Source: a virus
DNA length: 64,000 nucleotides
Virus record (IMG/VR): IMGVR_UViG_3300045988_176782
Span: 103,279 to 167,278 of that record
Reading direction: 5' to 3' (one strand)
This document shows, one piece after another, positions 1 to 64,000 of this stretch. Position 1 is the stretch's first letter; each line of letters starts with the position of its first letter. The notes beneath the pieces were generated by a model. The model saw only the letters and a list, made by a program, of their open reading frames with translations. It had not been told where the DNA came from and ran no database searches. The position numbers were made by a program, and so were the translations under genes.

Positions 1-891
1 GTGGAAAAAGAAGTAGGAGATAATTTTCTTCGTAGTAAAATCTATACTACAACCTCCGGAAAACACCTACTTTTTATTAAACTTCTCGCCGCCGCAACAA
101 TTACACTAAACATTAATGCTTCTTTTGTTGATTGGGGCGACGGCACACAAAGTACTACTCTATCCCATACCTATTCTACTGCCGGCGCATACACTATAAA
201 ATGTGATGGTACAACACTAAAGGCAAACTTCATTTCTCCTAACAGCATTTTATATGAGGCGCATTTTGCAAAAGGCTTAACCACCATACAACAAAATGCC
301 TTTTCCAATCAAACTTTTCTCCAAATTCTAACGCTGCCTTCTTCTTGCACCAATATCGCTGCGGAAAATGTATTTAACGGTTGCGTTAGTTTAAATGCGT
401 TAGTGTTTCCAGCTAATTGTTCTATTACAAAGTTAAATGCTGTAAAAGTTTAGAATATAATTTTGCCTTCTACAATTTCTGAACTACCTTCTTCCTACAA
501 CAATAGTAATCCCTCTCTAAAACAAATTACTTTGCCTGAAGGTATAAAGGAAATTCCCGCCGCGTCCTTTTTGTATAATTATGGTTTGGAGCAAATTCAT
601 TTACCTTCTTCTTTGGTTTCTATTGGCTCCAATGCCTTTAAAGGATGCGCGAATTTACAAAAATTGGAAATCCCGCAATCAATTACTACCTTAAGTGTTG
701 ATTGTTTTAGGGATTGCACTGGCTTACTTTCTATTAAATTAAAGTCTCCTACGCCTCCTATTCTCCAAAATGGGCTTGTGTTTGATAAGTCAGCTTGTCC
801 CATTGTTGTGCCTAAAGGGACACTTACTACCTACAAAAACGCAACAAATTGGATATTACTCCAAGACCGCTTAAAGGAGGCCGTGCAATGA
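1..891 (+). CDS. BspA-type leucine-rich-repeat protein, 5'-truncated at window edge; one in-frame TAG (451-453) read through
   Basis: ORFs 1-453 and 463-891 share one frame and are joined by TAG. Repeated units such as LPSSLVSIGSNAFKGCANLQKLEIPQSITTL are typical of BspA-like LRRs. Stop is TGA 889-891. Confidence 0.7.
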
Positions 892-1061
892 TACAACAAA
901 AAATATATTCAACAATTCCACTTATTTACGAAACTAAAAGTGACCGTAATATGTGGATTAAAAGCGAACTTTCTGGCGCACTTTATGTTATTGCCTATGA
1001 CCCTATTCCAAAAAAATATAGCGAAACGGAGGAACCAATAAATGAGTCAACGAGTGATTGA
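888..1061 (+). CDS. hypothetical small protein (57 aa)
   Basis: ATGA start/stop overlap with the upstream gene; intact ORF; no motif recognised. Confidence 0.45.
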   Translation: MIQQKIYSTIPLIYETKSDRNMWIKSELSGALYVIAYDPIPKKYSETEEPINESTSD

Positions 1062-1707
1062 CCTTGCTAAAAAGATTTCTCCTCCTCTCCCTTGGGGTAA
1101 TTAGGGTGAGGCAGGAGCGACAGATTTATTCTTAGATATAAGTGAATTTTATATGGCCGATCCGAATGGGAAAGCCATTGTTACTTTTACCCGTCAAGAT
1201 GGACATACTTACATACACAAATTTTAGTTAGAAAATAAAAACCTATTCATAACCTTAACTGCTACCGATACACAATTAGTGGGGAAATGTGAAGTTTAGA
1301 TTAATTGGCTTTCTAAAGGGAACCGATTAACTAAATCTTATAATTATAAAAGTTTTATTCTCCCCGCTGCGTCAGAAAAGCCCTTCCCATTAACAGAAGA
1401 AAGTGTTGCTGCTTTAGATAATTTGCAATCTTATATTGAAGATGCCAAAAAAATTCTTGAAGAAGCTAAACTTAAAAAACAAATTATCTTCTGTGATGAA
1501 CTTCCATTGGAAGGTTTGAGTGAGTTTGTCTATTTACTATCAAAAGATAAAGGATTATATTATTGGTCTGATGGCTGGTATTTGCTTAATCCTAAAAGTT
1601 CTGGCGGCGGTTTAGGAGATTATGATTTTGTTTTTGGCGGCAATGCTGAAGGTCCCACAAATGAAAGTCAGTGGATTGGAGGTACTGCTAGCCAAGTAGA
1701 CCCTTAA
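1042..1707 (+). CDS. virion/baseplate-like protein, three in-frame TAG (1102, 1225, 1297)
   Basis: ATG 1042 follows GGAGG. ORF 1423-1707 is in the same frame. The N-terminal WGN*GEAGATDLFLDI resembles the BppU-N type 'QGD' motif. Confidence 0.55.
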
Positions 1708-1727
1708 TTCTTCATTGAGGTGATATT

Positions 1728-2987
1728 ATGGCAATAAGTCTTAACACCAGAATTTGCCTACGCAATGATACGGCAGCTCGCTGGGTTGAAGTAAACCCTA
1801 TTCTTAAAAAGGGCGAAATTGGCGTAGAAAATGATACTGGTAAGTTTAAAATTGGTAATGATGAAAGTAATTGGAACGACTTAGATTATGCCAATAGCGG
1901 CTCTGATGTATCTGTTGCCGCGCACTATGAAGGTGAAGCCGCAGAAGGCGAAACCGATGAAGCTGTTATTGCTCGTGTTATGGGCGCAACTGCCCCTGCA
2001 AATGACGACATTTTTGTTGTAAAACGTGTAATTAACGGCGAAAAGAAATCTTACACTTCTTACGTTTACAATGGCACTGCTTGGGCTGCGATGGATGGCA
2101 ATTATAATGCTAATAATGTGTATTTTGATGCTGATTTTGTCGCAACAGAAAAAGTTGGTACTATTACCATTCCCGCTTCTGGCAGCGCCACTGTAACAGC
2201 AGCAGGCAAAAATGTAAAAGAAGTATTGGCTTCTATTCTTGCGCAAGAAAAGAATCCTACTGTTACCCAACCCTCTGTTTCTGTTAATATAACTAATTCT
2301 ACCAAAGCATTAGAAGTAGGCTCTAAAGTAATTCCTACCTATAAAGCTACTTTTAATGCTGGTTCTTATTCTTATGGCCCTGCTACTGGCATTACTGCAA
2401 AGACTTGGGAAATTACCAACTCTGTAACTGATGAAACATTAAATACTGCCGAAGGTTCTTTTGCAGAACTAACTGTGGCAGACAACACCAACTTCTCTAT
2501 CACTGCTAAAGCAACCTATGAAGGTGGCGCAGTTCCCAAAACCAATATCGGCAATGAAAAACCCAATTTAGCTATCGCGGCTGGTTCCAAGAGCGCCGTT
2601 AGTTCTGCTAAAATTACTGGCTATCGTAATTTCTTCTACGGTTTTGTAGCCTCTAGTTCTGCCGATGTCCCTGTTGATAGCGCGCTAGTTCGTAGTTTAA
2701 CTGCTGGCGGCGCTTATAATGCAAAAAAATCCTTTACGATTAAAGCTGCAAACACTGCTGGCGCAAAGCGTATTGTTGTTGCGATTCCTGCTAACTCTAC
2801 TCGTAGCGGCTTAATTTCTGTTTCTCTTGATAGCACTATGAATCTTGACATTACTGCTGAATATAATCAAATCGCTAATGTTAATGTTGAAGGCGCTAAT
2901 GGTGCTACCGCAATTCCTTATAAGGTTTGGGTATATGAACCTGCTGAATTAGGCAGCGACCAAATTCAAACCATTACTTTAGGTTAA
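1728..2987 (+). CDS. tail-fibre-like protein with Mtd_N/hyaluronidase-type N-terminal domain
   Basis: N-terminus LNTRICLRNDTAARWVEVNPILKKGEIGVENDTGKFKIGND matches the RIQLRRDT..W...NP.L..GE motif of phage fibre N-domains. GAGGTG RBS. Confidence 0.7.
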   Translation: MAISLNTRICLRNDTAARWVEVNPILKKGEIGVENDTGKFKIGNDESNWNDLDYANSGSDVSVAAHYEGEAAEGETDEAVIARVMGATAPANDDIFVVKRVINGEKKSYTSYVYNGTAWAAMDGNYNANNVYFDADFVATEKVGTITIPASGSATVTAAGKNVKEVLASILAQEKNPTVTQPSVSVNITNSTKALEVGSKVIPTYKATFNAGSYSYGPATGITAKTWEITNSVTDETLNTAEGSFAELTVADNTNFSITAKATYEGGAVPKTNIGNEKPNLAIAAGSKSAVSSAKITGYRNFFYGFVASSSADVPVDSALVRSLTAGGAYNAKKSFTIKAANTAGAKRIVVAIPANSTRSGLISVSLDSTMNLDITAEYNQIANVNVEGANGATAIPYKVWVYEPAELGSDQIQTITLG

Positions 2988-3001
2988 GGAGGTAAGTGAA
3001 A

Positions 3002-4603
3002 ATGGCTGAAATTAAAAAGGTATTTAATGCGTCTTCCTTACCTATTGCGTTTTCTCGTGGTAATCCTATTCCAATTGACAAGAGTTCTGTATGGTACTCT
3101 AAAACGGATATGGAAAATTACGCTAAAACTGGCGCAACCGCTTATGTTGGTCAAATTTTAGCATTAGTTGATGACGTAAATAACACTTCCACTGCATACA
3201 TTATCACCGATACTACTGGCACTTTAAAGGAAGTAGGCAGTGCAACTATAGGTGATAATAAAACTATTGTATTAAACGAAGGTGCGCTTTCTTTAAAAAA
3301 CTGGGGCGTTGAATATTACCGTTGGGTAGATGCAGTAGGAGAAGAAGGGCAAGAAGGCTATGTTGCTGGGCATCATGAAAAGCAAATCGTTGATGAAACT
3401 CACCCTTGGATTGCTGGCTTAGAGCCTAAAGCAATCGCAGGCATTGATGGCACTTTTGAAATTGCTTGGTATCAGCCTTCTACTACAACTGTTGAAGGTT
3501 TAAATTCTGCTATTGGTTCTTTGCAAACTTCTGTAAATGAAATTAATAGTGCATTAGGTAATGCTGAAACTGCAGGCACCATTCGCGGTGATATTAAAGC
3601 TAATAATGATGCTTTAACCACTAAGCTCGCTCTCGCCGGTGGCACTATGACTGGTGATATTATCCTAACCGACGGCGGTAAAGCTATTTCTGATACTGCT
3701 GTTGCTGGTTTAATCGCATCTGCTGGTCATATTAAGCGCACAATTGTAGAAGTTTTACCTGAAGCCTCTACGGCTAATGCCAATACCATTTATATGGTTA
3801 AGGATGCTACAGTTACTTCTGGCGACGCATATAATGATTATATGCTTATTGACGGGGCACTAGTCCAAGTCGGCGGCACAAGCGTTGATTTAAGTGGCTA
3901 TGCTACTACAGAAGCAGTAAGTGAAGTTCAAACTGCTTTAAACAACCATAAAGCTGACACAACTCTACACATTACTAATGAGGAACGTTCTGCTTGGAAT
4001 AATAAGGTTGATAAGGCAGAGGGAAAATCTCTTGTTGCAGATGAGCAAATCACCAAGTTATTTGGTCTTGCTAACATCAAAACGATTGGGAAGAACCTTT
4101 CTCTTTCTGAAGATGGTGTTCTTGCTGCATTAGCAGAACAATATACTCTTCCTGCTGCAACCGCTAGCGACCTTGGTGGTGTCAAGAAGGGTGATGGCCT
4201 TTCTATTACCACTGAAGGTGTTTTAGCCGTTCAACTTAACACAGAAAAAGCCAACGGTCTAACTGTCAGTGCGGATGGCCTTGAATTAGCTCTAGCTTCC
4301 AATACTACCGCGGGTGCAATGAGTGCTGCCGAACATGTAAAGTTAGCCAATTTGGTAGAAAATGCACAAGCAAATATCATTGAGGGTGCTTTATTAGGTA
4401 CTGTTGCCGCAACAATTGATGAGAATAAGAATCTTGTTATTCCTGTTGCAACAGAAACCGCGCTTGGCCTTGTTAAAGGTAGTAAGGAAGATAATGAAAT
4501 TACAATCCAAGGAAATGGCGAAATGGAAGTTAATCGTCTTTCTGTTGGTAAGTTATTTGTTCCAGAAAATGAAGAGTTCATTATTAATGGTGGGAATGCT
4601 TAA
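3002..4603 (+). CDS. tail fibre protein
   Basis: AAGGAGG lies 9 nt before ATG 3002 (GTG 2996 is too close to the RBS). Ala/Thr/Gly-rich fibre-like sequence in the structural operon. Confidence 0.6.
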   Translation: MAEIKKVFNASSLPIAFSRGNPIPIDKSSVWYSKTDMENYAKTGATAYVGQILALVDDVNNTSTAYIITDTTGTLKEVGSATIGDNKTIVLNEGALSLKNWGVEYYRWVDAVGEEGQEGYVAGHHEKQIVDETHPWIAGLEPKAIAGIDGTFEIAWYQPSTTTVEGLNSAIGSLQTSVNEINSALGNAETAGTIRGDIKANNDALTTKLALAGGTMTGDIILTDGGKAISDTAVAGLIASAGHIKRTIVEVLPEASTANANTIYMVKDATVTSGDAYNDYMLIDGALVQVGGTSVDLSGYATTEAVSEVQTALNNHKADTTLHITNEERSAWNNKVDKAEGKSLVADEQITKLFGLANIKTIGKNLSLSEDGVLAALAEQYTLPAATASDLGGVKKGDGLSITTEGVLAVQLNTEKANGLTVSADGLELALASNTTAGAMSAAEHVKLANLVENAQANIIEGALLGTVAATIDENKNLVIPVATETALGLVKGSKEDNEITIQGNGEMEVNRLSVGKLFVPENEEFIINGGNA

Positions 4604-4666
4604 TTATTAAATTAATTATTCTCTTTTATAAAATACTTGCACATACACAACGAGGTGTAATTATTT

Positions 4667-6523
4667 ATGGCTGAACACATTTTAAATACACGGATTACTC
4701 TAAAGTATGATACTTATGAAAATTGGCAAAAATCTACTTTAGTTCTGAAAGCTGGCGAAGTTGCAATCTGCGCAGTTCCAAGTGGTGTAACTGTTGAAGG
4801 CATCGCTAAGCCACCCGCCGTTCTTCAAAAAATTGGCGATGGTGTAAATGTCTTCAAAGATTTACCCTGGCTTCAAGCCGTTGCTTCTGATGTTCATACT
4901 TGGGCAAAAGCAGCGAGCAAACCTACCTATAAAGCAGATGAAATTACTGGCTTAGACACTTACATTACTGGTCAGATTCAAGATACTGATACTCAATATA
5001 CAATTGTTAAAGGCGACAACGATTATACATATAAGTTAATGTCTCGTGCTAAGGGCGCAGAGAATTACTCTACTGAGGTCGCTACTTTATCCATTCCCGA
5101 CCCCAGCGCGGATATTAATGTTCTTAAGGCCCTAGTTGGTGATACCGCAGTCGCTACTCAAATTAGCGAGGCTATTGCTGCTTTAAAACTAAGCGATACT
5201 TATGAGCAAAAGGGTGCTGCCGCAGCTGTAAAGACTGCTTTATTAGGCGACGCCGCGGAATCTTATAATACTTTAGGTAAGTTAGAAGATGCTGTAATTG
5301 CTGCGAAGGCCTCTGCCGATGAAAAAACTACTATGGCTGCCGTAGAAGCCAAAGACTATGCCACTAAGACAGAAGCCCAAGGCTACGCTACTGCTGTAGT
5401 TGGCGCGGCTGCAGATACCGTAGATAAGGACACTGTAAAGGGTGCCAAAGCTTATGCTAAGGGCCTTAATGATGCCACCAACACTCGCGTAGAAGCTCTA
5501 GAAACTGCCATTGGCGAAGGCGGCTCTGTTGATTCTCAAATTGATGCTAAGATTGCAGAACTGGATGCGGCAGAGGTTGCTGTTGGCACAGGTGAAATTA
5601 TTGAGAAGATTTCTCAAACCGACGGTAAGATTTCTGTAAGTAAGCGCGCTTTGGCTGCAGGCGATATTCCCACAATTGAACAGAATCAAGTGAATGGCCT
5701 TGCTGGCGCTCTGGCCGCAAAACAAGATACCTTGGCCTTCCAAAGCGACAACTATGATAAAGAAACAAATAAGGCCATCACTAAGAGCGACTTAGACACA
5801 GCTATTGCGGGCTTGACAGGCGTAACTCACTTCAAGGGCGTAGTAGAGAATCTACCTGTTTCTGCTGAAAACGGCGATATTTACATCAAGACTGATGGCA
5901 CTGAGCATATTTATGTAAAGCCTGATGCCGCGACAGAAGGCCGTTTTGAAGAACTGGGCGATCAAAATTCCCATATCAAGCACGGCACTGTTGTAGATAG
6001 CGATATTGCCGCTAATGCTGCTATTGCTCAATCCAAGATTGCCGGTCTAACCGATGCCTTAGCCGCAAAGGCTAACACTGCTGACCTTGGTACCATGGCC
6101 GTAGAAACCGCCACAAATTATATCAAGAAAACCGAAGCTTCTGGTTATGATGATATTCTAACCACTGCTGTTGCTGGCACAACTTACGAAACCAAGAAAG
6201 ATGCTACAGCTAAGCTAACCGAAGCTAAGGGCTATGTTGATACTGAGCTTGGTAAGCTAGACCTTACAGAAGTTACTGCTGGCCAAGGCACAATCATTGG
6301 AGCGATTTCTCAAACCGATGGTCTTATTAGTGTATCTACTCGTGAATTAACTGCTGATGACATCCCTGTTTTAGCACAAAGCAAAATCACTGGTTTAGAG
6401 GCCGCTTTAAATGCGAAGGCAAATGACGCTGATTTAGCAGCAATTGCAAAGAGCGGCTCTACTGATGATTTGATTCAAGGAACAGATACCTTAGTCTTTA
6501 ATTGCGGCGGTGCGAATGCGTAA
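4667..6523 (+). CDS. tail fibre protein, Mtd_N-type N-terminus and internal duplication
   Basis: N-terminus ILNTRITLKYDTYENWQKSTLVLKAGEVAI. The segment G.IIe.ISQTDG.ISVS.R.L.A.DIP...Q....GL..AL.AK occurs twice (about 5590-5720 and 6290-6420). Confidence 0.7.
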   Translation: MAEHILNTRITLKYDTYENWQKSTLVLKAGEVAICAVPSGVTVEGIAKPPAVLQKIGDGVNVFKDLPWLQAVASDVHTWAKAASKPTYKADEITGLDTYITGQIQDTDTQYTIVKGDNDYTYKLMSRAKGAENYSTEVATLSIPDPSADINVLKALVGDTAVATQISEAIAALKLSDTYEQKGAAAAVKTALLGDAAESYNTLGKLEDAVIAAKASADEKTTMAAVEAKDYATKTEAQGYATAVVGAAADTVDKDTVKGAKAYAKGLNDATNTRVEALETAIGEGGSVDSQIDAKIAELDAAEVAVGTGEIIEKISQTDGKISVSKRALAAGDIPTIEQNQVNGLAGALAAKQDTLAFQSDNYDKETNKAITKSDLDTAIAGLTGVTHFKGVVENLPVSAENGDIYIKTDGTEHIYVKPDAATEGRFEELGDQNSHIKHGTVVDSDIAANAAIAQSKIAGLTDALAAKANTADLGTMAVETATNYIKKTEASGYDDILTTAVAGTTYETKKDATAKLTEAKGYVDTELGKLDLTEVTAGQGTIIGAISQTDGLISVSTRELTADDIPVLAQSKITGLEAALNAKANDADLAAIAKSGSTDDLIQGTDTLVFNCGGANA

Positions 6524-6530
6524 TTAATAT

Positions 6531-6561
6531 GGGGAGGAATTTTCCTCCCCTTATTTTTTTT
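6531..6561 (+). terminator. intrinsic terminator
   Basis: GGGGAGGAAT/TTTCCTCCCC hairpin followed by a T-run. Confidence 0.8.
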
Positions 6562-7014
6562 AAAGTGAAGACTTATTGTTTATTTTTTATTATAATTATT
6601 AAAGTTTGAATTTAATAAAATTTGACTTTTATGGAAATTTAATATACACTAATTAAAAAAGAAAATGATAGACAATTGTAAATACAAATTTGATTTAAAA
6701 AAAATTTTCCCTTTGTAATTTAATTAATTCTTTTGAGTCACTTAATAAGAAAATTAAATTCGTTAAATTAGTGAAGGAAAATATTTTAATCTTTAAAGTC
6801 TATCTTCTCCGTCAAAAACGGCAAATAAAGGATTTATAAAAAGTTTCTTTTATAGAAGAATTTATTAACAAACAAAATGTTCTATTAGAATGATTACTTA
6901 TAAAATTTAATTAATTTTGGCTAGAAGAATTCTTCTTGCCGCATATTTGAGTTGAAAAAAGATACTCAAAACAAATACTCGTTCTGAAAGTGACGAACAA
7001 AAGGGGTAATTTGT

Positions 7015-8136
7015 ATGGCAGAAAAAATATTGCAAACAAGAATTTAGTTAAAATATGATACTGAAACCAACTGGAATAAAGCTACAAATTTTATTCCTAA
7101 AGCTGGCGAAATTATTTTATATTCTGATGGCGGCGGTACTGGTATTCCTAAAATGAAAGTTGGGGATGGAAGTACAAAAGTTGGAAATTTAAAATTTCTT
7201 AAAGGAGATGGAGAATATCTAACCTCTGTCCCTGCTGGGACTTGGACTTGGACTAATGGTACATCTGCAGGGCCTACTGCAAAATTAACTATTGACTCTA
7301 ATGCAACAACTATCGGCGCAATTCCAGCTGCTTCTTAGAGCCAAAGTGGTATAATTACAACAACTTCTCAAGTCATTTCTGGTAATAAAGCTATGTTAGG
7401 TAATTTTTCTGTTGGTAGCAGAACTGATGCAAATTTATATACTTTAAATATTAGTCGTAAAAGTGCTTCTGATGCATCTTCTATGCTGTTTTAGGGCTAT
7501 ATTAATGAAACCGCAAACAATTTTCAAATGTGCATTTATCGTTATGGAATAGATAATACCGAAGCTTGGCGTTTAATTCTAAATTTTTTAAATGGAACAA
7601 TTACAAGTGATTCTACTACTCCAATTACTCTTGGTTCTGCGGACATTCCTTGGACTGCTGTTTATGCTAAGAAATTTGTTGGTGGTGAAGCCACAACTTC
7701 CGTAGCAGGTTTGATGAGTGCAGAAGATAAAACTGCCCTTGATAGTTTAAGCGCTGTTTTTGGTGGCAGTTCTTCTAGTTCAGCTGGCACAAAAGGTCTT
7801 GTTCCTGCTCCTGCAAGTGGGCAACAAAATTATGTTTTACGTGGCAATGGCAGTTGGTCTCAATCTGTTGTTTCTACTACTGCGACACTAACTGCCAATG
7901 GCTGGTCTTCTTCTACACCACACACTCAAATCATTAGTGTTAGCGGTATTACTACGAATTCTAAGGTAGTAATTGATGTTAATTTAAGCGGACAAAGTTC
8001 TGACAATATTTCTAGTATTCTTGAAAATTGGAGTAATGTTAATGATATTCAAACTAATAGTGGCGCATTAACAGCTTATTGCTATGGTGATGTTCCTACA
8101 GTTAATTTGCCAATTAATATTATTGATATTAAGTGA
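7015..8136 (+). CDS. tail fibre paralogue, three in-frame TAG (7045, 7336, 7492)
   Basis: ATG 7015; ORFs 7153-7338 and 7528-8136 are in the same frame. N-terminus MAEKILQTRI*LKYDTETNWNKATNFIPKAGEI is paralogous to genes 1728, 4667 and 11208. Confidence 0.7.
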
Positions 8137-8145
8137 GGTTAAGTT

Positions 8146-9261
8146 ATGGGACAATGTTTAATTACACGTCGTGGTGGAAAGACATCTGTAAATACTGACT
8201 TGCCTGCTTTAGATAATAATTATCCTCAAGATGTTATAATTTGGGGAGGAGAAGCAAATGCTTCTTTTAAAGTTGTAATTAGTCGGGCCGGAACCGACAC
8301 AAATTATGCCTATCAATGGTTTAAGGATGGTGCAGTAGTTGGGACTGCTGCAACATATTCAGAAACGACACCTACTGATTATGGTTCTCACACTATACAA
8401 TGCGTTATAACTACCTCTTAGGGAATTATATCTTCTCGTATTGCCACTTATATTGTAAAGAATCCTAATTTCTTATATTCATACACTGGTAATATAACTA
8501 CCGGTTCCAATAATACCTTCTATCTTACTACAAGTGGCACCTTAAATATTGCTAATTATGGTAAAAATGAAGATGGAATGTTTGATATTTTTCTCCTTGG
8601 TGGCGGTGCAGGTGGAGCTGTTACTGGCCTTGGTGGTGGCGGTTATTATACTATTACTTCAAAGAAGAAATTAGAAAAAAACACTAATTATCAGTTTATC
8701 ATCGGTGCAGGCGGCGCGGCTGGTTCTTTAACTGCGGCAGGCGGTAATGGCGGCTCAACTACGACGACTATTAGCAATATTAATGAAGGAGCGGGCGGAA
8801 AAGCTGGCAACAGAGTTGACGCATATATTAGTTGTACTTGCCAAAGTCCTAATGGCACAGCGGGTAATATTTACGAATATAGATATGGTTATAATCAAGA
8901 TACAGGTGTTTATACTATTACAAATCGCAGTTCTGTAGGGAGCGGAAGTCGGACTTTAAATTTATTATACCCATTAAAACAAGTTTCTGCTTTATATAAC
9001 GGCTCAGCTATTAATGTTTATCTCGCTCCAAATAAAATTGCTTATTGGTGTTATATTACAGAGCAAAAGACCATTTCTAGTAATAATGCAACTGCTGGTG
9101 CGGGCGGTTCAATAACATATATATTTGGAAGTAACTCTAATCTTCAGGTTAGCGGTCCAGGCGTGTTTAACAGCAATGCTGCTTTACGTTATGGCTAGGG
9201 CGGTAATAATAATATTTTAGCAGGTAAGAATGGACTAGCCGCGATTAGGTTTAGTTCATAA
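8146..9261 (+). CDS. Ig-like plus glycine-rich-domain tail protein, two in-frame TAG (8419, 9196)
   Basis: ORFs 8146-8421 and 8578-9198 are in the same frame and continue to TAA 9259-61. The YQWFKDGAVVG...HTIQCVIT Ig-like unit, GGGAGG tracts and ...GLAAIRFSS end parallel the next gene. Confidence 0.65.
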
Positions 9262-9271
9262 GGAGTAAAAA

Positions 9272-10315
9272 ATGAGTTCTTGTTTATTAGTGCAAAGTCT
9301 TAAAGAAAAGAAAATCCCGCCTACTTTATCACCTTATCAGCCTGCTAATGCCACAGCTTGGCAAGGTGATTCGGCAACTTTTTGGGTAGAAATCGCCACT
9401 CCTGGTGTCCCTGCGGAATATACTTATCAATGGTACCGTGATGGAGCAAAATGGTCCGGAGCGACAAAAGCAAGCGTCAGTTGGAGTAGTGCATCTATTG
9501 GAGTGCATAGTATTTATTGTATAATATCTAATGCCGCTGGAGAAGTAACAAGTCGTACAGCCACATTGACGGTAAAGAACCCCAATATGACTTACACCTA
9601 CACTGGCGGCCATGAGAAGATCGACGACGGAAGCGGCAACTGGCGCATCAAGTTCAAAAGCAGCGGCACGTTGAAATTTACCAACCTTGGCAAGTGGGAC
9701 GGCAAGCTGGACGTGTTCTGCGTGGGTGGAGGTTGCGCAGGTGGTAGCGGCTACTGGGACGCAGGCAACGGCTACGGTAAAGCTGGTAGTGGTGGGTACA
9801 CCACAACCCAAAAAAGTGTCCAATCAGCCGCAAATGTCTCTTATAACATTGTTATCGGTGCAGGTGGACAAAGTGCCTTTGCGTCTGGTGGAAACACTAC
9901 CGCTTTTGGTGTGGCGGCTGGTGGCGGCACGAAGCTGGGAGGTGGCAGCGGCGGCGGCGCTTATGGTAACAGAGAAGTGAACAACGGCGGCTCGGACGGC
10001 GGCAATGGCGAACCGCAGAACGCCGCCAACATCGGCATTGACCATTGGGGTTCCCCCGGCAAGGGGCAGGGAACCACGACCCGCGAGTTCGGCGAATCCA
10101 CCGGCACCCTCTACGCGGGCGGCGGCGGTGCTGGCGGAAACGGCTCCGCACAGGCCCATGGCGGCGCTGGCGGTGGCGGAAATGGCGCGTGGAATGGGCA
10201 CCCACAAACAAGTGGCACGGAAAACACCGGTGGCGGTGGTGGTGGCATGTACTATGGCCTAACTGTCCTGGGCAAAGGTGGTAGTGGCATAGTCGTCATA
10301 CGTAATCACCGATAA
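9272..10315 (+). CDS. Ig-like plus glycine-rich-domain tail protein (paralogue of 8146-9261) with a GC-rich C-terminal half
   Basis: YTYQWYRDGAKW...IYCIISNAAGEVTSRTATLTV followed by GGGxGG tracts ending GSGIVVIRNHR. Intact ORF. Confidence 0.75.
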   Translation: MSSCLLVQSLKEKKIPPTLSPYQPANATAWQGDSATFWVEIATPGVPAEYTYQWYRDGAKWSGATKASVSWSSASIGVHSIYCIISNAAGEVTSRTATLTVKNPNMTYTYTGGHEKIDDGSGNWRIKFKSSGTLKFTNLGKWDGKLDVFCVGGGCAGGSGYWDAGNGYGKAGSGGYTTTQKSVQSAANVSYNIVIGAGGQSAFASGGNTTAFGVAAGGGTKLGGGSGGGAYGNREVNNGGSDGGNGEPQNAANIGIDHWGSPGKGQGTTTREFGESTGTLYAGGGGAGGNGSAQAHGGAGGGGNGAWNGHPQTSGTENTGGGGGGMYYGLTVLGKGGSGIVVIRNHR

Positions 10316-10336
10316 ATGGTGGTAAAGGAGTGTTTG

Positions 10337-10612
10337 TTTATGAATTATAATTATGCTTTAATTTCTGACGGTGTTGTGCAAAATGTTATTTCGCTTTATC
10401 CAGGAAATGCGAAAGAATTTCCCACTGCAGTTCCTTTAGATGATTATCCAGTTGCAATTGGAGATACTTATGATGGAACTTATTTTTATCGTAATAATGA
10501 GCAATTAAAAACTGAAAAGCAATGTTTTCAAGAAGAAAATACAAAACTTGTCGCGGCTTTTTCAGCTTTAGGCTTAGATTTTAATTCTATGGAGGAAACA
10601 ACAAATGAGTGA
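10337..10612 (+). CDS. hypothetical protein
   Basis: AAGGAG RBS before ATG 10337 (ATG 10316 is also in frame). Confidence 0.5.
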   Translation, partial: FMNYNYALISDGVVQNVISLYPGNAKEFPTAVPLDDYPVAIGDTYDGTYFYRNNEQLKTEKQCFQEENTKLVAAFSALGLDFNSMEETTNE

Positions 10613-11012
10613 TAATCGTTATCTTGATGCTATTTTAGAATTATGCGAAGCTATGAAAAAAGCGGGTTTTTTCTTAACTGATGAGCAAGCATTAGAAGTA
10701 CAAATTATCTATCCAATTTGGACTTCTACTGGTACTTACGCAGTAGGGGATAGAGTGCGATATAATAACGCCCTTTATCGTTGCCTTATCGCTCATACCG
10801 CTCAAGAATCTTGGACTCCTGAAGCCGCAGCTAGTTTGTGGGCAAAAATCTTAACTGACCCAAGTGGTGGGATTTTACCTTGGGAGCAACCCGACAGCAC
10901 TAATCCATACAAGAAGGGTGATAAGGTTACTCATAATGGTAAAACTTGGATAAGCACAATTGATAATAATGTATGGGAACCAGGCGTTTATGGTTGGGAA
11001 GAAGTTCAATAA
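10605..11012 (+). CDS. carbohydrate-binding (CBM5/12-like) protein
   Basis: Two units of the type Y.vGD.V.YNn.lY.C..AHT....W.P....SLW (GDRVRYNNALYRCLIAHTAQESWTPEAAASLW; GDKVTHNGKTWIST). Confidence 0.55.
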   Translation: MSDNRYLDAILELCEAMKKAGFFLTDEQALEVQIIYPIWTSTGTYAVGDRVRYNNALYRCLIAHTAQESWTPEAAASLWAKILTDPSGGILPWEQPDSTNPYKKGDKVTHNGKTWISTIDNNVWEPGVYGWEEVQ

Positions 11013-11014
11013 AT

Positions 11015-11043
11015 TTGATTTTTTATAAAATTTTCTTTATAAT
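11015..11043 (+). promoter_or_regulatory. sigma-A-type promoter TTGATT-N17-TATAAT
   Basis: -35 at 11015-20, -10 at 11038-43. Confidence 0.6.
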
Positions 11044-11097
11044 ATAATTAAAGAAAAATGAAATTTATTAGCATTATTTACTTATTTTATTAAGTCA

Positions 11098-11133
11098 AAC
11101 GCCGCAGCGTCTTGTTCATTCTGCGGCGTTTTG
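11098..11133 (+). terminator. terminator-like hairpin inside the leader of gene 11208
   Basis: AACGCCGCAG...CTGCGGCGTT plus TT, located between the promoter and the RBS. Confidence 0.55.
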
Positions 11134-11207
11134 GCATCTTTATTCTGAAAAGATGAATAAAGAAATTACCAATCGTCTGAAAAGACGACGATTAGGAGGT
11201 AATAATT

Positions 11208-13403
11208 ATGGCAAAACAACTTAACGCTCGTGTTCAAACTAAACGAGACACAGAACAAAATTGGAATTAGGCAATTAACTTTATTCCTAAAGATGGCGAA
11301 ATTATTATTTATAAAGCTGATACAACCGCGGAAGAGCTTCAAACTTTTTATGAAGCATATTTGGCGGAAGTTGAAGCACTAAAATTAATTACCAATACTT
11401 CCTCAACCGAATATCAAGAACAATCTGTAAAAGTTTCTGAAGCTCTCGCCACCTATAATAATCGCTCTACACGAATTGTGCCGCGTTTTAAAGTAGGAAA
11501 TGGAGAAAAATATTTAAAAGATTTACCTTTTGTAAATGACCCATTTGTAATTAAGGAAGAAGGTAAAGGTCTTTCTGAATGTGATTATGATAAGCGTGCT
11601 CACGATATTATTGAGAACTTAAAGCAATTTGAAGATAATAATACCGGTGAAGTTTAGTATACTGACACAAAATATACTAACGGCGTCGGATTGGGGCTAT
11701 TAGAGGATACAATTCCTTCAACTTCTCAAACCCATACTTTCTACAATACTGGTATTGTTTCTATTCAAGAAAGCGCCATTAATGGTAACATTTCTGTAGC
11801 TCGTGGTAATTCCAGCACCGATACCACTGTAAGTGATATTGCAATTCACGGTTTAACTCAAACTGCTTATACTTTACCTGAAACTTTTGCTACAGCAAAA
11901 GCGGGCGAGCGCGCAATGACGGCATTGCAAAATGTCGCTACTCCTTTTGAACCAGTAAGCGTAAAAGATTTAACAATTCAAAAGTTGTTTGATTTAGGTT
12001 TCTTAAATACATCTTCTATTCCTGATTCTGCCGCATATTTACTTTCAGACGAAGGAAAAGCTAAAAAAATAGAAGAAATTCCAAGCTCCGAAAACGGTAG
12101 TATAAGTTATTTAATTTTTCTTGGCCTTTATCCATATGATGTCGCCGCACAAACAATGCTTCGTGGTACAGTTAATTTACAAAAAATGGATGAGGATGAC
12201 AATCTAATTAACCTCTATGCGCCTGTAATTGGATTGGGCAAAATGGCTTATATTGATGAAGTTAATGCTTCCAATATTAACTTGGATACTTTGCCTATTA
12301 TGACAGGTGTTAGGAAAGTTGAAACTACTGATGAAGATGGCAACATTACCGAAACAACTTATCTTTCTGGGCATAAAGGTTTGGTTCCGACTCCAACAGA
12401 AAACGATTATGGCAAAGTTCTATTTAGCGATGGCTCTTGGCGACCAATTACAGATATTGCGATTAACATTGGTGATATTCCTTCTGGTTTAGCAACCGAT
12501 AATGAAGGTAAAATTTATAATAATGGTATATTAAATTTAAGTAGTGAAGAAAATATTATAAACTTTACTCAACTTCAATTAGATGAAGCTACTCAAAAAT
12601 ATCAATTAGTTTCCTATCAACTTGAAATTCCCGCAGCGGTATCTTGGACTTCAACACTTACGAGTGGAGAACAAATTGGCACTTTAACTATTAATAACGC
12701 TGAAAATATTTTATATGCTCCGGTTGCATCCGACAGAGTGGCAAAAGCAGGAGATACAATGACCGGACGATTAATTTCTCCTGCGATAGAAATTCGCAAA
12801 GACGCTTGGCCATAGCTTCTATTAAGCAATGCTTCAGGTGGTCCTCGTGGAATGATGTATGTAGCAACCAGTGATGGTAGTGTGGGTAATTTATATCTTA
12901 GAGCATATTCTTCTGACACAGAATATTCTCAAGCTTATTTAACAACTTCTGGAACTTTTTCCGCACCAAGTGTTGAAGGCGCAGTCTTTAACGATTACGC
13001 AGAATACCGTGCTTTAAAAGACCCAATTGAATCCTACGAACCAGGTTATTGTATGACCTGCAATAGAGATGGAAAACTTTTCCGCACTTCTTCTCGTATG
13101 CAACATTGTGAAGGCATTACCTCTGATACTTTTGGTTTCTCTATTGGCCGCACAGATGAAGCTACTGTTCCTCTTGCAGTTGCAGGTCGCGTACTAGTAT
13201 ATACTTCTGAAGACCCCTCTACTTACTATACTGGTCAAGCTGTTTGTGCTAGTAGGGGTGGCCGCGTTTCTAAAATGACAGATTCTGAAATTGCTCAAAA
13301 TCCTGACCGTATTGTTGGAATAGTAAGTGAAGTTCCTACATATGAAACTTGGGGAACAAATAATGTTAAAGTTAATGGTAGAATTTGGATTACAGTAAAA
13401 TAA
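11208..13403 (+). CDS. tail spike/fibre with Mtd_N-type N-terminus and Peptidase_G2-like C-terminal autoprocessing/chaperone domain; three in-frame TAG (11268, 11655, 12813)
   Basis: ORFs 11361-11657, 11691-12815 and 12852-13403 are all in the frame of ATG 11208. The C-terminus FNDYAEYRAL...TVPLAVAGRVLVYT...GQAVCAS...IVGIVSEVP is like the phi29 pre-neck appendage C-terminal domain. Confidence 0.7.
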
Positions 13404-13452
13404 ATTTGCCTATAAACAAAAATTATTGTAAAATAATTTTGGAGGATGAAAT

Positions 13453-14910
13453 ATGAAACAAGTAAATATTATTGTAAAGTCTTCTGTGCAAGAATAGGAA
13501 AAATTTATTGGAACTTATCCAGAAAAAAACCTATTAACAATTGATGCAGAAGGACAAATTATTCAAGATGATGTAATTACTCACGGTATAAAAATTGGTG
13601 ATGGCGAAACCAAATGGGATGATTTACCTTTCTTGAAGTTGCCGCCTGATATAGCGAATGATTGGAAAGTTTTAGCAGAAAGCGCGACCAATGGCCAACT
13701 TGTGACCTTACCTGATTTGAATTTTGCATATTTATTAATTGACGCAGAAAAACTAGATAACGCACAGTATACTGAAATTGTAAATCAAATTGCTTCTCGT
13801 AATATTGGTTTATATTTAGCCGCGGCAGAATCAGAAAAATCATTATACCCTGATGGAAGTCAAATTCAAAATTATGCTCTCACAATCAACACAGACGAAG
13901 ATAAACCATTCATAACTCAAGACCCAAATGGTGCAACTGCCACAAATAGTATAGTAGATAGGTTTATTTTTAATACTTCAAATGAATCCAAGTATAATAA
14001 AATTGAAGTGAAATTAAAAGATAGTGAAGCGCAAGAAAAAATTGAACAGCTTAAAGCTACGGTAGATGATAAATTTACTACTTTTTCTGAGCAAACTAAA
14101 AAAGATATTGAACAAGTAAAAAAAGATATTAAAGAATCCACCTATATTTTTGGTAGCAATAACATCCCCGAAGGAACCACAAGTGGCCTAATTCCTTTTC
14201 CTGAAGTAGAAAAACGAACAAAAGATTACTTCCTTTCTGGCGCAGGGACTTGGGAACAAATCATTCTTACCGCTGATAAAGTAAAATACACCACTCCGAC
14301 TGGTAGCCAAACATATGTTAAAGATGTGTTAGATGATTTATTGAGCGGTGCTAGTCTAAGTTTTGCTCAAGGTAGCGCGACAGACCGTCAGGTATTTATT
14401 GTTGGCGCGACACAAGAAGGTTTGAATAATAAAAAAACTACATTAAAATATAGTCCAAGTGTGTATCTTGACTGTAAGGATAATGTACTATATGGCGGCG
14501 CTTGGAATGATATTGCTGAATTTAGGGAGTCTTTTGATTCTTATGTGGCAGGAAACTGTGTATATGAAACTGCACGAGGCAAATTGATGATTTCTGATAA
14601 GCGTATGATTCCAAATAGTTATATTGTATCTGACACTTATGGTTATGCTTTGGGTGAGAAAGATATTGATACAGTTCCTGTTACTATTGCCGGTAGAGTT
14701 TTGGCTTATTATTTAGAAGATAAAAATGAACTAAAAATTGGTGATGCTGTATGCAGCGGTCCAAATGGTGCAGTTTGTAAGATGAAGAAATGGGAAAAAA
14801 TTTTACATCCTGAATGTATTATTGGCTATGTAAGTGAAATTCCTCAATATGAGATTTGGGGCCAACATAATACTTCTGTGCGCAATCGTATTTGGATTAA
14901 GGTGAAGTAA
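13453..14910 (+). CDS. second tail spike/fibre with Peptidase_G2-like C-terminal domain; one in-frame TAG (13495)
   Basis: GGAGG RBS and ATG 13453, same frame as ORF 13633-14910. The C-terminus WNDIAEFRES...TVPVTIAGRVLAYY...GDAVCSGPNG...IIGYVSEIP is paralogous to 11208-13403. Confidence 0.7.
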
Positions 14911-14911
14911 T

Positions 14912-15604
14912 ATGGTAGAAAAAATTACAGCTTCTTGGTTTAATAGAATTATTGATGCCATTAAGCGTTTAAAGAATTTAGGATTTGCTTTTTCTACAGA
15001 AGGAGTCCCAAATAAAATTACCATAAATTCAGATGGCACAACAGGAAAACTTTATACTCCTTCTGACTTTAGTGCGATTAATGCAATAATTCAACGAATG
15101 TCAACAGATGAATACTTACAGCAAACAAATAACGCTTCTTATCCTGCACAACAAATTTATTATAATACTGTTTCTGTCGGTAAGCGTGGGCAAAGACCGT
15201 TATTAGATTGGAAAAATCAATTAGATAGAACGGTTGATTCTTGGCAATATATTACTTGCTATCACGGAACTGCAAAAACGAATGGTGTAAATAGCGTTGC
15301 GTGCCAGCATGGGGCGAATAGTAATGGTGATAATACGAATGGTTATTGCCAAAGAGGATTAACTCCTTGTGACCATGGAACTAATCATGTTTGTAATACT
15401 AATTATAGTAGTCAAGGTAATAAAGGTTGGCATACTAAAACTTGCTCCAACGCCACCGTAAAAGATGGAAAAGGCAGCAACACCAATGGTATGTATTCCC
15501 CTAACGGCACAAATAGTAACGGTACTTTTGCTAACACTTGTCCTCACGGAGATTGTCAGCAAGGTATCGATATTAACATTCGTTATAAAACAACACAAGG
15601 ATAA
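14912..15604 (+). CDS. tail-fibre-associated protein with Cys/His/Asn/Gly-rich C-terminal region (candidate radical-SAM substrate)
   Basis: N-terminus KITASWFNRIIDAIKRLKN. C-terminus has 8 Cys in CxHG-type motifs (CYHG, CQHG, CQRG, CDHG, CPHGDCQQG) amid N/G/S/T. Lies directly upstream of two rSAM genes. Confidence 0.6.
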   Translation: MVEKITASWFNRIIDAIKRLKNLGFAFSTEGVPNKITINSDGTTGKLYTPSDFSAINAIIQRMSTDEYLQQTNNASYPAQQIYYNTVSVGKRGQRPLLDWKNQLDRTVDSWQYITCYHGTAKTNGVNSVACQHGANSNGDNTNGYCQRGLTPCDHGTNHVCNTNYSSQGNKGWHTKTCSNATVKDGKGSNTNGMYSPNGTNSNGTFANTCPHGDCQQGIDINIRYKTTQG

Positions 15605-15613
15605 AAGAAAAGA

Positions 15614-16954
15614 ATGAATAAAAATTTAAAGCATACTGTCTTAACTTTATTTCCTTCCGCAGTTTGTAATTTAAACTGTACATACTGCAACATTAGTAAA
15701 AATAAGGCTCTAATTGAAATTGATAAAGAATTGAAAGATTTCTTTAACGACCCAGATTATATAATGCAACGAGTGCATAAGTATTTTGAACCTTGTGCTC
15801 TTACCACATTAGAAACCTGGGGCGGCGAACCTTTTCTCCATATGGATAGAATATATAAGGTATTGCCGCGACTTGTGGAAGATTATCCATATTTACAGAA
15901 TTTCTTCAGTTCTACAAATTTTTCTTTTTCTACTTGGATAGAACAATTTTTTGGCCTGATGCACCAATTTAAGCAATGGCCAGACCGTCAATTTAATTAC
16001 AAACTCCAAATTTCTTGTGATGGCCCAACTGAATTAAACGATTTGGGGCGCGGAAAAGGCACAACTTTAAAGTGCTTGGAAAATTATGCCAGATTGGTTG
16101 AGTCTTTAGAAAAGAGATTGCCTGCTAATATCAATCTTTCTATTGTTCCTAAGCCTACTTTAAATTTAGAAACAGTTCGTTTATTAAATACAAAAGAAAA
16201 AATTATAGAATATTACCAATTCTTTGAAGATTGTTTTATTAATTTAGTTAATAAGTTGGAATTTAATAATGTTCAAGCTTACACAAACACTCCGAATATG
16301 GGCGTTCCTTGTCCAGCAACAAAAGAGGACGGGTTATATTTTGCTAAGTTTGCGAAAAATTGTGCAGAAGTAAGCAAACACGCAAAGAAATACTTCAAAT
16401 ATTATACTAATGTGCGACCTTTTTCCATATATCAAAAACAAACGAAAAACCTAACTTTCTATCAATCCTGTATTGGTTGTGGTATGGGATATTCTAATAT
16501 TGGACTTTTGCCGCAAGACAAAATTTCAGTATGTAATGAAGGATTTGTTCAAACTGTAAAACAATATAATGAACTACGCTCTCAAGAGCAAGAAAGCGGC
16601 ACAATTGAAAAGAAAACTCGTCAATCAAAAAATCAACATCATCTATGCTATAGTGATGATGAATATGAGAAGTTTGAAGAACAAATGTGTAATTTCTGTT
16701 ATACTGCAAATACATCAGTTTTGGTTGGTTTATGCAATCAAATCACTCTTTTGGCTTTAAGCGGCCAGATTGATAAACAATATATACAGCAATCTAATGC
16801 TCTTCACGCCGCACAAGTTTTAGCAGGAGAATACTTTTGTTTAAAAGATAATTATGACATTACAGGATCTTTTTCTCTTGTTCCTGTAGGGTTAATTCGT
16901 TTATTATTAAATGGTGCTTTGCCATATTTGGAGAATAATGATGAAAACATTTAA
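15614..16954 (+). CDS. radical SAM protein (peptide/protein maturase-like)
   Basis: CNLNCTYC (CxxxCxxC) near the N-terminus; additional C-terminal Cys cluster SCIGCGMG...VCNEG...CNFC. Confidence 0.8.
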   Translation: MNKNLKHTVLTLFPSAVCNLNCTYCNISKNKALIEIDKELKDFFNDPDYIMQRVHKYFEPCALTTLETWGGEPFLHMDRIYKVLPRLVEDYPYLQNFFSSTNFSFSTWIEQFFGLMHQFKQWPDRQFNYKLQISCDGPTELNDLGRGKGTTLKCLENYARLVESLEKRLPANINLSIVPKPTLNLETVRLLNTKEKIIEYYQFFEDCFINLVNKLEFNNVQAYTNTPNMGVPCPATKEDGLYFAKFAKNCAEVSKHAKKYFKYYTNVRPFSIYQKQTKNLTFYQSCIGCGMGYSNIGLLPQDKISVCNEGFVQTVKQYNELRSQEQESGTIEKKTRQSKNQHHLCYSDDEYEKFEEQMCNFCYTANTSVLVGLCNQITLLALSGQIDKQYIQQSNALHAAQVLAGEYFCLKDNYDITGSFSLVPVGLIRLLLNGALPYLENNDENI

Positions 16955-18338
16955 AGAAGAAAATAACGATTTTTTAAAGTTTTTGTTAAATGAAAGGTTT
17001 TTTAAGAATTGGAAGAAACCTTCAAATAATGGCAAAGACTTACATTCTATTTCTCAAATTGAGTTTTATATTACTAACCAGTGTAATCAACATTGTGAGT
17101 ATTGTTATTTATATAATAATTACAATATCTATCCAAAAGAAGCCACAGAAGCAAAAACAATTCTTAATAATCTAACTATGGTTTTTAATTGGCTTATTGA
17201 AAATAATTATTATATTCAAACTATTGATTATTTTTCTGGCGAAATTTGGCATACTCAATTAGGATTGGACATTTTGGATTTGACCTTTAAAGCTTTACAA
17301 AATGGTTTGCAAGTTAAACGAATAATGATTCCTACAAATGGCTCATTTATTATGAATGATGCGGTTAAACAGAAAATTCAAAACTATATCAATGCTTTCC
17401 AAGACCTTGGGACAAGTCTTCAACTGTCTTTTTCCATTGATGGTAAAGTAATTGACAACTTGAATCGTCCACGTAATGACAGTTCTAAATTATATACTGA
17501 CGAATTTTATAATAAAGTATTTGATTTTGCTTATCATAATGATTTTTTCTTCCATCCAATGGTTGCTGCTTATTCTATTGAAAAATGGAAAGAAAACTTC
17601 TATTGGTGGAAAGAAATGTGCCAAAAATATAATTGGTCAACTCATTATCGTGTAATGATGTTGGAAGTGCGCAATGATGACTGGACGGAAGAAAAGATTA
17701 AAACTTATTGTGATTTTCTTACATTTTTAATGGATGATTTTAGAGAAGAAAATCCTCAATATGCTTCAATAGAAAATTTTTCTGAATTTATCTTTGGTAA
17801 ATATATAACACTAGAAGAAAACTATACTTACCTTCCTTGGGTACTTGCGCTAACTTCCGATGTTTTTTCTTGTACAATACCGTGTCAATTATGTATTCGT
17901 TTAGGCGATTTAGCTTTGGCACCTTGCCATAGAACAGCATACGATAAATTTATCTATGGCTATTTTCAAACTCAAAATGGTCGCATCGTAGACATTAAGG
18001 AAAATAATTTTTATCTTGCTGAACGATTTCTTTATATGAGCAATATTTACGCTACTCCTCATTGCGATACTTGTGTGTATAATAAGTTCTGTATAAAGGG
18101 ATGCGCAGGTTCACAGTATGAAAATACTGGAGATTTATTCTTCCCTATTCCCTCTGTATGCAAATTAGAAAAAGCAAAAATTAATACAGCAATTAACTAT
18201 TATCAAAAGAATGGCATAATTGATTACTACAAAAATCTTCCTATTGACCATTTTATGTATTCAAGTGCCTCAAGACTTTTAGGAGAAATTTATGCTATTC
18301 AAAAAGAAACCGAAACTTATTCAATCTCTAACTCTTGA
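16938..18338 (+). CDS. radical SAM/SPASM-domain protein
   Basis: CNQHCEYC motif. C-terminal CTIPCQLC...APCHR...HCDTCVYNKFCIKGCAG is SPASM-like. GGAGA RBS before ATG 16938. Confidence 0.85.
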   Translation: MMKTFKEENNDFLKFLLNERFFKNWKKPSNNGKDLHSISQIEFYITNQCNQHCEYCYLYNNYNIYPKEATEAKTILNNLTMVFNWLIENNYYIQTIDYFSGEIWHTQLGLDILDLTFKALQNGLQVKRIMIPTNGSFIMNDAVKQKIQNYINAFQDLGTSLQLSFSIDGKVIDNLNRPRNDSSKLYTDEFYNKVFDFAYHNDFFFHPMVAAYSIEKWKENFYWWKEMCQKYNWSTHYRVMMLEVRNDDWTEEKIKTYCDFLTFLMDDFREENPQYASIENFSEFIFGKYITLEENYTYLPWVLALTSDVFSCTIPCQLCIRLGDLALAPCHRTAYDKFIYGYFQTQNGRIVDIKENNFYLAERFLYMSNIYATPHCDTCVYNKFCIKGCAGSQYENTGDLFFPIPSVCKLEKAKINTAINYYQKNGIIDYYKNLPIDHFMYSSASRLLGEIYAIQKETETYSISNS

Positions 18339-18531
18339 ACAATCTTGTCAAGGACAATTAACTACTACGGCGGAAAAAGTAGATATATATAGTGATGATA
18401 CTGTTGTTCGTTATTATACATATTCTATTCGTCATTTTGATAATATTGATGGCATTACGCCGCTTAATTATGTAGGACAAAAAATTTATAATCAGTTAAC
18501 TGGGTATAAAGAGGAATTGACGAATTCCTAA
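18292..18531 (+). CDS. hypothetical small protein overlapping the end of the rSAM gene
   Basis: AGGAGA RBS before ATG 18292; 79 aa; last ORF before the operon terminator. Confidence 0.35.
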   Translation: MLFKKKPKLIQSLTLEQSCQGQLTTTAEKVDIYSDDTVVRYYTYSIRHFDNIDGITPLNYVGQKIYNQLTGYKEELTNS

Positions 18532-18692
18532 AATCAAAATAGATGAGACGATATTATAGCAGTTAAGTTTATTATCCAATTCACGGGAAAGCGCTTAACA
18601 GTCGCAGAAGAAAAAATAAAACTTCTCTTCTAGTGTCGGCTCAATTGATTTATCTACGGCGATTTTAACAGGTGGTAATTCCATTACGAATT

Positions 18693-18723
18693 AAGAGGAC
18701 AATTTTGTCCTCTTATTTTTTTT
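18693..18723 (+). terminator. intrinsic terminator ending the structural/rSAM operon
   Basis: AAGAGGAC/GTCCTCTT hairpin plus a T-run. Confidence 0.8.
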
Positions 18724-18749
18724 ACAAAAAAGAAAATTTCGTGTATAAT
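18721..18749 (+). promoter_or_regulatory. promoter TTTACA-N17-TATAAT
   Basis: -35 at 18721-26, -10 at 18744-49. Confidence 0.6.
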
Positions 18750-18776
18750 ACAATTAACAAAGAAAGGAGCAAAGAT

Positions 18777-19091
18777 ATGAGACAAAAACATATAATTGAA
18801 TTAGAACACGAAGATTTTCAATATTTATTAGAACATTGCGCAGAAAAGCTCTGGATATCTAAATCAAATAAAACATATTATCTTGTTATTCGCGGCTCTG
18901 AGCTGTGTCCGCATTGTCATCAAAGGACAGGTTATGGTGTTGTAGGAGAATATAATAAAATTGTTTGTCCGCAATGTGGTTTTGAGAGAACATTAATTGT
19001 ATTAGATGATGGGAATGCAAACGTAAATTTAGACCACATAAAGGCAAGTTCTTTGCTTATTTTCAAAGACAAAGGAGTACGTCATGAATGA
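18777..19091 (+). CDS. zinc-ribbon protein
   Basis: CPHC...CPQC; AAGGAG RBS; N-terminus ELEHEDFQYLLEHC is paralogous to the next gene. Confidence 0.55.
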   Translation: MRQKHIIELEHEDFQYLLEHCAEKLWISKSNKTYYLVIRGSELCPHCHQRTGYGVVGEYNKIVCPQCGFERTLIVLDDGNANVNLDHIKASSLLIFKDKGVRHE

Positions 19092-19539
19092 TTACCATAT
19101 TACATTAAAACACGAAGATTTTATGTATCTTCTTAAACATTGTACTTATCATCCAAAAGACAACTTGCAGCCTATAGTCGTCCTTGATAGTAATATTTGT
19201 CCAAATTGTGGGACTGAAGATGCCTGGCATTATGATAATAAGTCATTAACTGTCTCTTGCGCTTCTTGTGGGCATAACCGTACTAATATGTATCTTTCTG
19301 GAAGTGCGGTTCCCAGTAAAGAGGGCGGTGGCGGTGAAGTTGGATGGATGATTCCATCGGTAATTTTTCTTGATGAAAACGATGAAAAATATTTTAAGAA
19401 AATTTGTAAAAAAGCACGAAGGGAAGTATTTGTATGGAAAATCAAAAACCAACCCTCATTGTTATGGTCGGAGTTCCGGGAAGTGGTAAAGATTACCAAA
19501 TTGAAAATAGTGAATTTCTTTACGCAGATGGAGAAGTAA
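19084..19539 (+). CDS. zinc-ribbon protein (paralogue of 18777-19091)
   Basis: TLKHEDFMYLLKHC, CPNC...CASC. Confidence 0.5.
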   Translation: MNDYHITLKHEDFMYLLKHCTYHPKDNLQPIVVLDSNICPNCGTEDAWHYDNKSLTVSCASCGHNRTNMYLSGSAVPSKEGGGGEVGWMIPSVIFLDENDEKYFKKICKKARREVFVWKIKNQPSLLWSEFREVVKITKLKIVNFFTQMEK

Positions 19540-19967
19540 AAAGAGAGGTCATAAGTCGCGACCTCGTGCGGTATGGGATGGTAAGGGAAGATGAAGAATA
19601 TTTTTGTCGTGAAAAGGAAGTTTTTGAACAATATATTCTTCAAATTTCTAATGCTCTTTCAAATAATAAAATTGTAATTGCAAATGCCACTCAAGCTAAT
19701 TATGGTAGCCGCAAAAAGCTTCTCCACGCTGTTGATGAAAAGTTTGGTCGCGATTACAATATTGTTATGTATTGTATTATTTGCGATTATGAAACTGCAG
19801 ACCGTCGTAATAAGCAACGTGAAGGTAGAGCTGTTGTACCAAGCAAGGCTATGATGGAAATGTTTAATAATTTTTCTGTGCCAAATCTTAAAGAAGATGA
19901 TAGGATTGAAAAAATTATCATTGAATGTTATGGTGCGTGTAGCATTATGCGGCGACAGAAAATTTAA
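19434..19967 (+). CDS. P-loop kinase-like protein (polynucleotide-kinase-like candidate)
   Basis: TLIVMVGVPGSGKD Walker-A-like motif; about 177 aa; directly upstream of a metallophosphoesterase. Confidence 0.55.
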   Translation: MENQKPTLIVMVGVPGSGKDYQIENSEFLYADGEVKREVISRDLVRYGMVREDEEYFCREKEVFEQYILQISNALSNNKIVIANATQANYGSRKKLLHAVDEKFGRDYNIVMYCIICDYETADRRNKQREGRAVVPSKAMMEMFNNFSVPNLKEDDRIEKIIIECYGACSIMRRQKI

Positions 19968-19985
19968 GGAAAGGAGAAAGAAGAT

Positions 19986-20777
19986 ATGAATCAAGTGTAT
20001 TTTTCCTCGGATTTTCATCTGGGGCATTTGCGCGAATTTCTGTTTAAGCCTCGTGGTTTTTCTTGTATCGAAGAACACGACCGCAATATTATTGCAAATA
20101 TCAATAAGGTTGTCGCAGAAGACGATATTCTTTATATTCTTGGCGACCTTATGTTAAACGATAACGACAAGGGAATAGAATATCTAAAGCAAATTAAATG
20201 CCAAGATGTCCGTGTTGTGCTTGGCAATCACGATACGGATAATCGTAAGACTTTGTATGAATCGCTTCCTAACTTTACTATTCTTGGTTATGCTCATCCA
20301 TTTAAATATAAGAAGTGGCGTTTTATGCTTTCTCATTATCCAATGGCTACAGCAAATTATGATGATGATGAAAAGCCTTATTTGAAGGTGCATAATATTT
20401 GCGGCCATAGCCATACCAAGAATCGCTTTGACGATAAGACTGGCTCTTATCATGTGGAGTTGGATGCGCACGAAAATTTCCCTGTGAGTATTGATGAAAT
20501 TATTTCTGATATTAAAAATCGTAAAGAAATTCAAAAAGTAGATACAATTATCCCTTACGAATGTTATACTACACACGAACACAGCCCTTTCCGTTTTGAT
20601 GGTAATTGTCCTCATTGTGGCCAGCCACTTATGATTAATAGATTAAATCTACACGATATGGAAGTATGCCTTGACTCTTATAAGGGATATTCTTATCGTT
20701 TTAATGGACATTTTGTATGTGAAAATTGCGGAAAAGAAGTTAATGAATTTCAAACTTATTGGGGTGAGTTAAAGTGA
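19986..20777 (+). CDS. calcineurin-type metallophosphoesterase with C-terminal zinc ribbon
   Basis: SDFHLGH, LGDLMLND, LGNHD and GHSH motifs; CPHCG...CENCG. Confidence 0.8.
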   Translation: MNQVYFSSDFHLGHLREFLFKPRGFSCIEEHDRNIIANINKVVAEDDILYILGDLMLNDNDKGIEYLKQIKCQDVRVVLGNHDTDNRKTLYESLPNFTILGYAHPFKYKKWRFMLSHYPMATANYDDDEKPYLKVHNICGHSHTKNRFDDKTGSYHVELDAHENFPVSIDEIISDIKNRKEIQKVDTIIPYECYTTHEHSPFRFDGNCPHCGQPLMINRLNLHDMEVCLDSYKGYSYRFNGHFVCENCGKEVNEFQTYWGELK

Positions 20778-21064
20778 AGCGGCGAAAGAAAACGGTTGGA
20801 ACAAAAGTTTCTTCAGAAATTAAAACGCTATATAATAATATTATTAGAACCCATATTGTTTTATTGCACAAAACGAATAAATATGAATATTATTTTAGTC
20901 AAATATTTAATGATGCGCAATTATTAGAACTATTAAGCTTATTTAACAAGCATGGATTCCAATCCACCGCGACTCGTATTGCGTCAGTTCAAGGAACAAG
21001 TTGTAATAATTGGTTATTTCACATTACTTGGGAGAAAGGAAAAATTGATTTATGCTTAGAATGA
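20774..21064 (+). CDS. small early protein, member of a tandem paralogue array
   Basis: About 96 aa; C-terminal pattern L...GF......I.W shared with neighbours. Confidence 0.5.
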   Translation: MKRRKKTVGTKVSSEIKTLYNNIIRTHIVLLHKTNKYEYYFSQIFNDAQLLELLSLFNKHGFQSTATRIASVQGTSCNNWLFHITWEKGKIDLCLE

Positions 21065-21345
21065 CTGCACATGACGCTTATAATGAAGCAACGAGACAAG
21101 AAGATGGTTTTTTCTCTACTTTATATGAAGCTATTCAAGACAAAATTCTTGAAGCTACAAAAAAGAAGCAATTGCAAATGACTACACCTATTTATGCTTC
21201 TTTGGAAGAACTTTTTGAAGCTTTAAATATGCTTGAAAATGATGGATTTCAAACAACTGTTAGAATTATTAAATACGATGAAAAGCAACTTCCATATGTT
21301 GAAACAAGTGTTAGCGTTAATTGGTGTAATGAATTCCGTGATTAA
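21052..21345 (+). CDS. small early protein, tandem array member
   Basis: MTAHDAYNEA...LENDGFQTTV...VNW. Confidence 0.55.
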   Translation: MLRMTAHDAYNEATRQEDGFFSTLYEAIQDKILEATKKKQLQMTTPIYASLEELFEALNMLENDGFQTTVRIIKYDEKQLPYVETSVSVNWCNEFRD

Positions 21346-21365
21346 AACAAATTGGAGATTAATCT

Positions 21366-21638
21366 ATGAAACTACCAACAGCACAAGAAGCACGGGCGTG
21401 GAGTAATTATAAGTATGACGACCCGTTTATGTATATCTTAACAAAAATTTATGATGCGATTTCTAAACATCAGACTTCTACATTAATTATTTTTTCAAAT
21501 AAATACGCAAATGATGAATTAATGACACTTTATGTTGCTAATTTAGAACACAATGGTTATTCTGCATTTTACAGTAAATGGGAAGGTTTATATCACTTAT
21601 ATATTAATTGGTATGGAGAAGAAAATGATACAATTTAA
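21366..21638 (+). CDS. small early protein, tandem array member
   Basis: PTAQEARAWS...LEHNGYSAFY...INW. Confidence 0.55.
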   Translation: MKLPTAQEARAWSNYKYDDPFMYILTKIYDAISKHQTSTLIIFSNKYANDELMTLYVANLEHNGYSAFYSKWEGLYHLYINWYGEENDTI

Positions 21639-21891
21639 ACCAGCGATATATGCTCGTCAAGCAACATTAGAAGCCTTAAAAGTTGAAGAACTTGCAAAAG
21701 AAATTCAAAACAATATTAGTGCTGCTGCGAAAGCGGGCCAATGGAAAACCTGTTGTATTAATCCTAATTTTGGAACTGAAGTATGGATTTATCTAAGACG
21801 CTGTTTAGAGGCCCAAGATTACATTGTTGGTGAAATTGCAAAAGATTATGAACTTGTTGGTCTTGAAATTAAATGGATGGTATATAAATGA
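21625..21891 (+). CDS. small early protein, tandem array member
   Basis: GGAGA RBS before ATG 21625; ARQATLEAL...LEAQDYIVGE...IKW. Confidence 0.5.
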   Translation: MIQFKPAIYARQATLEALKVEELAKEIQNNISAAAKAGQWKTCCINPNFGTEVWIYLRRCLEAQDYIVGEIAKDYELVGLEIKWMVYK

Positions 21892-22196
21892 ATTGCATTG
21901 AAGAAATTTTGGGCCACGATTTAATGACTGCCGATGAGGCTTATCATTCCACAATATTTGATTGTAGTTTAGAAACATTAATATCCATTGTAGATAAACA
22001 AATTCGCGCAGCAGTAGAAATGCGGTTAGATCATGTTAAAATTGATATGTCAAACTTTTATAGCTGTGAAATTGAAAGGATGTATTATATACTTAATGAA
22101 TATGGTTATGAAGTAAAAACAGATAGTTCTTACAATCTTATTATTACTTGGAATAATAAACATTTTGACAAGGATTATGGTGAAGATGATGATTAA
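21888..22196 (+). CDS. small early protein, tandem array member
   Basis: MTADEAYHST...LNEYGYEVKT...ITW. Confidence 0.55.
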   Translation: MNCIEEILGHDLMTADEAYHSTIFDCSLETLISIVDKQIRAAVEMRLDHVKIDMSNFYSCEIERMYYILNEYGYEVKTDSSYNLIITWNNKHFDKDYGEDDD

Positions 22197-22440
22197 TGCA
22201 GACCAAGCAAGAGAATTAACCAAAGAAAGAAAAACTGTAGAACTTGACCGCTTTTTAAAAGCAGTAGAGGAAGCAGTTATCGCTACTGCAAACATAGGCG
22301 GACATATCTGTTATGTGGATATTAATAAATATGAGTATAATCTTATTAGTTATGCGCCAGAAGTATTGCAAAATTTAGGTTATGAAGCAAATTTTGAATC
22401 TGATCATCAACAAACGACTTGCTTGGTGGTGAAGTGGTAA
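22186..22440 (+). CDS. small early protein, tandem array member
   Basis: INADQARELT...LQNLGYEANF...VVKW. Confidence 0.55.
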   Translation: MMINADQARELTKERKTVELDRFLKAVEEAVIATANIGGHICYVDINKYEYNLISYAPEVLQNLGYEANFESDHQQTTCLVVKW

Positions 22441-22646
22441 TGGATAGCTTAGATAAGCGCTTTTCTAAAGAAGAATTGAATTATCTTGATGTTTTTCTTT
22501 CAGACAAAAATAGTCCTGAAGAAATTCTTCAGAAACTTAAAGAACTTAGCATTTCTCCCCTAAATCCTAATGGTACTTTTAAAACTTTTTTCACTCTCAC
22601 TGAAGAAATTATTAATGCTTTTCATCATAATAAAATTGACAATTAA
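22440..22646 (+). CDS. hypothetical protein
   Basis: TAATG overlap with the upstream gene; 68 aa. Confidence 0.45.
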   Translation: MDSLDKRFSKEELNYLDVFLSDKNSPEEILQKLKELSISPLNPNGTFKTFFTLTEEIINAFHHNKIDN

Positions 22647-22687
22647 TAAATTTTCATATATAATTTTCTTGTAAGGAGTTGAGAGTT

Positions 22688-22846
22688 ATGACTTATGAAG
22701 AATTTGTCTTATGTAAAGTGCCAAATATTATTTCTTGTGAAAATTGCCCATATTATTCAAGTATGTGTCCACCTGTTAATTGTTTAAATGATTTTGAAAG
22801 TGAAGGCATAATTTGTGAAAGGTGGCTTGCTTTAAATGAAAAATGA
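22688..22846 (+). CDS. small Cys-rich protein (52 aa)
   Basis: AAGGAG RBS; MTYEEFVLCKVPNIISCENCPYYSSMCPPVNC. Below the ORF-track length cut-off. Confidence 0.45.
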   Translation: MTYEEFVLCKVPNIISCENCPYYSSMCPPVNCLNDFESEGIICERWLALNEK

Positions 22847-22997
22847 AAAACTACCTGTAAAGCCCTGGGAAGAAGTTTATCAAAAAATGCGGCGGCAATG
22901 GCCAGAAGGTTTTAAGCCCGCTACAAAAATTGAAACCGATAAACGCAAAAAGCCACCCAAGCACAAGAAAAGAGAGGAAGAAAATTATGAAGGATGA
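22836..22997 (+). CDS. small basic protein (53 aa)
   Basis: ATG overlaps the upstream stop region; Lys/Arg-rich C-terminus. Confidence 0.4.
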   Translation: MKNEKLPVKPWEEVYQKMRRQWPEGFKPATKIETDKRKKPPKHKKREEENYEG

Positions 22998-23346
22998 TAA
23001 ATTTTGGTGGGATTTATCTGGATTAGCAAAGCGGCAATATAAGCAGGAACGCCTTAAGGAAGGCATTAGTGAATATGATTGTTGGGATTTGGATGATTAT
23101 TTAATTCATATTATTATTGTTGGGTTAAAAAAACTTGCAAATACAACTATTAGCTATCCTGGATTCGCGCCATATGAGACTCATGAAAAATGGGTAGAAT
23201 ATCTTCAAGACTTAAGCAAAAGATTCCAAGAGTATTCTGAAATTGATTCTTTTGACTATTATCCTGACCGTGCAGACGAGTTAGTTGAAAAGCGTAATCA
23301 ACTCTTTTTGGAGTTAAGTAAAGTTTTTCCTATGTTATGGAATTAA
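22987..23346 (+). CDS. hypothetical protein
   Basis: ATG 22987 within ORF 22930-23346; translationally coupled to the upstream ORF. Confidence 0.5.
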   Translation: MKDDKFWWDLSGLAKRQYKQERLKEGISEYDCWDLDDYLIHIIIVGLKKLANTTISYPGFAPYETHEKWVEYLQDLSKRFQEYSEIDSFDYYPDRADELVEKRNQLFLELSKVFPMLWN

Positions 23347-23361
23347 AAGGAGAATTGAATA

Positions 23362-24270
23362 ATGATTTGGTTTATTTTAGCAGTATTGGCATTAATTGCG
23401 GCGATTATTATTGCTATTCTACGATATCAAGGAGCGAGCATCATTACTTTTGGGGCAGCGTTCCTATTCGGGATTTTATCAATTATTGCAAGTGTGCCTG
23501 CGGGTCATGTAGGTGTTGTATCTACTTTTGGTAAAGTAGATGAAAATGCTCGTGAAGCTGGTTTGTATGTAAAGGCGCCTTGGAGCTTTGTTACTCAAAT
23601 GAGTATTCAAGAACAGCGTTATGCTTTTGATACTGTAGCTTATAGCTCTGATATTCAAGAGGCCGCGGTTAAGGGCAGTGTTAATTATATCATTGATAAA
23701 ACTGCCGCCGTCAATCTATATCGCACAGTTGGTGTAAATTATCTTGAGAAATTAATTGCTCCTCGTGTTGCGGAAAGTTTGAAAGACGTATTTTCTCATT
23801 ATCGGGCGGAAGAGTTAATTAGTCAACGTGATTCTATCTCTAAAGCTATTTGCGAAAAAATGAATAAAGAATTAGAAGTATATGGTATCACAATTGTTGG
23901 ATTACAAATTGAAGACATTGATTATTCCGATCTTTTTACTTCTGCGATTGAAGCTAAACAGGTTGCGACTCAAGAGAAGTTGCGCGCTCAAACTGAGCAA
24001 GAACGTGTAACGATGGAAAAGGAAGCTCAACTTGCTCGTGATAAAGCACAAGCCGAGACTGATGCAGAGATTAAGCGTATTAATGCCCAAGCAGAAGCAG
24101 ACCGTGTAAAGATGCTTGCAGATGCAGAGGCAGAAGCTAATAAGAAAATTAGTGAATCTTTAACTGAAGACCTTATTAAGTATACCCAAATTTCCAATTG
24201 GAATGGTGTTATGCCTACGACAGTTGTTAATGGTAATAATACTATGCCTTTACTGTCTATTGGTGAATAA
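23362..24270 (+). CDS. SPFH/Band-7 (prohibitin/HflK-C-like) membrane protein
   Basis: N-terminal TM segment, then PAGHVGVVSTFGKV...GLYVKAPW and a C-terminal charged coiled region. Confidence 0.8.
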   Translation: MIWFILAVLALIAAIIIAILRYQGASIITFGAAFLFGILSIIASVPAGHVGVVSTFGKVDENAREAGLYVKAPWSFVTQMSIQEQRYAFDTVAYSSDIQEAAVKGSVNYIIDKTAAVNLYRTVGVNYLEKLIAPRVAESLKDVFSHYRAEELISQRDSISKAICEKMNKELEVYGITIVGLQIEDIDYSDLFTSAIEAKQVATQEKLRAQTEQERVTMEKEAQLARDKAQAETDAEIKRINAQAEADRVKMLADAEAEANKKISESLTEDLIKYTQISNWNGVMPTTVVNGNNTMPLLSIGE

Positions 24271-24277
24271 AAATTTT

Positions 24278-24306
24278 GGAGTGCGAAAGCACTCTTCTTT
24301 TTTTTT
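24278..24306 (+). terminator. intrinsic terminator
   Basis: GGAGTGC-GAAA-GCACTCT hairpin plus a T-run. Confidence 0.75.
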
Positions 24307-24333
24307 GACAAAAATAAAAAATTTTTATATAAT
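24305..24333 (+). promoter_or_regulatory. promoter TTGACA-N17-TATAAT
   Basis: -35 at 24305-10, -10 at 24328-33. Confidence 0.7.
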
Positions 24334-24359
24334 ATAATTATCAAGAAAGGAGAGAAACT

Positions 24360-24665
24360 ATGATAACGGTTCAAACAGGCAAAGAATACTTTAAACATAT
24401 TCAAGGAAAACAACTTCAAATTTGTGAATGTTGGACTTGCCGCAATTTTGAAGGCGAAAACAAATGGTGTGGCCATAAAGGTATTGAAGTGAATTATAAT
24501 ACTGTTAAGGCCGATTGTGAATATTTTGACATAAAGGAATATTGCGGCGATTGTAAATTTTTCTTAAAGCGCTTTTCTTGTATTAAATATCCACATTGCA
24601 CCATTCAAACTACCGATCACGCTTGTAAAAAATTTAAACCTAAGGATAAGGAGATTTATGTTTAA
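24360..24665 (+). CDS. Cys-rich hypothetical protein
   Basis: Intact ORF; multiple CxxC-like pairs. Confidence 0.5.
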   Translation: MITVQTGKEYFKHIQGKQLQICECWTCRNFEGENKWCGHKGIEVNYNTVKADCEYFDIKEYCGDCKFFLKRFSCIKYPHCTIQTTDHACKKFKPKDKEIYV

Positions 24666-24855
24666 CTACGAAACGGAAGAAGCTATTCCACTAACAGATT
24701 ATACCAATTATGATTCTGAAACTACCAATAATATATGCTCTTGTTGTCTCCAATATGACCAATGTTCTGGTGATATAGATTATGGTTGGTGTGATAAGGA
24801 AGAAATCTTAACCAGATGGGACGCAAAAGCTTGTAAGTCTTATAGAAAATTGTGA
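24658..24855 (+). CDS. Cys-rich hypothetical protein
   Basis: Intact ORF overlapping the upstream stop. Confidence 0.45.
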   Translation: MFNYETEEAIPLTDYTNYDSETTNNICSCCLQYDQCSGDIDYGWCDKEEILTRWDAKACKSYRKL

Positions 24856-24864
24856 GTTGATACT

Positions 24865-25077
24865 ATGCGCGCCGATTTTAAAGACCGTAATAGTCATATG
24901 CGTTTTTATTCTGACATTATGAATAAACAACGCACATATTTATTAGATTCTCATTTTGAAAATGTAAATGGTTCTCGTTTTGTTTTACTAACACGAGACA
25001 AAAAACAATTAAAAGATTTTTTTCATAGATGTATTGAAATTATAGAAAAGGATGAAGCAAATGACAAAATTCTTTAA
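24865..25077 (+). CDS. hypothetical protein
   Basis: Intact ORF only. Confidence 0.4.
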   Translation: MRADFKDRNSHMRFYSDIMNKQRTYLLDSHFENVNGSRFVLLTRDKKQLKDFFHRCIEIIEKDEANDKIL

Positions 25078-25525
25078 AACTTGGTGGAAAGTTATTGTAT
25101 GGGTTTTTGTTGCAGTTCTTTTGCTAATTCTTTCCTCCTCTGCTAAAGGTGAAACGTTATATTGTACCGCTTCTTCACTCAATGGTCGCGCCTCGCCGTC
25201 AATAAATGCACGAGTAGAAGCCCATTTTGAATATGGAGACAAGTTAGAGGTTATCGGATATAATGTTAATTGGATTGAAGTTGAAGGCGGCGAAACAGGA
25301 ACTGTTTTTGTGAATGCCAAATATGTTGCTTCTTCTTTAGAAAAAGTAAAATACCAAAATACTTCTGGCGGTCGTGTTATTATTCGTGAAGAGCCAGACG
25401 GAAAGAAAACAAATGATTGGATTAAAGCGGGAAAGAAAATTACCATTTCTGTCGAATTAGATGGATGGGGTTATATTGCTGACCGAGGATGGGTTAATTT
25501 GAGTTATTTTAGTGAGGTGGAATAA
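25052..25525 (+). CDS. membrane-anchored protein with two SH3b-like domains
   Basis: N-terminal hydrophobic segment WKVIVWVFVAVLLLIL. Two units of the type LNGRASPS...G.KLEVIG....WIEV and GGRVIIREEPDG...I.AGKKI.I....GWGYI..GWVNL. Confidence 0.55.
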   Translation: MKQMTKFFKTWWKVIVWVFVAVLLLILSSSAKGETLYCTASSLNGRASPSINARVEAHFEYGDKLEVIGYNVNWIEVEGGETGTVFVNAKYVASSLEKVKYQNTSGGRVIIREEPDGKKTNDWIKAGKKITISVELDGWGYIADRGWVNLSYFSEVE

Positions 25526-25626
25526 TGGGTAATTTTGGGTGGATTTTGTGTGCTGGTTTTATTTTATTGTTTATTGCCTATTTATTTATTGATGATAATG
25601 ATAGTAGGAGGCCGCCGAAGATTTAA
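25525..25626 (+). CDS. small membrane peptide (33 aa)
   Basis: TAATG overlap; MGNFGWILCAGFILLFIAYLFI. Confidence 0.35.
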   Translation: MGNFGWILCAGFILLFIAYLFIDDNDSRRPPKI

Positions 25627-26046
25627 ATGTTTTGGTATATTATTGGTAGTTTGATTATAATTTATGTGGGTTTTACAATTTTTTCTGATAAATATTCAGG
25701 CTGGGTAACGAATACTGCTTTATTTGCTTTTGCTATTATTGGGATAGTTGCGCTATGTTCGTTTTGGTCTTTAATTAGTTCAGCAATTCATGAAGAAACT
25801 CATCCTGATTTAAATACATACACTATTTCAATAATTGAAAAAATTCCTGTTTATGCTACAGATGGTTTATTGGTTTATCGTACAGCTAATGACACAAAAG
25901 ATGTTTCTGCAGATAGTTATATATTTGCAGATGTAGAAAAACCTTATTTAGAAAAGACAATTTATTCTTATAACTCTTTTTTCGTTATGTCTTGGATGAG
26001 CACAATAACTAAAACTGTTTGCTATTTGCCAGAGAAAGGAATTTAA
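25627..26046 (+). CDS. membrane protein
   Basis: Two N-terminal TM segments; paralogous layout to the next gene. Confidence 0.5.
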   Translation: MFWYIIGSLIIIYVGFTIFSDKYSGWVTNTALFAFAIIGIVALCSFWSLISSAIHEETHPDLNTYTISIIEKIPVYATDGLLVYRTANDTKDVSADSYIFADVEKPYLEKTIYSYNSFFVMSWMSTITKTVCYLPEKGI

Positions 26047-26047
26047 T

Positions 26048-26458
26048 ATGTTCTGGATTATTCTTTTTGTATGTTTAACTATTGCGTTAATTACAATAGA
26101 TATTTGCACTCATGGACGTAGTGAGGATTTTTTACAATTCTGTTTTCTAGTGTTTTCTTTACTTATTGGAACTCTTGCAATAATGTATAGCCTTGAAGTG
26201 CATCCACCCGCAGGCCAATGCGAAATTGCAGAAATTACTAGAATTAAAGTCATTAGTGTTGAAGGCGCAATTTTAGCTGAAGATGGCAATATTTATAAAG
26301 AAATTGATCGTTGGGAATATACCAATGAAGCGAAGCCATATGTAATTAATTATAAATACAAATTTAGCGATTTCTGGCATTTACCGTGGTATAGTGATTG
26401 GAGCGAAATGGTTTTATATGTGCCGATGCAAACAACAGAAGATAGTTTAGCTGTGTAA
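26048..26458 (+). CDS. membrane protein (paralogue of 25627-26046)
   Basis: MFWIILFV... with two TM segments and a similar C-terminal domain. Confidence 0.5.
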   Translation: MFWIILFVCLTIALITIDICTHGRSEDFLQFCFLVFSLLIGTLAIMYSLEVHPPAGQCEIAEITRIKVISVEGAILAEDGNIYKEIDRWEYTNEAKPYVINYKYKFSDFWHLPWYSDWSEMVLYVPMQTTEDSLAV

Positions 26459-26480
26459 TTATTACACAGCTTATTTTTTT
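26450..26480 (+). terminator. intrinsic terminator
   Basis: GCTGTGTAAT/ATTACACAGC hairpin plus a T-run. Confidence 0.75.
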
Positions 26481-26507
26481 GACAAAAAGAAAAAATTTAT
26501 ATATAAT
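26479..26507 (+). promoter_or_regulatory. promoter TTGACA-N17-TATAAT
   Basis: -35 at 26479-84, -10 at 26502-07. Confidence 0.7.
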
Positions 26508-26526
26508 ATATACAGAAAGTGAGGTT

Positions 26527-26784
26527 ATGAAAGATATGAAGTATTATTGTGTTGATGAAAATTCTTTGGAGTATTTACAGAGTGGCCTGGGAATTTTAGT
26601 AAAGATTACTGATGCTAATAATCAAAAGACTTGTAATTATGGATACGGGGTTTTTGATGTTCAAACACACAATGTATTTATGTTTAAGGAAGTTTTCAGG
26701 AAAAACCACAAGAGTTTTATTCAACTAAATTTGAAGAAGAGGACTAAGCTATGGAACGAATTATTACAGCGGCAGTTAAATTAA
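26527..26784 (+). CDS. hypothetical protein
   Basis: GTGAGG RBS before ATG 26527. Confidence 0.45.
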   Translation: MKDMKYYCVDENSLEYLQSGLGILVKITDANNQKTCNYGYGVFDVQTHNVFMFKEVFRKNHKSFIQLNLKKRTKLWNELLQRQLN

Positions 26785-27053
26785 GTGTAAAAGGTGAAGA
26801 AAAATTCGTTCCTTGCCATCGTCATAGTGATGCCTACTTTATTTGTAAAGAATTTGGTATTAAATATGATGCTGATTCTACTGTTGAGGGTTTTATAGCT
26901 TATGACGAAGAATTTGATAAACCTACTCGTTTTGTTAATAGAGTAGAAGCGCTCCTAATTGCTGAAAAAGCAAATCAACTACGAAAAGATGATTTAGATT
27001 ATTTTGGTTATAAAAGAAATGGTAATGCACTGTTTTCGGAGGATTTGTGGTAA
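26751..27053 (+). CDS. hypothetical protein
   Basis: Intact ORF. Confidence 0.45.
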   Translation: MERIITAAVKLSVKGEEKFVPCHRHSDAYFICKEFGIKYDADSTVEGFIAYDEEFDKPTRFVNRVEALLIAEKANQLRKDDLDYFGYKRNGNALFSEDLW

Positions 27054-27481
27054 TGGGAGAAGAAGTAATTCATTTACCTTTAAAGGAAATTGACCCATTA
27101 TGTCGTAGAGCTATAATTTTATTTAACTTACTTGGACTAAAAACTCAATATTGTTGTTCTGGACATACAGATAAAGAATATTTAAATCGTTGGTATATTA
27201 TTTTTGATGAATGTGTAACTGATGACCAAATTTCCGCGTTTCAAATGGATATGTTTCATTATACTCATAAAAGTTTTCCTTTAATAAAAACTTGGACAGT
27301 AAATAGTAATACCAATCAGCCTTGTATGCGTTGGATGTGGACAGAAAATACGAATAAATTCGCGATAGAAAACCAACGGATAGCTTATTGGAAAATAAAG
27401 AACTTACAATTATTAGTTGTTTTAAGAAATAGACTTGGCGGCTTAAAACATATGGATAAACTTAAAATATTTTGTGATTAA
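27053..27481 (+). CDS. hypothetical protein
   Basis: TAATG overlap start at 27053. Confidence 0.45.
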   Translation: MGEEVIHLPLKEIDPLCRRAIILFNLLGLKTQYCCSGHTDKEYLNRWYIIFDECVTDDQISAFQMDMFHYTHKSFPLIKTWTVNSNTNQPCMRWMWTENTNKFAIENQRIAYWKIKNLQLLVVLRNRLGGLKHMDKLKIFCD

Positions 27482-27493
27482 GAGAAGAGAGCT

Positions 27494-27703
27494 ATGGATA
27501 ATGAAATTAAAACAACTTGTCCAATTTGCGGTCAAGCCGCGGGACAACCATTAGTGCTTTTAAAGAATCTTCATCATACTCAAGTTTTATATACAATAGA
27601 TTGCCAACCTCTTTGTTCTTGTAAGTGGTGCGGCGCCATTTTTGTCGGAACAAATGATATGAATGAAAAATTAAAAACTATGATAAAAATTGACGTAAAT
27701 TAA
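27494..27703 (+). CDS. zinc-ribbon protein
   Basis: CPICG...CSCKWCG. Confidence 0.45.
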   Translation: MDNEIKTTCPICGQAAGQPLVLLKNLHHTQVLYTIDCQPLCSCKWCGAIFVGTNDMNEKLKTMIKIDVN

Positions 27704-27720
27704 AATTTAATATATAATAT
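27692..27720 (+). promoter_or_regulatory. promoter TTGACG-N17-TATAAT
   Basis: -35 at 27692-97 (inside the end of the upstream CDS), -10 at 27715-20. Confidence 0.65.
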
Positions 27721-27748
27721 ATCCATAAGCTAATAAAGGAGTGGTGTT

Positions 27749-27949
27749 ATGGACTTAATCGGAAATGAAGGAATTGCCTATTTCCATAAAATAAAAGACC
27801 CAAATAATCATCATGGAGAATTAATTCGTTGTGATTTTTGTGGTGAAGTGTCCGAAATTTACACTGAAATTTGTCCATTTTGCCACAGACGATTTGTAAA
27901 TAAGAAAGATAAAACACTTTATATTTTTGGAGAGGAAAAGGAGAAATAA
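27749..27949 (+). CDS. zinc-ribbon protein
   Basis: CDFCG...CPFCH; AAGGAG RBS. Confidence 0.5.
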   Translation: MDLIGNEGIAYFHKIKDPNNHHGELIRCDFCGEVSEIYTEICPFCHRRFVNKKDKTLYIFGEEKEK

Positions 27950-27950
27950 T

Positions 27951-28538
27951 ATGAATTTCAATACTACTAATATGTTTAACGGAATGTTCGGTAAGATTGC
28001 TTCTGGTATGTGCCGGCTTAGTATGAGCGGCGAGATGGCAATCAAGACTTCTCAGGGTTATAAGACTTATGATGTAGAAACTGGTCATCTAACTAATTGT
28101 GATAGCTTTGTTTTTGATATTGGTGAAGATTTTTTCTTTCTAATTCCTACTAACCATCTTGAAAAGGGCGATGTTATTCTTGCTGGTGGCAAGCCGCGTT
28201 GTGTAATTGAGGTAAAGAATAACGAAATTAAGACCTTCTGCTATGAAGATTCTACTATTTCTACCATTGTTCCTGAGCATCATGTGTTTATGGGCAAGAC
28301 TTATTTCTATGGTAAAATTGTTTCTCTCTTTAATCTTGGTGGCAAGGATAAGGGTATGAAGAATATGATGAAGTATTATATGATGTCTAAAATGTTTAGG
28401 GGTGACAATCCTTCTTCTGACCCTATGAGTAATATGTTGCCTATGATGATGTTTATGAATAGTAATATGGGTGATATGTTTGATGGCATTGGAGAAATGT
28501 TTGACTTCTCTAATGATTCTACCGAAGAAGATAAGTAA
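27951..28538 (+). CDS. hypothetical protein with Met-rich C-terminus
   Basis: ATG 27951; C-terminus MKNMMKYYMMSKMF...MLPMMMFMNSNMGDMF. Confidence 0.5.
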   Translation: MNFNTTNMFNGMFGKIASGMCRLSMSGEMAIKTSQGYKTYDVETGHLTNCDSFVFDIGEDFFFLIPTNHLEKGDVILAGGKPRCVIEVKNNEIKTFCYEDSTISTIVPEHHVFMGKTYFYGKIVSLFNLGGKDKGMKNMMKYYMMSKMFRGDNPSSDPMSNMLPMMMFMNSNMGDMFDGIGEMFDFSNDSTEEDK

Positions 28539-28549
28539 GGAGTGATATT

Positions 28550-29428
28550 GTGGGAAGCGGAAATTGGACCTCAATGGCTTATACCTCTAAAATGGCAGAG
28601 AGAGGTATTAAGACTACACTTAATTCTGCAACTATGTCTGCCGTTGCTGACCTTAGTAGTATATCAACTTTACAATATTATACTCAACGCACTATTAGCG
28701 ACAGACTTAATCCATATCAAGTAATGCGTGAATGTGTAGATTCAAGTGAGCATCCTAATACAATTCCGGTGCTCCTTGCACTTGACGTAACTGGGTCAAT
28801 GGGCCAAACAGCAAATGCTTGCGCCGCCAAGCTAAACGAAATTATGGAACTACTTTATCGTCAAATTACAGATGTTGAATTTATGATTTGTGCTCTTGGC
28901 GACCTTTCTTATGATTCTGCACCTTTTCAAGCAGGTCAGTTTGAAAGTGATATTCGTATTTCTGACCAATTAGACTTAGTTTATTTTGAAGCTGGTGGCG
29001 GTGGTAATCGCTTTGAGAGTTATACATTGCCTTGGTATTTTGGGCTACATAATACTTCTCTTGATTGTTGGAAACGCAATAAGAAGGGTATTATTATTAC
29101 GATGGGCGATGAACCTTTGAATCCATACATGCCTCATCTAGAGTTAAATGTTTGCCTTGGTTGCCATGAGCAATCAGATATTAATACTAAAGAATTGTAT
29201 CAAGCCGCACGAGAAAAGTTTGATATTTATCATCTTTCCATTGACGAAAGAACTAGCTCTTATAATTATCATAAAAATGATGCAGATAAGATTTGGCGGC
29301 AAGTTTTAGGTGAAAATTATCGTGTAACTAATCTTGATAACCTATCTCAAACTATTTCTGATATTATTATTAATGCAAAAACCGATATGAATACTGTCGT
29401 ATCTTCCGCTGACGGTATTAGTTGGTAA
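28550..29428 (+). CDS. von Willebrand factor A (vWA) domain protein
   Basis: MIDAS-like LALDVTGSMG; downstream ...IIITMGDEP; GTG start after AAGGAG. Confidence 0.65.
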   Translation: MGSGNWTSMAYTSKMAERGIKTTLNSATMSAVADLSSISTLQYYTQRTISDRLNPYQVMRECVDSSEHPNTIPVLLALDVTGSMGQTANACAAKLNEIMELLYRQITDVEFMICALGDLSYDSAPFQAGQFESDIRISDQLDLVYFEAGGGGNRFESYTLPWYFGLHNTSLDCWKRNKKGIIITMGDEPLNPYMPHLELNVCLGCHEQSDINTKELYQAAREKFDIYHLSIDERTSSYNYHKNDADKIWRQVLGENYRVTNLDNLSQTISDIIINAKTDMNTVVSSADGISW

Positions 29429-29441
29429 GAAAGGAGAAAGT

Positions 29442-30575
29442 ATGAAGCGTTTTCAGGCAGTAATAGATTGCGGTTTTGGTGACGCAGGAAAAGGCTTAGT
29501 TTCTCGTTGGCTTGCAAAGCAAGCATTTGAGCGTAAAGAAAAAACTTTAACTGTATTTTTTAGTGGCGGTTGCCAACGCGCCCATACCACTATTGAAGGC
29601 GTTTTTCATACTTTACCTGCTGGGTTATTTTTTGACAGTGATATTCTATATAGCGAAATGTTTGTCATTGACCCTATCGCTATTTATTTAGAATATGAAA
29701 GTTGGAAGCAAAGTTTCGGGCCATTTATTGAACCAAAACTTTATGTAAGCCCACATTGTCGTGTGGTTACTCCTTTTGATGTCTGGAATAATCGTCTAAA
29801 AGAAACTCGTCGTGGCGCGCAAAAACATGGCAGTTGCGGTATGGGCATTTTTGAAACCGTATTTAGAGATAAGAGTTTATTTGAATTAAAAGCCAGAGAC
29901 CTTTCCAACCCTTGGAAACTTTGGGAACAACTAAAGAAAATTGAAGAACTTTATAGCAATTCTTGCAGTGATATGGTCTATAATGCCCACAACTTTATGA
30001 AGGCCGCGGAATGGTTTACTAAAAATGTAGAGCAATTTGAAACATATGAAGTATTAAAAAAATATGATACCATTATTTTTGAAGGAAGCCAAGGTTTGTT
30101 GCTTTCTCAAACTAATGTGGATTTCTTTCCATACTTAACTCCTGCCTCTACCGGTGTTGATAATATTGAACATTGGTTCAATTTAGGCGCGGCGGAAGAA
30201 AAAGAAATCTACTATGTTTCTCGCTCTTATATGACACGACACGGTGCTGGGCCTTTTCCAACAGAATGTAAGAAGAAAGATATTAATCCCACAATTGTTG
30301 ATTCTACTAATATTCCTAATAAATGGCAAAATAATTTGCGTTTTGGATACTATGATGTAAAACTTATTGGTGATGCTATTGTTAAGGATACTTGTAGAAT
30401 TACGAACAATAAGGTAAAATTTAATATGGTATTTACGCAACTTAACTATACTAATGGCAAAGTAAGATGCGGCAAGAATGACGATTTGGATATTAATAAT
30501 GATTTATTTTTCTTTCTCAATTTTGACCATCTATATGGTTCTTGGGATAAAGAAAATGTAGAAAGGATTATGTAA
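29442..30575 (+). CDS. adenylosuccinate-synthetase-family enzyme, short phage type (PurZ-like candidate)
   Basis: GFGDAGKGLV (cf. PurA GDEGKGK), GSCGMGIFET..RDK (cf. GIGPAY.DK), EGSQGLLLS (cf. EGAQG.LLD), YMTRHGAGPFPTE (cf. TRVG.GPFPTE). 377 aa, shorter than cellular PurA. Confidence 0.7.
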   Translation: MKRFQAVIDCGFGDAGKGLVSRWLAKQAFERKEKTLTVFFSGGCQRAHTTIEGVFHTLPAGLFFDSDILYSEMFVIDPIAIYLEYESWKQSFGPFIEPKLYVSPHCRVVTPFDVWNNRLKETRRGAQKHGSCGMGIFETVFRDKSLFELKARDLSNPWKLWEQLKKIEELYSNSCSDMVYNAHNFMKAAEWFTKNVEQFETYEVLKKYDTIIFEGSQGLLLSQTNVDFFPYLTPASTGVDNIEHWFNLGAAEEKEIYYVSRSYMTRHGAGPFPTECKKKDINPTIVDSTNIPNKWQNNLRFGYYDVKLIGDAIVKDTCRITNNKVKFNMVFTQLNYTNGKVRCGKNDDLDINNDLFFFLNFDHLYGSWDKENVERIM

Positions 30576-30577
30576 TT

Positions 30578-30709
30578 ATGATTTATTCTAAGGAAACTCG
30601 TATTGGTATGCTACAATATCGTATTTCTCTTCTAATGCGTGATGAAGTAAAGAACTTCAATCTTCTGCGTAAGACACGTCGTGAATTGCGCAAGCTACAA
30701 GAGTCGTAA
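30578..30709 (+). CDS. small basic protein (43 aa)
   Basis: ATG 30578 lies 2 nt after the upstream stop. Confidence 0.35.
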   Translation: MIYSKETRIGMLQYRISLLMRDEVKNFNLLRKTRRELRKLQES

Positions 30710-30716
30710 ATATTTG

Positions 30717-30741
30717 CCTCCTACTATCGTAGGAGGTTTTT
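30717..30741 (+). terminator. intrinsic terminator
   Basis: CCTCCTAC/GTAGGAGG hairpin plus TTTTT. Confidence 0.75.
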
Positions 30742-30768
30742 GACTTTTTAGAAAAAATTTTATATAAT
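30740..30768 (+). promoter_or_regulatory. promoter TTGACT-N17-TATAAT
   Basis: -35 at 30740-45, -10 at 30763-68. Confidence 0.7.
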
Positions 30769-30790
30769 ATATTAGTAAGGAGTTGAGATA

Positions 30791-30925
30791 ATGATTTGGT
30801 TTCTATGCGGTTTAGTATGTGGAATTTTTGTTGGGATAAAAATGTCAGGAGATGTGATTGCAAATTATTATCCTGATATTTACGATGATTTATACAATAG
30901 AATGACGAGGGATACAAAGAAATGA
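30791..30925 (+). CDS. small membrane protein (44 aa)
   Basis: AAGGAG RBS; MIWFLCGLVCGIFVGI. Confidence 0.4.
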   Translation: MIWFLCGLVCGIFVGIKMSGDVIANYYPDIYDDLYNRMTRDTKK

Positions 30926-31113
30926 CAATTAGAAGTCGCGAAGAAATGCTTGGTGAAGTTGATATGCTTAGAGGAAATATTAATCGTATTTGTGTTAGTG
31001 ATAATGTAGAAGAAATTTCCCAAATGTATCATTATGCTTTAATGCGTCTTGAAGAAATTATGAAATATAATGTACGGCGAGTTGTAGAAAGGAAGAAGAA
31101 TATTGAAGACTAA
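30922..31113 (+). CDS. hypothetical protein
   Basis: ATGA overlap with the upstream ORF. Confidence 0.45.
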   Translation: MTIRSREEMLGEVDMLRGNINRICVSDNVEEISQMYHYALMRLEEIMKYNVRRVVERKKNIED

Positions 31114-31546
31114 GAAAATTTATCTTGCCACTCCTGTTGGTGACCCTACAGAAATAAATATTCGCAGGAATGCAGAACAAGTTAAAAAAATTCTTGAATC
31201 TAAAGGGTTTGAGGTATATGCCCCCTGGCAGATGCATATACCGCGGGCGTGGGATTATCCAAATCAGGAATGGGGTTTAATGGTATTTACGGCTGATTTA
31301 CAGCATTTGCAAGAATGCGATATTGTAGTTGTATTGTCCTATGGTCGTATTGGCACAGCAGGGACGGCTTGGGAACAAGGCTTTGCTTATGCAAAGGGCA
31401 AAAAGATTCTTGTTGTAGAGATAACTAATCATATTCAAAGTCTTATGGTTATTAATGGCGCTAATGCTGTGATTAAATTCAAAGACCTTAATTCTTATGA
31501 TTTTGAAAAATTCCCCTACTGCCGCACTTTAACGGAGCAAAAATAA
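31103..31546 (+). CDS. nucleoside 2-deoxyribosyltransferase-family protein
   Basis: KIYLATPVG...CDIVVVLS...GTAWEQGFAYAKGKKILV is typical of the NDT fold. Apparent TTG start. Confidence 0.65.
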   Translation: MKTKKIYLATPVGDPTEINIRRNAEQVKKILESKGFEVYAPWQMHIPRAWDYPNQEWGLMVFTADLQHLQECDIVVVLSYGRIGTAGTAWEQGFAYAKGKKILVVEITNHIQSLMVINGANAVIKFKDLNSYDFEKFPYCRTLTEQK

Positions 31547-32184
31547 TGAATACAAAAATTACTTTAAAGAAAATTATTGGTCACCTCAGAACTATCCATC
31601 TCCATCGCAAATGGGTTAGGTATTTCTGTTTTAAATTTGGCTTATACAAACAAGGGTTATTGCACGATTTAAGCAAATATTCTCCAACTGAATTTTGGGA
31701 AAGTATTCGTTACTATTCTGGCACTGATAGCCCGATTAATGCCGCTAAGAAAGATAAAGGATATTCTGATGCTTGGCTTCATCATCGTGGTCGCAATATG
31801 CATCACTATGTTGCGTGGATTGATAACTTTGATAAAGGCGGAACTCCAATTCCTATGCCATATAAGTATATGATGGAGTTAATTGCTGACTATCTTGGTG
31901 CGGGCGCAGCATATAACAAGATTAAGTCTAAAAAGGATATTAATGAAATTTTCTATCGTAATGAGTATAAATGGTGGGAGCGAAATAAAGAGGGCCAAGT
32001 TATTAATCTAGTTACTAAAGATTGGATTGAATACTATTTAAAAAACTTTTGTATGAATTCTACTTTCCTGCAAGAGGAGCGTTGGCAAGCTTATCGTAAA
32101 ACTGGTCGCGTAGCAGATGAAATTATATATGAAAATCGTTGTACGGAAGAATTTCATAAACTAAAAGAAATCCTTAACGCCTGA
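31546..32184 (+). CDS. HD-motif protein (phosphohydrolase-like, function unverified)
   Basis: HLHRKW...GLLHDLSKY...WLHHRGRNMHHY His/Asp clusters. Confidence 0.4.
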   Translation: MNTKITLKKIIGHLRTIHLHRKWVRYFCFKFGLYKQGLLHDLSKYSPTEFWESIRYYSGTDSPINAAKKDKGYSDAWLHHRGRNMHHYVAWIDNFDKGGTPIPMPYKYMMELIADYLGAGAAYNKIKSKKDINEIFYRNEYKWWERNKEGQVINLVTKDWIEYYLKNFCMNSTFLQEERWQAYRKTGRVADEIIYENRCTEEFHKLKEILNA

Positions 32185-32204
32185 AATAGGGCGTTTTATT
32201 TTTT
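32176..32204 (+). terminator. intrinsic terminator
   Basis: AACGCC...GGCGTT hairpin plus a T-run. Confidence 0.7.
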
Positions 32205-32230
32205 ACTTTTTTAAAAAATCTTGTTATAAT
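32202..32230 (+). promoter_or_regulatory. promoter TTTACT-N17-TATAAT
   Basis: -35 at 32202-07, -10 at 32225-30. Confidence 0.5.
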
Positions 32231-32257
32231 AACTTATAAATGAAAGGAAGTAAGAGA

Positions 32258-32689
32258 ATGAATAAACGCGATACGCATATGTTTGAGTTGGCAAAATCGG
32301 AGAGCTTGTTGTCGGATTATAAGGGTTATAGTAATGTAAAAATTGGTTGTGTTGTAAGTTATAATGGCTCCATTATCGCACGAGGCCACAACACCGATAA
32401 GACCTCAACAATTCAATCTCGTTACAACTGTTTAAGATACGCTGAAAGTCCTACCCGATATTTTGCCGCAAAGGGACACGCGGAAATTCTTGCTCTTACT
32501 AAAATTAAGTATTTAGATATTGATTTTTCTAAAGTAAAGGTATTTGTATACCGAGAAACTAAAAATGGAAAGCCAGCTATGGCGCGACCTTGTCCTTCGT
32601 GTATGGGTTTTATTAAAGAATTGGGCATTAAAAAGATTTACTACACTACTGATTGTGGCTTTGCCTATGAAGAGCTTAAATATGATTGA
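32258..32689 (+). CDS. dCMP/cytidine deaminase-family zinc enzyme
   Basis: HAEILAL and PCPSCMGFI zinc-binding motifs. ATG 32240 is an alternative start. Confidence 0.8.
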   Translation: MNKRDTHMFELAKSESLLSDYKGYSNVKIGCVVSYNGSIIARGHNTDKTSTIQSRYNCLRYAESPTRYFAAKGHAEILALTKIKYLDIDFSKVKVFVYRETKNGKPAMARPCPSCMGFIKELGIKKIYYTTDCGFAYEELKYD

Positions 32690-33044
32690 TAGAGAAGATT
32701 TTAAAAATTATATTGATGGATTAGAAAGATATTATCGCAAAACAGAACCAGTTCTTGACTTACTGCGCAACACAGAAGATTTTGATGAACTATATTCTTC
32801 TGCCATTCAGTTACTGGCTCAATTGGTGGCATATGGTTCTTCCATTAATCCTAAATGGGTTTTAGATGATTTAGAGTATTTTATCTACGAATTAGATTAC
32901 GGTCGAGAGTATGAGCCGGGCATGATTACAGACGAACAATATCCAGGCAATATTGTTGATTTTTCCGATGCTGACCATTTATATGACTATTTAGTTTGGA
33001 GAGAACAAAATGCAAGTCTTTATATCCCTTCCAATGAAAGATAA
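32682..33044 (+). CDS. hypothetical protein
   Basis: ATG 32682 overlaps the deaminase stop. The upstream part of ORF 32544-33044 lies inside the deaminase gene. Confidence 0.45.
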   Translation: MIDREDFKNYIDGLERYYRKTEPVLDLLRNTEDFDELYSSAIQLLAQLVAYGSSINPKWVLDDLEYFIYELDYGREYEPGMITDEQYPGNIVDFSDADHLYDYLVWREQNASLYIPSNER

Positions 33045-33309
33045 AACGGAAGAAGAAATTAAAAATAATTTAAAAAATGCATTAGAAGAAGTGCGCTCTC
33101 TTACTTCTTCTTCTATGGAGCTATTAGATACTTATATTAATTTAGGGCCAGAAGCAGACGGCTTTGATTATATTGCAGAAAGCATTAAACTTATGAAAAA
33201 GGCAGATGCAATATATTTTTATGATAATTGGAAAGAAAGCAAGGGCTGTTTAATTGAACGAGTAGTTGCGGAACTTTATTGTCCAGATAAAATTATTCAA
33301 AAAAAATAA
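33010..33309 (+). CDS. DUF4406-like (nucleoside 2-deoxyribosyltransferase-fold) protein
   Basis: MQVFISLPM...ADAIYFYDNWKESKGCLIERVVA matches the W..S.G...E pattern of that family. Confidence 0.5.
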   Translation: MQVFISLPMKDKTEEEIKNNLKNALEEVRSLTSSSMELLDTYINLGPEADGFDYIAESIKLMKKADAIYFYDNWKESKGCLIERVVAELYCPDKIIQKK

Positions 33310-33330
33310 GAGGGCCGAAGCCCTCTTATT
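33301..33330. terminator. bidirectional terminator between convergent genes
   Basis: AAGAGGGC-CGAA-GCCCTCTT hairpin flanked by an A-run and T-rich sequence. Confidence 0.75.
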
Positions 33331-33619
33331 AAAGTTTTTCTATTCTATGAATTAGTGAATTTTTCCAGTCTTCTAATTCTTCAAGTGCAATAGATGCAAT
33401 AGAATCTGGTTCTTCTTTTGTTTTTTCCATAATTGCTTCAATTACAGCCTTTGTTTCTTTATAGTCTTTAGTTAGTCTGCCCGCTGCAGTTGTTATAAAG
33501 AACTTCATAATATCAGCCATTTCTGGTTCATTTTTTAGTTCTTCTGCATAATCTAATAACATAGCCGCGTCTTTAGTGTGGTCATTTAATATTTTATACA
33601 AATGTCCTAAAACTTTCAT
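33329..33619 (-). CDS. hypothetical helical protein
   Basis: Intact ORF, last gene of the minus-strand module. Confidence 0.5.
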   Translation of the reverse strand: MKVLGHLYKILNDHTKDAAMLLDYAEELKNEPEMADIMKFFITTAAGRLTKDYKETKAVIEAIMEKTKEEPDSIASIALEELEDWKNSLIHRIEKL

Positions 33620-34047
33620 AATTGTGCCCTCACTCTATAAACAGTTAATGCAGCATTAGTATATGTCGCAGCCAAGCCAGTATTTACAACTGTGAGAGTC
33701 TTTGGCATATTATTAGAAACAGCGCAGCAATTAGGCTGAACTTTAACTAAGGTAGCAAAAGAAAGATTTCCAATATCTGTTGCGGCGGTAGAATAAAATG
33801 TTGCCTCTGCTCCAGGATAAACCGTGCCATCAACTTCTAATTGAGCAGTAACGTTGCCAGCAGTAGAGCCTGTTATGGCAGCATCAGCGTTAAAAATTAC
33901 AAGATAATAGCCAGTTCCAGTTAAAGCAGTAGATGCGCTACCAGCAGTATGACGAACAAACTGACAAGCAGAAATAGCAGTATTATTGAAAGTTAGGGTT
34001 TCATTAACTGCAACTGCTTGGGAGGTATTGGTGTAGGTATTTAACAT
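33616..34047 (-). CDS. C1q/TNF-like (BclA-C-terminal-domain-like) protein
   Basis: ...TGTGYYLVIFNADAA...VDGTVYPGA... beta-rich pattern resembling exosporium BclA C-domains. No collagen repeats. Confidence 0.4.
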   Translation of the reverse strand: MLNTYTNTSQAVAVNETLTFNNTAISACQFVRHTAGSASTALTGTGYYLVIFNADAAITGSTAGNVTAQLEVDGTVYPGAEATFYSTAATDIGNLSFATLVKVQPNCCAVSNNMPKTLTVVNTGLAATYTNAALTVYRVRAQL

Positions 34048-34061
34048 TTTACCTCACCTCG

Positions 34062-34829
34062 TTAACCATTATAAGTATTATAGGTTCCACCGCAGCCGCC
34101 TTGAGAGTTGCATACACCGTAAGAAGGAATTGCACGAGGTTTAAGGATATTAACAAGATACTGAGTTTGGTTATATTGACTGATTTGGTTATTAGCTTCA
34201 ACAAGGTCACGGTCACGGTCAGCAAGACGGTCGCGCAGGTCTTGGATAGTGTTTTGAGTAATTAAGCCACGAGTAAGTTCGCCTTCTTGGTGAATTGCGG
34301 TAGTAATTTCACAAGTATTGCGATAGTCTTCGGCGGCGAGGTTAGAGATTAGCTGTTTATTTTCACAGCAGCATTGAGCCTGTTGCGCGGCGAGCTGAGC
34401 AATAGAGCCTTGAATGCCATTAAAGCCAGAACATAAATCACGGCCAACTTGATTAAAGCCTTGTAGGCTAGCAATGTTAGCACTATTAAAGCCTTGAAGC
34501 ATATTGGTATTGGTGGTATTAAAGCTCTGGAGATTGCTGGTATTTACAGTGCTAAAGCCTTGGCACAGAGACTGTGCGATGTCATTTAGCTGATTGTCTA
34601 AAGACTGATAGTTTAGGCCATCATACAGTTCTCCGCGAGTTAACGCGCCTTGAAGTGCGGCGTTTCCGTCGCCCCAGCCATTTCCAAACATACGGAAAGC
34701 ATACATCCAAATAAGATAAACGAAAGGGTTATTCCAGAGTCCATTCATACCGTAATCATCGCAATTACGATTTCCCATCATTGCTGCGATGTCAGCAGGA
34801 GACATACCGTTTTCTAACATATAGAACAC
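34062..34829 (-). CDS. Asn/Gln-rich repeat protein with Cys clusters
   Basis: Repeats LQSFN/LQGFN/LQGFNQ, a CCCEN cluster, C-terminal GVCNSQGGCGG. Confidence 0.5.
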   Translation of the reverse strand: MFYMLENGMSPADIAAMMGNRNCDDYGMNGLWNNPFVYLIWMYAFRMFGNGWGDGNAALQGALTRGELYDGLNYQSLDNQLNDIAQSLCQGFSTVNTSNLQSFNTTNTNMLQGFNSANIASLQGFNQVGRDLCSGFNGIQGSIAQLAAQQAQCCCENKQLISNLAAEDYRNTCEITTAIHQEGELTRGLITQNTIQDLRDRLADRDRDLVEANNQISQYNQTQYLVNILKPRAIPSYGVCNSQGGCGGTYNTYNG

Positions 34830-34842
34830 CTCTTATAATATA

Positions 34843-35061
34843 TTAAAAGCCTGAGCGTAAGCTATTAATGAAACTCATACCTTGATTAATTTCTTCCTCA
34901 CTAATTCCTTGCGCACGAGCTTGCTATTGAAGTTGGGATAACATATTATTGTTCAGTTTGGGAAGCCAAGCTTTAAATTGTTCTGGATTTATTTTAGGTT
35001 TCCCATTCTGTGGGAGTTGGTTTGCGGGCACTGGCATTGGATATTGGCTATACTGCATCAT
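34843..35061 (-). CDS. small protein, one in-frame TAG
   Basis: GGAGG RBS; MMQYSQYPMPVP...LSQLQ*QARAQGISEEEINQG. Confidence 0.5.
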
Positions 35062-35413
35062 TATTATTATTGCCTCCTAATAAAGTTTTTAACTTCTGTT
35101 CCAGCGCATTAACGCGAGCTTCTAAGTCAGAAGTTTCATTGTTGGTAGTTTGTGTTTGTGTTTGTGTTTGCGGTCCTTCATTGTAGGGCGCAATTCTGTA
35201 TGCTAAAAAGCTTGGAACGCCATTCTACATGGATTTAATATAAAGTAAGTTTTCACCTAAACAAAGTGCTAATGTGATTCCTGCACCGGCGGGAATATTC
35301 GCAACCTCAAGACTATTTTGGATTACATATACATTTCCATTAGGTTGCGGGAACATTGGTTGTTGCTATGGAGCATAATAGGGTGCGTTATTGCCAACAT
35401 AAGGATAACCCAT
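34994..35413 (-). CDS. hypothetical protein, three in-frame TAG
   Basis: GGGAGG RBS; MGYPYVGNNAPYYAP*QQPMFPQPNGNVYVIQNSLEVANIP...; (QT)n tract; ends TAA 34994-96, overlapping the next gene. Confidence 0.5.
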
Positions 35414-35546
35414 TATACCACCTCCCTTCATAGTATAAGTGAAAATAACGATGGGAAAACAAAAACTAATGATAAAATCGCATATTACATTAAAATATCT
35501 GAAATTATTACAAAATTATTGTAAATATGAAGATTTTGTAATAAAT

Positions 35547-35575
35547 TTGATTTATTTAAAATTTTTATCTATAAT
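35547..35575 (+). promoter_or_regulatory. promoter TTGATT-N17-TATAAT
   Basis: -35 at 35547-52, -10 at 35570-75. Confidence 0.6.
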
Positions 35576-35608
35576 ATCAATATTAGAAATACGCGAGGTG
35601 AAATTTAT

Positions 35609-35950
35609 ATGGTGACGCGAGCAATTTTAGTATGGCCCAATGATAGTGGTATTACAAGTACAAAATCACGAATATTTGACCATTCAGACCCAGAAAACTT
35701 TTCATATAGTGCGGCTTTGGTGGCTTTTGTTTTAACTCGTAAAAAGGATATTAAAGGTGGCACGATGTTTTTAGATGATGCGCCTTCTTTTGAAGGGGCA
35801 AAAGCGATTGTTGAGGCTGAACTTAAAAAAGTTGTTTATGCCAAGCAGGCGCTAACAGCAGATCAAATTTCTGCAATTCAACTTTTAGAACAATTTGGAA
35901 TTGAAACTTATTACAATCCCGGAATTGTGTTAGCAGGAGAGGAATTATAA
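35609..35950 (+). CDS. hypothetical protein
   Basis: GAGGTG RBS; intact ORF. Confidence 0.5.
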   Translation: MVTRAILVWPNDSGITSTKSRIFDHSDPENFSYSAALVAFVLTRKKDIKGGTMFLDDAPSFEGAKAIVEAELKKVVYAKQALTADQISAIQLLEQFGIETYYNPGIVLAGEEL

Positions 35951-36378
35951 TGGATTATCAACAAATTATTATTCTTGTTATTGGTGCGCTCTTTTTGGGC
36001 GGTTTAGGTGTTTGTTTTTATTTAGGGAAGGATTATTTAAAGTATCATAATATCTTTGCCCCTGTTCTTAAAGGTTTAGTTTCTGCCGCAAAAGCTTTAA
36101 GCGGCGCTGTTCCTGATAACCAGACTTTAAAAATCATTGCTTTTGTTATGAATGCAGCACTGGATGGCGCGCAAAGGGCGGAAGAACTGTGGCTAAATGG
36201 TGAGCTTGATAAAGAACAGCGTAATCATTATGCAAAACTTTATATTGCTGATATGTTGGAAAAGGCTGGTATTGACGTTAATGATAATATAAGTGCAATG
36301 ATTGATGGTTTTATCGCAGTTGCTTGTGCAATTTTCCCACACGGTCAGACACCAAAGACCAAAGAAGAAGAAAAGTAA
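35950..36378 (+). CDS. holin, LL-H-family-like
   Basis: Single N-terminal TM segment IIILVIGALFLGGLGVCFYL, and HYAKLYIADMLEKAGIDVN...IDGFIAVA as in LL-H holins. Confidence 0.6.
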   Translation: MDYQQIIILVIGALFLGGLGVCFYLGKDYLKYHNIFAPVLKGLVSAAKALSGAVPDNQTLKIIAFVMNAALDGAQRAEELWLNGELDKEQRNHYAKLYIADMLEKAGIDVNDNISAMIDGFIAVACAIFPHGQTPKTKEEEK

Positions 36379-36407
36379 GAGGCATTAGTGCCTCTTATTT
36401 TTTTTAT
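36378..36407 (+). terminator. intrinsic terminator
   Basis: AAGAGGCA/TGCCTCTT hairpin plus a T-run. Confidence 0.75.
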
Positions 36408-36465
36408 AAAAAACCAAAGCATAATAATTTTCTCTCTTCACTTACAAAATGAAGGAGGGATAAAT

Positions 36466-37119
36466 ATGTCTAAACAGCAAATCCCAATCAATGACCTTTT
36501 ACAATATTTGGATGAACAAGAAGAAAATAATACTATTTCTTGTGGCTGGACAATTATTGATTATATTTATGGCCATTATAATTTATTAAGTAAAAGAAAT
36601 ATACACACTCCAACGGCCTGGATTTTTTCTAACTGGTGTTTTGGAAACCATGGAACAATTTCAGAATACACTATCTTTATGCCCGGTATGTTAGTAAGAA
36701 AGCCAGGTTTATTTGGCGTTATACACGAAGGGAAAAATCTTCATAAACGAGAACAAACTTCCAATCTTTGGGTCTATTATACAGATACAAAATTTGGAAC
36801 AATTCTTGATGTTCCTTTTTACGCGCCGGAATGGGAACAATGGGGAACAATGAGCCAGATTTATGATTATTCTATTTATAAGCCTCAAAAGAATTTTTAT
36901 ATGTTAGGTAAGCGCAAACTCTCCATTGGAGACCATGGACTGGATGTTTTAATTTTGCAAATTGCACTTTTAAATTTTGGAGAATAGGTAAAGGTAAATG
37001 ATGATTATGATTTTGCCACTAAAACCGCTATTGAAAATATTTAGAAGTGTTTTTCTTTACCTGTTAATGGTATTGTGGATATTGATGATAATTTATTATC
37101 TTACTTACATAAGGAGTAA
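36466..37119 (+). CDS. cell-wall-associated protein with C-terminal PG_binding_1 domain; two in-frame TAG (36985, 37042)
   Basis: GGAGGG RBS. C-terminus GDHGLDVLILQIALLNFGE*VKVNDDYDFATKTAIENI*KCFSLPVNGIVD matches the peptidoglycan-binding repeat (FQ column = TAG). Confidence 0.65.
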
Positions 37120-37121
37120 AT

Positions 37122-37754
37122 ATGAATATAACAGTTAAGTTATATAATGATAAAAATATTAAATTCTATGGCTCTAATCAAATTACAATAGATTTAGAGG
37201 AATATTTGGTTGGATGTGTCGCGGCAGAAATAGGAAATGCACCACTTGAAGCTTGTAAGTCTTAGGCTGTGGCAAGCAGAACTTTTGCTCTAAATGCAAT
37301 TAAAAGTAAAGGTTATATCACAGATAAAAGTTCTTCTGACCAAGCTTTCAGAAGTGAGCGTTTAACGGGTTATCCTAATGTAATTTAGGCCGTTAAAGAT
37401 ACCGAAGGAGAAGTTTTATATTACAATGATAAACTCGCTAAAGCCTATTACTCTGCTTCTAATGGCGGCTATATGATTAGTGCAAAAACACGATGGGGTG
37501 GCGACCTGCCTTATTCTGTAAGTGGCGTTGATAAATACGATGATGGTAAAGGCAATGGCCACGGAGTTTAGTTGAGTTAGATTGGCGCGAAAAATCGTGC
37601 AAAAGCCGGTTTTGAATATAAGTAGATTTTAAGTTTTTATTATCCTGGGACAAATATTCATAAAATTGAAGAACAATCATATGAAATTAAAATCCCAATA
37701 ACTTCTGAATTATATAAAAATCTCTCAACTGCTGAGGTTGAAATGAGGAGGTGA
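37122..37754 (+). CDS. SpoIID/LytB-family lytic enzyme; five in-frame TAG
   Basis: LEEYLVGCVAAEIGNAPLEACKS*AVASRTFAL (cf. EEYL.GVV..EM....EALKAQAVAARTYA), YSASNGG, GHGV*LS*IGA (cf. GHGVGMSQ.GA), YK*ILSFYYPG. Confidence 0.8.
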
Positions 37755-37762
37755 TGCCTCTT

Positions 37763-38562
37763 ATGACTACAAACGAACAAAAAATTATAAATTGGGCAGA
37801 GTCCAAAGTCGGTTGTGGTTATGTATCGTTTGGGGAGCAACAGGATATGTATTAACAAAAACGAAGTTGCAAGAGTTAATCGCTCAGTACCCTCAATATG
37901 TTTCTGAATCAAAAAATAGTAAGTATCTTGGAAAGGCTGTATATGATTGCGCGTCGCTGGTTCGTTATGCTATGAAACAAATTGGCATTTCTATGGTAAG
38001 CGGCGCAACCAGCCAATGGAAGAAAACCAAATGGGCTCGTAAAGGCACAATTGATTAGCTTCCTAAAGATTAGGTTGCTTGCCTGTATCGTTGGACAGGC
38101 TCAGTTATGCAACATACTGGCATCTATCTTGGCAATGGCTATGTAATTGACGCCCGTGGTAGTAGTGCTGGAGTTATTAAGTCTAAGCTTTCTTCTTATC
38201 CTTGGACCCACTTTGGGCAGCCGCAAGGACTAATTAAAAAAAAACAAACTAACGAGGTGATAAGCGTGAATTATCAAGCAAAAGTAGTAGCAGACAGTGG
38301 CTCAACAGTTCGTATGCGTTCTGCTCCTTCTAAAGAAGCTAGTGTTTCTGCCACCATTGCTCTTGGGGCAATTGTTGATGTTGTTGAAGAAGCAGAAGGT
38401 TGGTGCGGCATTGTATATAATGGGCAGAAAGGCTATATGATGAGCCAATTCCTTGAAAAAACTAAAAGCGAGGAGGGGTTATATTATGTCCGAATTAAAT
38501 GCGGAAGTCAAAGTGAAGCAGAACAATTAGCAAACCTCTTACGACAAGCAACAACAAACTGA
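37763..38562 (+). CDS. NlpC/P60-type endolysin with C-terminal SH3b; needs a frame change near 37826-37832; two in-frame TAG (38056, 38071)
   Basis: AGGAGG RBS and ATG 37763 give MTTNEQKIINWAESKVGCGYVSF, stopping at 37853. Frame -1 continues WGATGYV...YDCASLVRYAMKQIGI...HTGIYLGNGYVIDA and an SH3b domain (ORFs 37792-38058 and 38107-38562). Confidence 0.65.
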
Positions 38563-38878
38563 AGAAGGAAAGCATTTCTGGCGTAATTTGTTCGCACGAG
38601 CAAACGAATTTAGTAAAAAAATTGCATTAATAGATACTTTTTCTTACATTGCTTTAATTATTTTGCTATTAATTATAATGTGGATTAGACCTGATTTGGC
38701 GATGTATTGTGTTCAAATTGTGCCTTATCTTACAACCACAGTAGTATCTTTGCGTCTTGCTTATGCGGGAAAAGCTTCTGTGGAAAACTGGAAGAAAATT
38801 TCTGCATCTGTTCAAACCCTTGATACTTCCGCCGATTTTAACGCGGAAGCAAAGGACGAAGAAAATACTTAGGGCTAA
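38486..38878 (+). CDS. membrane protein of the lysis cassette (holin/antiholin/spanin-like); two in-frame TAG
   Basis: GAGGAGGGG RBS and ATG 38486, same frame as ORF 38588-38872. Two TM segments. TAG 38870 then GGC TAA. Confidence 0.5.
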
Positions 38879-38881
38879 AAT

Positions 38882-38910
38882 TTGATTTTTTTAAAAATTT
38901 AATCTATAAT
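38882..38910 (+). promoter_or_regulatory. promoter TTGATT-N17-TATAAT
   Basis: -35 at 38882-87, -10 at 38905-10. Confidence 0.65.
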
Positions 38911-38913
38911 ATA

Positions 38914-38959
38914 TTTACAAAGTGAGGGAAGGAATTCTCTCCTTTGTAAATGTTTTTTT
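38914..38959 (+). terminator. promoter-proximal terminator-like hairpin (possible attenuator)
   Basis: TTTACAAAG...CTTTGTAAA 9-bp stem plus inner pairing, followed by TGTTTTTTT. Begins a few nt after the -10. Confidence 0.5.
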
Positions 38960-38979
38960 ATGAAAGAAGGATATAATAT

Positions 38980-39279
38980 ATGAAGTATTATTCTGAACAA
39001 CTATCTAAGTTCTATGACACTGCCGAAGCCTGTGAGGCCGCAGAAGTAGAAGCTAAGTCTGCTCAAGAAGCCAAGAAGGCGGCGGAAAATGATGCTAAGG
39101 CCCAATTACAGATTCAACAAGATACTGTAAATGCAATTCGTGAGCAATATAATGCTCTTGGCAAGCACTATAATGAAGAATACACTAAGCTAAGTAAGAT
39201 GCTAAGTGCCTATTCTCGTAAGTATGGCTATGTGCCTAAGGGTTTTAGTACCTTAGATATGTTGTTTGATTTGCTGTAA
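38980..39279 (+). CDS. hypothetical coiled-coil protein
   Basis: Intact ORF, AAGGA RBS. Confidence 0.5.
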   Translation: MKYYSEQLSKFYDTAEACEAAEVEAKSAQEAKKAAENDAKAQLQIQQDTVNAIREQYNALGKHYNEEYTKLSKMLSAYSRKYGYVPKGFSTLDMLFDLL

Positions 39280-39301
39280 GAAAATTTTATAGAATTAAAT
39301 T

Positions 39302-39330
39302 TTGACAAAAATAAAAATTTAATCTATAAT
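39302..39330 (+). promoter_or_regulatory. promoter TTGACA-N17-TATAAT driving the suppressor-tRNA transcript
   Basis: -35 at 39302-07, -10 at 39325-30. Confidence 0.7.
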
Positions 39331-39463
39331 ATATACAGAAAGTGAGAGAGAAATCTTTCACCAGACTGGCGATAGGAGTGGTGCTTATGAAACACGCTTT
39401 TACTCTGACTGGAGATAAAACTCCACCTCGCTATAAAGGGGAGAAGTAATTCTCCCCATACGA

Positions 39464-39553
39464 TGGCCCTTAGTTGAATGGTGACAACAGCTGACTCTAA
39501 ATCAGTAAGTGGGGTTGACCCCGCAGGTCTTGGTTCGAATCCAAGAGGGCTAA
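39464..39553 (+). tRNA. suppressor tRNA, anticodon CUA (reads UAG), class II (long variable arm), no encoded CCA
   Basis: Acceptor TGGCCCT/AGGGCTA (U1-A72, G2-U71). D stem GTTG/CAAC. Anticodon stem GCTGA/TCAGT with loop CT-CTA-AA (CTA 39497-99). 22-nt variable region with GGGG-TTGA-CCCC hairpin. T arm CTTGG-TTCGAAT-CCAAG. Discriminator A. Confidence 0.8.
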
Positions 39554-39607
39554 GGTATCAAATGGTCTGCCTTCTCGTGGCGATACTGACTGAAATAACG
39601 AAAGGCC
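39554..39607 (+). ncRNA. HDV-like (theta-type) self-cleaving ribozyme candidate abutting the tRNA 3' end
   Basis: P1 GGTATC/GATACT with G1-U. P2 GGTCT/AGGCC. P3 GCC/GGC with L3 TTCTCGT. J4/2 CGAA. The string ATGGTC..GCCT.CTCG.TGGC is close to the genomic HDV ribozyme. Confidence 0.65.
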
Positions 39608-39700
39608 TTTACAATGAAAGGGAGCATTAGAGTAATTAACTAATGAGTAATGTGCCCCATACACAAGCTTTCATATTGTTTATAATATGGGGTGAATTTT

Positions 39701-40537
39701 ATGGGATATATTTATAAAATTACTAATGATATTAATGGAAAAGTTTATATTGGTAAAACATTAAATACGGTTGAAGCAAGATGGAAAGAACATTGTTATG
39801 ATAAAGACCGGAGAAAAGTAGAAAATCGTCCGCTTTATTAGGCAATGAATAAATATGGTCTTCAGCATTTTTCTATTGAGACTGTAGAAGAATGTAAAAC
39901 TAATTTAGAAGAACGAGAAGTTTATTGGATTAAATATTATAATTCTTATATTGGTTGGCCAAATAGCAATGGTTATAACGCTACTTTAGGTGGAGATGGA
40001 AAACAATATATTAATTATGATATGATTCGTGAATTAGCAAATACAGAAAAAACTTAGGTTGAAATTGCTGCTATTGTTGGATGTAATGTTGATACTGTGG
40101 CAAAAGTTTATTTATAGGATAATCAAGAAAATTATAATTATAATAAACGGATTAGTATCGCTGTTTATCAGAAAGATAAAGATGGTAATATTATTGCAGA
40201 GTATCCAACAATAAAATCCGCCGCAGAAGCAACCTTAACTAGTCCAAGTCATATTGGACAATGTTGTGCTGGGAAACGAAAAACTTGTGGTGGTTATTAT
40301 TGGGAATATGTTAATACTAAAGAAGGTTAGACACGGCGAGCAATTAGTAATTAGCCTAAAGTAAATATCCCGCGTGAAATATTAAAATCATTAATAAGAG
40401 AACATCCTATGGAAGAAATTGGCCGTATATATGAATGTTCTGCAGCATCAATTAGACGATGTTGCGAACGGCTAAATCTTCCACGAACTAAAAAAGAAAT
40501 CAATTCTTATTCTGATGAAGAATGGTTTAAAATATAA
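39701..40537 (+). CDS. GIY-YIG homing endonuclease with C-terminal DNA-binding modules; five in-frame TAG
   Basis: MGYIYKITNDINGKVYIGKT...RPLY*AMNKYG...REVYWIKYYNS...GYNATLGG, then NUMOD/IENR-like CGGYYWEY and an HTH-like tail. ORF 39845-40057 is in the same frame. Confidence 0.8.
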
Positions 40538-40610
40538 AGTTGTTATGGTGTGAAAATCCAACCCATCAAGCCTCTTAATAATGCTCAAACCGATGGGAGT
40601 TTCATAGCTT

Positions 40611-40681
40611 AAGACGCATACAGCCAATTATTAATGTAAGTTTTTATTAGAAATAAAATAATACAAATAATTCGCGTCTTG
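40611..40681 (+). repeat. AAGAC..GTCTT element copy (E1)
   Basis: AAGACGC-ATACAGCCAAT...GCGTCTT-G followed by T-rich sequence. Confidence 0.6.
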
Positions 40682-40708
40682 TATTCATTTTCTTCTTTTC
40701 TTTTTTAA

Positions 40709-40773
40709 AAGACATATACAGCAAAAGATTTTACATCGCATAATAGTTGGCTGATTACCTACAATGTGTCTTG
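40709..40773 (+). repeat. AAGAC..GTCTT element copy (E2)
   Basis: AAGACAT-ATACAGCAAAA...GTGTCTT-G. Confidence 0.6.
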
Positions 40774-40781
40774 AAAAAAAT

Positions 40782-40810
40782 TTGACAAAAATAAAAAATT
40801 AAATTATAAT
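40782..40810 (+). promoter_or_regulatory. promoter TTGACA-N17-TATAAT driving a non-coding transcript
   Basis: -35 at 40782-87, -10 at 40805-10. Confidence 0.7.
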
Positions 40811-40816
40811 AAATCC

Positions 40817-41425
40817 ATAATAAAGAAAAGATATTTTTCTTTACTATATGATACCTCGGTGAAGAGCATTTGGCCAATGTGCCGAGAACAAACGGAAGAT
40901 AGCCAGCTCCATATGATGGATACATTATATGCCTGAGCCGCGAAAACAGTGATGTTTAGCGATAGGAGAAAAGACTCCAATATCAAGTTTGTGTGCTTTG
41001 TATTTCGCAATTTAACGCATAATTTCTCTGGAGAACACAATAGAAAGCAGGATGAATAGTCCTGCCGAATCCAAGGCGCCGTTAGCTGGTGACTGTCGGG
41101 GAAAAGATACGGCCTTGGAAACAACCACAAGTTCTTTTGTGATGAAACACAGAAATGTGATATAACAGAGGTTTGTAGTCTGAGTAGCTCAACACAGCGA
41201 ACAAAAAGATGATACAAATTGGCTATTGTTTCTAATTTGCTGAATGGCTTGGGTGAAAAGTGCGAGTAGTCAATCTCGTTAGAGCGTTGTTTGGATAAAG
41301 AAGTCAAGGAGTAGCTAACTTGGCTCAGCCTTTATCTTCTCTATGGCGGAATAAGATTGAAGAAATCACAAAGTAGGGCGAAGGTCCATCAGTTAGTAGA
41401 GAAAAATATCTTTTCTTTTTTTTAT
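40817..41425 (+). ncRNA. large (about 600 nt) structured RNA closed by a 25-bp terminal helix (ROOL/GOLLD-class candidate)
   Basis: 40822-40846 AAAGAAAAGATATTTTTCTTTACTA pairs with 41394-41418 TAGTAGAGAAAAATATCTTTTCTTT (one mismatch), followed by a T-run. No sense ORF. Many internal helices, e.g. CCAAGGC...GCCTTGG and GCAGGA..TCCTGC. Confidence 0.65.
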
Positions 41426-41442
41426 TTATGAAAGGAGATACT

Positions 41443-41607
41443 ATGTATAGTAGTAGAAGATTCTTTAGTGAAGATGCTTGGGTTGATTTTAATGAATGGC
41501 TTAGGGATTTTCACGGTGAAATTGTAAATGTAAGTCATACAACGGTTCCGATTGGAAGATTTGATTTCTGGATGGATATTGTGGTGGTTTATAAAAATTT
41601 GACATAA
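41443..41607 (+). CDS. small hypothetical protein (54 aa)
   Basis: AAAGGAG RBS; ends inside the next promoter. Confidence 0.4.
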   Translation: MYSSRRFFSEDAWVDFNEWLRDFHGEIVNVSHTTVPIGRFDFWMDIVVVYKNLT

Positions 41608-41626
41608 AAAATAATTACGATATAAT
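41599..41626 (+). promoter_or_regulatory. promoter TTGACA-N16-TATAAT
   Basis: -35 at 41599-604, -10 at 41621-26. Confidence 0.6.
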
Positions 41627-41655
41627 ATAGAAAATTAAGAAAGGAAGTTAAATCT

Positions 41656-41781
41656 ATGGAATGGATTTTAGGAATAGGTTGTTTGGCTTTTTTGTTTGTG
41701 TTGTATAAGCCGAATATTGAAAGAATGATTTACAGCATTAAAGATTGGATTGAGAAAGGAAATAAAGAAAATGACATTTGA
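41656..41781 (+). CDS. small membrane protein (41 aa)
   Basis: AAGGAAG RBS; MEWILGIGCLAFLFVLY. Confidence 0.4.
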   Translation: MEWILGIGCLAFLFVLYKPNIERMIYSIKDWIEKGNKENDI

Positions 41782-42220
41782 AACACTCCAGCAAGAAATG
41801 TATTCTGCTATGAAGTCCGGAGATAAATTTCGTAAAGAAGTTATTTCTGGTCTTATTGCTGACATTAAGCGCGTAGCTATTGATAAAAATTGTCGTGATA
41901 ATATTACTGAAGAAGTCGTAAATACAGTTCTTCTAAAAAGTCGTAAGATGGCACAAGAAATGATTGATACTTGTCCTGAATCTCGTCTTGACCTTCTTGA
42001 ACAATATAAACAAAACGCCGTAATTATGGACGAGTATGTTCCTAAGCTTATTACAGACACAAACGAAATTGCAGCGATTATTAGTCAACTTTTAGTTAAG
42101 TTTAATGTTGAACCTGTCAAAGCTAATATGGGTAAGATTATGAAACTTTGTAAGGAAAACCTTAATGGCAAAGTTGATATGAAAATTGTAAGTAATATTG
42201 TAAAATCTATTTTAGTCTAA
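41771..42220 (+). CDS. GatB/YqeY-domain protein
   Basis: MTFETLQQEMYSAMKSGDKFRKEVISGLIADIKR...ITEEVVNTVLLKS.K...E is the typical YqeY layout. Confidence 0.65.
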   Translation: MTFETLQQEMYSAMKSGDKFRKEVISGLIADIKRVAIDKNCRDNITEEVVNTVLLKSRKMAQEMIDTCPESRLDLLEQYKQNAVIMDEYVPKLITDTNEIAAIISQLLVKFNVEPVKANMGKIMKLCKENLNGKVDMKIVSNIVKSILV

Positions 42221-42236
42221 AGAAAGGAAGAGAAAA

Positions 42237-43565
42237 ATGTCTGAACATGTAGGTTATGTTGTAAAAATTAATTCATTGCGGCCTCATTCTAATGCTGACC
42301 GTCTTCAAATTGCTACTATTTTTGACTCTAATGTTATTGTTAGTCTTGATACCCATCTTGATGACATTGGCGTGTATTTTCCTTCTGATATTCAGCTCTC
42401 TAAGGAATTTTGTAAAGTAAATGACCTTGTTCGTCGTAAAGATGAAAATGGCAATCCTGCAGGTGGCTATCTTGACCCAAATAAGCGTAATATTCGTCCG
42501 TTGAAGTTGCGCGGTGAAAAAAGTGATGGTCTATATCTGCCCATTACTTGTATGATGGAGTTCTGTCCTATTTCTGACCTTAAGGTTGGCGACACTATTG
42601 GTGTTGTAAATGGGCACGAAATTTGTAAGAAGTATATTCCCCATCGCACGAAGGCATACCATTATACTGAAAAAGTAAGGAAGCAAAAGGTTAATTTTGC
42701 TCCTACCTTTTTTGAGCATTGCGATACCGCTCAACTTGCATACAACCTTGAAGCTTTCCGTGCAGGAGATGTTGTAGAGCTAACTCTTAAAATGCACGGG
42801 ACCAGTGCGAGAATGGGCTATCTGCCTTTGCTGCAACCTCGGACTTTGCTAGATAAAATTCTTCGTCGCACTCGCAAAACTTATGGAAATGTTATTGGCA
42901 CTCGCCGCGTTGTATTGGATGAAACTCATACTGGTGGTTTTTATGAGGACAATGCTTTCCGACGCCATATTGCTAAAAAGGTTGAAGGAAAACTCCATCG
43001 TGGAGAAACTATTTATGGAGAAATTGTAGGCTTTCAAGGTCCCAATGGCGCGCCTATTATGTCTTCTGTGAAAAACTCTAAAATTTCCGATAAAGCATTC
43101 ACGAAGCAATATGGTGAAGAAACTGTATTCTCTTATGATTGTAATGCTGCGAATGGTTATGAAGATGAACATCCTTGTTGTGAATTATATGTTTATCGTA
43201 TGACTATGGTAAATGATGACGGCGATGTGGTAGATTACTCTCCTGCGCAAATCCGTTATCGTTGTGAGCAAATGGGAGTTAAAGTTGTTCCTCAATTTGA
43301 AGTATTCGTAATTCCTCAAGATGAACCCCATCCTGGTGAATATGTAGTACGTAAAGTTGAAGAATACTATGACGGTCCTGACCCTATTGGTAAAACCCAT
43401 GTACGCGAAGGCGTTGTTGCTCGTATTTTGAATCGGAATAATTTTGCGGTTTATAAAATGAAGAATTGGAACTTCAAATGCCTTGAGGGTATTGTTAAGG
43501 ATGAAGCGGCAGAACCAGATATGGAAGAAGCGCAAGAAGAACTAGTGGAGGAGCAAACTGAATGA
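42237..43565 (+). CDS. RNA ligase with N-terminal OB/tRNA-binding-like domain (Rnl5-like architecture)
   Basis: N-terminus VVKINSLRPHSNADRLQIATI (tRNA_bind-like). Nucleotidyl-transferase motif I LKMHGTS (KxHG). Confidence 0.65.
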   Translation: MSEHVGYVVKINSLRPHSNADRLQIATIFDSNVIVSLDTHLDDIGVYFPSDIQLSKEFCKVNDLVRRKDENGNPAGGYLDPNKRNIRPLKLRGEKSDGLYLPITCMMEFCPISDLKVGDTIGVVNGHEICKKYIPHRTKAYHYTEKVRKQKVNFAPTFFEHCDTAQLAYNLEAFRAGDVVELTLKMHGTSARMGYLPLLQPRTLLDKILRRTRKTYGNVIGTRRVVLDETHTGGFYEDNAFRRHIAKKVEGKLHRGETIYGEIVGFQGPNGAPIMSSVKNSKISDKAFTKQYGEETVFSYDCNAANGYEDEHPCCELYVYRMTMVNDDGDVVDYSPAQIRYRCEQMGVKVVPQFEVFVIPQDEPHPGEYVVRKVEEYYDGPDPIGKTHVREGVVARILNRNNFAVYKMKNWNFKCLEGIVKDEAAEPDMEEAQEELVEEQTE

Positions 43566-44182
43566 CCTTTAGTTCGCTTTTTACTGGCTCTCTTCTTGCT
43601 GGTATTTTAATCGCTTTAGGAAATATGATGTATGTATGTATTGAGAATAAGATTGTTGCCGCGTTCTTATTCTCAATTGCATTATGCTTTATTAGAATCA
43701 AAGAACTAAATCTATTTACTGGTTCCATTGGGAAACTTTATTTTGATAAAAATTTAAAGATATACCATTTAATTTTTATCCTTTTGTTTAATATCACCGG
43801 CACAGCTATAATGCGTTTAGTGCCAAATTTTCCAGTGGATGTATATGCAATTGCAAGAATGAAATTCCTTGATGTTAGCTTATTGCGAGTTGGTTTTTAT
43901 TCTATTTTTTGCGGTATGTTAATGGTTATTGCTACAGATTCGCTAACTCCTATGTGGCTAACTATTATGTGTGTAGCTGGTTTTTTGCTTGCTGGTTTTA
44001 GACACAGTATTGCTGATAGTTGGTATTTTTGGTATTTACCGTTGGCAAACTACAAGACCGGATTAAAAGTTCTCGGTATTGAAATTTTAGGTAATTTCAT
44101 TGGCGGTTCTTTCATTGCTATTTTTATTAAAGAAAATTTACAAGACAAAGCAAAACCCCTATTAAATATAAAGAATCTTTAA
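43562..44182 (+). CDS. formate/nitrite-transporter (FNT)-like membrane protein, short
   Basis: ELNLFTGS and GFRHSIADSWYF resemble FocA ELFTGN / GFEHSIANM. Multiple TM segments. Confidence 0.45.
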   Translation: MTFSSLFTGSLLAGILIALGNMMYVCIENKIVAAFLFSIALCFIRIKELNLFTGSIGKLYFDKNLKIYHLIFILLFNITGTAIMRLVPNFPVDVYAIARMKFLDVSLLRVGFYSIFCGMLMVIATDSLTPMWLTIMCVAGFLLAGFRHSIADSWYFWYLPLANYKTGLKVLGIEILGNFIGGSFIAIFIKENLQDKAKPLLNIKNL

Positions 44183-44199
44183 TACTTTATTTAGAGAAG

Positions 44200-44230
44200 A
44201 AGACCGAGTTAATGCTCGGTCTTTTATTTA
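44200..44230 (+). terminator. intrinsic terminator
   Basis: AAGACCGAG/CTCGGTCTT hairpin plus T-rich tail. Confidence 0.75.
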
Positions 44231-44244
44231 TAAGGGAGATAGTT

Positions 44245-44439
44245 ATGGATGTTATTACTTATGCTTTATTAAGAAAAATTGAGCAAAGTGGCAGTAGCGG
44301 CGCGCCGGGAAAAAGTGCTTACGAGATTGCCAAAGAGCACGGTTTTTCTGGAACAGAACAAGAATGGTTAGAGAGCTTAAAAGCGGAATCTGACTTAGTT
44401 TTTGCTACTGATGATGACATCAGAGCTATTGTAAAATAA
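44245..44439 (+). CDS. small tail-fibre-motif protein
   Basis: GAPGKSAYEIAKEHGFSGTEQEWLESLKA motif is common in phage fibres. GGGAG RBS. Confidence 0.5.
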   Translation: MDVITYALLRKIEQSGSSGAPGKSAYEIAKEHGFSGTEQEWLESLKAESDLVFATDDDIRAIVK

Positions 44440-44453
44440 AGGAGGTTTTTAAT

Positions 44454-45257
44454 ATGGCAATGATTAAGAACGAAAATGATGGAAAAGTTCTTTTAACTAA
44501 TCATTTAGCCTTATTTTATAATTTAATTAAAGACAAATTCATTAGTCGTGATGAAATTGCAACTACTCAAGATGTTGAAAAATTATTCGCTACCTTACAA
44601 CAACTTAATACTTATGAAAAATTAAATGAAAAATTCCAAGAAGGCGGCGAAATTAAACTAACAAACAATATTATTATTCCCGCTGCGAATACAACAGAAG
44701 AAAGTCGCACAAAAATTACCAAAGATGCTTTTGTAGATTTTGGTAATAATATGGTTTTAGTTCCTGCTGAATTAGGAGGCTCTGATTCCAGTAATTGGGC
44801 AGGCTTATATGCCGATGGAGATAAAATTACTGTTATCCTAAATGGCAATGAAGGCGGTATCGCCACTGCTACAGCGACTGAAAACTTAGATTGTCCTTAT
44901 TGCGTAGGCGTATTAAATGGTGCTACTGTTATTATTAATGGTGGTCATTATAAAGGTTCCGGTAGTGCAATATATGTTCGCAATGGTTCTTGTATTATCA
45001 ATGGCGGTTTCTTTGAAGCCTATCCTTGGCAGAATGGAGTAAATGGTGAACTTAAGCCTTGGACTTTAAATTGTCAAAACGATACTTATAAGAAAGGCCT
45101 AGCTCATATTATTGTCCGCGGCGGCACCTATGTTAATTTTGACCCATCTAATCCTAAGACAGATGATGCAGAAACTTATGTTGATGCAAATTATCAGGTG
45201 GTTTCTGAAACTAAAACCAATGGAGATATTTGGTATTCTGTTGTAAAGAAAAATTGA
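44454..45257 (+). CDS. hypothetical protein (beta-helix-like?)
   Basis: AAGGAGG RBS; repeats INGGHYKG / INGGFFEA / VRGGTYVN. Confidence 0.5.
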   Translation: MAMIKNENDGKVLLTNHLALFYNLIKDKFISRDEIATTQDVEKLFATLQQLNTYEKLNEKFQEGGEIKLTNNIIIPAANTTEESRTKITKDAFVDFGNNMVLVPAELGGSDSSNWAGLYADGDKITVILNGNEGGIATATATENLDCPYCVGVLNGATVIINGGHYKGSGSAIYVRNGSCIINGGFFEAYPWQNGVNGELKPWTLNCQNDTYKKGLAHIIVRGGTYVNFDPSNPKTDDAETYVDANYQVVSETKTNGDIWYSVVKKN

Positions 45258-45282
45258 CTTTTATAAAAAATTCTTTTATAAT
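45254..45282 (+). promoter_or_regulatory. promoter TTGACT-N17-TATAAT
   Basis: -35 at 45254-59, -10 at 45277-82. Confidence 0.7.
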
Positions 45283-45313
45283 ATATACATAAGATGAAGA
45301 AAGGAAAGACGTT

Positions 45314-45631
45314 ATGAAGTTTTTATTATATGATTTGCAAACAGCTTTTGAAGCTGGCGTATCAGAGCATCCACAAGAACAGATGGGTAAATTATTTAAA
45401 GTAATTCATTGTGTTCCGCAATCAATTGGTGAATGCTGGTGGTTTTGTGTTGAAGATTATAATATAAAGCAACTTCCTCCTTATCTTACAGAAATGCGAC
45501 CATACAATCTTACTTATTGGCGAGATGGTTGTTATAAAACTTGCTCTTTTTGGCAAAAAACTAAAGGAGCTTGTTGCCATGGCGGCTGGGACTGTATAAA
45601 TAATTATAAAGAGGTAGAATCCGATGTTTGA
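45314..45631 (+). CDS. Cys/Trp-rich hypothetical protein
   Basis: Intact ORF, GAAAGGAAAG RBS. Confidence 0.5.
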   Translation: MKFLLYDLQTAFEAGVSEHPQEQMGKLFKVIHCVPQSIGECWWFCVEDYNIKQLPPYLTEMRPYNLTYWRDGCYKTCSFWQKTKGACCHGGWDCINNYKEVESDV

Positions 45632-45761
45632 TTTGGATGATTTGTATAAGATTACTTGTGAAGAATATTACAACTATATGGGATTTGATACATATGCTCC
45701 TGATTACGAAGGCGGTTCTACTGAAGAATTTGAATTAAAATTTGACGAAAACGAAAAATAA
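45624..45761 (+). CDS. small acidic protein (45 aa)
   Basis: ATG overlaps the upstream stop; ends inside the next promoter. Confidence 0.35.
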   Translation: MFDLDDLYKITCEEYYNYMGFDTYAPDYEGGSTEEFELKFDENEK

Positions 45762-45770
45762 ATATATAAT
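45742..45770 (+). promoter_or_regulatory. promoter TTGACG-N17-TATAAT driving a tRNA-like transcript
   Basis: -35 at 45742-47, -10 at 45765-70. Confidence 0.65.
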
Positions 45771-45901
45771 ATATTCAGAAAGTGAGAAACGGACAAGGCT
45801 TTGGCAAGTGAAGGAACTTTGATGTAGGAGATGAAAGTCGTTTGAACTAATAAAAAGTTCCTAATAAATTGGTGGGATGCGAGTGGTTTCTTACTTCTTA
45901 T

Positions 45902-46022
45902 GTGGGGTTAGTGTAATGGCAGCACGTTGGTTATAAGTGAGTCTTGGCAAAGAGTCATCAGCAATTATTCTTTCTTGCAGGGAGCCCGAAGGACAGGGTT
46001 CAATTCCCTTGACCCTACACCA
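45902..46022 (+). ncRNA. tRNA-like gene with oversized anticodon/variable region (about 121 nt), encoded CCA
   Basis: Acceptor GTGGGGT/ACCCTAC plus A plus CCA. U8, D arm GTGT-AATGGCA-GCAC. T-arm-like CAGGG-TTCAATTC-CCTTG. About 45 extra nt between the D and T arms; anticodon not assignable. Confidence 0.4.
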
Positions 46023-46067
46023 ACAATCATTTTGCAATTAAAGTAAAAGAAGAAAGGAAATAAGAAT

Positions 46068-46274
46068 ATGTTTGAGTATAAAGTTCGTTTTCGCAATGAA
46101 GATGGTGATATTAGTTTGTCTCATGGTGTAATCGGCGCGAAGTCTTACTCTAAAGCAGCAAAAGAAATTATAGAATATTTCGGTACAGAAATTATCACTA
46201 TGGAACTTTCTGAATTAATGAATCCTTTAGAAGAAGATGGCCTGAAAGGTTTTATGGAGGAAAATTTTGAATGA
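46068..46274 (+). CDS. hypothetical protein
   Basis: Intact ORF with RBS. Confidence 0.5.
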   Translation: MFEYKVRFRNEDGDISLSHGVIGAKSYSKAAKEIIEYFGTEIITMELSELMNPLEEDGLKGFMEENFE

Positions 46275-46603
46275 AAGTAGCAATTCTTGCAGGCAGTCAG
46301 TCTTTTTCTTATGACCAAGGAATATATGACTTTACCATTGAAGAAGTAAATAATATTGAAGAAGCTAATGAAATCGGCGCAGAAATGTCTCGTGATGTAA
46401 TTGATAGTTATCATTGTATTTCTTCTTTAATTGAAGATGCTGCTCATGACGCACAAGAAAATGGTGAAGATTATGATGAAGCATATGAAGATGCTTTACT
46501 ACAAGAACTTTTTTGGGAAGTTTTTGAGTTAAAGGATGACGCGCCAAAATCAATTAAAATTGATGAAGATTATGAAGATTTTCTTAAGAAATGGAGAAAA
46601 TAA
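46271..46603 (+). CDS. highly acidic protein
   Basis: ATGA overlap. Asp/Glu-rich (DAQENGEDYDEAYEDA..., DEDYEDF). Confidence 0.5.
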   Translation: MKVAILAGSQSFSYDQGIYDFTIEEVNNIEEANEIGAEMSRDVIDSYHCISSLIEDAAHDAQENGEDYDEAYEDALLQELFWEVFELKDDAPKSIKIDEDYEDFLKKWRK

Positions 46604-47164
46604 ATGACGCCTAAAGAATTGGGTCAATTATTTGTTGATTTAATAGAAATTGATGATAATGGTTGTTCTCCTCAAATTTATATGAAAGATTTAGTTGAAA
46701 TTGAACCAGAATTTCGTACTACTAATGGTTCTCAATGGAGCCGAGCTAATGGTTGGCTAGGAAAACAGTATTTAATTCAAAAAACTTATAAATCTGGACG
46801 AGTTGATTCAATTCAATTAGTAGGCAAAAATACTTCAAATGAAAATCATTCTGTTCCTGCAGAAGTATATGCTTATTATAAAGGAAAGCCTTGTGTTTTC
46901 ACAGGAACAACAAACAATATTGAAATTGACCATAAAAATGCTCGTTATAATAATTCAGAATATACAATGGCCGATTTTCAGCCTGTATGCAAAATGATGA
47001 ATGATATTAAACGAGAAATTTGTAAAAAATGTCGTCTAAACAAACTTAGGCCAAAAGCATCTTCTCTTGGCTTTTTAAAAGATTTTATTTCTGGCGACGA
47101 AAAATCTGAAACTTGTCAAGGATGTTATTATTATGACCCAATTGAATTTAGAAGAAACCTATAA
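46604..47164 (+). CDS. HNH/beta-beta-alpha-Me nuclease-like protein (candidate restriction endonuclease)
   Basis: NNIEIDHKNARYNN plus Cys pairs CKKC...CQGC. Overlaps the methyltransferase gene. Confidence 0.45.
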   Translation: MTPKELGQLFVDLIEIDDNGCSPQIYMKDLVEIEPEFRTTNGSQWSRANGWLGKQYLIQKTYKSGRVDSIQLVGKNTSNENHSVPAEVYAYYKGKPCVFTGTTNNIEIDHKNARYNNSEYTMADFQPVCKMMNDIKREICKKCRLNKLRPKASSLGFLKDFISGDEKSETCQGCYYYDPIEFRRNL

Positions 47165-47861
47165 AAATCAAAGCTGTTTTGAGTTCCTTCCTACTATTCC
47201 TTCTAAATCCATTAATCTTATTCTAATTGACCCGCCATATGAAATTTCTCGCGCCACTAATTTTCAAAGTGGAGAAGAAACTGGAACTGATACTGACCGT
47301 TTTCGTATCTCTATGGATTTTGGCGATTGGGATAAGAATTTTTTTGGCTTAGAAAAGGTTTTTAAAGAAGCACAGCGGATTTTGGTTGATGGCGGCACAA
47401 TGATTTGTTTTTATGATTTATGGAAAATTGAAACAATTAAACAATATTATGAAAATAATAAGTTTAAACAAATTCGCTTTCTTGAATGGATTAAAACCAA
47501 TCCTGTGCCAATTAATAGCAAAATCAACTATTTAACTAACACTCGTGAAGTTGCGGTTTTGGGAATAAAAAAATCTAAACCAACTTTTAATAGTTCATAT
47601 GATAAGGGAATTTATGAATATCCTATTTGTCATGAAAAAGGCCGCTTCCATCCCACACAAAAGCCATTAGAGTTAATGGAAGCTTTGATTCTAAAACATT
47701 CTAATGAAGGCGACACTGTTTTAGATTGTTTTGCAGGAAGTGGCACAACTGGTGTTGCTGCGATTAAAAACAATCGGAAATTTATTGGTTGTGAAATTTC
47801 TCCAGAATATTATTCTCAATCTTTGGAACGACTAAAAAATTTGACAAAAATGAAAAATTAA
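47133..47861 (+). CDS. DNA methyltransferase, beta-class (N6A or N4C)
   Basis: LILIDPPYE (motif IV) near the N-terminus, and VLDCFAGSGTTGVAA (motif I) near the C-terminus. Confidence 0.8.
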   Translation: MTQLNLEETYKNQSCFEFLPTIPSKSINLILIDPPYEISRATNFQSGEETGTDTDRFRISMDFGDWDKNFFGLEKVFKEAQRILVDGGTMICFYDLWKIETIKQYYENNKFKQIRFLEWIKTNPVPINSKINYLTNTREVAVLGIKKSKPTFNSSYDKGIYEYPICHEKGRFHPTQKPLELMEALILKHSNEGDTVLDCFAGSGTTGVAAIKNNRKFIGCEISPEYYSQSLERLKNLTKMKN

Positions 47862-47869
47862 ATTATAAT
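47841..47869 (+). promoter_or_regulatory. promoter TTGACA-N17-TATAAT for the tRNA island
   Basis: -35 at 47841-46 (inside the end of the MTase CDS), -10 at 47864-69. Confidence 0.65.
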
Positions 47870-47882
47870 TAATACATAATGA

Positions 47883-47945
47883 ACGGCAGATACAGCAAAT
47901 TTTTAAGCTTGTGATTAGGGATTACAAATGCGATTTCCTGCCGTG
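47883..47945 (+). repeat. AAGAC..GTCTT-type element, covarying variant (E3)
   Basis: ACGGCAG-ATACAGCAAAT...CTGCCGT-G: same core, different but complementary flanks. Confidence 0.6.
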
Positions 47946-47950
47946 TTTAT

Positions 47951-48024
47951 AGGCGAATAAGATAATGGTAGTCCCGCGCTCTCCAAAAGCGTTCGTCCCT
48001 GTTCAAATCGGGGTTCGCCTGCCA
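47951..48024 (+). tRNA. tRNA-Trp (CCA anticodon), CCA end encoded
   Basis: Acceptor AGGCGAA/TTCGCCT. Anticodon stem GCGCT/AGCGT, loop CT-CCA-AA. T arm CCCTG-TTCAAAT-CGGGG. Confidence 0.75.
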
Positions 48025-48029
48025 AAATA

Positions 48030-48108
48030 AAGACGCATACAGCTAATATTTTGGTTAAAAAGTTTTCTACAAAAAAGCTTAAGAGATTCAATTTCTCAAT
48101 GCGTCTTG
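48030..48108 (+). repeat. AAGAC..GTCTT element copy (E4)
   Basis: AAGACGC-ATACAGCTAAT...GCGTCTT-G-TTTTT. Confidence 0.6.
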
Positions 48109-48115
48109 TTTTTAT

Positions 48116-48190
48116 GGCTCGTTAGCCTAGTGGTTTAGGCAGTAGACTGTTAATCTACCTAGGCTGGTTCAATTCCAGCACGAGCCTCCA
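48116..48190 (+). tRNA. tRNA-Asn (GTT)
   Basis: Acceptor GGCTCGT/ACGAGCC. D arm GCCT..AGGC. Loop CT-GTT-AA. T arm GCTGG-TTCAATT-CCAGC. CCA encoded. Confidence 0.85.
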
Positions 48191-48412
48191 TTAATTCAAT
48201 AATACGCGTGAGGCCGCGGTGCATATTGGCAAGAACAAGTATCATGAACTCAGCGCCCGAAGGAGAGGTAAATATCGGTTAACTACCGAGGCGCACCTAT
48301 GTGATGAATTGGACCCTTTCAAGTTGAAAGACACCTACGAGGGAGACGACGGAATAATTGGCCGCCTTTAAACGCTTGTCCATGAAAATGGCACTATTAT
48401 TGAATATTTAAA
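48191..48412 (+). ncRNA. structured RNA of about 220 nt closed by an 11-bp helix
   Basis: ATTCAATAATA (48194-204) pairs with TATTATTGAAT (48395-405). The interior is visibly GC-richer than the genome, with several complementary segments. No ORF. Confidence 0.45.
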
Positions 48413-48624
48413 AAACTCTGTCCTCAACGTGGATCGGAAAGTAATTTGCCTATTATTATAGGTAAGTCCACGACCTGATAATAGGTAAATTATGAAGTTT
48501 GTAACAGTGTTCTTCAAAATAACTTCTGAACAGCGGCATAAGAGCCACGCCAGAGGAGCGGATTGGTGTGAAAGATAGAGAGTTGCAATTATCTATTTAT
48601 TCACAGGCCATAAAGAAGTTATAT

Positions 48625-48740
48625 GCCAAGGTAGCTTAATTGGTAGAGCAATAGAGTAAAAAGGAATCTTGTAAAAGATTTTGGCCGCGATTGTTTATAT
48701 TTGGGTCTGTGTGTTCTCGGTTCAAGTCCGAGCCTTGGCT
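48625..48740 (+). ncRNA. tRNA-like gene with a 43-nt insertion in the anticodon loop
   Basis: Canonical acceptor GCCAAGG/CCTTGGC, D arm GCTT-AATTGGTA-GAGC, anticodon stem ATAGA/TCTGT, 5-nt variable region and T arm CTCGG-TTCAAGT-CCGAG. The loop is 50 nt and contains the hairpin AATCTT-GTAA-AAGATT. The 3' loop part ATTTGGG would give anticodon TTG. Confidence 0.45.
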
Positions 48741-48747
48741 TTACCAT

Positions 48748-48824
48748 TGCGGAGTAGAGAAGTGGTTTATCTCGTCAGCCTCATGAGCTGAAAAACGGAG
48801 GTTCAAATCCTCCCTCCGCAACCA
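48748..48824 (+). tRNA. tRNA with CAT anticodon (Met or Ile2)
   Basis: Acceptor TGCGGAG/CTCCGCA. Stem TCAGC/GCTGA, loop CT-CAT-GA. T arm GGAGG-TTCAAAT-CCTCC. CCA encoded. Confidence 0.8.
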
Positions 48825-48892
48825 ATAGAACTTTGAAAAACTTTATCCTTTGCCAAGTTTACCATAAAGAGGGTTTAAAGGCGAGGTCATGA

Positions 48893-48967
48893 TGCTCAAT
48901 AGCTTAACGGTAGAGCAGCGATTTCATAAGTCGTTAGATATAGGTTCAAATCCTATTTGAGCAACCA
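48893..48967 (+). tRNA. second tRNA with CAT anticodon (Met/fMet/Ile2)
   Basis: Acceptor TGCTCAA/TTGAGCA. D arm GCTT..GAGC. Loop TT-CAT-AA. T arm ATAGG-TTCAAAT-CCTAT. CCA encoded. Confidence 0.8.
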
Positions 48968-49093
48968 AGCGCTACACAGATTCCCACTAAACTACCACTG
49001 GCGTCTCAGACCCAATAGGAGAGCGGCGATATGTAGCTTGCGGAAGCGCTATATAAGAAGCGAAGTAAGTGGTGGGCGGTTTACCGCCCGATA

Positions 49094-49167
49094 TGCGGGT
49101 GTAGCTCAATGGTAGAATTCTAGCCTTCCAAGCTGGTTACGTGGGTTCGATTCCCATTACTCGCTCC
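49094..49167 (+). tRNA. tRNA-Gly (TCC)
   Basis: Acceptor GCGGGTG/TACTCGC. Stem CTAGC/GCTGG, loop CT-TCC-AA. T arm GTGGG-TTCGATT-CCCAT. CCA encoded. Confidence 0.8.
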
Positions 49168-49431
49168 AATTGATTTCAAGTAGAACAAGTTAGCTTCTTG
49201 TGAAAGAAATCTGCGCTATGACTACGGAAGACAGCGAGTCAGGGTTTGTAGAATTTTCCATACAATTCTACCGTGAACCAGTTCAATTACTGTTGCTCTG
49301 CTCTGCGACTGCGTGAAGGTCGGTTAAAAAGGTGAAGCGGGTTATTACTGCTTCCAAGAGGAGTAAGCGGGAGATGGGCGCAAAGTCTGCGGTGAGTCTA
49401 AATCCGTGCTAGCAAAATAGACCAATATTAT
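49168..49431 (+). ncRNA. structured inter-tRNA spacer (264 nt)
   Basis: No ORF. Perfect hairpins GTAGAATT..AATTCTAC and GATTTC..GAAATC. GC-richer than the flanks. Confidence 0.35.
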
Positions 49432-49506
49432 GGCTCCGTAGTCAAGCGGTTAAGACGCTGGGTTTTCATCCCAGAGACGCGAGTTCGACTCTCGCCGGAG
49501 CTACCA
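49432..49506 (+). tRNA. tRNA-Glu (TTC)
   Basis: Acceptor GGCTCCG/CGGAGCT. Stem CTGGG/CCCAG, loop TT-TTC-AT. T arm GCGAG-TTCGACT-CTCGC. CCA encoded. Confidence 0.8.
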
Positions 49507-49511
49507 TAGTA

Positions 49512-49611
49512 AAGACACAGGTTAAACAGCAATACTTATAGTGGTTAATAAAATTTTTGTTGTATAAAATTTTTAATGGGTTCAAATCCCACAAAAGAAC
49601 CCTGCGTCTTG
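49512..49611 (+). repeat. AAGAC..GTCTT element copy with inserted T-arm-like remnant (E5)
   Basis: AAGACAC...AACAGCAATAC...TGGGTTCAAATCCCA...GCGTCTT-G-TTTTTT. Confidence 0.5.
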
Positions 49612-49617
49612 TTTTTT

Positions 49618-49708
49618 GGAAAGGTGGCTGAGTTGGTTTAAAGTGACAGATTGCTAATCTGTTGAGGGATTTTCCCCTCCGGAGGTTCAAATCCTCTCCT
49701 TTCCGCCA
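49618..49708 (+). tRNA. tRNA-Ser (GCT), class II
   Basis: Acceptor GGAAAGG/CCTTTCC. Stem ACAGA/TCTGT, loop TT-GCT-AA. Long variable arm. T arm GGAGG-TTCAAAT-CCTCT. CCA encoded. Confidence 0.85.
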
Positions 49709-49711
49709 TAT

Positions 49712-49790
49712 GTGCGCGAGTAACCGAATTGGCATAGGTACTGGTCTAAGAAGCCAGGTTTTATGAGTTTAAGTCTCACCTTGCACACCA
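49712..49790 (+). tRNA. atypical tRNA, anticodon AAG (Leu codon CUU) but short variable region
   Basis: Stem CTGGT/GCCAG, loop CT-AAG-AA. Acceptor GTGCGCG/CTTGCAC has one mismatch. Irregular D arm. CCA encoded. Confidence 0.45.
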
Positions 49791-49793
49791 TTT

Positions 49794-49853
49794 AAGATAC
49801 TAATAACGATTATTATTTTCTTTACAGTTTTTAAAGAACAAGAATGTGTCTTG
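49794..49853 (+). repeat. AAGAC..GTCTT element, divergent copy (E6)
   Basis: AAGATAC...GTGTCTT-G. Confidence 0.4.
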
Positions 49854-49858
49854 ATTAT

Positions 49859-49933
49859 GGGGCAGTGACGCAATGGTAGCGTGTTAGCTTTGCAAGCTGA
49901 AAGTTGAGGGTTCAAATCCCTTCTGCTCCACCA
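49859..49933 (+). tRNA. tRNA-Ala (TGC)
   Basis: Acceptor GGGGCAG/CTGCTCC. D arm ACGC..GCGT. Loop TT-TGC-AA. T arm GAGGG-TTCAAAT-CCCTT. CCA encoded. Confidence 0.85.
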
Positions 49934-50053
49934 GACGTGCCAGTTTCTCCGATGGCCGTATAACTTAGAAATAAGTGAAGCAGAAAGTAGCTATTTTGCA
50001 TCGGAAAGCAAGTCTCCTTATTCCTTGCCATACATAAAAGAATAAGGACGCGT

Positions 50054-50130
50054 GCGCTGATAGCCCAATTGGCAGAGGCAATAGACTTAGGATCTATTCA
50101 GTGAGAGTTCAAATCTCTCTTGGCGTACCA
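50054..50130 (+). tRNA. tRNA with TAG anticodon (Leu CUA/CUG) but class I short variable region
   Basis: Acceptor GCGCTGA/TTGGCGT (3 wobbles). Stem ATAGA/TCTAT, loop CT-TAG-GA. T arm GAGAG-TTCAAAT-CTCTC. A73, CCA encoded. Confidence 0.6.
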
Positions 50131-50133
50131 TTT

Positions 50134-50198
50134 AAGACAGTTACAGCAAATCCTCAAAAGATGCGATTGTTAAAATTACGTTATTATTTACTGTCTTG
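50134..50198 (+). repeat. AAGAC..GTCTT element copy (E7)
   Basis: AAGACAG-TTACAGCAAAT...CTGTCTT-G. Confidence 0.6.
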
Positions 50199-50204
50199 CT
50201 ATTT

Positions 50205-50268
50205 CGGGATATAGTGCGATGTGCTGATAACATGCAAGTCGCGGATTCAAATCCCGCCCCTGTAACCA
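50205..50268 (+). ncRNA. truncated tRNA-like element (CUGAUAA loop, T arm, ..ACCA tail)
   Basis: Loop CT-GAT-AA at 50224-30. T-arm-like GCGGA-TTCAAAT-CCCGC. No convincing 5' acceptor strand or D arm. Alternative long hairpin CGGGAT...ATCCCG. Confidence 0.3.
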
Positions 50269-50269
50269 T

Positions 50270-50345
50270 CGGGGAATACGTCAATTGGCAGACGGCTTGC
50301 TTTGGGAGCAAGCAGCTCTCAGTTCAAATCTGAGTTCTCCGACCA
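50270..50345 (+). tRNA. tRNA-Pro (TGG)
   Basis: Acceptor CGGGGAA/TTCTCCG. D arm CGTC..GACG. Stem CTTGC/GCAAG, loop TT-TGG-GA. T arm CTCAG-TTCAAAT-CTGAG. CCA encoded. Confidence 0.85.
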
Positions 50346-50398
50346 GAGGAATTTATAATCCTTTTTCATAACAAATGGGAGAATTTCTCCCATCTCCT

Positions 50399-50468
50399 TG
50401 GCCGCAAGTAGAGAAATGTTATCTCACCGTTTTAACGGAGTAGGCGGTTCAATTCCGCCCTCGGCCAT
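50399..50468 (+). ncRNA. aberrant tRNA-like element with a 6-nt TTTTAA anticodon-type loop
   Basis: Good T arm GGCGG-TTCAATT-CCGCC and 6-bp acceptor TGGCCG/CGGCCA. The anticodon-type stem CACCG/CGGAG (one mismatch) encloses only TTTTAA, and the variable region is too short. Confidence 0.3.
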
Positions 50469-50598
50469 TAGTCGCCCTGGCACAGGGAGAAATGTGTTGC
50501 TCGGTAGGAGGGCATCCGCGGAGAATATACTATCCTACACAAAACAAAATGGGACTGATGCAGGTCCCACTTATAAGGGGAAGTTCCCCTTTTAATAT

Positions 50599-50684
50599 GG
50601 AGGAGTGGCGGAATGACGAGACGCAGTTGACTCAAAATCAACCACGAAGAAACACTGAGAGTTCAAATCTCTTCTCCTCTACCA
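50599..50684 (+). tRNA. tRNA-Leu (CAA), class II
   Basis: Acceptor GGAGGAG/CTCCTCT. Stem GTTGA/TCAAC, loop CT-CAA-AA. Long variable arm. T arm GAGAG-TTCAAAT-CTCTT. A73, CCA encoded. Confidence 0.85.
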
Positions 50685-50690
50685 GGCCTT

Positions 50691-50765
50691 AAGACAGATC
50701 AGCAATTTATTTAGATGAATGCATTTTTCACCTCCAAGGTAGGCTCTTGGTTGTATCCTGTCTTG
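50691..50765 (+). repeat. AAGAC..GTCTT element copy (E8)
   Basis: AAGACAG-ATCAGCAATTT...CTGTCTT-G-TTTTT. Confidence 0.55.
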
Positions 50766-50793
50766 TTTTTATTTCATATGAAAGGAACTAATT

Positions 50794-51033
50794 ATGATTA
50801 GAGCAAATATTGAATTAATTACTGCTACTGACATGCGAAGTTTTATTTCTTGTGTTAATAGCGATGGCACCGCAGACAAGTATACTCTTGAGAATTTTGA
50901 TGGCAGTTATCGTGCTGATGCACGTTCTATGTTAGGTGTTGCCTACGCGACCGCGGAATTTGATAGTTTATTTCTTGTTAATAGAATTCATGATGGTGTT
51001 TTTCCAAAAGGTATTGATAAATTTCGTAAGTGA
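50794..51033 (+). CDS. hypothetical protein
   Basis: Intact ORF with RBS. Confidence 0.5.
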   Translation: MIRANIELITATDMRSFISCVNSDGTADKYTLENFDGSYRADARSMLGVAYATAEFDSLFLVNRIHDGVFPKGIDKFRK

Positions 51034-51065
51034 AGTCGTAATGTAATATTACGACTTTATTTTTT
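51034..51065 (+). terminator. intrinsic terminator
   Basis: AGTCGTAAT/ATTACGACT hairpin plus a T-run. Confidence 0.75.
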
Positions 51066-51092
51066 GACAAAAGTAAATTTTTCTTTTATAAT
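51064..51092 (+). promoter_or_regulatory. promoter TTGACA-N17-TATAAT
   Basis: -35 at 51064-69, -10 at 51087-92. Confidence 0.7.
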
Positions 51093-51113
51093 AAAAGAAA
51101 AGGAGATAAAAAC

Positions 51114-51386
51114 ATGATAAAAAGTGTGCCTATTAAATATGAAGAAAGTATTGAAGTGCAACGTTTATTTCATAAGTATAATGCATTGCTTGCAGTTTTG
51201 GCTTATATGAATGATAATAGTTCTAAATATACAGATTTTTTAGATAAAAAAGTGAATGAAGCTACCGAGTTATATATTGAATTAGAACAAGCAAAAGATA
51301 AATATGGCATGCGATATAAGCCACAAGGTGATTGGCAACATTATACTTTTGACTTTGATAATAATGTTATTATATATGAGGATTAA
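51114..51386 (+). CDS. small accessory protein of the CXXX-repeat modification locus
   Basis: AAGGAG RBS; 90 aa; directly precedes the rSAM maturase (TAAATG junction). Confidence 0.5.
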   Translation: MIKSVPIKYEESIEVQRLFHKYNALLAVLAYMNDNSSKYTDFLDKKVNEATELYIELEQAKDKYGMRYKPQGDWQHYTFDFDNNVIIYED

Positions 51387-52691
51387 ATGAAAAAGTCTTA
51401 TTTAGATTTAATTGCAACTTTATATTCAGAACCTGATTTACGAAGTTGTAGAAACATTACCTTATAGGTTTGCGATGATTGCTGTTTAAAATGTTCATAT
51501 TGCTATCAAATTCATAAAAGCCACAATTATATGACAAAAGAGACTGCAAAAGCCATTATTGATTTACTATTTAGAATGTATGATGAAGATAAGCCAGACG
51601 CATTTATCAATCATACAACTCATGGTATAATTCTTGATTTTATCGGTGGCGAGCCTCTAATGAACGTTGAAATTATGGAATTTGCTACTGAATACTTTAT
51701 TGACCAATGTTTGCAAAAAAATCACGAGTGGCTTTATAATTTTCGCACAAGTTTTGCAACAAATGGTATTCTTTATTTTGAACCAAAAGTATAGGCATAT
51801 TTACAAAAATTTCACAATTTTATTTCTATGACCGTTAGTATTGATGGCCCAAAAGAAATTCATGATATTTGCCGTCTTGACCGTGATGGTAATGGTAGTT
51901 TTGAACGAGCAAGTACCGCGGCGCACCATTATTGGGAATATTATGGAAAAGATGTCGGGGGACGAGATGAAACTAAAGTTACCATTGCTCCAGACAATTT
52001 ATCTCAATTAAATAAAATTGTAGATTATTTCTTAAATGAAGGCGTTACAGTGATTAATGCCAATCCAGTTTATGAAGTAGAATGGACAGTAGAATAGGCA
52101 AAAATATATTATAATGAATTAAAAAAATTAGCAAATAAATTGTTATTAAATTTAGAAATTAAATGTAGTATTTTTGATAGCCATTAGAACGTCCCCTTGC
52201 CTATTAGTGATAATACGAACTGGTGCGGCGGTGATGGACATATGTTAGCTTTTGACCCGCACGGAAATGCTTATCCTTGTTTGAGATATATGGAAAGCTC
52301 TTTAGGTGGAGAAGTTGAGCCTTTAATTATTGGTGATACTAATGGTATTTATAATACGCCAGAAAGTCAAGAAATTAGGTGTAAACTTTGTACATTAACT
52401 CGTAGTAATTAGTCTACGGAAGAATGTACGCATTGTTCAATCGCCGCGGGCTGCTCTTGGTGCAGTGCTTGGAATTATCAGCAATTTAAAAAGATCGGTA
52501 AGCGTAGCACGAATATTTGTTGGATGCACCGAGCCGCAGCATTGGCCAATGTCTATTATTGGAATCTTAAATACCGTTTAGAAGAAAATGAAAAAAGATT
52601 CCCAATTTATCTTGAACAAAAATATGCTTTGTAGATAATACCCTCTGAAGAATATGATTTGTTGCTTTCACTTTCTCAATGGGGAGAGTGA
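51387..52691 (+). CDS. radical SAM/SPASM peptide maturase (CXXX-repeat-target type candidate); six in-frame TAG
   Basis: ORFs 51531-51794, 51828-52097 and 52197-52412 are all in the frame of ATG 51387. ITL*VCDDCCLKCSYCYQ (CxxxCxxC). C-terminal CGGDG...PCLRY...CTHCSIAAGCSWCSAWN is SPASM-like. Confidence 0.75.
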
Positions 52692-52696
52692 TATTT

Positions 52697-53239
52697 ATGA
52701 GCTGGCTAAAAGGAGATAAAATTACAGCAGAGGATTTCATTGCTATTAAAGAAAAAGTTAAAAACGAATTAGCTCGGCGAAATGCAGAAGGAAGTGTAGC
52801 AAACTATGCAACGAGCTATACTGATATGCCTGTATAGAAAGGGAAAATAAAAGTTAGCCATATTACAGAAATTGTTGAACCATTGAGTCATATTAATAAT
52901 GTAGATTATGATTTAAATAAACCAATTACAATAAAATCTTTAACTACAATTCAAACAATGTTAAATAGTTTAACCACAGCAGAAAAGGCTGCATCAACAT
53001 TAGAAGCAACCGGGTGTAAAGCTTCCTGCACTGGTTTATGTTATACATCTTGTTCAGAAACGTGTCGTTCTTGTGGAGATAGTTGCAGTCAAAATTGTGA
53101 TACTGGATGCAATTGGACTTGTAAAGGGTCATGCCGCAATACTTGTTCTGGACGCTGCAAAGGTAGCTGTGGAACTACTTGCCAATTGGGCTGTTCTAAC
53201 AATTGCAAAGGAAGCAGTGTAGGTGGCTGTTCTGCATAA
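52697..53239 (+). CDS. CXXX-repeat protein: tail-fibre-like N-domain plus C-terminal run of 18 Cys; one in-frame TAG (52835)
   Basis: MSWLKGDKITAEDFIAIKEKVKNEL N-terminus. C-terminus CKASCTGLCYTSCSETCRSCGDSCSQNCDTGCNWTCKGSCRNTCSGRCKGSCGTTCQLGCSNNC (15 of 17 spacings are exactly CxxxC). Confidence 0.7.
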
Positions 53240-53476
53240 AATATACAGTAAATTAAATAAATATTAAGTGCTATAATGATCGAACAAAAATTTATTCCTT
53301 TAATAATTCAATATAATATATTCAATATATTAAATACTAAATTGCTTGTATTATTAGATTTGATTTTCCTAACCACAAAACCGTTGCTTTAGAATCTATT
53401 ATAAAATAAGGCATAGAATAATTTCCTAATTTTAACCTAAAACAAATTTAATCTAGGAGCTTCGTTGCTCCTACTT

Positions 53477-53550
53477 GCCGAAATAGCATAATGGTAGTGC
53501 AAGGCTCTTGTAAAGCTTAGATTTCAGTTCAATTCTGAATTTCGGCTCCA
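53477..53550 (+). tRNA. tRNA-Thr (TGT)
   Basis: Acceptor GCCGAAA/TTTCGGC. D arm GCAT..GTGC. Stem AGGCT/AGCTT, loop CT-TGT-AA. T arm TTCAG-TTCAATT-CTGAA. CCA encoded. Confidence 0.85.
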
Positions 53551-53992
53551 TTTAACCAGACTGAGAGTTAGAGGTAAATACCTGCTCGTGATGATTTTAA
53601 ATGTAATCATGAAAACCTCATAAAATATGGCACGCAGAGAGCTAGGCTCTACAATGGAAACGCTATACGAGATAGGAGACCCCTTACAGACGTAACAGTG
53701 TATGCCAAGATGCCGCGGCATAAGGTGCAATTCCTGAGTAATTGGTGTCGGCAAGTCCGAGCTGTTTTAAAGGAGCGGGCAGAGCGCAAAAATATGATGG
53801 GACAACTGCTTACCTCATATTTTGCTCAGTAGGCGGTCGTGCCGCAGGAAGGCCCACAGGTATGTGGAGTATAGCAAGTCGGGGAGTTAGATGCAAGCCA
53901 GAATTGGGTTAGAACCGACAGGGAGAATAATTCTCTAACAGAGTAAAGGTATGGATGCGGCAATGAGACGCGACCTTTACTCTTTTTATTTT
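53551..53992 (+). ncRNA. structured RNA of about 440 nt between tRNA-Thr and the DUF2828/Ro-like gene, ending in an intrinsic terminator
   Basis: No sense ORF; GC-richer than the surroundings. Long-range GTTAGAG (53566-72) / CTCTAAC (53927-33). T-arm-like GTCGG-CAAGT-CCGAG. Terminal hairpin AGAGTAAAGGT...ACCTTTACTCT plus a T-run. Confidence 0.5.
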
Positions 53993-53997
53993 AAAAT

Positions 53998-54026
53998 TTG
54001 ACTTTTCTAAAATTTTCTCCTATAAT
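53998..54026 (+). promoter_or_regulatory. promoter TTGACT-N17-TATAAT
   Basis: -35 at 53998-54003, -10 at 54021-26. Confidence 0.7.
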
Positions 54027-54087
54027 ATGTCTATAAAAGATAAGCAATAGCTCTATTGCTTCCAAAATGAAAAGGAGAAAAGAAAAC

Positions 54088-55575
54088 ATGAATAATCTAC
54101 TAAATTCCCTAAAGCAAGAAACCAACTATACCTACACCACCAATGGCGCAGTAGCGCACAAATCTACCCTAAACAAAGTCCTTGATCTATTTGCCCTTGG
54201 CGGCGCTTATCGTGTAAAGAGTGACAATGACGTTATTCTTCTCTTTAAAGAAGCATATGACGAGAATCCTGAACTCGCGCTAAAGTGCTTGTTCTTTATT
54301 CGTGATATTCGCGGCAATGGTTATGGTGAACGTCGCTTTTTCCGTGTATGCCTTCATTGGCTTGCTACACAACATCCCGAAGTTGTGAAGCGAAATATTA
54401 ACTATATTCCATTTGTTGGCCGTTATGACGACCTCTATGCTATAATGGATACTCCTTGTATGCTGGATGCTTTTACTTTCTTTGATCGCCAACTGCGACT
54501 TGATATGGAATGCCAAACTCCCAGTTTATGTGCAAAGTGGATTTGGTCAATGAATTGTTCTTCTGCCGAACATAAGAAATATGGTAAGGCACTTGCAGAT
54601 TATATGCGTTTAACTCCTAAGCAATATCGTAAGATGCTTACTGGTTTGCGCGCGAAGATTAAGATTGTTGAAACTCTAATGTCTCAGAATCGTTGGGATG
54701 AAATTCAATTTGATAAATTACCTTCTAAGGCCGGCTTTAAGTATCGTAATGCTTTTGCAAAGAACGATTACACTAAAGAACGCTATGAAGCCTTTATGAA
54801 GTCTAAGACCACTAAGGTAAATGCAAAAACCTTATTCCCCTATGAAGTCGTAAAGCAAGCTATTAACGCTGATTGGCAAGATGAACTAACCTGCAATACT
54901 CTTGAGAAGTATTGGGAGAATCTTGCTGACTATTTCAATAATGCTACTTTTAATGCTCTGGCCATTGTTGATACTTCTGGTTCTATGCGTAGTGGTGCTG
55001 CTTCCGCCGCGCCTATTGATGTGGCAATTTCTCTTGGTATGTATTGTGCGGAAAAAGCTAATGGTCCTTTTAAGAATCATTATATCAGTTTTTCCTCTAA
55101 GCCTCAATTGATTGAAATTAAGGGTGTCAATTTTGTTGACAAGGTTCAGCGTATTTACCAAACTAATCTTTGTGAAAATACTAACATTGAAGCTACTTTT
55201 GATCTTCTTTTAAATAATATTGTGAAGTATAATTTAAATGAAGAAGATATTCCAGAGTATCTTGTAATTATTTCCGATATGCAGTGGGACGAAGGGGTTT
55301 GTGAAATTCGCGGGCGATACTATATGCCTGCGGCGAATCCTCAAACTTTAATTGACCAAATTAAAGAAAAGTGGAAAAGTGTCGGAATAAGGATGCCTAA
55401 ATTAATTTTCTGGAATGTCAACGCAAAACATCCTGTCATCCCTGCTCTTGATGGAAATTACAGTTATATCAGCGGCTTTAGCCCCGCGATTTTTGAACAA
55501 ATTATGACCGGTAAAACCGGCGTAGAACTAATGCTTGAAGCACTAAGTTCTGAACGTTATAAAGACATTCATTAA
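54088..55575 (+). CDS. DUF2828-type protein: helical-repeat N-domain plus C-terminal vWA (Ro60/TROVE-like architecture)
   Basis: YTTNGAVAHKSTLNKVLDLFALGGAYR N-terminal signature. MIDAS IVDTSGSM. GGAGAA RBS before ATG 54088 (ATG 54067 is also in frame). Confidence 0.6.
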   Translation: MNNLLNSLKQETNYTYTTNGAVAHKSTLNKVLDLFALGGAYRVKSDNDVILLFKEAYDENPELALKCLFFIRDIRGNGYGERRFFRVCLHWLATQHPEVVKRNINYIPFVGRYDDLYAIMDTPCMLDAFTFFDRQLRLDMECQTPSLCAKWIWSMNCSSAEHKKYGKALADYMRLTPKQYRKMLTGLRAKIKIVETLMSQNRWDEIQFDKLPSKAGFKYRNAFAKNDYTKERYEAFMKSKTTKVNAKTLFPYEVVKQAINADWQDELTCNTLEKYWENLADYFNNATFNALAIVDTSGSMRSGAASAAPIDVAISLGMYCAEKANGPFKNHYISFSSKPQLIEIKGVNFVDKVQRIYQTNLCENTNIEATFDLLLNNIVKYNLNEEDIPEYLVIISDMQWDEGVCEIRGRYYMPAANPQTLIDQIKEKWKSVGIRMPKLIFWNVNAKHPVIPALDGNYSYISGFSPAIFEQIMTGKTGVELMLEALSSERYKDIH

Positions 55576-55601
55576 GAGAGCTTAGGCTCTCTTATTTTTT
55601 T
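55574..55601 (+). terminator. intrinsic terminator
   Basis: AAGAGAGC/GCTCTCTT hairpin plus a T-run. Confidence 0.75.
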
Positions 55602-55616
55602 AGGTGGTGAAACTTT

Positions 55617-57911
55617 ATGAGTGGAGGATTTTCTGGCGTTGGCGGCTATGCTGTTATTCTAACTCCAGAAGGCGCATCGCTATATGGCGGCGGAAATGCA
55701 AGTTTTGAAGCACTTGTCACTGCTGCAACAGGCCAAATAGATATTGAGGCAACAACATAGGAAATTCTTGCTATTTTATATTAGCAATATGAAGAACAAA
55801 CAATAATAGAAAGGAATATACGGGCAGCTTATGGCAATGAAACTATTGAAAATATTATAAAATCCTTACGCGGAGAAACTTCTAAAGTAATGAGCGGCAC
55901 ACCAGAAATGATACAAAATCTTAAGCAAAATTTGGCCGACTGGCAGAACAAAGAAAAGAGTCGTAAAGAAACAATCGCCCAAATTCGTGGAGATTCTGAA
56001 CATTATTATCAAGTTTATAATACTTTAGTAGACGGATTAGTTGCCTTAGCTAATCAATTAACTAATATGGATGAAAAAGCATTACGAACTGGTCCTGGTA
56101 TCATTGAAACATTAATTCATAAATGGGAAAATTCTTCCAGTCAATTAGAGCAAGAAGCCGCGAAAATGGCGCAATCTTTTTCCAAATTAGATTTAGATAA
56201 TGAATCATTTATTAAAGATATGAATAGTACCTTTGACAAAATTAGAGAGACAATTAACAAAGAAGACATGGCCTATTCTTATGACCCTACTTCTAATACC
56301 ACTGAACTTAAAAATCCAGAATTAACCGCGGCTATTTAGGAATTACTTGCCTTTCAAGAAAAAATCCGCAGTGATATAGATAAAAAAAGTAAACGCAGTA
56401 AAAAGAAAAAACAAAGACTTCTTGCTATGTGGAATAATATTAAATTTGCCAATTGGAATGCAAGAACCAGTAAACTTGGTCAGGCATTAAATCAAAAAGG
56501 TAAAAACGACCCAATGATAATTTTAAATAGTTTAAGGCAAAAAGTCTATGATGTGGCTAAATAGCAATTAGAGGAAAACACTGGACGAAAAGCCACAGAT
56601 AAAGAGCAACAAAAACTTCGTTCTTCAATTACAGAAATTCAAACTAAAGCTGTCAATGAGCTAAGTGAACAAACTAAAGACTATGCAGTACGGCAACTTA
56701 TTTCACTTGTATTTGGCGACCAAGCACAAATTGGTCCATTAAAAGGACTACTTGCCGAGCAATTTAAAACTGCAATGGCTAAATCCTATATACAAGATGT
56801 AAATAATTCAGTTCAGCAAGCCTATCAATAGGCCATTGGTGCAGTATGGGAAGAAATTATAACAAAGCTTTGGCTAACAGGGAAAGATACAAGAAATGTA
56901 AAAATATTAGTACCAGGCCCTGAAGACCTTAAAGACATAGTATAGTCTGATGATGATTTAAGAATAGGAACAGATATTAATGCTTTTGATAATGAAAATA
57001 AACGGTATGGCACGCAACATCGTTTAAAGCGAACGAATGAAGAAATTTTTAAAGGCTATCAAAAAAATAAGAATAAAAAAGATGCCCTTAGCGTTTCATA
57101 GCGCGAACTCAAAACTTGGTTAAAGTCAATTAGCGGGAAAAAAGATTTACCAAACTTACAAGCAAGTTTAGACAACTATTTTAATGAAAATATTATTGAC
57201 CTCCCTTCTATTCAAAAACAATTTGATAAAGTAGATAGTGTTCAAGCGGCGACAGTGGGAAAGAATCCATATTACATTGCTTTCTCAGAAAAGCAACGTA
57301 CTGCAGGTGGTATGACTGGTTCTATTGGTTTAATGGGCGATGATATTAGCAGATTTAATAATATGAAAGCTTCTGGAACTAATTTATATAGTTCTTTAGA
57401 TTTAATTAGTTAGAATGGTTCAGACAAATCTATTCCTACTGCACAAATAATGTTCGCAATGCTGAATCAATCTACTGCTTCTATATATCATGGTGATGCT
57501 GGTGTTCAGGAGTAGATAAGAAATTATATTAAAATGCAACTTGCGGCAAAAGTATTAGATTTGGCATTTAATAGAGTAAATTTTTTCTTCAATCAGCAAC
57601 AAAAAGGTATTGATATGAATCAAAAAAATACTCTATTTGTTATGAATGTTAATAATCTTTATGTCTCTTCCACGGCCATATTACGCGGCCTTATTGAAAA
57701 ATTTCAAAATTATCAAGACGTAATTGCTGACATCGTTTATGTTAATGTAGAATTTGATACTGCCCACCAAGCTTATCCCCTATGGATGACCGCGATTGCA
57801 AGTCAAGGTGGCGGCGATGCAAATCAAGCAGCCCGTTGGGGATTTGTTGCTAATCAAGTTGCTGCTAATACTAAATTGAATGTTTCTCTCAGCATTGCAA
57901 ATTTAATGTAG
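55617..57911 (+). CDS. large (764 aa) virion-type protein, nine in-frame TAG
   Basis: ATG 55617; ORFs 55890-56339 and 57534-57911 are in the same frame, and the frame stays open throughout if TAG is read as sense. Confidence 0.6.
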
Positions 57912-57928
57912 TTATTTGATTTTTAAAT

Positions 57929-57957
57929 TTGACATAAATAAAAATTTTAAATATAAT
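57929..57957 (+). promoter_or_regulatory. promoter TTGACA-N17-TATAAT
   Basis: -35 at 57929-34, -10 at 57952-57. Confidence 0.7.
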
Positions 57958-57988
57958 AAAGAAAAAAATAAGGAAGTGAACGCCTACT

Positions 57989-59236
57989 ATGAAGGCATAT
58001 TTAGCAGCGCCCATTTTTACTGAACGAGACCGAAATTTTAATTCTTATTTAGAAGCAGAAATTTTGAAAGTATGCCCTGATTTAGATTTGTATTTGGCGC
58101 AAAATAACCAAACAATTAACGATAAATCACAATGTGCAACTTCTGCTGATATTTATGTAGGAGATATTTCTCGGCTAAAACAAGCAGATTTAGTAATTAG
58201 TATTATGTCTGGAGACCTTCCTCCTATAGGAAGCTCCTATGAAACGGCGTATTTTTGTGCATTATGCGAACAAGACGACCGAAAAACTATTATTGCACTT
58301 TATGACGATAGCCGAGAAGGCAGCAAAACTTATTCTTCTGGTAAATTGGACGCAATGTTAAGTGGGATTGGCGAGAATCAATGGCCATATGTTAATTTGT
58401 TAGCAGTTGGTTACGTTAAAAAGAATGGCGTAATTTGTTCTACCAGTGAAGAACTTATTCAGCAAGTAAAGCGCCAATACGACCTTTTTACTGATTCTCG
58501 CCAAAGCGGTATTTATAAAATTACAAATTTAAAGAACAATATGATTTATATTGGTCAAACAAAAAACCTCCACGATAGGAAACTTCAGCATTGGCGACCT
58601 AGCGAACGTGAGAAGTATCGTGATGCTCCTTTATATCAAGATATGAATCAAATAGGTTTAGATTATTTTAAATTTGAGATTATTGAAAAATGTGATTTAG
58701 AGCAATTATCTGAACGTGAGCGATATTGGATTGACTACTATGATAGTTATAATTTAGGTTATAATCGTAGCAATGGTGGCTGTACTCTTGAAAATATGGA
58801 TAACTTTACAAGTAGTCAAACCACAGAAATTTATTGTTATAACTTAGATGGCAGTTTTGATAAAAAATATTGCAGTATCTCAAGTGCCGCTCGTGCTATA
58901 GGTTTTCCTCAAAGTCGTGGCGATATAAGCAGATGTGCTTTATTAAATGACAACCATCATCAATCCGGGGGAAAAATGTGGAGTTATCACTATACTGAGA
59001 ATTTTCCTCCATATCAACCTCCATTAAGGGGAAAACAGATTCATTGCTATGATTTAAAAACCAGATTATATATAAAAAGCTATGATAATGCCGTTCGTGC
59101 TGGTGAGGAAATTTTTGGGCATCGCGCTCCACATATTAATGATGCCGCTACAGGAAAGCGTTGTAGCTGTGGTGGGTATCTTTGGGCATATAAATATTTT
59201 GAACGTCTGCCAGAGAAATATCATGAAAATTTATGA
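57989..59236 (+). CDS. fusion protein: nucleoside 2-deoxyribosyltransferase-like N-domain plus GIY-YIG nuclease plus DNA-binding repeats
   Basis: N-terminus MKAYLAAPIFTERDRNFN...ADLVISIM...SSYETAYF (NDT fold). Middle SGIYKITNLKNNMIYIGQTKNL...RERYWIDYYDS..GYNRSNGG (GIY-YIG). C-terminal GGKMWSY / CGGYLWAY repeats. Confidence 0.65.
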   Translation: MKAYLAAPIFTERDRNFNSYLEAEILKVCPDLDLYLAQNNQTINDKSQCATSADIYVGDISRLKQADLVISIMSGDLPPIGSSYETAYFCALCEQDDRKTIIALYDDSREGSKTYSSGKLDAMLSGIGENQWPYVNLLAVGYVKKNGVICSTSEELIQQVKRQYDLFTDSRQSGIYKITNLKNNMIYIGQTKNLHDRKLQHWRPSEREKYRDAPLYQDMNQIGLDYFKFEIIEKCDLEQLSERERYWIDYYDSYNLGYNRSNGGCTLENMDNFTSSQTTEIYCYNLDGSFDKKYCSISSAARAIGFPQSRGDISRCALLNDNHHQSGGKMWSYHYTENFPPYQPPLRGKQIHCYDLKTRLYIKSYDNAVRAGEEIFGHRAPHINDAATGKRCSCGGYLWAYKYFERLPEKYHENL

Positions 59237-59261
59237 ATAAAGAATATGTTAAGGAGTTTTG

Positions 59262-60512
59262 ATGATGATTTATAATATTTCTGACCGCCCACCTTTTGGA
59301 AAGAATCTTCTATTCTCTCTCCAACTTGTGCTTGCCTGTTTCGTCGCAACTTGTTTAATTGCTCAAATTTGCGGTGTTTCCGCAGCTGCTGCACTTGTCG
59401 GCGCAGGTATTGGCACGATTTTTTATCTGATTATTACTAACTTCAAAAGCCCAATGTATATTAGTAGTTCTGGCGCTTTTGTTGCACCTGTTCTCGCCGC
59501 TCTAACTCTTGGAGGTTATACTGGTGCGGTGATTGGTGGAATTATTTCTTGTATTGTATATTGTATTTTTGGATACATTTTTTCCAAAGTTGATGTTGAT
59601 AATATTTATAAGATTTTCCCAAAAACTTTAATTGGCGCTATTACCGCAGTTATTGGTATTAATCTTATGCCGTTCTGCTTAACTTATGTACAAATTGCAG
59701 GTCAGACTTCAATTTGGGGCGTTGTAATTGCTTTTATTACTATGACCGCAATTGCATTAATCTCCCAATATGCTAAGGGACTTGGTAAAATTTTGCCTTT
59801 CTTACTCGGCACACTAATTGGTTATGGAGTCGCAATTATTTTAACTCTAACTGGTATTTATCCCATTGTTGATTTTAGCGTATTCCAGAATCTTAAGTTA
59901 TTCGCTGTTCCTGATTTTGGATTCTTCCATTTCTCAACAATTTCTTGGAGTGCAATTCTTTCTATTGTTGTTCTGTATATTGTTTATACCGTTTCCGCTT
60001 CTATGGAATTGCTTTCTGACCACGCCGCACTTGGTGCGATTATTGGAACAGATCTATATAGAAACCCTGGCCTAAGTAAGATTTATTTTGGTGAAGGCGC
60101 AGCTAACTTGGTTAATGGCTTATTTAGCGGATTAGGTTCATGCTCATACGGAGAAGGAATTAGCACCGTCGGGTTTTCTAAGGTAGCATCAACTTGGACC
60201 ACACTTTGGGCTGCAATTATTATGATTGTTCTTGGTTTCTTTGGTCCAGTGCAAGCGTTAATTACTTCTATTCCTTCTTGTGTATTCTGTGGCGCAGCAT
60301 TGATTTTGTATGGTTTTATCACTTGTAGTGGTATTAAGATGTTACAACAAGTAGATTTAAATAATAATAAGAACATTACCGTCGTTTCTGTTGTTCTTTC
60401 TCTAGGTATTAGTGGTATTGCCATTGGCAGCACAACCTTTGCCTTATCTGGTGTAGCACTTGCTTTAATTGCTGGTGTTGTGCTTAACTTGATTTTAAAA
60501 AATAAAAATTAA
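59262..60512 (+). CDS. nucleobase:cation symporter-2 (uracil/xanthine permease-like)
   Basis: SDRPPFGKNLLFSLQLVLACFVAT resembles UraA ERPPL...LSLQHLFAMFGAT. At least 10 TM segments. Confidence 0.7.
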   Translation: MMIYNISDRPPFGKNLLFSLQLVLACFVATCLIAQICGVSAAAALVGAGIGTIFYLIITNFKSPMYISSSGAFVAPVLAALTLGGYTGAVIGGIISCIVYCIFGYIFSKVDVDNIYKIFPKTLIGAITAVIGINLMPFCLTYVQIAGQTSIWGVVIAFITMTAIALISQYAKGLGKILPFLLGTLIGYGVAIILTLTGIYPIVDFSVFQNLKLFAVPDFGFFHFSTISWSAILSIVVLYIVYTVSASMELLSDHAALGAIIGTDLYRNPGLSKIYFGEGAANLVNGLFSGLGSCSYGEGISTVGFSKVASTWTTLWAAIIMIVLGFFGPVQALITSIPSCVFCGAALILYGFITCSGIKMLQQVDLNNNKNITVVSVVLSLGISGIAIGSTTFALSGVALALIAGVVLNLILKNKN

Positions 60513-60537
60513 AGTGCTTCGGCACTTTATTTTTTTT
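60511..60537 (+). terminator. intrinsic terminator
   Basis: AAAGTGC-TTCG-GCACTTT hairpin plus a T-run. Confidence 0.75.
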
Positions 60538-60592
60538 ACTTTTTTTAAAATTTATCGTATAATACTTATATAAAAGGAAAGGAAGTTGAACT

Positions 60593-61405
60593 ATGGATAT
60601 TATTATTGAATTAAATAAACATGCTCACAAAGCAGAAGAATATGCTCGTGAAAGAAACAATATTCCATTTATCACATTACTTCAAGGCAGTCAAAATTAC
60701 AATCTTGACGATGAAAATAGCGATATAGATACAAAAACTATCGTTGTTCCAACTTGGAGAAAAATGGTTTTGGATAAACAGCCTCTTTCCACCACTTTAG
60801 AAATGCCGGATTCTTCTCATGTAGACATTAAAGATGCACGAGAGATGATTGCTTGTTATAAAAAACAAAACATTAATTTCGTAGAAACACTATTCACAGA
60901 CTATAGCGATTTATCTTATAAAATTAATGTCTATACCGACCTCTGGAATGAACTTTTGCGACATCGTGAAGATATTGCTCACTATAATCGTTATGCCGCA
61001 ATTCAGTGTGTAAGAGGCCAAGCATATAACAAATATAGGGGTTTTAGCCATCCAAGTGAAGGTAATAAAAAAATCTTTGAAGAATATGGTTATATGCCAA
61101 AAGAACTACATCATCTACATCGTAATTTAATTTTTCTCAAAAAATATTTAAATGATATGCCATATAAGGAATGTTTAGTTTGTTCTGAAAAAGAACGCGA
61201 AATCCTTATGCACTTTAAACGAGACAAACTTCCATTTGAACAAGCCGAGAAAAGTCGTGAGTGGGCTTTTAAACAAATTGACACTATTTGTGATAACTAC
61301 TGTTTAACTCATAAAAATGAATTTAATAAGCAAACTAATGACTTCCTAAATGATTGGCTTTATAGACTATTCAAAACTGTTAATGAAAAACAAGGAGAAA
61401 GATAA
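60593..61405 (+). CDS. predicted nucleotidyltransferase (RlaP/PF10127-like)
   Basis: ITLLQGSQNYNLDDENSDIDTKTIV matches the GS..yg....SD.D signature. Confidence 0.55.
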   Translation: MDIIIELNKHAHKAEEYARERNNIPFITLLQGSQNYNLDDENSDIDTKTIVVPTWRKMVLDKQPLSTTLEMPDSSHVDIKDAREMIACYKKQNINFVETLFTDYSDLSYKINVYTDLWNELLRHREDIAHYNRYAAIQCVRGQAYNKYRGFSHPSEGNKKIFEEYGYMPKELHHLHRNLIFLKKYLNDMPYKECLVCSEKEREILMHFKRDKLPFEQAEKSREWAFKQIDTICDNYCLTHKNEFNKQTNDFLNDWLYRLFKTVNEKQGER

Positions 61406-61406
61406 T

Positions 61407-61817
61407 ATGCTTGTTAGCGATATGACAATTGAAAACTTCGCGAACTTACCAGACTTTGAAGATTTACCTGAAAGTATGCAAGTTGAAGTTGTAGATGGGT
61501 TTGTAGTAATTCCAGATGAAACATATGAAAAAGGAATTTCTGGCCGCACATTTTTTAAATTTGCATTGTGTAAAAATGAAACTCCATTTTGTATTAAACA
61601 TATTCATGCAGACATTCTTTCACTTTATGATACTGGATGGCAAGCCATTTATCTAAGTAAAAGTGGTTATATGTATTTTTATAATTATGATGCAACGACT
61701 TTTAAACGCAATGATTTTCGTTGCGGTGAAGAAAATGGTGCTGTTGGTTTAGTTGATGAGCATTCTTCTTTAAATCGTAAGAGTGATATAGTTCGTAGAT
61801 TATTATGGTCTTGTTGA
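61407..61817 (+). CDS. hypothetical protein
   Basis: GGAGAAAG RBS before ATG 61407 within ORF 61350-61817. Confidence 0.5.
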   Translation: MLVSDMTIENFANLPDFEDLPESMQVEVVDGFVVIPDETYEKGISGRTFFKFALCKNETPFCIKHIHADILSLYDTGWQAIYLSKSGYMYFYNYDATTFKRNDFRCGEENGAVGLVDEHSSLNRKSDIVRRLLWSC

Positions 61818-61864
61818 TGAAAGAGAAAAACATCTTACTACATTAGAAAGGAAAATAAATAAAA

Positions 61865-62113
61865 ATGTTAAAACTCGCACCCGCAATTGAAATTAAAGAA
61901 GTTAAAAATTACGATGAATTTGCCAAGAAAATCATTGTAAGTTTTATGATGTTTCCAAATTACGATGGGCATATTTATGATTTGGATAAAAACGCAGAGC
62001 CATTCCTTCCCACTTTTTATAAGGAGCCAGGCTTTCGTGTAATGTATAATGAAGAAATGAAGCGGCTGTATGTACAAAAATTTGAAGAAATGGAGAAGAA
62101 AGAAAATGAGTAA
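61865..62113 (+). CDS. hypothetical protein
   Basis: Intact ORF. Confidence 0.45.
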   Translation: MLKLAPAIEIKEVKNYDEFAKKIIVSFMMFPNYDGHIYDLDKNAEPFLPTFYKEPGFRVMYNEEMKRLYVQKFEEMEKKENE

Positions 62114-62831
62114 TCGTATTTACGTAAGAGGAGACACGCATGGCTCCTATGATTGGCTTGAAAAATTTTGCCAAGACGAACAAACAGACTATTCTGACAT
62201 CCTTATTCTTCTTGGCGACCATGCCCTTCGTTTTGAAGGATACAATAATCGTAGAGAAGTTCGTAGAAAAGAACAAGTGTCTAAATTTCCAATTACAATT
62301 TTTGGCTTGCAAGGAAACCATGACCGGCCGCCGCGCCCGGACATTCAAAAAACACATTGTCCTTTAACAGTCCAACCAATGCTACACGATGAAAAATATT
62401 CTAATCTATGGTATTTTTGCGAGAACGAATTTCCCGTTTGGGAGATTTATGGGAAGCTTTTTCTTGTCCTTCAAGGCGCATATTCGGTAGATAAAGAATG
62501 GCGGCAATTGATGCATTGGACTTGGTATGAAGATGAGCAGCTCACACCGGAACTTCAAAATACCATTCTTGAAGAACTAAAGAAATATCAAAATAACCTT
62601 AAATATGATTTTGTTCTTTCCCACACTTGCCCTGAAAGTTGGGAACCTACAGACCTATTTATGAAGGGTGTAATTGACCAAAGCAAAGTAGACCACCGCA
62701 CAGAAGAATGGTTAGAGGAAATTAAAAATACTATTAATTTTGACCATTGGTATTTTGGACATTATCACGATAATAGAGAAATTAATGATAAGGCGACAAT
62801 GTTGTATGAAGAAGTTAGGAGAATAGTATGA
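62106..62831 (+). CDS. metallophosphoesterase (Ser/Thr-phosphatase-type)
   Basis: RGDTHG, LLGDH and QGNHD motifs. ATG 62106 overlaps the upstream stop. Confidence 0.75.
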   Translation: MSNRIYVRGDTHGSYDWLEKFCQDEQTDYSDILILLGDHALRFEGYNNRREVRRKEQVSKFPITIFGLQGNHDRPPRPDIQKTHCPLTVQPMLHDEKYSNLWYFCENEFPVWEIYGKLFLVLQGAYSVDKEWRQLMHWTWYEDEQLTPELQNTILEELKKYQNNLKYDFVLSHTCPESWEPTDLFMKGVIDQSKVDHRTEEWLEEIKNTINFDHWYFGHYHDNREINDKATMLYEEVRRIV

Positions 62832-63100
62832 CGAAGAAGACTATCCTTATTTTAGTGTTACTAATTTGTATTTTTCTTTTTTCTTCTTGCACATCTACAA
62901 GTTATCTTAGTCTCGGTGGAAAAACTGAGTTGGATTTGCCAGAGGGCGAAAAACTAGTAGATATTTCTTGGCATTCAAGTGAAAACAATTTATGGATTTT
63001 AGTTACTGCACGAGAAGATAATGAAGAACCTAAAACTTACTATTTTTACCAATGGGGCGGCATCATTCAAAGTGGCGGTTTAACCATAAAGGAGCATTAA
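62828..63100 (+). CDS. lipoprotein
   Basis: Signal peptide with lipobox LFSSC. Confidence 0.6.
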   Translation: MTKKTILILVLLICIFLFSSCTSTSYLSLGGKTELDLPEGEKLVDISWHSSENNLWILVTAREDNEEPKTYYFYQWGGIIQSGGLTIKEH

Positions 63101-63102
63101 CG

Positions 63103-63133
63103 GAGGAAGAAATTTGACTTCCTCTTTTTTTTA
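63103..63133 (+). terminator. intrinsic terminator
   Basis: GAGGAAG...CTTCCTC hairpin plus a T-run. The -35 of the next promoter lies in its loop. Confidence 0.65.
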
Positions 63134-63142
63134 TTATATAAT
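63114..63142 (+). promoter_or_regulatory. promoter TTGACT-N17-TATAAT
   Basis: -35 at 63114-19, -10 at 63137-42. Confidence 0.6.
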
Positions 63143-63170
63143 TTCTATATAAAAGAAAGAAGGTAAAAAT

Positions 63171-63443
63171 ATGGCTAAAACAGTTTTATCAAAAGAACAA
63201 TATGATTTACTAATTAGAACTTACAATGAAAAAGGCACTTATGCTGCCGCCGCAAGAGCAGTTGGAATTTCTTCTTCTGTTGCGACAAGAATTATAAAAG
63301 AGTTTCTTGAAAGTGGCGTTTCATTAGAAGAAGAACCAAAAGAAATCCTCGCTTATTCTGGGCCGCAACCGAAAGAAAACCCTGAATATAATGACATCTA
63401 TTATTGTCTTTGGAATAATGAAGAATGGTGTGATTTAATATGA
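63171..63443 (+). CDS. helix-turn-helix protein
   Basis: YNEKGTYAAAARAVGISSSVATRIIKE. Confidence 0.55.
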   Translation: MAKTVLSKEQYDLLIRTYNEKGTYAAAARAVGISSSVATRIIKEFLESGVSLEEEPKEILAYSGPQPKENPEYNDIYYCLWNNEEWCDLI

Positions 63444-63799
63444 CAAATTATAAATATTTTAATTTTGATAAAAGCCCCTGGGTTTCTTATGAGTGTTATT
63501 TTATTTCTGGTTCTACAGAGGTTTGGGAACTTTTTACCAAATGCCCACATCACAATACTTCATTGTTTGGTATTCAAGTGTTTGAAGCTGCGTTATTTGG
63601 TTTGAAGCCAGAAGACTTTTATAACTATATTGCTTTAGTATATAATGCTCACGTGTTACGTTCTGATAAGTCAGTTTGGCGAAAAATTTTCTTTGACAAT
63701 ATTAAAGACGCAAATATCTTTGTAAAAGAATTAAATCGTAGAATGGAATTTGCGGTAAAAAATAAATTCTTTGAGGGGCAATATGGGCAAGAAGTATGA
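63440..63799 (+). CDS. hypothetical protein
   Basis: ATGA overlap; intact ORF. Confidence 0.5.
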   Translation: MTNYKYFNFDKSPWVSYECYFISGSTEVWELFTKCPHHNTSLFGIQVFEAALFGLKPEDFYNYIALVYNAHVLRSDKSVWRKIFFDNIKDANIFVKELNRRMEFAVKNKFFEGQYGQEV

Positions 63800-64000
63800 A
63801 CCTACTCCGGAATTACTTGAAGAAATTCTAACCAAATATGCTCAAAAAGGCAATTACTCCCAAACTGCGCGTAGTGTAGGAATGTCTACTTCAGTTGTTA
63901 CAAGAATTATCAAAGAAAATTATAAACCAAATGAAACTAAAATAAAACAAATCCAATTGATCTATAATGGTTTAACACCGCGAGAACCCGAAAAAAAAGA
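63783..64000 (+). CDS. helix-turn-helix protein (paralogue of 63171-63443), 3'-truncated at window edge
   Basis: YAQKGNYSQTARSVGMSTSVVTRIIKE; ATG 63783. Confidence 0.5.
   Translation, partial: MGKKYEPTPELLEEILTKYAQKGNYSQTARSVGMSTSVVTRIIKENYKPNETKIKQIQLIYNGLTPREPEKK

What the first reader, a model, noticed from the sequence alone, without database searches (positions are those of the whole stretch)
40611..50765. Eight copies of a covarying 'AAGACNN-ATACAGCAAAT ... NNGTCTT-G-Tn' element flanking tRNA genes
- The copies lie at 40611, 40709, 47883, 48030, 49512, 49794, 50134 and 50691.
- Each starts a few nt after a tRNA 3' end (or after the endonuclease gene) and ends a few nt before the next tRNA or promoter.
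- The 7-nt flanks always pair and they covary: AAGACGC/GCGTCTT, AAGACAG/CTGTCTT, AAGACAT/GTGTCTT, and a completely different ACGGCAG/CTGCCGT.
- The core ATACAGC(A/T/C)AA(A/T) next to the 5' flank is conserved in five copies (40611, 40709, 47883, 48030, 50134). It is partial in 49512 and 50691 and not recognisable in the divergent 49794 copy.
- The 45-90 nt interior is variable.
- This is the signature of a conserved RNA (or DNA-level) structure that is not a tRNA, not a canonical terminator (the loop is too long), and not a ribozyme class I can name.
- Possible roles are a processing signal, a protein-binding module or a small stable RNA.
Basis: seen in the sequence. Interest (0 to 1): 0.7.

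Follow-up and report, generated by a model that had tools for sequence, protein, structure and literature searches.

The report
Phage Y-like small RNAs beside tRNAs
The eight repeats are genes for small structured RNAs of a widespread phage family not found described in the sources searched; they sit next to a Ro60-like RNA-binding protein gene and carry the same signature motif as the enigmatic Class I RNAs of social amoebae, which points to a new kind of Ro/Y-RNA particle.

Summary
Eight + strand copies lie at the stated coordinates. A covariance model trained only on copies from other genomes scores six of them at 29-52 bits (E <= 4e-4). Two copies (49512, 49794) are degenerate.

The unit has four parts:
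- a 7-bp terminal helix (AAGACNN/NNGUCUU) in which every pair covaries;
- the unpaired motif (A/U)UACAGCAA(A/U)U just after the 5' strand;
- a variable interior;
- a 3' G.

It is a strand-specific, RNA-level family. It occurs in many uncultured phage contigs and in cultured phages of Bacillus, Listeria, Staphylococcus, Enterococcus, E. coli, Campylobacter and Mycobacterium. Wherever a DUF2828/DUF7788 gene was found nearby, the element was on that gene's strand, usually tens to a few thousand bases away. In the window this gene is 54067-55575, and its predicted fold matches Ro60 over the full length.

Longer relatives carry the tRNA-like domain of YrlA Y RNAs. The helix-plus-motif module is the one seen in Dictyostelium Class I RNAs (Rfam RF01414), which were thought unique to social amoebae.

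Best reading: these are multi-copy Y-RNA-like small RNAs, released from the tRNA operon by tRNA processing, that bind the phage Ro60-like protein. Binding, expression and function are inferred, not shown.

The parts
40611..40681 (+). Copy 1. P1 is AAGACGC/GCGTCTT followed by G; core ATACAGCCAAT. An interior hairpin (AATTATT/AATAATT) stacks on P1.
   Evidence: CM R2 51.9 bits, E 1.7e-9. It lies 12 nt after the abiF motif 40562-40598.
40709..40773 (+). Copy 2. P1 is AAGACAT/GTGTCTT (one U.G pair) followed by G; core ATACAGCAAAA.
   Evidence: CM R2 36.7 bits. It ends 9 nt before the promoter 40782-40810 of the ROOL RNA.
47841..47869 (+). Sigma-70-type promoter (TTGACA-17-TATAAT, 12/12 match) that starts the operon carrying the elements and the tRNAs.
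   Evidence: Copy 3 begins 13 nt after the -10 box. The same layout occurs in Bacillus phage Tsamsa and in the Halobacillus locus L235.
47883..47945 (+). Copy 3. P1 is ACGGCAG/CTGCCGT, which changes 4 of 7 pairs relative to the other copies, followed by G; core ATACAGCAAAT.
   Evidence: CM R2 33.8 bits. tRNA-Trp starts 6 nt after the P1 3' strand.
48030..48108 (+). Copy 4. P1 is AAGACGC/GCGTCTT followed by G; core ATACAGCTAAT. The interior holds two hairpins.
   Evidence: fold z-score -4.2; CM R2 45.7 bits. It lies between tRNA-Trp (ends 48024) and tRNA-Asn (starts 48116).
49512..49611 (+). Copy 5, degenerate. P1 is AAGACAC/GCGTCTT with an A.C mismatch, and 5 nt are inserted before ACAGCAAT. 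The interior holds a T-arm-like GGGTTCAAATCCC.
   Evidence: CM R2 16.2 bits, E 0.35, which is at background level. It lies between tRNA-Glu and tRNA-Ser.
49794..49853 (+). Copy 6, degenerate. P1 is AAGATAC/GTGTCTT (one U.G pair) followed by G; no core motif.
   Evidence: CM R2 17.8 bits, E 0.15. It lies between the tRNA at 49714-49787 and tRNA-Ala.
50134..50198 (+). Copy 7. P1 is AAGACAG/CTGTCTT followed by G; core TTACAGCAAAT.
   Evidence: CM R2 46.0 bits. It starts 3 nt after tRNA-Leu(UAG).
50691..50765 (+). Copy 8. P1 is AAGACAG/CTGTCTT followed by G; the core has a 1-nt deletion (ATCAGCAATTT). It is the last unit of the array and is followed by TTTTTATTT.
   Evidence: CM R2 28.9 bits, E 4e-4.
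47951..50684 (+). tRNA array, with several unassigned structured spacers, in which copies 4-7 are embedded (copies 3 and 8 flank it). It is the presumed source of the processing cuts that free the small RNAs.
   Evidence: In relatives, modal gaps are 2-3 nt after the upstream tRNA and 5-7 nt before the downstream tRNA.
54067..55575 (+). Gene for the proposed protein partner, 502 aa. Pfam assigns DUF2828 plus DUF7788. The predicted fold is an alpha-helical repeat ring plus a vWA domain, as in Ro60. A DxSxS MIDAS motif sits at D302-S306.
   Evidence: Pfam. PHROG 850 'RNA-binding protein'. AF2 model with pLDDT 77. Foldseek top 9 PDB hits are all full-length Ro60/Rsr, E 1e-6 to 1e-4. Homologues at 32-33% identity in mycobacteriophages are annotated 'Ro-like RNA binding protein'.
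41750..43565 (+). Context only: a YqeY-like gene and an RNA ligase gene. The same RNA-repair neighbourhood (RtcB, RNA ligase, YqeY-like) flanks the Ro-like gene in Listeria phage P100.

Best explanation
**What the copies are.** Each copy is a gene for a small non-coding RNA, about 60-100 nt in this phage. Its two ends pair in a 7-bp helix. A conserved unpaired motif, (A/U)UACAGCAA(A/U)U, lies directly 3' of the 5' strand, and a G follows the 3' strand.

**How the RNAs are made.** They are transcribed with the tRNAs from sigma-70-type promoters. RNase P cleavage at the next tRNA and 3' trimming of the previous tRNA set them free.

**What they bind.** The helix-plus-motif module is the handle for the phage's Ro60-like ring protein (gene 54067-55575), in the way the terminal stem of a Y RNA binds Ro60. 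The variable interior is the effector or gate part. In relatives this interior is a YrlA-type tRNA-like domain or even a whole tRNA. In this phage it has been reduced to short hairpins, like YrlB.

**What the particle does.** It most likely acts in RNA surveillance or repair, or in hijacking host exoribonucleases, during infection. This is the paradigm of Ro60/Y RNA/PNPase and of the Thermus phage phiLo Ro60.

**Shown versus inferred.**
- Shown: the RNA-level conserved structure, the family's breadth, the gene linkage and the Ro60-like predicted fold.
- Inferred: expression as discrete RNAs, binding and function.
For: **1. Structure**
- RNAalifold on 43 short copies predicts exactly this helix and nothing else.
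- All 7 pairs show double-sided changes. There are 141 compensatory cells against 31 in shuffles (0/500), and slid controls collapse.
- The 7 nt upstream of a core match find a complement downstream in 208 of 596 cases. A 7-mer shifted 12 nt upstream does so in 38 of 596.

**2. RNA level and strand**
- G.U outnumbers A.C.
- 81 of 81 CM hits lie on the gene strand in 926 kb of protein-anchored loci; so do 61 of 61 strict pattern hits.

**3. Linkage to the protein across deep divergence**
- Wherever the gene was seen in a motif-anchored locus, it was on the same strand: 15 of 15.
- Staphylococcus phage S-CoN_Ph11: three tandem copies directly after the gene, with no tRNA between.
- Mycobacteriophage Rumpelstiltskin: three copies directly after the 'RNA-binding protein' gene gp54 (homologues in related mycobacteriophages are annotated 'Ro-like RNA binding protein'), closed by a terminator, with no tRNA array nearby.
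- Campylobacter phage Los1: one copy 22 nt upstream of the gene.
- Also present next to the gene in Enterococcus EfV12-phi1, Listeria P100, Bacillus Tsamsa, E. coli VpaE1 and a Halobacillus isolate genome.

**4. The protein looks like Ro60**
- The Foldseek top 9 PDB hits are full-length Ro60/Rsr, including a phage Ro60.
- BFVD hits include TROVE and 'Ro-like' proteins.

**5. Y RNA kinship**
- Long members have the order V hairpin, T arm, closed acceptor hairpin, D arm between the terminal helix strands.
- They hit Rfam YrlA at up to 45 bits, E 9e-7.

**6. Known precedent**
- Y-like RNAs are encoded within a few kb of Ro60 on the same strand in bacteria and phages (PMC4201824, PMC12135203).
Against: - No experiment or transcriptome was available. 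Neither expression of discrete RNAs nor binding has been shown.
- The motif differs from the known Ro/Rsr-binding motifs (GNCGAAN0-1G, GGUCCGA; PMC4201824).
- The protein is not detectably TROVE by sequence, so Ro-type binding is an analogy.
- In most gut-phage loci the tRNA array, the elements and the gene all lie together: 389 tRNAs upstream against 12 downstream of the gene. Linkage there is confounded with the tRNA array.
- In the window the nearest copy is 3.3 kb from the gene and the farthest 13.4 kb.
- Aeromonas phage Aeh1 has the gene but no copy within 5 kb.
- Only 42 of 80 protein-anchored loci had a strict copy within 6 kb.
- For the look-alike Dictyostelium Class I RNA, the only direct binder reported is an RRM protein, Rnp1A (PMC7919456).
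Confidence: 0.65

Rival explanations
1. The helix plus motif is only a processing or spacer signal of polycistronic tRNA precursors. A leader-trailer helix would be recognised by a host or phage RNase, or would protect tRNA ends. The excised piece would be a by-product with no partner protein.
For: - 61 of 112 copies have a tRNA within 20 nt on at least one side, at very regular distances.
- Some copies wrap a complete tRNA. L097:2756-2865 contains a 60-bit tRNA.
- The tRNAs and the elements share the same position relative to the gene.
Against: - Tandem copies occur without any adjacent tRNA, directly after the Ro-like gene, in Staphylococcus and Mycobacterium phages.
- Three copies sit directly upstream of the gene in Halobacillus and in Listeria P100.
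- Window copies 1 and 2 are not next to tRNAs.
- Most tRNA junctions in the same arrays lack the element.
Confidence: 0.12
2. The RNAs are real small RNAs, but their partner is a different protein, such as an RRM-type binder as in Dictyostelium, the RNA ligase or a host factor. The Ro-like gene would then be just another member of the same tRNA/RNA-repair gene neighbourhood.
For: - Rnp1A, an RRM protein, binds Class I RNA DdR-21 directly (PMC7919456).
- RNA ligase, RtcB and YqeY genes recur nearby.
- The motif is unlike known Ro-binding sites.
Against: - The Ro-like gene is the neighbour present in every checked lineage that carries the elements, including small loci that consist of just the gene plus copies plus a terminator.
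- No other conserved neighbour was seen in the Staphylococcus, Campylobacter and Mycobacterium loci.
Confidence: 0.15
3. The copies are intrinsic terminators or attenuators with unusually long loops.
For: Three window copies (48030, 49512, 50691) are followed by a run of T.
Against: - None is flagged by the terminator scan.
- Across 142 copies the bases after the 3' G are A/T-mixed, not a U-run.
- Downstream tRNAs start 5-8 nt later without promoters.
- The conserved single-stranded motif has no role in termination.
Confidence: 0.03
4. The copies are DNA-level elements: short inverted repeats of a mobile element, or recombination sites that shuffle tRNA cassettes.
For: - They are multi-copy.
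- They have inverted termini and variable cargo, including tRNA-like pieces.
Against: - They keep strictly one orientation relative to transcription.
- The G.U over A.C bias supports an RNA-level structure.
- The helix sequence differs between copies in one genome while pairing is kept.
- No target-site duplications were seen, and no associated recombinase gene was noted in the loci inspected (not systematically searched).
- The same design exists as an expressed RNA in Dictyostelium (PMC7919456).
Confidence: 0.03

Closest known systems
Class I RNAs of dictyostelid social amoebae (Rfam RF01414; Aspegren 2004, Avesson 2011, Kjellin 2021 PMC7919456)
   Same: - The design is the same. A short covarying helix joins the 5' and 3' ends, the motif lies directly after the 5' strand, the rest is variable, and the length is about 60 nt.
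- D. discoideum RNAs read GUUGAC-CU-UACAGCAA(A/U)U...GUCAAC-UG. The phage RNAs read AAGACNN-A-UACAGCAA(A/U)U...NNGUCUU-G(U).
- 24 of 28 distinct D. discoideum RNAs carry UACAGCAA at the same offset. The two following positions have the same base frequencies as in the phages.
- RF01414 gives full-length sub-threshold hits on phage copies: P100 23.1 bits and Rumpelstiltskin 18.9 bits.
- Both occur as multi-copy, clustered genes.
   Different: - The hosts are bacterial phages with sigma-70 promoters and tRNA operons, not eukaryotic DUSE promoters.
- The helix is 7 bp rather than 6 bp.
- The first two or three motif positions (CCU) are not shared.
- Window copies do not reach any RF01414 score.
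- Long phage members carry tRNA-like cargo that is unknown in Class I RNAs.
- The only known direct binder in Dictyostelium is an RRM protein.
- Class I RNAs were reported to be absent outside Dictyostelia.
Bacterial and phage Y RNAs (YrlA RF02553, YrlB, Yrn1) with Ro60/Rsr; Thermus phage phiLo Ro60 with Yrl1/Yrl2
   Same: - They are modular small RNAs with a terminal stem and a conserved unpaired motif next to it.
- They are encoded on the same strand as, and close to, a ring-shaped Ro-fold protein, often in several copies.
- Long members have the YrlA tRNA-like domain in the same order: V, T, closed acceptor hairpin, D.
- Short members parallel YrlB (PMC4201824, PMC12135203).
   Different: - The conserved motif is UACAGCAA, not GNCGAAN0-1G or CGAA.
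- The partner is DUF2828/DUF7788, not a Pfam TROVE protein. It has about 12% identity to Ro60 and the similarity is seen only at fold level.
- Scores stay below the YrlA gathering threshold.
- The RNAs are embedded in tRNA arrays, with up to eight copies per genome.
ROOL/GOLLD and other large or small structured RNAs of phage tRNA regions (Rfam RF03087, RF02032, abiF RF03085, skipping-rope RF02924)
   Same: - They share the genomic niche.
- A ROOL RNA lies 58 nt after copy 2, and an abiF motif lies 12 nt before copy 1.
- ROOL, GOLLD, tmRNA and skipping-rope RNAs recur in the related loci.
   Different: The sequence and structure are unrelated. These families have no known link to a Ro-like protein.

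Membership tests
Dictyostelid Class I RNA (RF01414) | A short helix joins the 5' and 3' ends, with structure rather than sequence conserved. | tested here: met
   The helix is 7 bp and all pairs covary. Six of eight window copies fit the model of this design.
Dictyostelid Class I RNA (RF01414) | An 11-nt motif, CCUUACAGCAA, lies directly after the 5' strand of the helix and is largely unpaired. | tested here: met
   Positions 4-11 (UACAGCAA) are identical. Position 3 is U in about 20% of phage copies, and positions 1-2 are not shared. Placement relative to the helix differs by one nucleotide (Dicty sequences). Five window copies have the motif, two have it partially and one lacks it.
Dictyostelid Class I RNA (RF01414) | Length 42-65 nt with a variable interior; conserved ends AAG...CUGU. 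| tested here: inconclusive
   The short phage class has a median of 66 nt and the window copies are 59-99 nt. The ends are (A)AAG...CUUG(U), similar but not identical.
Dictyostelid Class I RNA (RF01414) | Score at or above the Rfam gathering threshold (41.5 bits). | tested here: not met
   There is no RF01414 hit on window copies even at E <= 10. Relatives reach 18.9 and 23.1 bits.
Dictyostelid Class I RNA (RF01414) | A eukaryotic gene with a DUSE promoter about 60 nt upstream; restricted to Dictyostelia. | tested here: not met
   The genome is a phage. Transcription comes from sigma-70-type promoters and tRNA operons.
Y RNA / YrlA (RF02553) | Encoded within a few kb of a Ro60 orthologue and on its strand. 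| tested here: inconclusive
   The strand matches in every locus where the gene was found near an element, and all 61 strict and all 81 CM hits in protein-anchored loci lie on the gene strand. Distance ranges from 20 nt to several kb in relatives and is 3.3-13.4 kb in the window. However, the protein is Ro60-like by predicted fold only, not a TROVE orthologue.
Y RNA / YrlA (RF02553) | The Ro/Rsr-binding motif GNCGAAN0-1G (or GGUCCGA) near the 5' end. | tested here: not met
   The conserved motif is UACAGCAA and no CGAA motif is present. The definition is from PMC4201824.
Y RNA / YrlA (RF02553) | A tRNA-like domain (T arm, closed acceptor-like hairpin, D arm) between the strands of the terminal stem. 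| tested here: not met
   It is absent from the eight window copies; copy 5 has only a T-arm remnant. It is present in about 40 long relatives, with the best Rfam YrlA score 45.1 bits against a gathering score of 69.
Y RNA / YrlA (RF02553) | Physical binding to the Ro60 ring. | not testable with these tools
   This requires EMSA, RIP or a structure.
Ro60/TROVE protein family (for the partner gene 54067-55575) | Match to the TROVE sequence profile. | tested here: not met
   Pfam gives only DUF2828 and DUF7788. phmmer and a profile of A1 find no Ro60 among PDB sequences.
Ro60/TROVE protein family (for the partner gene 54067-55575) | A ring of helical repeats followed by a vWA domain with a MIDAS motif. 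| tested here: met
   The AF2 model has helices at residues 2-284 and an alpha/beta domain at 297-493. The Foldseek top 9 PDB hits are full-length Ro60/Rsr, TM 0.4-0.57. D302-T-S-G-S306 is invariant. This rests on a predicted structure with mean pLDDT 77.
Intrinsic terminator | A G+C-rich hairpin with a short loop followed by a U-run. | tested here: not met
tRNA | A cloverleaf detected by ARAGORN or the Rfam tRNA model. | tested here: not met
   No tRNA call overlaps the eight copies. Some relatives do enclose a tRNA.

The most novel reading that the evidence does not exclude
The phage elements and the Class I RNAs of Dictyostelium may be one ancient RNA family: the cognate small RNA of the DUF2828/DUF7788 Ro60-like proteins. 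That protein family spans phages of at least three bacterial phyla, giant viruses and eukaryotes (plants are documented; amoebae were not checked here). If so, a second lineage of Ro/Y-RNA particles exists alongside TROVE-type Ro60 with its CGAA-type Y RNAs. The 20-year-old question of what Class I RNAs do would also become directly testable, by asking whether they bind a DUF2828 protein.
Probability: 0.4. Interest if true: 0.9.

Novelty: new variant of a known kind. Interest (0 to 1): 0.75.

Why it matters
**Scale of the protein family**
- The partner protein family is very large. It has 6,321 representatives at 50% identity in public data.
- It is present in 704 cultured phage genomes, including model and applied phages: Listeria P100, Felix O1-like coliphages, Bacillus Tsamsa, staphylococcal and enterococcal phages.
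- It is annotated only as 'RNA-binding' or 'Ro-like', and no RNA partner was found described in the sources searched here.

**What this finding adds**
- It supplies a candidate partner RNA with a clear, mutable signature. Ro/Y-type biology in phages becomes experimentally accessible in tractable systems.
- It offers an explanation for some of the unassigned spacers in phage tRNA arrays.
- It links a eukaryotic RNA class of unknown function, thought to be a dictyostelid invention tied to multicellularity, to a much older and wider RNA-protein system.

**Caveat:** no paper linking these was found in the searchable library. Subscription-only literature could not be searched.

Tried and rejected
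**Readings considered and dropped**
1. Circularly permuted tRNA genes that need ligation. This was my first reading of the long copies. I dropped it when the same order of arms proved to be the YrlA tRNA-like domain.
2. Self-cleaving ribozymes or other known families. There is no Rfam hit on the copies at gathering or at E <= 5-10.
3. Terminators.
4. Anticodon-loop decoys. Some short relatives have CUNNNAA loops (for example CUUUUAA), but the window copies do not, so this was not pursued.

**Searches that found nothing**
5. Megablast of the region against cultured phages gave no match.
6. A trimmed covariance model (R1: helix plus core only) failed to find real copies, because the variable interior exceeds the model's window. 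It was replaced by R2.
7. A relaxed pattern scan of the window was too noisy in this AT-rich DNA to reveal further copies.
8. Sequence-level links of the protein to Ro60 (phmmer, a profile against PDB sequences, NCBIfam) found nothing.

**Controls and tests that could not be completed**
9. The 'all elements lie upstream of the gene' result turned out to be confounded with tRNA array position. It is not used as independent evidence.
10. I could not find out whether Dictyostelium has a DUF2828 protein. The proteome file in the supplement is truncated, and the representative search lists only close relatives.
11. Avesson 2011, which lists the other Class I RNA-bound proteins, is not held.

Full report
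**1. Observation**

The window is AT-rich (36% G+C) phage-like DNA with almost all genes on the + strand. ARAGORN and Rfam place the following features:
- a tRNA array at 47951-50684;
- a suppressor-type tRNA(CUA) at 39464-39553;
- a ROOL RNA at 40831-41406 (296 bits);
- an abiF motif at 40562-40598.

Five have a perfect 7-bp helix. Two have one U.G pair, and one (49512) has an A.C mismatch. Five carry the core (A/T)TACAGC(A/C/T)AA, two carry an indel version and one (49794) has none. All eight are followed by G.

Covariance model R2 was trained on 43 short copies from other genomes, with the window and its near-identical relatives excluded. It recovers six copies at 28.9-51.9 bits (E 4e-4 to 2e-9). 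It scores the two degenerate ones at background level (16-18 bits; the best unrelated hit is 17.4 bits). It finds no ninth copy.

**2. The unit**

Across 142-189 non-redundant copies collected from public contigs, the consensus is (A)AAGACNN | A UACAGCAA (A/U)U ... variable ... | NNGUCUU | G.

Evidence that the helix is real:
- RNAalifold on the short class predicts this 7-bp helix and nothing else.
- All seven pairs show compensatory changes. There are 141 such cells against 31 in shuffles (0/500), and the signal vanishes when the partner is slid by 1-3 columns. Pairing itself was a selection criterion, so only the covariation counts as evidence, not the 98% paired.
- Anchoring on the core alone, the 7 nt upstream find a complement downstream in 208 of 596 cases. 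A 7-mer taken 12 nt further upstream does so in 38 of 596.

Evidence that the structure acts in + strand RNA:
- Non-canonical pairs are mostly G.U rather than A.C.
- Every hit in protein-anchored loci lies on the transcribed strand: 61 of 61 by pattern and 81 of 81 by model.

The copies are not terminators. A U-run after the helix is not conserved, and none of the eight window copies is flagged as terminator-like.

**3. Cargo**

Sizes are bimodal, at 50-70 nt and 110-125 nt. Short copies, including all eight in the window, hold one or two unconserved hairpins.

About 40 long copies hold, in this order, a small hairpin, a T arm, a closed acceptor-like hairpin, a D arm and sometimes an anticodon arm. 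I first read this as a permuted tRNA. It is in fact the tRNA-like domain described for YrlA Y RNAs (PMC4201824). Rfam YrlA hits these copies below threshold: best 45.1 bits, E 9e-7, full model length.

About a dozen copies enclose a normal-order tRNA. One example is a 60-bit tRNA inside L097:2756-2865.

**4. The partner gene**

The ORF 54067-55575 (502 aa) matches Pfam DUF2828 plus DUF7788 and PHROG 850 'RNA-binding protein'.

An AlphaFold2 model (pLDDT 77, pTM 0.78) has as its nine best PDB matches only full-length Ro60/Rsr structures: Xenopus, human, Deinococcus and Thermus phage phiLo, with E 1e-6 to 1e-4 and TM up to 0.57. After those come isolated vWA domains. Viral models annotated TROVE or 'Ro-like' also match.

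Sequence methods do not see Ro60. Homologues at 32-33% identity in mycobacteriophages are deposited as 'Ro-like RNA binding protein'. The DxSxS MIDAS motif is invariant.

The family is very large. It has more than 7,500 clusters at 90% identity, 6,321 representatives at 50% identity and 704 cultured phage records.

**5. Linkage**

Starting from the RNA motif, 15 element-bearing loci also contained the gene, always on the same strand. At least seven more carry it elsewhere on the same contig.

Starting from the protein, 42 of 80 viral loci had strict copies. All were on the gene strand and upstream.

The tRNAs are also almost all upstream, 389 against 12. In these gut and rumen phages the three features (tRNA array, elements, gene) therefore form one block, and position alone does not tie the RNA to the protein.

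The decisive cases are cultured phages and one isolate genome in which the array is absent or elsewhere:

| Genome | Copies and position |
|---|---|
| Staphylococcus phage S-CoN_Ph11 | three tandem copies at 6532-6739, directly after the gene (5001-6512) |
| Mycobacteriophage Rumpelstiltskin | three copies (one YrlA-type) at 10478-10734, directly after gp54, closed by a terminator, no tRNAs nearby |
| Campylobacter phage Los1 | one copy 22 nt upstream of the gene |
| Halobacillus rhizosphaerae T66 | five copies, three of them directly upstream of the gene |
| Listeria P100 | three copies between a promoter and the gene |
| Enterococcus EfV12-phi1 | three copies upstream |
| Bacillus Tsamsa | five copies, the last about 90 nt upstream |
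| E. coli VpaE1 | three copies just downstream |

Aeromonas phage Aeh1 had none within 5 kb.

The motif drifts with lineage: UGGACNC-(C/U)(U/A)-ACAGCAA in Mycobacterium phages, AGNNNNC-UA-ACAGCAAUUAC in Listeria phages and AGACNNN-UUACAGCAAA in coliphages. It keeps ACAGCAA, the helix and the 3' G throughout.

**6. Link to Class I RNAs**

While scanning the mycobacteriophage locus, Rfam reported a weak match to RF01414, the Class I RNA of Dictyostelium (18.9 bits). A full-length 23.1-bit match falls on a Listeria P100 copy.

Kjellin et al. 2021 (PMC7919456) define Class I RNAs by:
- a 6-bp covarying helix joining the ends;
- an 11-nt motif next to the 5' strand;
- conserved AAG...CUGU ends;
- a variable rest and a length of about 60 nt;
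- many clustered genes;
- unknown function.

They also report absence outside Dictyostelia.

Their curated D. discoideum set (supplement file 19) reads GUUGAC-CU-UACAGCAA(A/U)U...GUCAAC-UG. In that set, 24 of 28 distinct RNAs carry UACAGCAA at one fixed offset. The two following positions have the same base frequencies as in the phages (A 67%/U 33% then U 75%, against A 69%/U 27% then U 68%).

DUF2828 proteins also occur in plants and giant viruses. Whether Dictyostelium has one could not be checked here.

**7. Mechanism proposed**

*Shown:*
- a strand-specific, covarying RNA module;
- its multi-copy presence in tRNA operons;
- regular spacing to the tRNAs, with modal gaps of 2-3 nt after the previous tRNA and 5-7 nt before the next;
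- promoters placed just before first copies;
- conserved linkage to a gene whose predicted protein fold matches Ro60.

*Inferred:*
- RNase P and 3' trimming of the flanking tRNAs release the RNAs.
- The helix and the unpaired motif bind the Ro-like ring.
- The variable part (tRNA-like in relatives) tethers or gates other factors, as Y RNAs do with PNPase (PMC4201824, PMC12135203).
- The particle serves RNA surveillance or repair, or the takeover of host nucleases. This fits the recurrent RNA ligase, RtcB and YqeY neighbours.

The eight window copies would be minimal, YrlB-like members. Two of them are decaying.

**8. Verdict**

This is a real feature and more than a curiosity. It fails membership of both nearest Rfam families on score. 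It also fails YrlA on the binding motif and on sequence-level TROVE membership of the partner protein, and Class I on host and promoter. In architecture it works like both.

I file it as a new variant of the Ro/Y-RNA kind, with a substantial chance that it unites phage RNAs and dictyostelid Class I RNAs in one family. No paper making either link was found. The library does not cover subscription journals.

Noticed in passing
window 39464-39553 and 39692-40537: A 90-nt tRNA with anticodon CUA (ARAGORN calls it 'tRNA-Pyl') lies just upstream of a GIY-YIG-type endonuclease frame. That frame reads through five in-frame TAG codons and ends at TAA. Several other + strand frames (for example 51387-52691, 55611-57926, 37113-37754) also lengthen when TAG is read as sense. 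This suggests partial amber recoding.
   Followed up: partly
window 40831-41406 and 40562-40598: A full-length ROOL RNA (296 bits) with its own perfect promoter (40782-40810), and an abiF RNA motif (49.9 bits), flank copies 1 and 2. Related loci carry ROOL, GOLLD-like, tmRNA and skipping-rope RNAs. They also carry a sub-threshold ROOL-like RNA in Listeria phage P100 (L248:6762-7313, 86 bits) and a sub-threshold twister-P1-like hit (L051:1222-1302).
   Followed up: no
window 48191-48624, 48968-49094, 49169-49431, 49934-50053, 50346-50598: These are long, G+C-richer spacers inside the tRNA array. They have no ORF, no tRNA call and no Rfam match, so they are probably further structured RNAs. They include tRNA-like remnants near 50205-50269 and 50395-50470.
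   Followed up: no
window 48625-48740 and 45880-46022: The first is a tRNA with an insertion of about 45 nt, found by Rfam (48 bits) but not by ARAGORN. The second is a tRNA-like sequence with a large insertion upstream of the array, which ends in a T arm plus ACCA and touches the tmRNA model only at its 3' end.
   Followed up: no
L097:2756-2865, L049:1443-1541, L029:5392-5506 and similar: In some relatives the helix-plus-motif module encloses a complete, normal-order tRNA, and the leader can pair with the acceptor 5' strand. This may mark how Y-like RNAs arise from tRNA genes, or it may be a pre-tRNA class handled by the Ro-like protein.
   Followed up: partly
L039, L116, L182, L123, L079, L004, L045, L084 (short relatives): Many short copies end in a 5-bp hairpin with an anticodon-like 7-nt loop: CUUUUAA most often, and also CUGUUAA, CUGGUAA and CUUUAAA. 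This hints at anticodon-arm mimicry, for example as decoys for anticodon nucleases. It is not seen in the window copies.
   Followed up: no
L251 (Staphylococcus phage S-CoN_Ph11) 6519-6866: Tiny 'hypothetical protein' CDS features in the deposited annotation overlap the three tandem RNA elements and are probably mis-annotations. In the Listeria P100 RefSeq record the tRNAs are annotated on the strand opposite to the one Rfam finds.
   Followed up: no
window 41750-43565; L248 11074-14858: A YqeY-like gene and an RNA ligase lie near the elements in the window. RtcB, a YqeY-like 'tRNA amidotransferase', an RNA ligase and a phosphoesterase follow the Ro-like gene in Listeria P100. Together these form a recurring RNA-repair neighbourhood.
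   Followed up: partly

Follow-up and report, generated by a model that had tools for sequence, protein, structure and literature searches.

A very probable ROOL RNA gene with its own consensus promoter in a large phage that uses TAG as a sense codon

ROOL is among the few natural RNAs known to form a protein-free cage larger than the ribosome. The reference for the family is Weinberg et al. (2017; PMC5737381), and cage formation by its members has since been documented (PMC12286853, PMC12990946), with solved cages for the env-120 octamer (9MDS), the E. faecalis octamer (9J3T), and the L. salivarius hexamer (9J6Y) (PMC12990946). In the solved ROOLs, the linker is described as a disordered loop inside the cage (PMC12286853). 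RNA-only cages with a disordered linker inside are likewise built by GOLLD (RF01998), another of the large ornate RNAs that phages and prophages carry, often near tRNA genes (PMC12286853). A further described RNA that bears on the present locus is RCd22, the abiF-motif antitoxin RNA of the AbiF system, which carries two copies of the motif (PMC12373285).

We analyzed a 64-kb stretch of DNA (the window) from a ~167-kb phage, in which the earlier note had proposed a ROOL/GOLLD-like structured non-coding RNA, perhaps of a new class, and had suggested running the Rfam models against it. That run gave an end-to-end match to the Rfam ROOL model (RF03087), which scored 295.8 bits (gathering score 99.1; E = 6.3e-67) and was reproduced in a second run. 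The GOLLD model, in contrast, matched neither at the gathering level in the whole window nor at E <= 1 in 39200-41900, so that the ROOL part of the proposal holds and the GOLLD part does not; GOLLD is also unrelated to this RNA in sequence and fold, is longer than 800 nt, and assembles as a 14-mer. No other large-RNA family in Rfam matched besides ROOL. The predicted RNA is ~600 nt long, compared with a family mean of 581 nt, and its alignment to the Rfam model contains the ROOL consensus blocks GUGAAGA, GGAUAC, AGUGAU, CAAUAGA, UAUAAC, AGUAGC, CUGAAUG, GGUGAAA, UCAAUC, GCUCAG, GAAUA, and GUAGGGCGAAGGUCC. We therefore consider it highly probable that this phage carries a ROOL RNA gene in the interval. 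The locus is laid out as follows:

40562-40598, plus strand: abiF RNA motif (RF03085), 49.9 bits (gathering score 37), 233 nt upstream of the ROOL
40782-40810, plus strand: sigma-70-type promoter (-35 TTGACA at 40782-40787, 17-nt spacer, -10 TATAAT at 40805-40810)
40817-41423, plus strand: predicted ROOL transcript of ~607 nt, with ends inferred from the promoter and the T-run
40831-41406, plus strand: Rfam ROOL (RF03087) match, model positions 1-574 of 574
41416-41423, plus strand: T8 run, preceded by TTTTC, immediately following and overlapping the 3' arm of P1; presumed transcription stop
41443-41607, plus strand: 54-aa ORF, annotated as a gene in the ENA record; its strong Shine-Dalgarno sequence (41431-41437) lies 8 nt past the T-run

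Like the described ROOLs, the RNA combines a full-length model match with nested helices, both pseudoknots, the conserved blocks, a variable linker, and suitable nucleotides for the inter-subunit contacts B1, B2, B4, and B6, and it occurs in a phage with a tRNA array. It differs in that it has a perfect sigma-70 promoter and a T-run to itself, ~6.5 kb from the array, whereas the ROOLs of loci L183, L217, and L271 lie between tRNA genes. In addition, its P1 helix is extended to 25-34 bp, the small hairpin of model positions 452-461 is missing, 10 nt are inserted at 41101-41110, and the apical hairpin has no bulge. Its bit score is the lowest of the 11 full-length ROOLs examined (298-367 for the others). 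BLAST against GenBank phages found no match for the ROOL interval (distant mode) or for the 22 kb around it (near mode), and thus offered no annotated relative usable for comparison. A scan of genomes for the ROOL 3' motif gave hits that were mostly chance matches in G+C-rich genomes, and nhmmer found none of them to resemble the window ROOL. Similarly, an attempt at host inference from the YqeY gene found no close relative in the genome collection searched.

The promoter matches the consensus at 12/12 positions and, as had been claimed from the letters, is followed by ~600 nt without a sense ORF of note, the longest being 37 aa. Window-wide there are nine perfect consensus promoters, all on the plus strand, against 0.05 expected from shuffles. 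The ROOL promoter is unchanged in two sister phages (L037 and L038, viral contigs of 165-168 kb) and differs from the promoter of the tRNA array (47841-47869) by a single spacer base. We placed the transcript start 7 nt past the -10 hexamer and its end within the T8 run, which direct reading located after the closing helix, where the note had reported it, and which is retained in the sisters (one T shorter in L037). With its long-range stem, the 3' end of the ROOL was not flagged by a simple terminator scan. P1 could face competition from a weak local hairpin at 41400-41416 (AGAAAA/UUUUCU). The interior, described in the note as GC-richer than the genome, has a G+C content of 0.424 (0.408 for the Rfam match), compared with 0.358 for the window.

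The fold itself can be followed through these elements:

40819-40852, plus strand: 5' arm of the closing helix P1 (34 nt), reaching ~12 bp past the Rfam model
41388-41421, plus strand: 3' arm of P1, running into the T-run
41137-41141, plus strand: 5' strand of pseudoknot P10, UUGUG (env-120 349-352)
41193-41197, plus strand: 3' strand of pseudoknot P10, CACAG (env-120 406-409)
41240-41243, plus strand: 5' strand of the second pseudoknot, CUGA of the conserved CUGAAUG (env-120 458-461)
41325-41328, plus strand: 3' strand of the second pseudoknot, UCAG of the conserved GCUCAG (env-120 578-581)
41198-41239, plus strand: variable, unstructured linker (42 nt), counterpart of the disordered loop within the solved cages, aligned to an unpaired, unconserved, low-confidence part of the model

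A repeat finder recovered the two P1 arms as 34-nt segments with 88% complementarity, and the 25-bp helix originally noticed within them (40822-40846 with 41394-41418) is complementary at 24/25 positions, its single mismatch being a U-G wobble; six pairs of P1 covary with the divergent ROOL L011. The minimum-free-energy fold of 40817-41425 is closed by P1 and recovers many of the model hairpins independently of the model. This sense-strand fold has an energy of -181.1 kcal/mol (z = -6.15 against dinucleotide shuffles), compared with -153.8 kcal/mol (z = -4.74) for the antisense strand. The local helices picked out by eye were all found, namely CCAAGGC at 41071 with GCCTTGG at 41112, GCAGGA at 41047 with TCCTGC at 41060, and CTCGG at 40855 with CCGAG at 40882, and all three are helices of the Rfam ROOL model. 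Standard pairs occupy 123 of the 149 scorable model pairs (83%), a share that drops to 35-47% if the 3' partner is shifted by 1-3 positions, and against L011, 58 pairs are changed on both sides yet still paired, 10 are changed on one side, and 45 are identical, although these counts lean toward structure because the alignment was fitted to the model. We used such model-based alignments because in a MAFFT alignment of the divergent ROOLs the 5' third was out of register. With compensatory changes retained against L011 (the 58 pairs) and against the sisters, homologs with a conserved structure, which the note had wished to see collected, do exist.

Pseudoknot P10 covaries over three lineages, as UUGUG:CACAG here, UUGGCAA:UUGCCAA in L011, and CCUC:GAGG in env-120. 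The second pseudoknot, in which the flank of the linker pairs with J17/18, is identical (CUGA:UCAG) in 6/6 ROOLs, i.e., the window ROOL, L037, L038, L009, L011, and L031. The linker between the two pseudoknots is a substitution hot spot among the sisters.

The nucleotides of the base-paired contacts that join neighboring chains in the solved env-120 cage have counterparts here. The env-120 sequence used has 650 nt rather than 659, with a numbering drift of +3 to +10, and contacts were therefore mapped through local sequence context and not by number:

40872-40875, plus strand: loop side of B1, hairpin loop GGCC (env-120 A38-C41), kissing contact
41246-41249, plus strand: partner of B1, GGCU just 3' of the conserved CUGAAUG (env-120 G465-U468)
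41087-41090, plus strand: loop side of B4, UGGU (env-120 G307-A310), kissing contact
41124-41127, plus strand: partner of B4, ACCA (env-120 U332-C335)
41152-41155, plus strand: GNRA loop of B2, a GAAA tetraloop on hairpin 41148-41159 (env-120 A-minor contact A366)
41312-41317, plus strand: loop L18 of B6, UAGCUA, with a self-complementary GC at 41314-41315 (env-120 G565:C566')

B1 pairs at 4/4 positions and covaries (GGCC:GGCU here, AGCC:GGCU in the sisters, ACCA:UGGU in L011, and AAUC:GAUU in env-120). B4 likewise pairs at 4/4 positions (UGGU:ACCA here, UGGUA:UACCA in L011, and GGUA:UACC in env-120), the probability of 4/4 pairing by chance being 0.02 for each of the two contacts. At the B2 position, L011 has a GUAA loop. 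B6 is the contact that joins the two half-shells in env-120, and B5 is an adenine stack. The hairpin equivalent to P7 (41047-41065) has a perfect stem of 6 bp and lacks the bulged base that env-120 uses, which leaves B3, the apical "daisy chain," uncertain; according to the authors, P7 is not conserved in every ROOL (PMC12286853).

The ROOL differs from its counterparts at 15/609 (L037) and 23/609 (L038) positions, and most of these fall within the linker, the variable insert, or loops. Promoter, RNA, and T-run together are 96-98% identical in the two sisters, and the whole abiF-ROOL-ORF block (40545-41759) is 96.6-96.8% identical, compared with 91-95% for the flanking genes and segments; as judged from these alignments, the ROOL is more strongly conserved than the neighboring genes. 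In the 7-bp register 41294-41300/41330-41336, the paired changes A41298G and U41332C swap an A-U pair for a G-C pair.

The setting agrees with the phage context and nearby tRNA genes on which the note had drawn: tail-fiber genes, an RNA ligase gene, YqeY, and 13 tRNA genes surround the ROOL in the window. Twelve of the tRNA genes form the array ~6.5 kb away, and an amber-suppressor tRNA gene lies 1.3 kb upstream of the ROOL, in a phage that reads TAG as sense. Three kinds of small-RNA gene thus occur within 2 kb, i.e., the suppressor tRNA, an abiF-type antitoxin-like RNA, and the ROOL. The abiF motif is a 37-nt hairpin with a near-perfect consensus match, and it is also present in L037 and L038, within the same conserved block as the ROOL. 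Its likeness to RCd22 is limited to this hairpin, which occurs as a single copy instead of two and is followed downstream by the ROOL and not by an abiF gene as in the AbiF system. Among the ROOLs examined, only this lineage has the motif directly upstream. No AbiF/Abi_2 protein was found for the 50 ORFs of at least 120 aa in the window (64 kb of a ~167-kb phage) among the best 25 of 28 Pfam and the best 25 of 71 PADLOC families. Downstream, the 54-aa ORF lacks a separate promoter, since the next perfect one begins only at 41599, within the end of the ORF, and it has no Pfam or PHROG match.

Eleven other ROOLs from viral contigs match the Rfam model, 10 of them in full length, whereas L012 is truncated on the 5' side. 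Every ROOL locus on which ARAGORN was run had tRNA genes except one of six new ones, and in L183, L217, and L271 the ROOL sits between tRNA genes. At least three further lineages of viral contigs (L009/L012, L183, and L217) also have suppressor tRNAs within a few kb of the ROOL. In total, they were found in 5 of ~13 ROOL loci and in 0/7 tRNA-bearing loci without a ROOL, an association that we treat only as a lead because the sample is small, the loci are partly related, and the size of the tRNA array is a confounder.

Several other readings of the interval were weighed against that of a functional ROOL gene. Protein could be encoded by a 167-aa antisense ORF (40804-41307, minus strand) or by a recoded sense frame, since the antisense stop-free run of 173 codons was matched in 0/2000 composition-matched shuffles, sense frame 0 is free of TAA over 205 codons, and TAG is sense elsewhere in this phage. 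However, the antisense ORF has no Pfam match and is broken in both sisters (longest remaining ORFs of 105 and 115 aa) despite their 96-98% identity. Stop-free runs on the plus strand reach at most 49 codons with the standard code, 71 if TAG is sense, and 82 if TGA is; frame 0 holds three TGA codons, and TGA terminates 14 of the 54 long plus-strand stop-free runs in the window. Further, the sister indels of 1 and 5 nt, not being multiples of three, rule out any reading frame, the sister substitutions track RNA pairing rather than codon position, and the gene caller of the ENA record (ERZ27229731 k119_200862), which reads through TAG, called zero genes in 40538-41442. The earlier statement that the stretch lacks a sense-strand ORF is thus upheld, with no coding frame under the standard code or with TAG or TGA as sense, and the coding reading was rejected as having almost no likelihood; to the extent that frames, indels, and gene calls can tell, the interval is not protein-coding. 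A new class of large structured RNA, resembling ROOL and GOLLD in size and setting alone, would accommodate the lineage-specific long P1, the missing hairpin, and the separate promoter, but a full-length covariance match at three times the gathering score refutes it and contradicts the hedge originally made, and GOLLD gave no match. The blocks, helices, pseudoknots, and quaternary contacts are moreover common to other ROOLs, so that this reading is exceedingly improbable, and the locus is a further example of an already catalogued family that adds no new class. The lowest bit score among the full-length ROOLs examined and the loss of one peripheral hairpin might also point to a decaying, non-functional remnant, which we regard as very unlikely in view of the perfect promoter, the coverage of the whole model, a conservation above that of the flanking genes, pairing held by compensatory and G-U changes, and intact quaternary contacts.

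Alternatively, the ROOL may serve mainly as a 5' leader or cis-element for the 54-aa ORF, and perhaps for YqeY and the RNA ligase, with the T-run as a leaky or regulated attenuator. The strong Shine-Dalgarno sequence 8 nt past the T-run, the lack of a separate promoter for the ORF (the next perfect one starts at 41599), the maintenance of ROOL, T-run, and ORF as a single block in the sisters, and a terminator that is not a canonical G+C-rich hairpin are all consistent with such a role. On the other hand, no comparable ORF follows the ROOL in L009, and the ROOLs of L183, L217, and L271 are placed between tRNA genes, which indicates that the family is independent of a downstream ORF; in L. salivarius, ROOL is an abundant and discrete RNA (PMC12286853). 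As read-through would be compatible with a ROOL that also acts in trans, we consider a principal function as a leader improbable and retain the reading of a discrete ROOL RNA gene.

Going by the anatomy of this ROOL gene, host sigma-70 RNA polymerase would initiate near 40817 at the perfect consensus promoter, P1 (25-34 bp) would join the RNA ends, and transcription would end in the T8 run to give a ~607-nt RNA, likely with some read-through into the 54-aa ORF. By analogy with the family, copies of the RNA would then form a closed dihedral cage without protein, either an octamer or a hexamer, as the oligomer number varies among ROOLs (6 or 8) and is not predictable for the window RNA. Assembly would probably proceed through the kissing loops B1 (40872-40875 with 41246-41249 of a neighboring chain) and B4 (41087-41090 with 41124-41127), the A-minor contact made by the GNRA loop (B2), and the self-complementary GC in L18 (B6), while the 42-nt linker may point toward the cage interior.

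As to the role of the cage, our best guess is that the neighborhood (suppressor tRNA, abiF-like RNA, YqeY, RNA ligase, and the 12-tRNA array) consists of translation-support or counter-defense genes. Taking the gene neighborhood as the sole basis, we tentatively suggest, with low confidence, that the cage is produced in large amounts early in infection, along with the tRNA set, which has a nearly identical promoter. It would affect the translation apparatus by taking up or sequestering a macromolecule, with tRNA, a particle of the ribosome, and a host factor that targets RNA as candidate cargoes. More speculative, and in our estimate improbable, is the idea that the ROOL is one working part of an RNA-based module for translation takeover or defense evasion by recoded phages and not just a passenger of tRNA arrays. 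It draws on the abiF-ROOL block without an AbiF gene in the window, the near-identity of the ROOL and tRNA-array promoters, and the proximity of suppressor tRNAs, both here and in the L009/L012, L183, and L217 lineages. Such a module might use the cage to store, protect, or time the release of tRNAs or, alternatively, to sequester some host factor that either counteracts the code switch or cuts tRNA.

The present result is the correct identification of a catalogued family, and the locus provides a cleanly delimited ROOL copy with its own promoter in a large TAG-sense phage. If the association of ROOL with suppressor tRNAs or with the abiF motif proves true in a proper survey, it would yield the first concrete, genetically testable hypothesis for ROOL function.

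The locus at 40782-41425 is a new example of the known ROOL family (RF03087), a non-coding RNA of about 600 nt that builds RNA-only cages. When all Rfam families were run against the window, the ROOL model matched 40831-41406 (+) over its full length (model positions 1-574 of 574) at 295.8 bits (gathering score 99.1; E = 6.3e-67). This was the sole large-RNA match, and the model of GOLLD (RF01998) gave none in 39200-41900 even at E <= 1. Of the earlier note's proposal of a ROOL- or GOLLD-like RNA, perhaps of a new class, the ROOL part therefore stands, while GOLLD and the new class are rejected. Because ten other full-length ROOLs of viral contigs score higher (298-367 bits), the window copy is the most divergent seen; it differs in lacking the small hairpin of model positions 452-461 and in having an extended closing helix (P1).

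The anatomy described in the earlier note was confirmed throughout: a TTGACA-17-TATAAT promoter at 40782-40810 (12/12 matches), a closing helix in which 40822-40846 and 41394-41418 are reverse-complementary at 24 of 25 positions (the sole mismatch being a U-G wobble), a T8 run after it at 41416-41423, an interior G+C content of 42% versus 36% for the window, and all three of the local helices it had quoted. A repeat finder extends the P1 arms to 34 nt (40819-40852 with 41388-41421). Folding gives the sense strand -181.1 kcal/mol (z = -6.15 versus shuffles), with the long helix closing the structure, and the antisense strand a weaker -153.8 kcal/mol. Judging from this layout, transcription would start at about 40817 from the perfect promoter and stop in the T8 run, with P1 clamping both RNA ends; the 3' end has no canonical terminator.

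The family fold is conserved in this RNA. In the parsed model alignment, standard pairs occupy 123 of the 149 scorable consensus pairs, and pairing falls to 35-47% when the 3' partner is shifted by 1-3 positions as a control. Compared with the divergent ROOL of viral contig L011 (323 bits), 58 pairs are changed on both sides yet remain paired, 10 show a one-sided change and 45 are the same in both RNAs; these pair counts come from model-fitted alignments and are biased towards the ROOL structure. An independent thermodynamic fold finds P1 and many hairpins of the model.

The cage contacts are conserved as well. Inter-subunit bridge residues of the solved octamer env-120 and covarying pairs of the family are available (Kretsch et al., 2025; PMC12286853), and we placed on the window RNA, through local sequence context, a family pseudoknot and those env-120 contacts that sequence can judge (B1, B2, B4 and B6):

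41240-41243 with 41325-41328 (+), CUGA with UCAG of the pseudoknot CUGAAUG/GCUCAG, both strands present
40872-40875 with 41246-41249 (+), GGCC with GGCU, kissing contact B1, homologous positions
41087-41090 with 41124-41127 (+), UGGU with ACCA, kissing contact B4, homologous positions
41152-41155 (+), GAAA, GNRA loop of B2, present
41314-41315 (+), self-complementary GC of B6 in loop L18, present

The chance of four out of four pairs at fixed positions is about 0.02 per contact. B1 is AGCC:GGCU in two related phage contigs (the sisters L037 and L038), ACCA:UGGU in L011 and AAUC:GAUU in env-120. The pseudoknot P10 covaries likewise, being UUGUG:CACAG in the window, UUGGCAA:UUGCCAA in L011 and CCUC:GAGG in env-120. 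By analogy with the family, copies of the RNA would form a closed cage of eight or six subunits without any protein, the 42-nt linker lying in its interior.

The gene neighbourhood includes the tRNA genes to which the earlier note had drawn attention:

39464-39553 (+), suppressor tRNA(CUA), 90 nt with a 19-nt variable-region insert, perfect promoter ahead at 39302-39330
39701-40537 (+), GIY-YIG/NUMOD homing endonuclease gene, five TAG codons in frame, stop codon TAA
40562-40598 (+), abiF RNA motif (RF03085), 49.9 bits, near-consensus single copy
41443-41607 (+), 54-aa ORF, strong Shine-Dalgarno 8 nt and start 20 nt past the T-run
41750-42220, YqeY gene
42237-43565, RNA ligase gene
47.9-53.5 kb, 12 tRNA genes

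The sisters (165.6 and 168.2 kb, one metagenome) were reached through the neighbouring RNA ligase. Both carry ROOL at the same place (299 and 310 bits), differing from the window copy at 15/609 and 23/609 positions; their promoter is identical to that of the window, and the T-run is shared. The locus is under purifying selection. Identity is 96.6-96.8% across the block 40545-41759 and 91-95% in flanking segments, and the ROOL differences fall mostly in loops, the variable insert 41101-41111 or the linker. A41298G and U41332C swap an A-U for a G-C pair (7-bp register GAUAAAG 41294-41300/CUUUAUC 41330-41336), and several further substitutions are G-U exchanges.

The locus is non-coding, in agreement with the earlier note. 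Sense-strand ORFs in the interval after the promoter reach at most 37 aa, and the longest plus-strand stop-free run there is 49 codons in the standard code. Reassigned codes were tried because the phage reads TAG as sense, which lengthens this run to 71 codons. Any reading frame would be broken by the ROOL indels among the sisters (1 nt and 5 nt). The ENA gene call of the source contig (ERZ27229731 k119_200862, 167,278 bp) has no gene in 40538-41442, though TAG is read through in a neighbouring gene. An antisense ORF of 167 aa exceeds the expectation from composition (0/2000 shuffles as long); it is interrupted in both sisters, has no Pfam match and was rejected as a gene.

Nine perfect TTGACA-N16-18-TATAAT promoters were found by consensus scan of the window, all on the plus strand (22636, 24305, 26479, 39302, 40782, 41599, 47841, 51064 and 57929), against a chance expectation of 0.05. 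An A-rich spacer (AAAAATAAAAAAT...) is common to most of them, and the genes behind them include the suppressor tRNA, ROOL, the YqeY-RNA ligase genes and the tRNA array, whose promoter (47841-47869) matches that of ROOL except for one spacer base. The 54-aa ORF is kept in the sisters and has no family match. Since no separate promoter serves it, some read-through past T8 is likely, and the ORF is probably expressed only in this way from the ROOL promoter.

The abiF motif, 233 nt upstream of ROOL, was found only in the window lineage among the ROOLs examined, and is conserved together with ROOL in the sisters (L037 3358-3394; L038 3363-3399). RCd22, an abiF-motif RNA, is a trans-acting antitoxin that neutralises AbiF (PMC12373285). 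The protein families listed for the 50 window ORFs of at least 120 aa include no Abi_2/AbiF. Because RCd22 acts in trans and the window copy has no partner gene among these, the phage motif may serve as a decoy antitoxin when the host carries an AbiF toxin.

In at least some of its genes the phage reads TAG as sense, since Pfam matches cross the TAG codons of a SpoIID-like frame (37113-37754, +) and a radical-SAM frame (51387-52691, +); other genes of the window use the standard code, and TAG ends some. Long frames broken by TAG alone (2-10 each) lie in apparent gene gaps at these two places and at 55611-57926, 11181-13403, 6994-8136 and 1042-1707 (all +). The suppressor tRNA and endonuclease gene look like a mobile cassette, as the entire ~1-kb segment (39466/39499 to 40544) is missing from both sisters. 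Conversely, a stretch of ~960 bp that is absent from the window separates YqeY from the ROOL block in both sisters (L037 4556-5515; L038 4559-5515; between the counterparts of window positions 41759 and 41751). Lineage-specific insertions thus bracket the conserved abiF-ROOL block.

Suppressor tRNAs also lie within ~1-3.5 kb of ROOL in viral contigs of other phage lineages (L009 and L012 forming one of them):

L009 7284-7358 (-), CUA
L012 1215-1289 (+), CUA
L217 4138-4213 (+), CUA
L183 5558-5653 (+), UCA

None occurs in seven tRNA-bearing non-ROOL loci, a small, unmatched and confounded sample that supports no claim of association, and we found no ROOL-recoding link in the literature. RAGATH-33 RNA (RF03102, ~139 bits) sits among tRNA genes downstream of ROOL in L009 (6233-6345, -; ~2 kb) and L012 (1488-1600, +; ~1.2 kb). 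Whereas the window ROOL is a separate transcription unit, ROOL lies between same-strand tRNA genes in the regions L217 5524-6321, L183 8624-9618 and L271 6147-6916. In L217, one tRNA match ends at 5610 and the next begins at 6238, with ROOL at 5607-6233 between them (overlap or abutment within ~5 nt). This arrangement suggests that such ROOLs are co-transcribed with the tRNAs and freed by tRNA-processing enzymes.

Elsewhere in the window, a gene set (29442-30575 (+), 31103-31546, 32240-32689, 57989-59236 and 59259-60512) combines a PurZ-like adenylosuccinate synthetase (phrog_1211, 2e-51) with nucleoside 2-deoxyribosyltransferase domains (two or three), a dCMP-type deaminase and a xanthine/uracil permease, which hints at modified DNA bases, e.g., 2-aminoadenine. 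Just past the tRNA array is a 502-aa DUF2828/DUF7788 protein (54067-55575, +; phrog_850 'RNA-binding protein', E = 1e-124).

According to published ideas, ROOL may encapsulate tRNA, ribosomes or other macromolecules. In view of the suppressor tRNA, abiF motif, YqeY, RNA ligase and tRNA genes nearby, our preferred reading is that it acts on the translation apparatus in early infection, a tentative and rather doubtful proposal. The interest of the locus lies mainly in ROOL's unusual neighbours in this phage, which are not proof of a role but point to experiments.

What the first reader, a model, noticed from the sequence alone, without database searches (positions are those of the whole stretch)
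45742..46022. Own-promoter tRNA-like gene with about 45 extra nucleotides between the D and T arms
- Acceptor stem GTGGGGT/ACCCTAC, U8, D arm, a T-arm-like hairpin, A73 and an encoded CCA are all present.
- The anticodon/variable part is about 68 nt, against about 23 nt in a class I tRNA or about 38 nt in a class II tRNA. No canonical 7-nt anticodon loop can be drawn.
- It has a dedicated consensus promoter and a leader of about 130 nt, like the suppressor tRNA.
- The insertion is far too short for a bacterial group I intron.
- A small spliced intron is possible, perhaps linked to the phage RNA ligase. So is a tRNA mimic.
Basis: seen in the sequence. Interest (0 to 1): 0.65.

Follow-up and report, generated by a model that had tools for sequence, protein, structure and literature searches.

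The report
tRNA-shaped phage Y-like RNA
This is a real, structured RNA gene built like a tRNA but carrying a conserved 46-base extra module; it belongs to a large, apparently undescribed family of phage RNAs that sit beside a Ro60-like RNA-binding protein gene, so it most likely acts as that protein's partner RNA rather than as a decoding or spliced tRNA.

Summary
Window 45902-46022 (+) has a 7-bp acceptor stem, U8, a D arm, a T arm (one bulged U), A73 and CCA. About 46 extra nt interrupt the 5' strand of the anticodon stem. ARAGORN and the Rfam tRNA model do not call it.

It is not an oddity. More than 70 distinct phage RNAs share this architecture, and all their helices covary. The insert is a module: a hairpin (P1, GNNA loop), 2-3 nt, then an invariant (A/U)CAGCA(A).

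The same P1+ACAGCAA module also occurs as free-standing ~60-nt stem-loops between phage tRNA genes, four of them in this window. That argues against an intron.

Both forms cluster on the same strand next to a ~500-aa DUF2828/DUF7788 gene (window 54067-55575). Its predicted fold matches Ro60/TROVE. In 42 of 43 loci holding that gene a structured motif lies on the same strand, at a median 97 nt. This includes 10 of 11 cultured phages examined.

The window copy's anticodon-like loop is 4-5 nt closed by 2 bp in the window and one near-identical relative and mispaired in the other; read with one closing pair it is 6-7 nt without U33. So it cannot decode.

Best reading (about 0.5): a tRNA-scaffolded analogue of Y RNA that partners the phage Ro60-like protein. 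Binding is inferred, not shown.

The parts
45742..45770 (+). sigma-70-like promoter TTGACG-17-TATAAT
   Evidence: 11 of 12 positions match. Identical in the two close relatives. Function not tested.
45771..45901 (+). ~130-nt leader, possibly a structured stem-loop (outer stem plus GGAACTTT/AAAGTTCC)
   Evidence: Two substitutions in relatives keep the inner helix as G-U pairs. Fold z-score is only -1.7. The leader is specific to this lineage: relatives L130 and L131 have a tRNA plus an ACAGCAA stem-loop upstream instead.
45902..46022 (+). tRNA-shaped RNA, 121 nt (acceptor, D arm, split anticodon-like stem, inserted module, variable loop AGGA, T arm, A73, CCA)
   Evidence: Model R1 scores 78.6 bits. 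Not called by ARAGORN or Rfam.
45937..45958 (+). module hairpin P1 (GTGAGTCTT-GGCA-AAGAGTCAT, GNNA loop)
   Evidence: Compensatory A-U to G-C change in L001. The homologous helix has changes on both sides at all 6 pairs across the family.
45958..45964 (+). conserved motif UCAGCAA (family consensus (A/U)CAGCA(A))
   Evidence: C, G, C and A are invariant in 42 sequences. The same motif follows the P1 5' strand in the free-standing elements.
45977..45985 (+). residual anticodon-like stem-loop GC-AGGGA-GC
   Evidence: The loop carries indels among three 97%-identical phages: AGGGA in the window (5 nt, closed GC/GC), AGGG in L002 (4 nt, closed GC/GC), and GC-AGGGA-CC with a C-C mismatch in the closing stem in L001. 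Relative L130 has UUGGG. Other members have 7-8 nt loops.
48625..48743 (+). second tRNA-embedded member (hairpin AATCTT-GTAA-AAGATT; GCCGCGA in place of ACAGCAA; loop ATTTGGG)
   Evidence: R1 58.7 bits. Rfam tRNA 48 bits with a 43-nt insertion. Missed by ARAGORN in default mode.
40710..40771 (+). free-standing P1+ACAGCAA stem-loop, just upstream of the ROOL RNA
47883..47944 (+). free-standing P1+ACAGCAA stem-loop (ACGGCAG...CTGCCGT) in front of the tRNA array
49512..49610 (+). longer P1+ACAGCAA element holding a T-arm-like hairpin (TGGGTTCAAATCCCA)
   Evidence: P1 pairs at 9 of 10 positions.
50135..50196 (+). free-standing P1+ACAGCAA stem-loop inside the tRNA array
54067..55575 (+). Ro60-like protein gene (Pfam DUF2828 + DUF7788), the proposed protein partner
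   Evidence: Pfam; the top 11 Foldseek PDB hits are all Ro60/TROVE, full length, E 1e-7 to 4e-5; genomic association with the RNA family.
42237..43565 (+). RNA ligase (PF09414), RNA-repair context
   Evidence: Syntenic in L130. RtcB and an RNA ligase lie next to the DUF2828 gene in Listeria phage P61.

Best explanation
The element is a non-decoding, tRNA-scaffolded small RNA that works like a Y RNA. It would be transcribed (here perhaps from its own promoter) and its ends matured like a tRNA's by RNase P and 3' processing. It keeps an L-shaped acceptor/D/T body.

A conserved module projects from the anticodon stem: helix P1 followed on the same strand by single-stranded (A/U)CAGCAA. I propose this module is the docking site for the phage Ro60-like DUF2828/DUF7788 protein encoded 8 kb downstream. 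The tRNA body, like the tRNA-like domain of bacterial YrlA, would recruit or mimic substrates of tRNA-handling enzymes within an RNA-repair or RNA-quality-control system. That context includes an RNA ligase, ROOL RNA and a tRNA array.

Shown: the structure, family membership, module autonomy, the genomic linkage to the gene, and the Ro60-like predicted fold.
Inferred: physical binding, processing, and the downstream role.
For: 1. The family is real.
- A D-loop/T-loop pattern with a long gap retrieved over 119 viral loci.
- 42 aligned members form a standard pair in 95.6% of cells, and 20 of 27 pairs change on both sides.
- Model R1 finds about 75 distinct long members, some with other D arms and often 2-4 in tandem.

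2. The module is autonomous.
- ACAGCAA occurs 179 times on the tRNA strand against 53 on the opposite strand outside the tRNA-like genes.
- 27% of occurrences are closed by a 7-bp stem, against 7.7% for permuted motifs.
- P1 covaries between copies, even within one genome.

3. Linkage to the protein.
- In loci fetched without reference to the protein, DUF2828 is in the flank of 24 of 59 family loci against 3 of 58 others (Fisher p=4.8e-6).
- 42 of 43 DUF2828 loci carry a same-strand structured motif, at a median 97 nt and within 1 kb in 34. Counts are 233 same-strand against 57 opposite.
- Members abut the gene in L012, L080, L065, L093 and L106.
- They also abut it in the cultured phages B3, PX29, Thrax2, P61, Mushroom, F368, SEP9, phiKSUM, Porthos and Silverleaf.
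- In the whole SEP9 genome the only intergenic structured copies are the three just 3' of the gene.

4. The protein is Ro60-like.
- AF2 model pLDDT 77.8; Foldseek's top 11 hits are Ro60/Rsr/phage TROVE, probability 1.0.
- Some records annotate it 'Ro-like RNA binding protein'.
- In Porthos and Silverleaf, sub-threshold Rfam YrlA hits occupy the same position.

5. It does not decode.
- The loop is 4-5 nt where its 2-bp closing stem forms (window, L002), mispaired in L001, with indels among the three near-identical relatives.
- Family 'anticodons' duplicate normal tRNAs in the same arrays.
Against: - No binding or expression data exist. The link is guilt by association, and tRNA arrays, RNA-repair genes and DUF2828 tend to share one genome region.
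- The window copy is 8 kb from the gene, although on the same strand and within the same RNA-rich block.
- The motif differs from the known Ro60-binding motifs GNCGAAN0-1G and GGUCCGA (PMC4201824).
- Up to about 10 motif copies per locus is many for Y RNAs.
- Foldseek TM-scores are only 0.39-0.53, and Pfam TROVE itself is not hit.
- Many family members keep a perfect 5-bp/7-nt anticodon-like stem-loop with U33 and plausible discriminator/anticodon combinations. That would also suit real tRNAs.
- Many fetched loci are near-duplicates, so the effective sample is smaller than the counts.
Confidence: 0.5

Rival explanations
1. It is an intron-containing tRNA. The ~46-nt module would be cut out by a protein endonuclease (or by RNase P/Z-like cuts on a minihelix-like P1 stack) and the halves sealed by the phage RNA ligase. 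This would give a functional tRNA.
For: - The two halves of the anticodon-like stem add up to 5 bp in most members.
- Many members have 7-nt loops with U33 and anticodon/discriminator pairs that obey identity rules: GUC with G73 three times, GUU with G73, and CAU, UGU and UAU with A73 (sequences).
- An RNA ligase is nearby, and RtcB is nearby in P61.
- GenBank annotates the PX29 member as tRNA-Leu with an intron.
- 'Enigmatic' tRNA introns are reported in Lak megaphages (PMC6784885).
Against: - The same module exists free-standing, with no exons.
- The insertion point slides from 26/27 to 31/32 and lies in the stem, not at 37/38.
- No group I or small-ribozyme hit.
- The window copy and L130 would still have 4-6 nt loops after 'splicing'.
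- The apparent anticodons are redundant with normal tRNAs in the arrays.
- Lak introns are unrelated: 93 nt, at 37/38.
Confidence: 0.15
2. The P1+ACAGCAA module is recognised by something other than the Ro60-like protein. Candidates are a processing or punctuation signal for maturing polycistronic tRNA transcripts, or a decoy. In the decoy case the anticodon-stem-loop look-alikes would soak up host anticodon nucleases.
For: - Elements lie in spacers directly after tRNA CCA ends and are followed by U-rich tracts.
- About a quarter of the short free-standing copies hold a 5-bp stem with a CUNNNAA loop resembling Lys, Arg, Thr or Asn anticodon loops.
- RNA ligases lie in the neighbourhood.
Against: - In phages with no nearby tRNA array (SEP9, phiKSUM, F368, Silverleaf) the elements still hug the DUF2828 gene.
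- A conserved 55-nt copy lies about 50-60 nt upstream of the DUF2828 start codon in several phages.
- Anticodon-like hairpins are absent from most cultured-phage copies.
Confidence: 0.2
3. The window copy is a decaying relic (pseudo-gene) of the family with no present function.
For: - The T stem has a bulged U.
- The anticodon-like loop is shortened and indel-prone.
- The element is no more conserved than its flanks among the three 97%-identical phages.
Against: - All four substitutions inside helices keep pairing, one of them fully compensatory.
- The motif and GNNA loop are intact, and a strong promoter-like site and encoded CCA are retained.
- It still scores 78.6 bits.
- A 5-nt loop is shared with the more distant relative L130. 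That suggests a tolerated lineage feature rather than random decay.
Confidence: 0.1

Closest known systems
Bacterial/phage Y RNAs of the YrlA type (Rfam RF02553; Chen et al. 2014, PMC4201824)
   Same: - A small RNA that combines a protein-docking module with a tRNA-like D/T/acceptor domain.
- Encoded on the same strand close to a Ro60-type gene, often in several copies.
- A short conserved single-stranded motif lies next to a stem.
- RNA-repair neighbourhood (RtcB, ligases).
- In Porthos and Silverleaf, YrlA-like hits occupy the same position beside the same protein family.
   Different: - YrlA is a circular permutation: its ends lie in the Ro-binding stem and its 'acceptor' is capped by a loop. 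This RNA has true tRNA topology with a 7-bp acceptor stem, A73 and CCA.
- The motif is (A/U)CAGCAA, not GNCGAAN0-1G.
- There is no Rfam YrlA hit in the window.
- The partner protein is DUF2828/DUF7788, not Pfam TROVE.
Thermus phage phiLo phiRo60 with Yrl1/Yrl2 (PMC12135203; PDB 9KOP)
   Same: - A phage-encoded Ro60 homologue with adjacent small partner RNAs of stem-bulge-stem design.
- 9KOP is the best structural match to the window protein.
   Different: - Yrl1 and Yrl2 carry the CGAA motif and no tRNA body.
- Binding is shown experimentally there and only inferred here.
'Enigmatic' introns in Lak megaphage tRNAs (Devoto et al. 2019, PMC6784885)
   Same: Over-long phage tRNA genes in tRNA arrays that bacterial tRNA finders miss.
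   Different: Lak inserts are about 93 nt, sit at 37/38 in the anticodon loop, look like nested tRNAs and lack the P1/ACAGCAA module.
T4 stable RNAs C and D (species 1 and 2) in the T4 tRNA cluster (from memory, not tested)
   Same: Phage small stable RNAs of about 120-140 nt, co-transcribed and processed with tRNAs, with tRNA-like ends and unknown function.
   Different: No sequence comparison was made here. T4 has no DUF2828 hit that I examined.

Membership tests
Canonical tRNA (Rfam RF00005 / ARAGORN) | 7-bp acceptor stem, D arm, T arm with TTCRA loop, discriminator | tested here: met
   The T stem needs one bulged U.
Canonical tRNA (Rfam RF00005 / ARAGORN) | Continuous 5-bp anticodon stem with a 7-nt loop and U33 | tested here: not met
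   The stem is split by 46 nt. The loop is 4-5 nt where the 2-bp closing stem forms (window, L002) and mispaired in L001, or 6-7 nt with A33 if only one closing pair is counted.
Canonical tRNA (Rfam RF00005 / ARAGORN) | Recognised by standard tRNA detectors | tested here: not met
   No ARAGORN call, also in intron mode. No Rfam tRNA hit at E<=10.
Group I intron-containing bacterial tRNA | Catalytic core of about 200 nt or more in the anticodon loop | tested here: not met
   The insert is 46 nt. No Intron_gpI hit.
Protein-spliced (archaeal/eukaryal type) intron-containing tRNA | Intron at or near 37/38 with a bulge-helix-bulge at the splice sites, plus a splicing endonuclease | tested here: inconclusive
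   Position not met: the insert is in the stem 5' strand. No bulge-helix-bulge was evident by eye. The endonuclease was not searched for systematically. Free-standing copies argue against an intron.
YrlA / Y RNA (RF02553) | Match to the covariance model; permuted topology with the termini in the Ro-binding stem | tested here: not met
   No hit in the window. The termini are in the acceptor stem.
YrlA / Y RNA (RF02553) | GNCGAAN0-1G (or GGUCCGA) Ro-binding motif | tested here: not met
   The motif here is UCAGCAA.
YrlA / Y RNA (RF02553) | Encoded near a Ro60-type gene, on the same strand | tested here: met
   For the family: median 97 nt, 42 of 43 loci. For this copy: same strand, 8 kb upstream of 54067-55575.
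YrlA / Y RNA (RF02553) | Bound by and stabilised by the Ro60 protein | not testable with these tools
   Needs RIP or EMSA.
Phage 'P1+ACAGCAA' tRNA-embedded family (defined here, model R1) | tRNA body + split anticodon-like stem + GNNA hairpin + (A/U)CAGCA(A) | tested here: met
   78.6 bits, full-length alignment.
Ro60/TROVE proteins (for the proposed partner 54067-55575) | HEAT-repeat ring plus C-terminal vWA domain | tested here: met
   Predicted structure; the Foldseek top 11 hits are Ro60/TROVE over about 520-590 alignment columns. There is no sequence-level hit to PDB or to Pfam TROVE.
tmRNA | tRNA-like domain plus tag reading frame and pseudoknots | tested here: not met
   Only a 15-nt T-loop match of 10.8 bits. 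ARAGORN finds none.

The most novel reading that the evidence does not exclude
P1+ACAGCAA RNAs, both free-standing stem-loops and tRNA-embedded forms like this one, are a previously unrecognised and very widespread class of phage Y-RNA analogues. They would be bound by the DUF2828/DUF7788 branch of Ro60-like proteins, which is present in over 700 cultured phages including Felixounavirus, P100-like Listeria phages, Campylobacter, Staphylococcus, Enterococcus and T4-like Aeromonas phages and cyanophages. Their tRNA or anticodon-arm look-alike parts would let the RNP engage tRNA-handling or tRNA-cleaving enzymes, for example to protect or repair the phage's tRNA supply against host anticodon nucleases.
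Probability: 0.35. Interest if true: 0.85.

Novelty: new variant of a known kind. Interest (0 to 1): 0.72.

Why it matters
Ro60/Y-RNA particles are conserved from bacteria to humans, yet their bacterial and phage roles are poorly understood, and only the YrlA/CGAA-type partner RNAs are catalogued.

If the reading is right, a second RNA partner class exists that is absent from Rfam, for a much larger phage branch of Ro60-like proteins. It comes in two topologies: a plain stem-loop, and a module grafted into an otherwise complete tRNA.

This would explain a set of 'pseudo' or 'intron-containing' tRNA annotations in phage genomes, for example in cyanophage B3 and Aeromonas phage PX29. It would give a sequence handle (P1 + ACAGCAA) for finding the RNAs. 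It also names experimentally tractable phage-host pairs in which to ask what phage Ro RNPs do in the tRNA-centred arms race.

Tried and rejected
- blastn of the region and of a family member against cultured phages found nothing. The family is visible only by structure or pattern.
- Neighbour-protein searches with single small ORFs returned only the two 97% relatives.
- A closing helix 'Px' between the A/U-rich 5' part of the insert and the linker after CAGCAA looked compensatory in one subgroup: GUAUUA/UAAUAC, GUAUAU/AUAUAC, GUAAA/UUUAC and GUAG/CUAC. Family-wide it is not better than shuffles (mean 4.16 against 3.92 bp), so I do not claim it.
- tmRNA-like, tRNA-Sec/allo-tRNA (8/4) and K-turn readings were considered and dropped. 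Other members have normal 7/5 stems, there is no tag frame, and there are no tandem G-A pairs.
- Small self-cleaving ribozymes (hammerhead, twister, pistol, hatchet, hairpin) gave no Rfam signal.
- A phage-RNAP promoter reading of TTTAGGATAGTTACAGCAA (SP6-like start) was rejected, because the P1 strands covary and the P1 sequence is not fixed.
- The test of whether the odd tRNAs fill gaps in the arrays' anticodon sets came out negative: they are redundant.
- Lak phage intron sequences are unrelated.
- Ten literature searches found no description of this family.

Full report
**1. The observation**

Window 45902-46022 (+) reads as follows:
- GTGGGGT (acceptor 5' strand), then TA
- GTGT-AATGGCA-GCAC (D arm), then G
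- TTGG, followed by 46 nt
- GC-AGGGA-GC, then CCGA
- AGGA (variable loop)
- CAGGG-TTCAATT-CCC(T)TG (T arm)
- ACCCTAC (acceptor 3' strand), then A, then CCA

ARAGORN reports 13 tRNAs in the window but not this one. Rfam reports 14 tRNA hits, a ROOL RNA and an abiF RNA, but nothing here. At E<=10 the region gives only a 15-nt T-loop match.

A TTGACG-17-TATAAT site lies at 45742-45770 (11 of 12 positions), followed by a ~130-nt leader.
- The extra sequence interrupts the 5' strand of an anticodon-like stem (TTGG/CCGA).
- A residual short stem-loop sits at the anticodon position.
- The T stem has one bulged U.

**2. It is a member of a large family**

An exact search with the 3' end found two 165-kb IMG/VR phages that are 97% identical over the region. 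Their substitutions inside helices all keep pairing: A-U to G-C, two changes to G-U, and U-G to C-G. The anticodon-like loop differs by indels: AGGGA in the window and AGGG in L002, both closed by GC/GC; in L001 the stretch reads GC-AGGGA-CC, so the closing stem has a C-C mismatch.

About half of the hits share one architecture.

On an alignment of 42 members:
- 95.6% of cells form a standard pair.
- 20 of 27 pairs change on both sides.
- Slid controls drop to 38-55% paired.

A covariance model (R1) then found about 75 distinct long (100-154 nt) members across the loci. These include members with quite different D arms, often 2-4 in tandem, and a second copy in this window at 48625-48743. Some members are hit by Rfam's tRNA model with a large insertion. 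The window element scores 78.6 bits.

**3. Anatomy of the insert**

After purine 26 come 2-4 nt that pair with the last nucleotides before the variable loop. The module follows:
- an A-rich stretch
- hairpin P1 (5-7 bp, usually with a GNNA loop)
- 2-3 nt
- an invariant (A/U)CAGCA(A)
- a variable A/U-rich linker

Then come 1-3 nt that complete a 5-bp composite stem around a loop of 4-8 nt. The point where the module enters the stem slides between members, from 26/27 to 31/32 (sequences).

**4. The module is autonomous**

Outside the tRNA-like genes, ACAGCAA is strongly biased to the tRNA strand: 179 against 53 occurrences in 64 loci, with about 43 expected per strand.

Most of the excess is a ~55-75-nt free-standing element lying between tRNAs. 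Its layout is:
- P1 5' strand
- 1-3 nt
- ACAGCAA
- a variable interior
- P1 3' strand
- a U-rich tract

P1 differs from copy to copy yet stays complementary. Examples are AGGATAG/CTATCCT, ACGGCAG/CTGCCGT, AAGACAC/GTGTCTT, AAGTCTC/GAGACTT and AAAGGAC/GTCCTTT.

ACAGCAA is about twice as frequent as permuted versions of itself. It is closed by a 7-bp stem in 27% of cases, against 7.7% for the permuted motifs.

The tRNA-embedded form is the same unit with changed connectivity. There P1 is closed by a tetraloop, and the tRNA body occupies the strand that returns to P1 in the free-standing form.

The window holds four free-standing copies: 40710-40771, 47883-47944, 49512-49610 (with a T-arm-like hairpin) and 50135-50196. 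Neither form is in Rfam 15. An element that also exists without exons is hard to call an intron.

**5. Linkage to a Ro60-like protein**

Clustering the ORFs of the family loci gave one dominant protein, about 470-506 aa. The window's copy is 54067-55575, Pfam DUF2828 + DUF7788.

Association statistics:
- Among loci fetched by the RNA pattern alone, the protein is in the flank of 24 of 59 family loci against 3 of 58 others. Fisher p=4.8e-6.
- Restricted to arrays of at least 5 tRNAs, the counts are 18 of 45 against 3 of 32, p=0.004.
- The three exceptions carry other over-long tRNA-like genes with the same D arm.
- The RNAs often abut the gene on the same strand, as in L012, L080, L065, L093, L106, L105 and L027.
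- Starting from the protein instead: two of three relatives at 57-63% identity carry clear family members upstream (L130, L131). L132 has only a 97-nt tRNA-like hit at 47.3 bits.
- Across 43 loci with the gene, 42 have a same-strand structured motif. The median distance is 97 nt, 34 lie within 1 kb, and counts are 233 same-strand against 57 opposite.
- A conserved 55-nt copy sits about 50-60 nt upstream of the start codon in several phages.

The protein is found in 704 cultured phage records. Some annotate it 'Ro-like RNA binding protein'. I examined eleven cultured phages:
- Synechococcus B3 and Aeromonas PX29 have embedded members. GenBank annotates these as tRNA-Pseudo and as tRNA-Leu with an intron.
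- Bacillus Thrax2, Listeria P61, Salmonella Mushroom, Campylobacter F368, Staphylococcus SEP9, Fusobacterium phiKSUM, Enterococcus Porthos and Mycobacterium Silverleaf have free-standing copies right beside the gene.
- Vibrio nt-1 gave nothing clear.

In the complete SEP9 genome, the only intergenic structured copies are the three directly 3' of the gene.

**6. What the protein is**

It has no sequence match in the PDB. An AlphaFold2 model from a 25-sequence alignment (pLDDT 77.8, pTM 0.76) matches Ro60/TROVE proteins. These take the top 11 Foldseek places over the full length:
- phage phiRo60 (9KOP)
- Xenopus Ro60 with RNAs (2I91, 1YVP, 1YVR)
- Deinococcus Rsr (2NVO)
- human Ro60

E-values run from 1e-7 to 4e-5, probability is 1.0 and TM-scores are 0.39-0.53. 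Isolated vWA domains follow.

Ro60 proteins work with Y RNAs encoded nearby on the same strand. Bacterial YrlA joins a Ro-binding stem to a tRNA-like domain (PMC4201824). A phage Ro60 binds two adjacent Yrl RNAs (PMC12135203).

In Porthos and Silverleaf, sub-threshold Rfam YrlA hits lie beside this same protein family, next to an ACAGCAA stem-loop.

**7. Decoding is unlikely**

- The arrays already encode normal tRNAs with the 'anticodons' that family members appear to carry.
- Loop length ranges from 4 to 8 nt.
- The window copy and its relatives differ in loop length at 97% overall identity.
- L130 has a 5-nt loop.

**8. Conclusion and limits**

The best-supported reading is a tRNA-scaffolded Y-RNA analogue whose P1+(A/U)CAGCAA module docks the phage Ro60-like protein. 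The tRNA body would supply tRNA-type processing and stability, and perhaps recruit tRNA enzymes, within an RNA-repair-type neighbourhood (RNA ligase at 42237-43565; RtcB and a ligase in P61).

Binding, processing and function are inferences. The alternatives are splicing, a processing or decoy role independent of the Ro-like protein, or a decaying copy. They remain possible at lower probability.

I found no paper describing the family. The nearest reports are YrlA, phiLo Yrl1/2 and the unrelated Lak-phage tRNA introns.

Noticed in passing
window 48625-48743 (+): A second over-long tRNA-like gene (119 nt; Rfam tRNA 48 bits; R1 58.7 bits). It has the same GNNA hairpin (AATCTT-GTAA-AAGATT) but GCCGCGA in place of ACAGCAA, and an ATTTGGG loop. 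ARAGORN misses it in default mode.
   Followed up: partly
window 40710-40771, 47883-47944, 49512-49610, 50135-50196 (+): Four free-standing P1+ACAGCAA stem-loops, all in the RNA-rich block between ROOL and the Ro60-like gene. The third contains a T-arm-like hairpin (TGGGTTCAAATCCCA).
   Followed up: partly
window 40562-40598 (abiF RNA), 40831-41406 (ROOL RNA, 295.8 bits): ROOL and abiF RNAs lie just upstream of the RNA ligase. ROOL recurs next to ACAGCAA stem-loops and the DUF2828 gene in relative L130 (2689-3275) and in Listeria phage P61 (L126 3454-4005, 89 bits). This suggests ROOL belongs to the same RNA/RNA-repair neighbourhood.
   Followed up: no
window 53560-53995 (+): A ~430-nt noncoding stretch of higher G+C lies between tRNA-Thr and the Ro60-like gene. 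It ends in a terminator-like hairpin plus a U-tract and is followed by a TTGACT-17-TATAAT site. It has no Rfam match, and its fold z-score is only -1.4. It may be another structured RNA.
   Followed up: partly
L020 409-462, L028 8257-8311, L056 232-286, L099 3583-3637, L075 10864-10917: A conserved 55-nt P1+ACAGCAA element (AGAATGTTAACAGCAACTTTAAATTTTCAAGCATATCGAAAA...ACATTCT) sits about 50-60 nt upstream of the DUF2828 start codon in several unrelated contigs. It may be an autoregulatory leader or a co-transcribed partner RNA.
   Followed up: no
L056 ~870-960 (-), L099 ~8930-9020 (-), L121 668-776, L066 6652-6759: In these variants P1-NN-ACAGCAA is followed directly by an anticodon-like stem-loop, a variable loop and a T arm. 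They are tRNA-like RNAs in which the motif replaces the D arm.
   Followed up: no
free-standing elements in many loci (e.g. L017 521-580, L099 12023-12082, L074 2708-2767): About a quarter of the short free-standing elements contain a 5-bp stem with a 7-nt CUNNNAA loop. It looks like an anticodon arm (UUU, CUU, UCU, UGU and others). U occupies loop position 2 in 35 of 48 hairpins found.
   Followed up: partly
window 39464-39553 (+): A 90-nt tRNA with anticodon CUA (amber suppressor; ARAGORN labels it Pyl) has a long variable arm. This hints at stop-codon recoding in this phage.
   Followed up: no
window 49714-49787 (+): An Rfam tRNA hit (39.5 bits) that ARAGORN does not report.
   Followed up: no
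L018 ~7474-7573 (-), L109 4692-4791, L060 ~5908-6012 (-): Other over-long tRNA-like genes with the same GTGTAATGGTAGCAC D arm but a different interior. They lie in loci that also encode the DUF2828 protein.
   Followed up: no
L128 1118-1468 (Enterococcus phage Porthos); L130 2251-2452: A phage-encoded tmRNA (143.7 bits) lies in the tRNA region near the Ro-like gene of Porthos. A sub-threshold group I intron hit (44.2 bits) lies just upstream of ROOL in L130.
   Followed up: no
L135 6922-7038 (Aeromonas phage PX29), L127 6863-6972 (Synechococcus phage B3): GenBank annotates these family members as 'tRNA-Leu' joined from two pieces (that is, with an intron) and as 'tRNA-Pseudo-GCA'. Both are likely mis-annotations of this RNA class.
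   Followed up: partly
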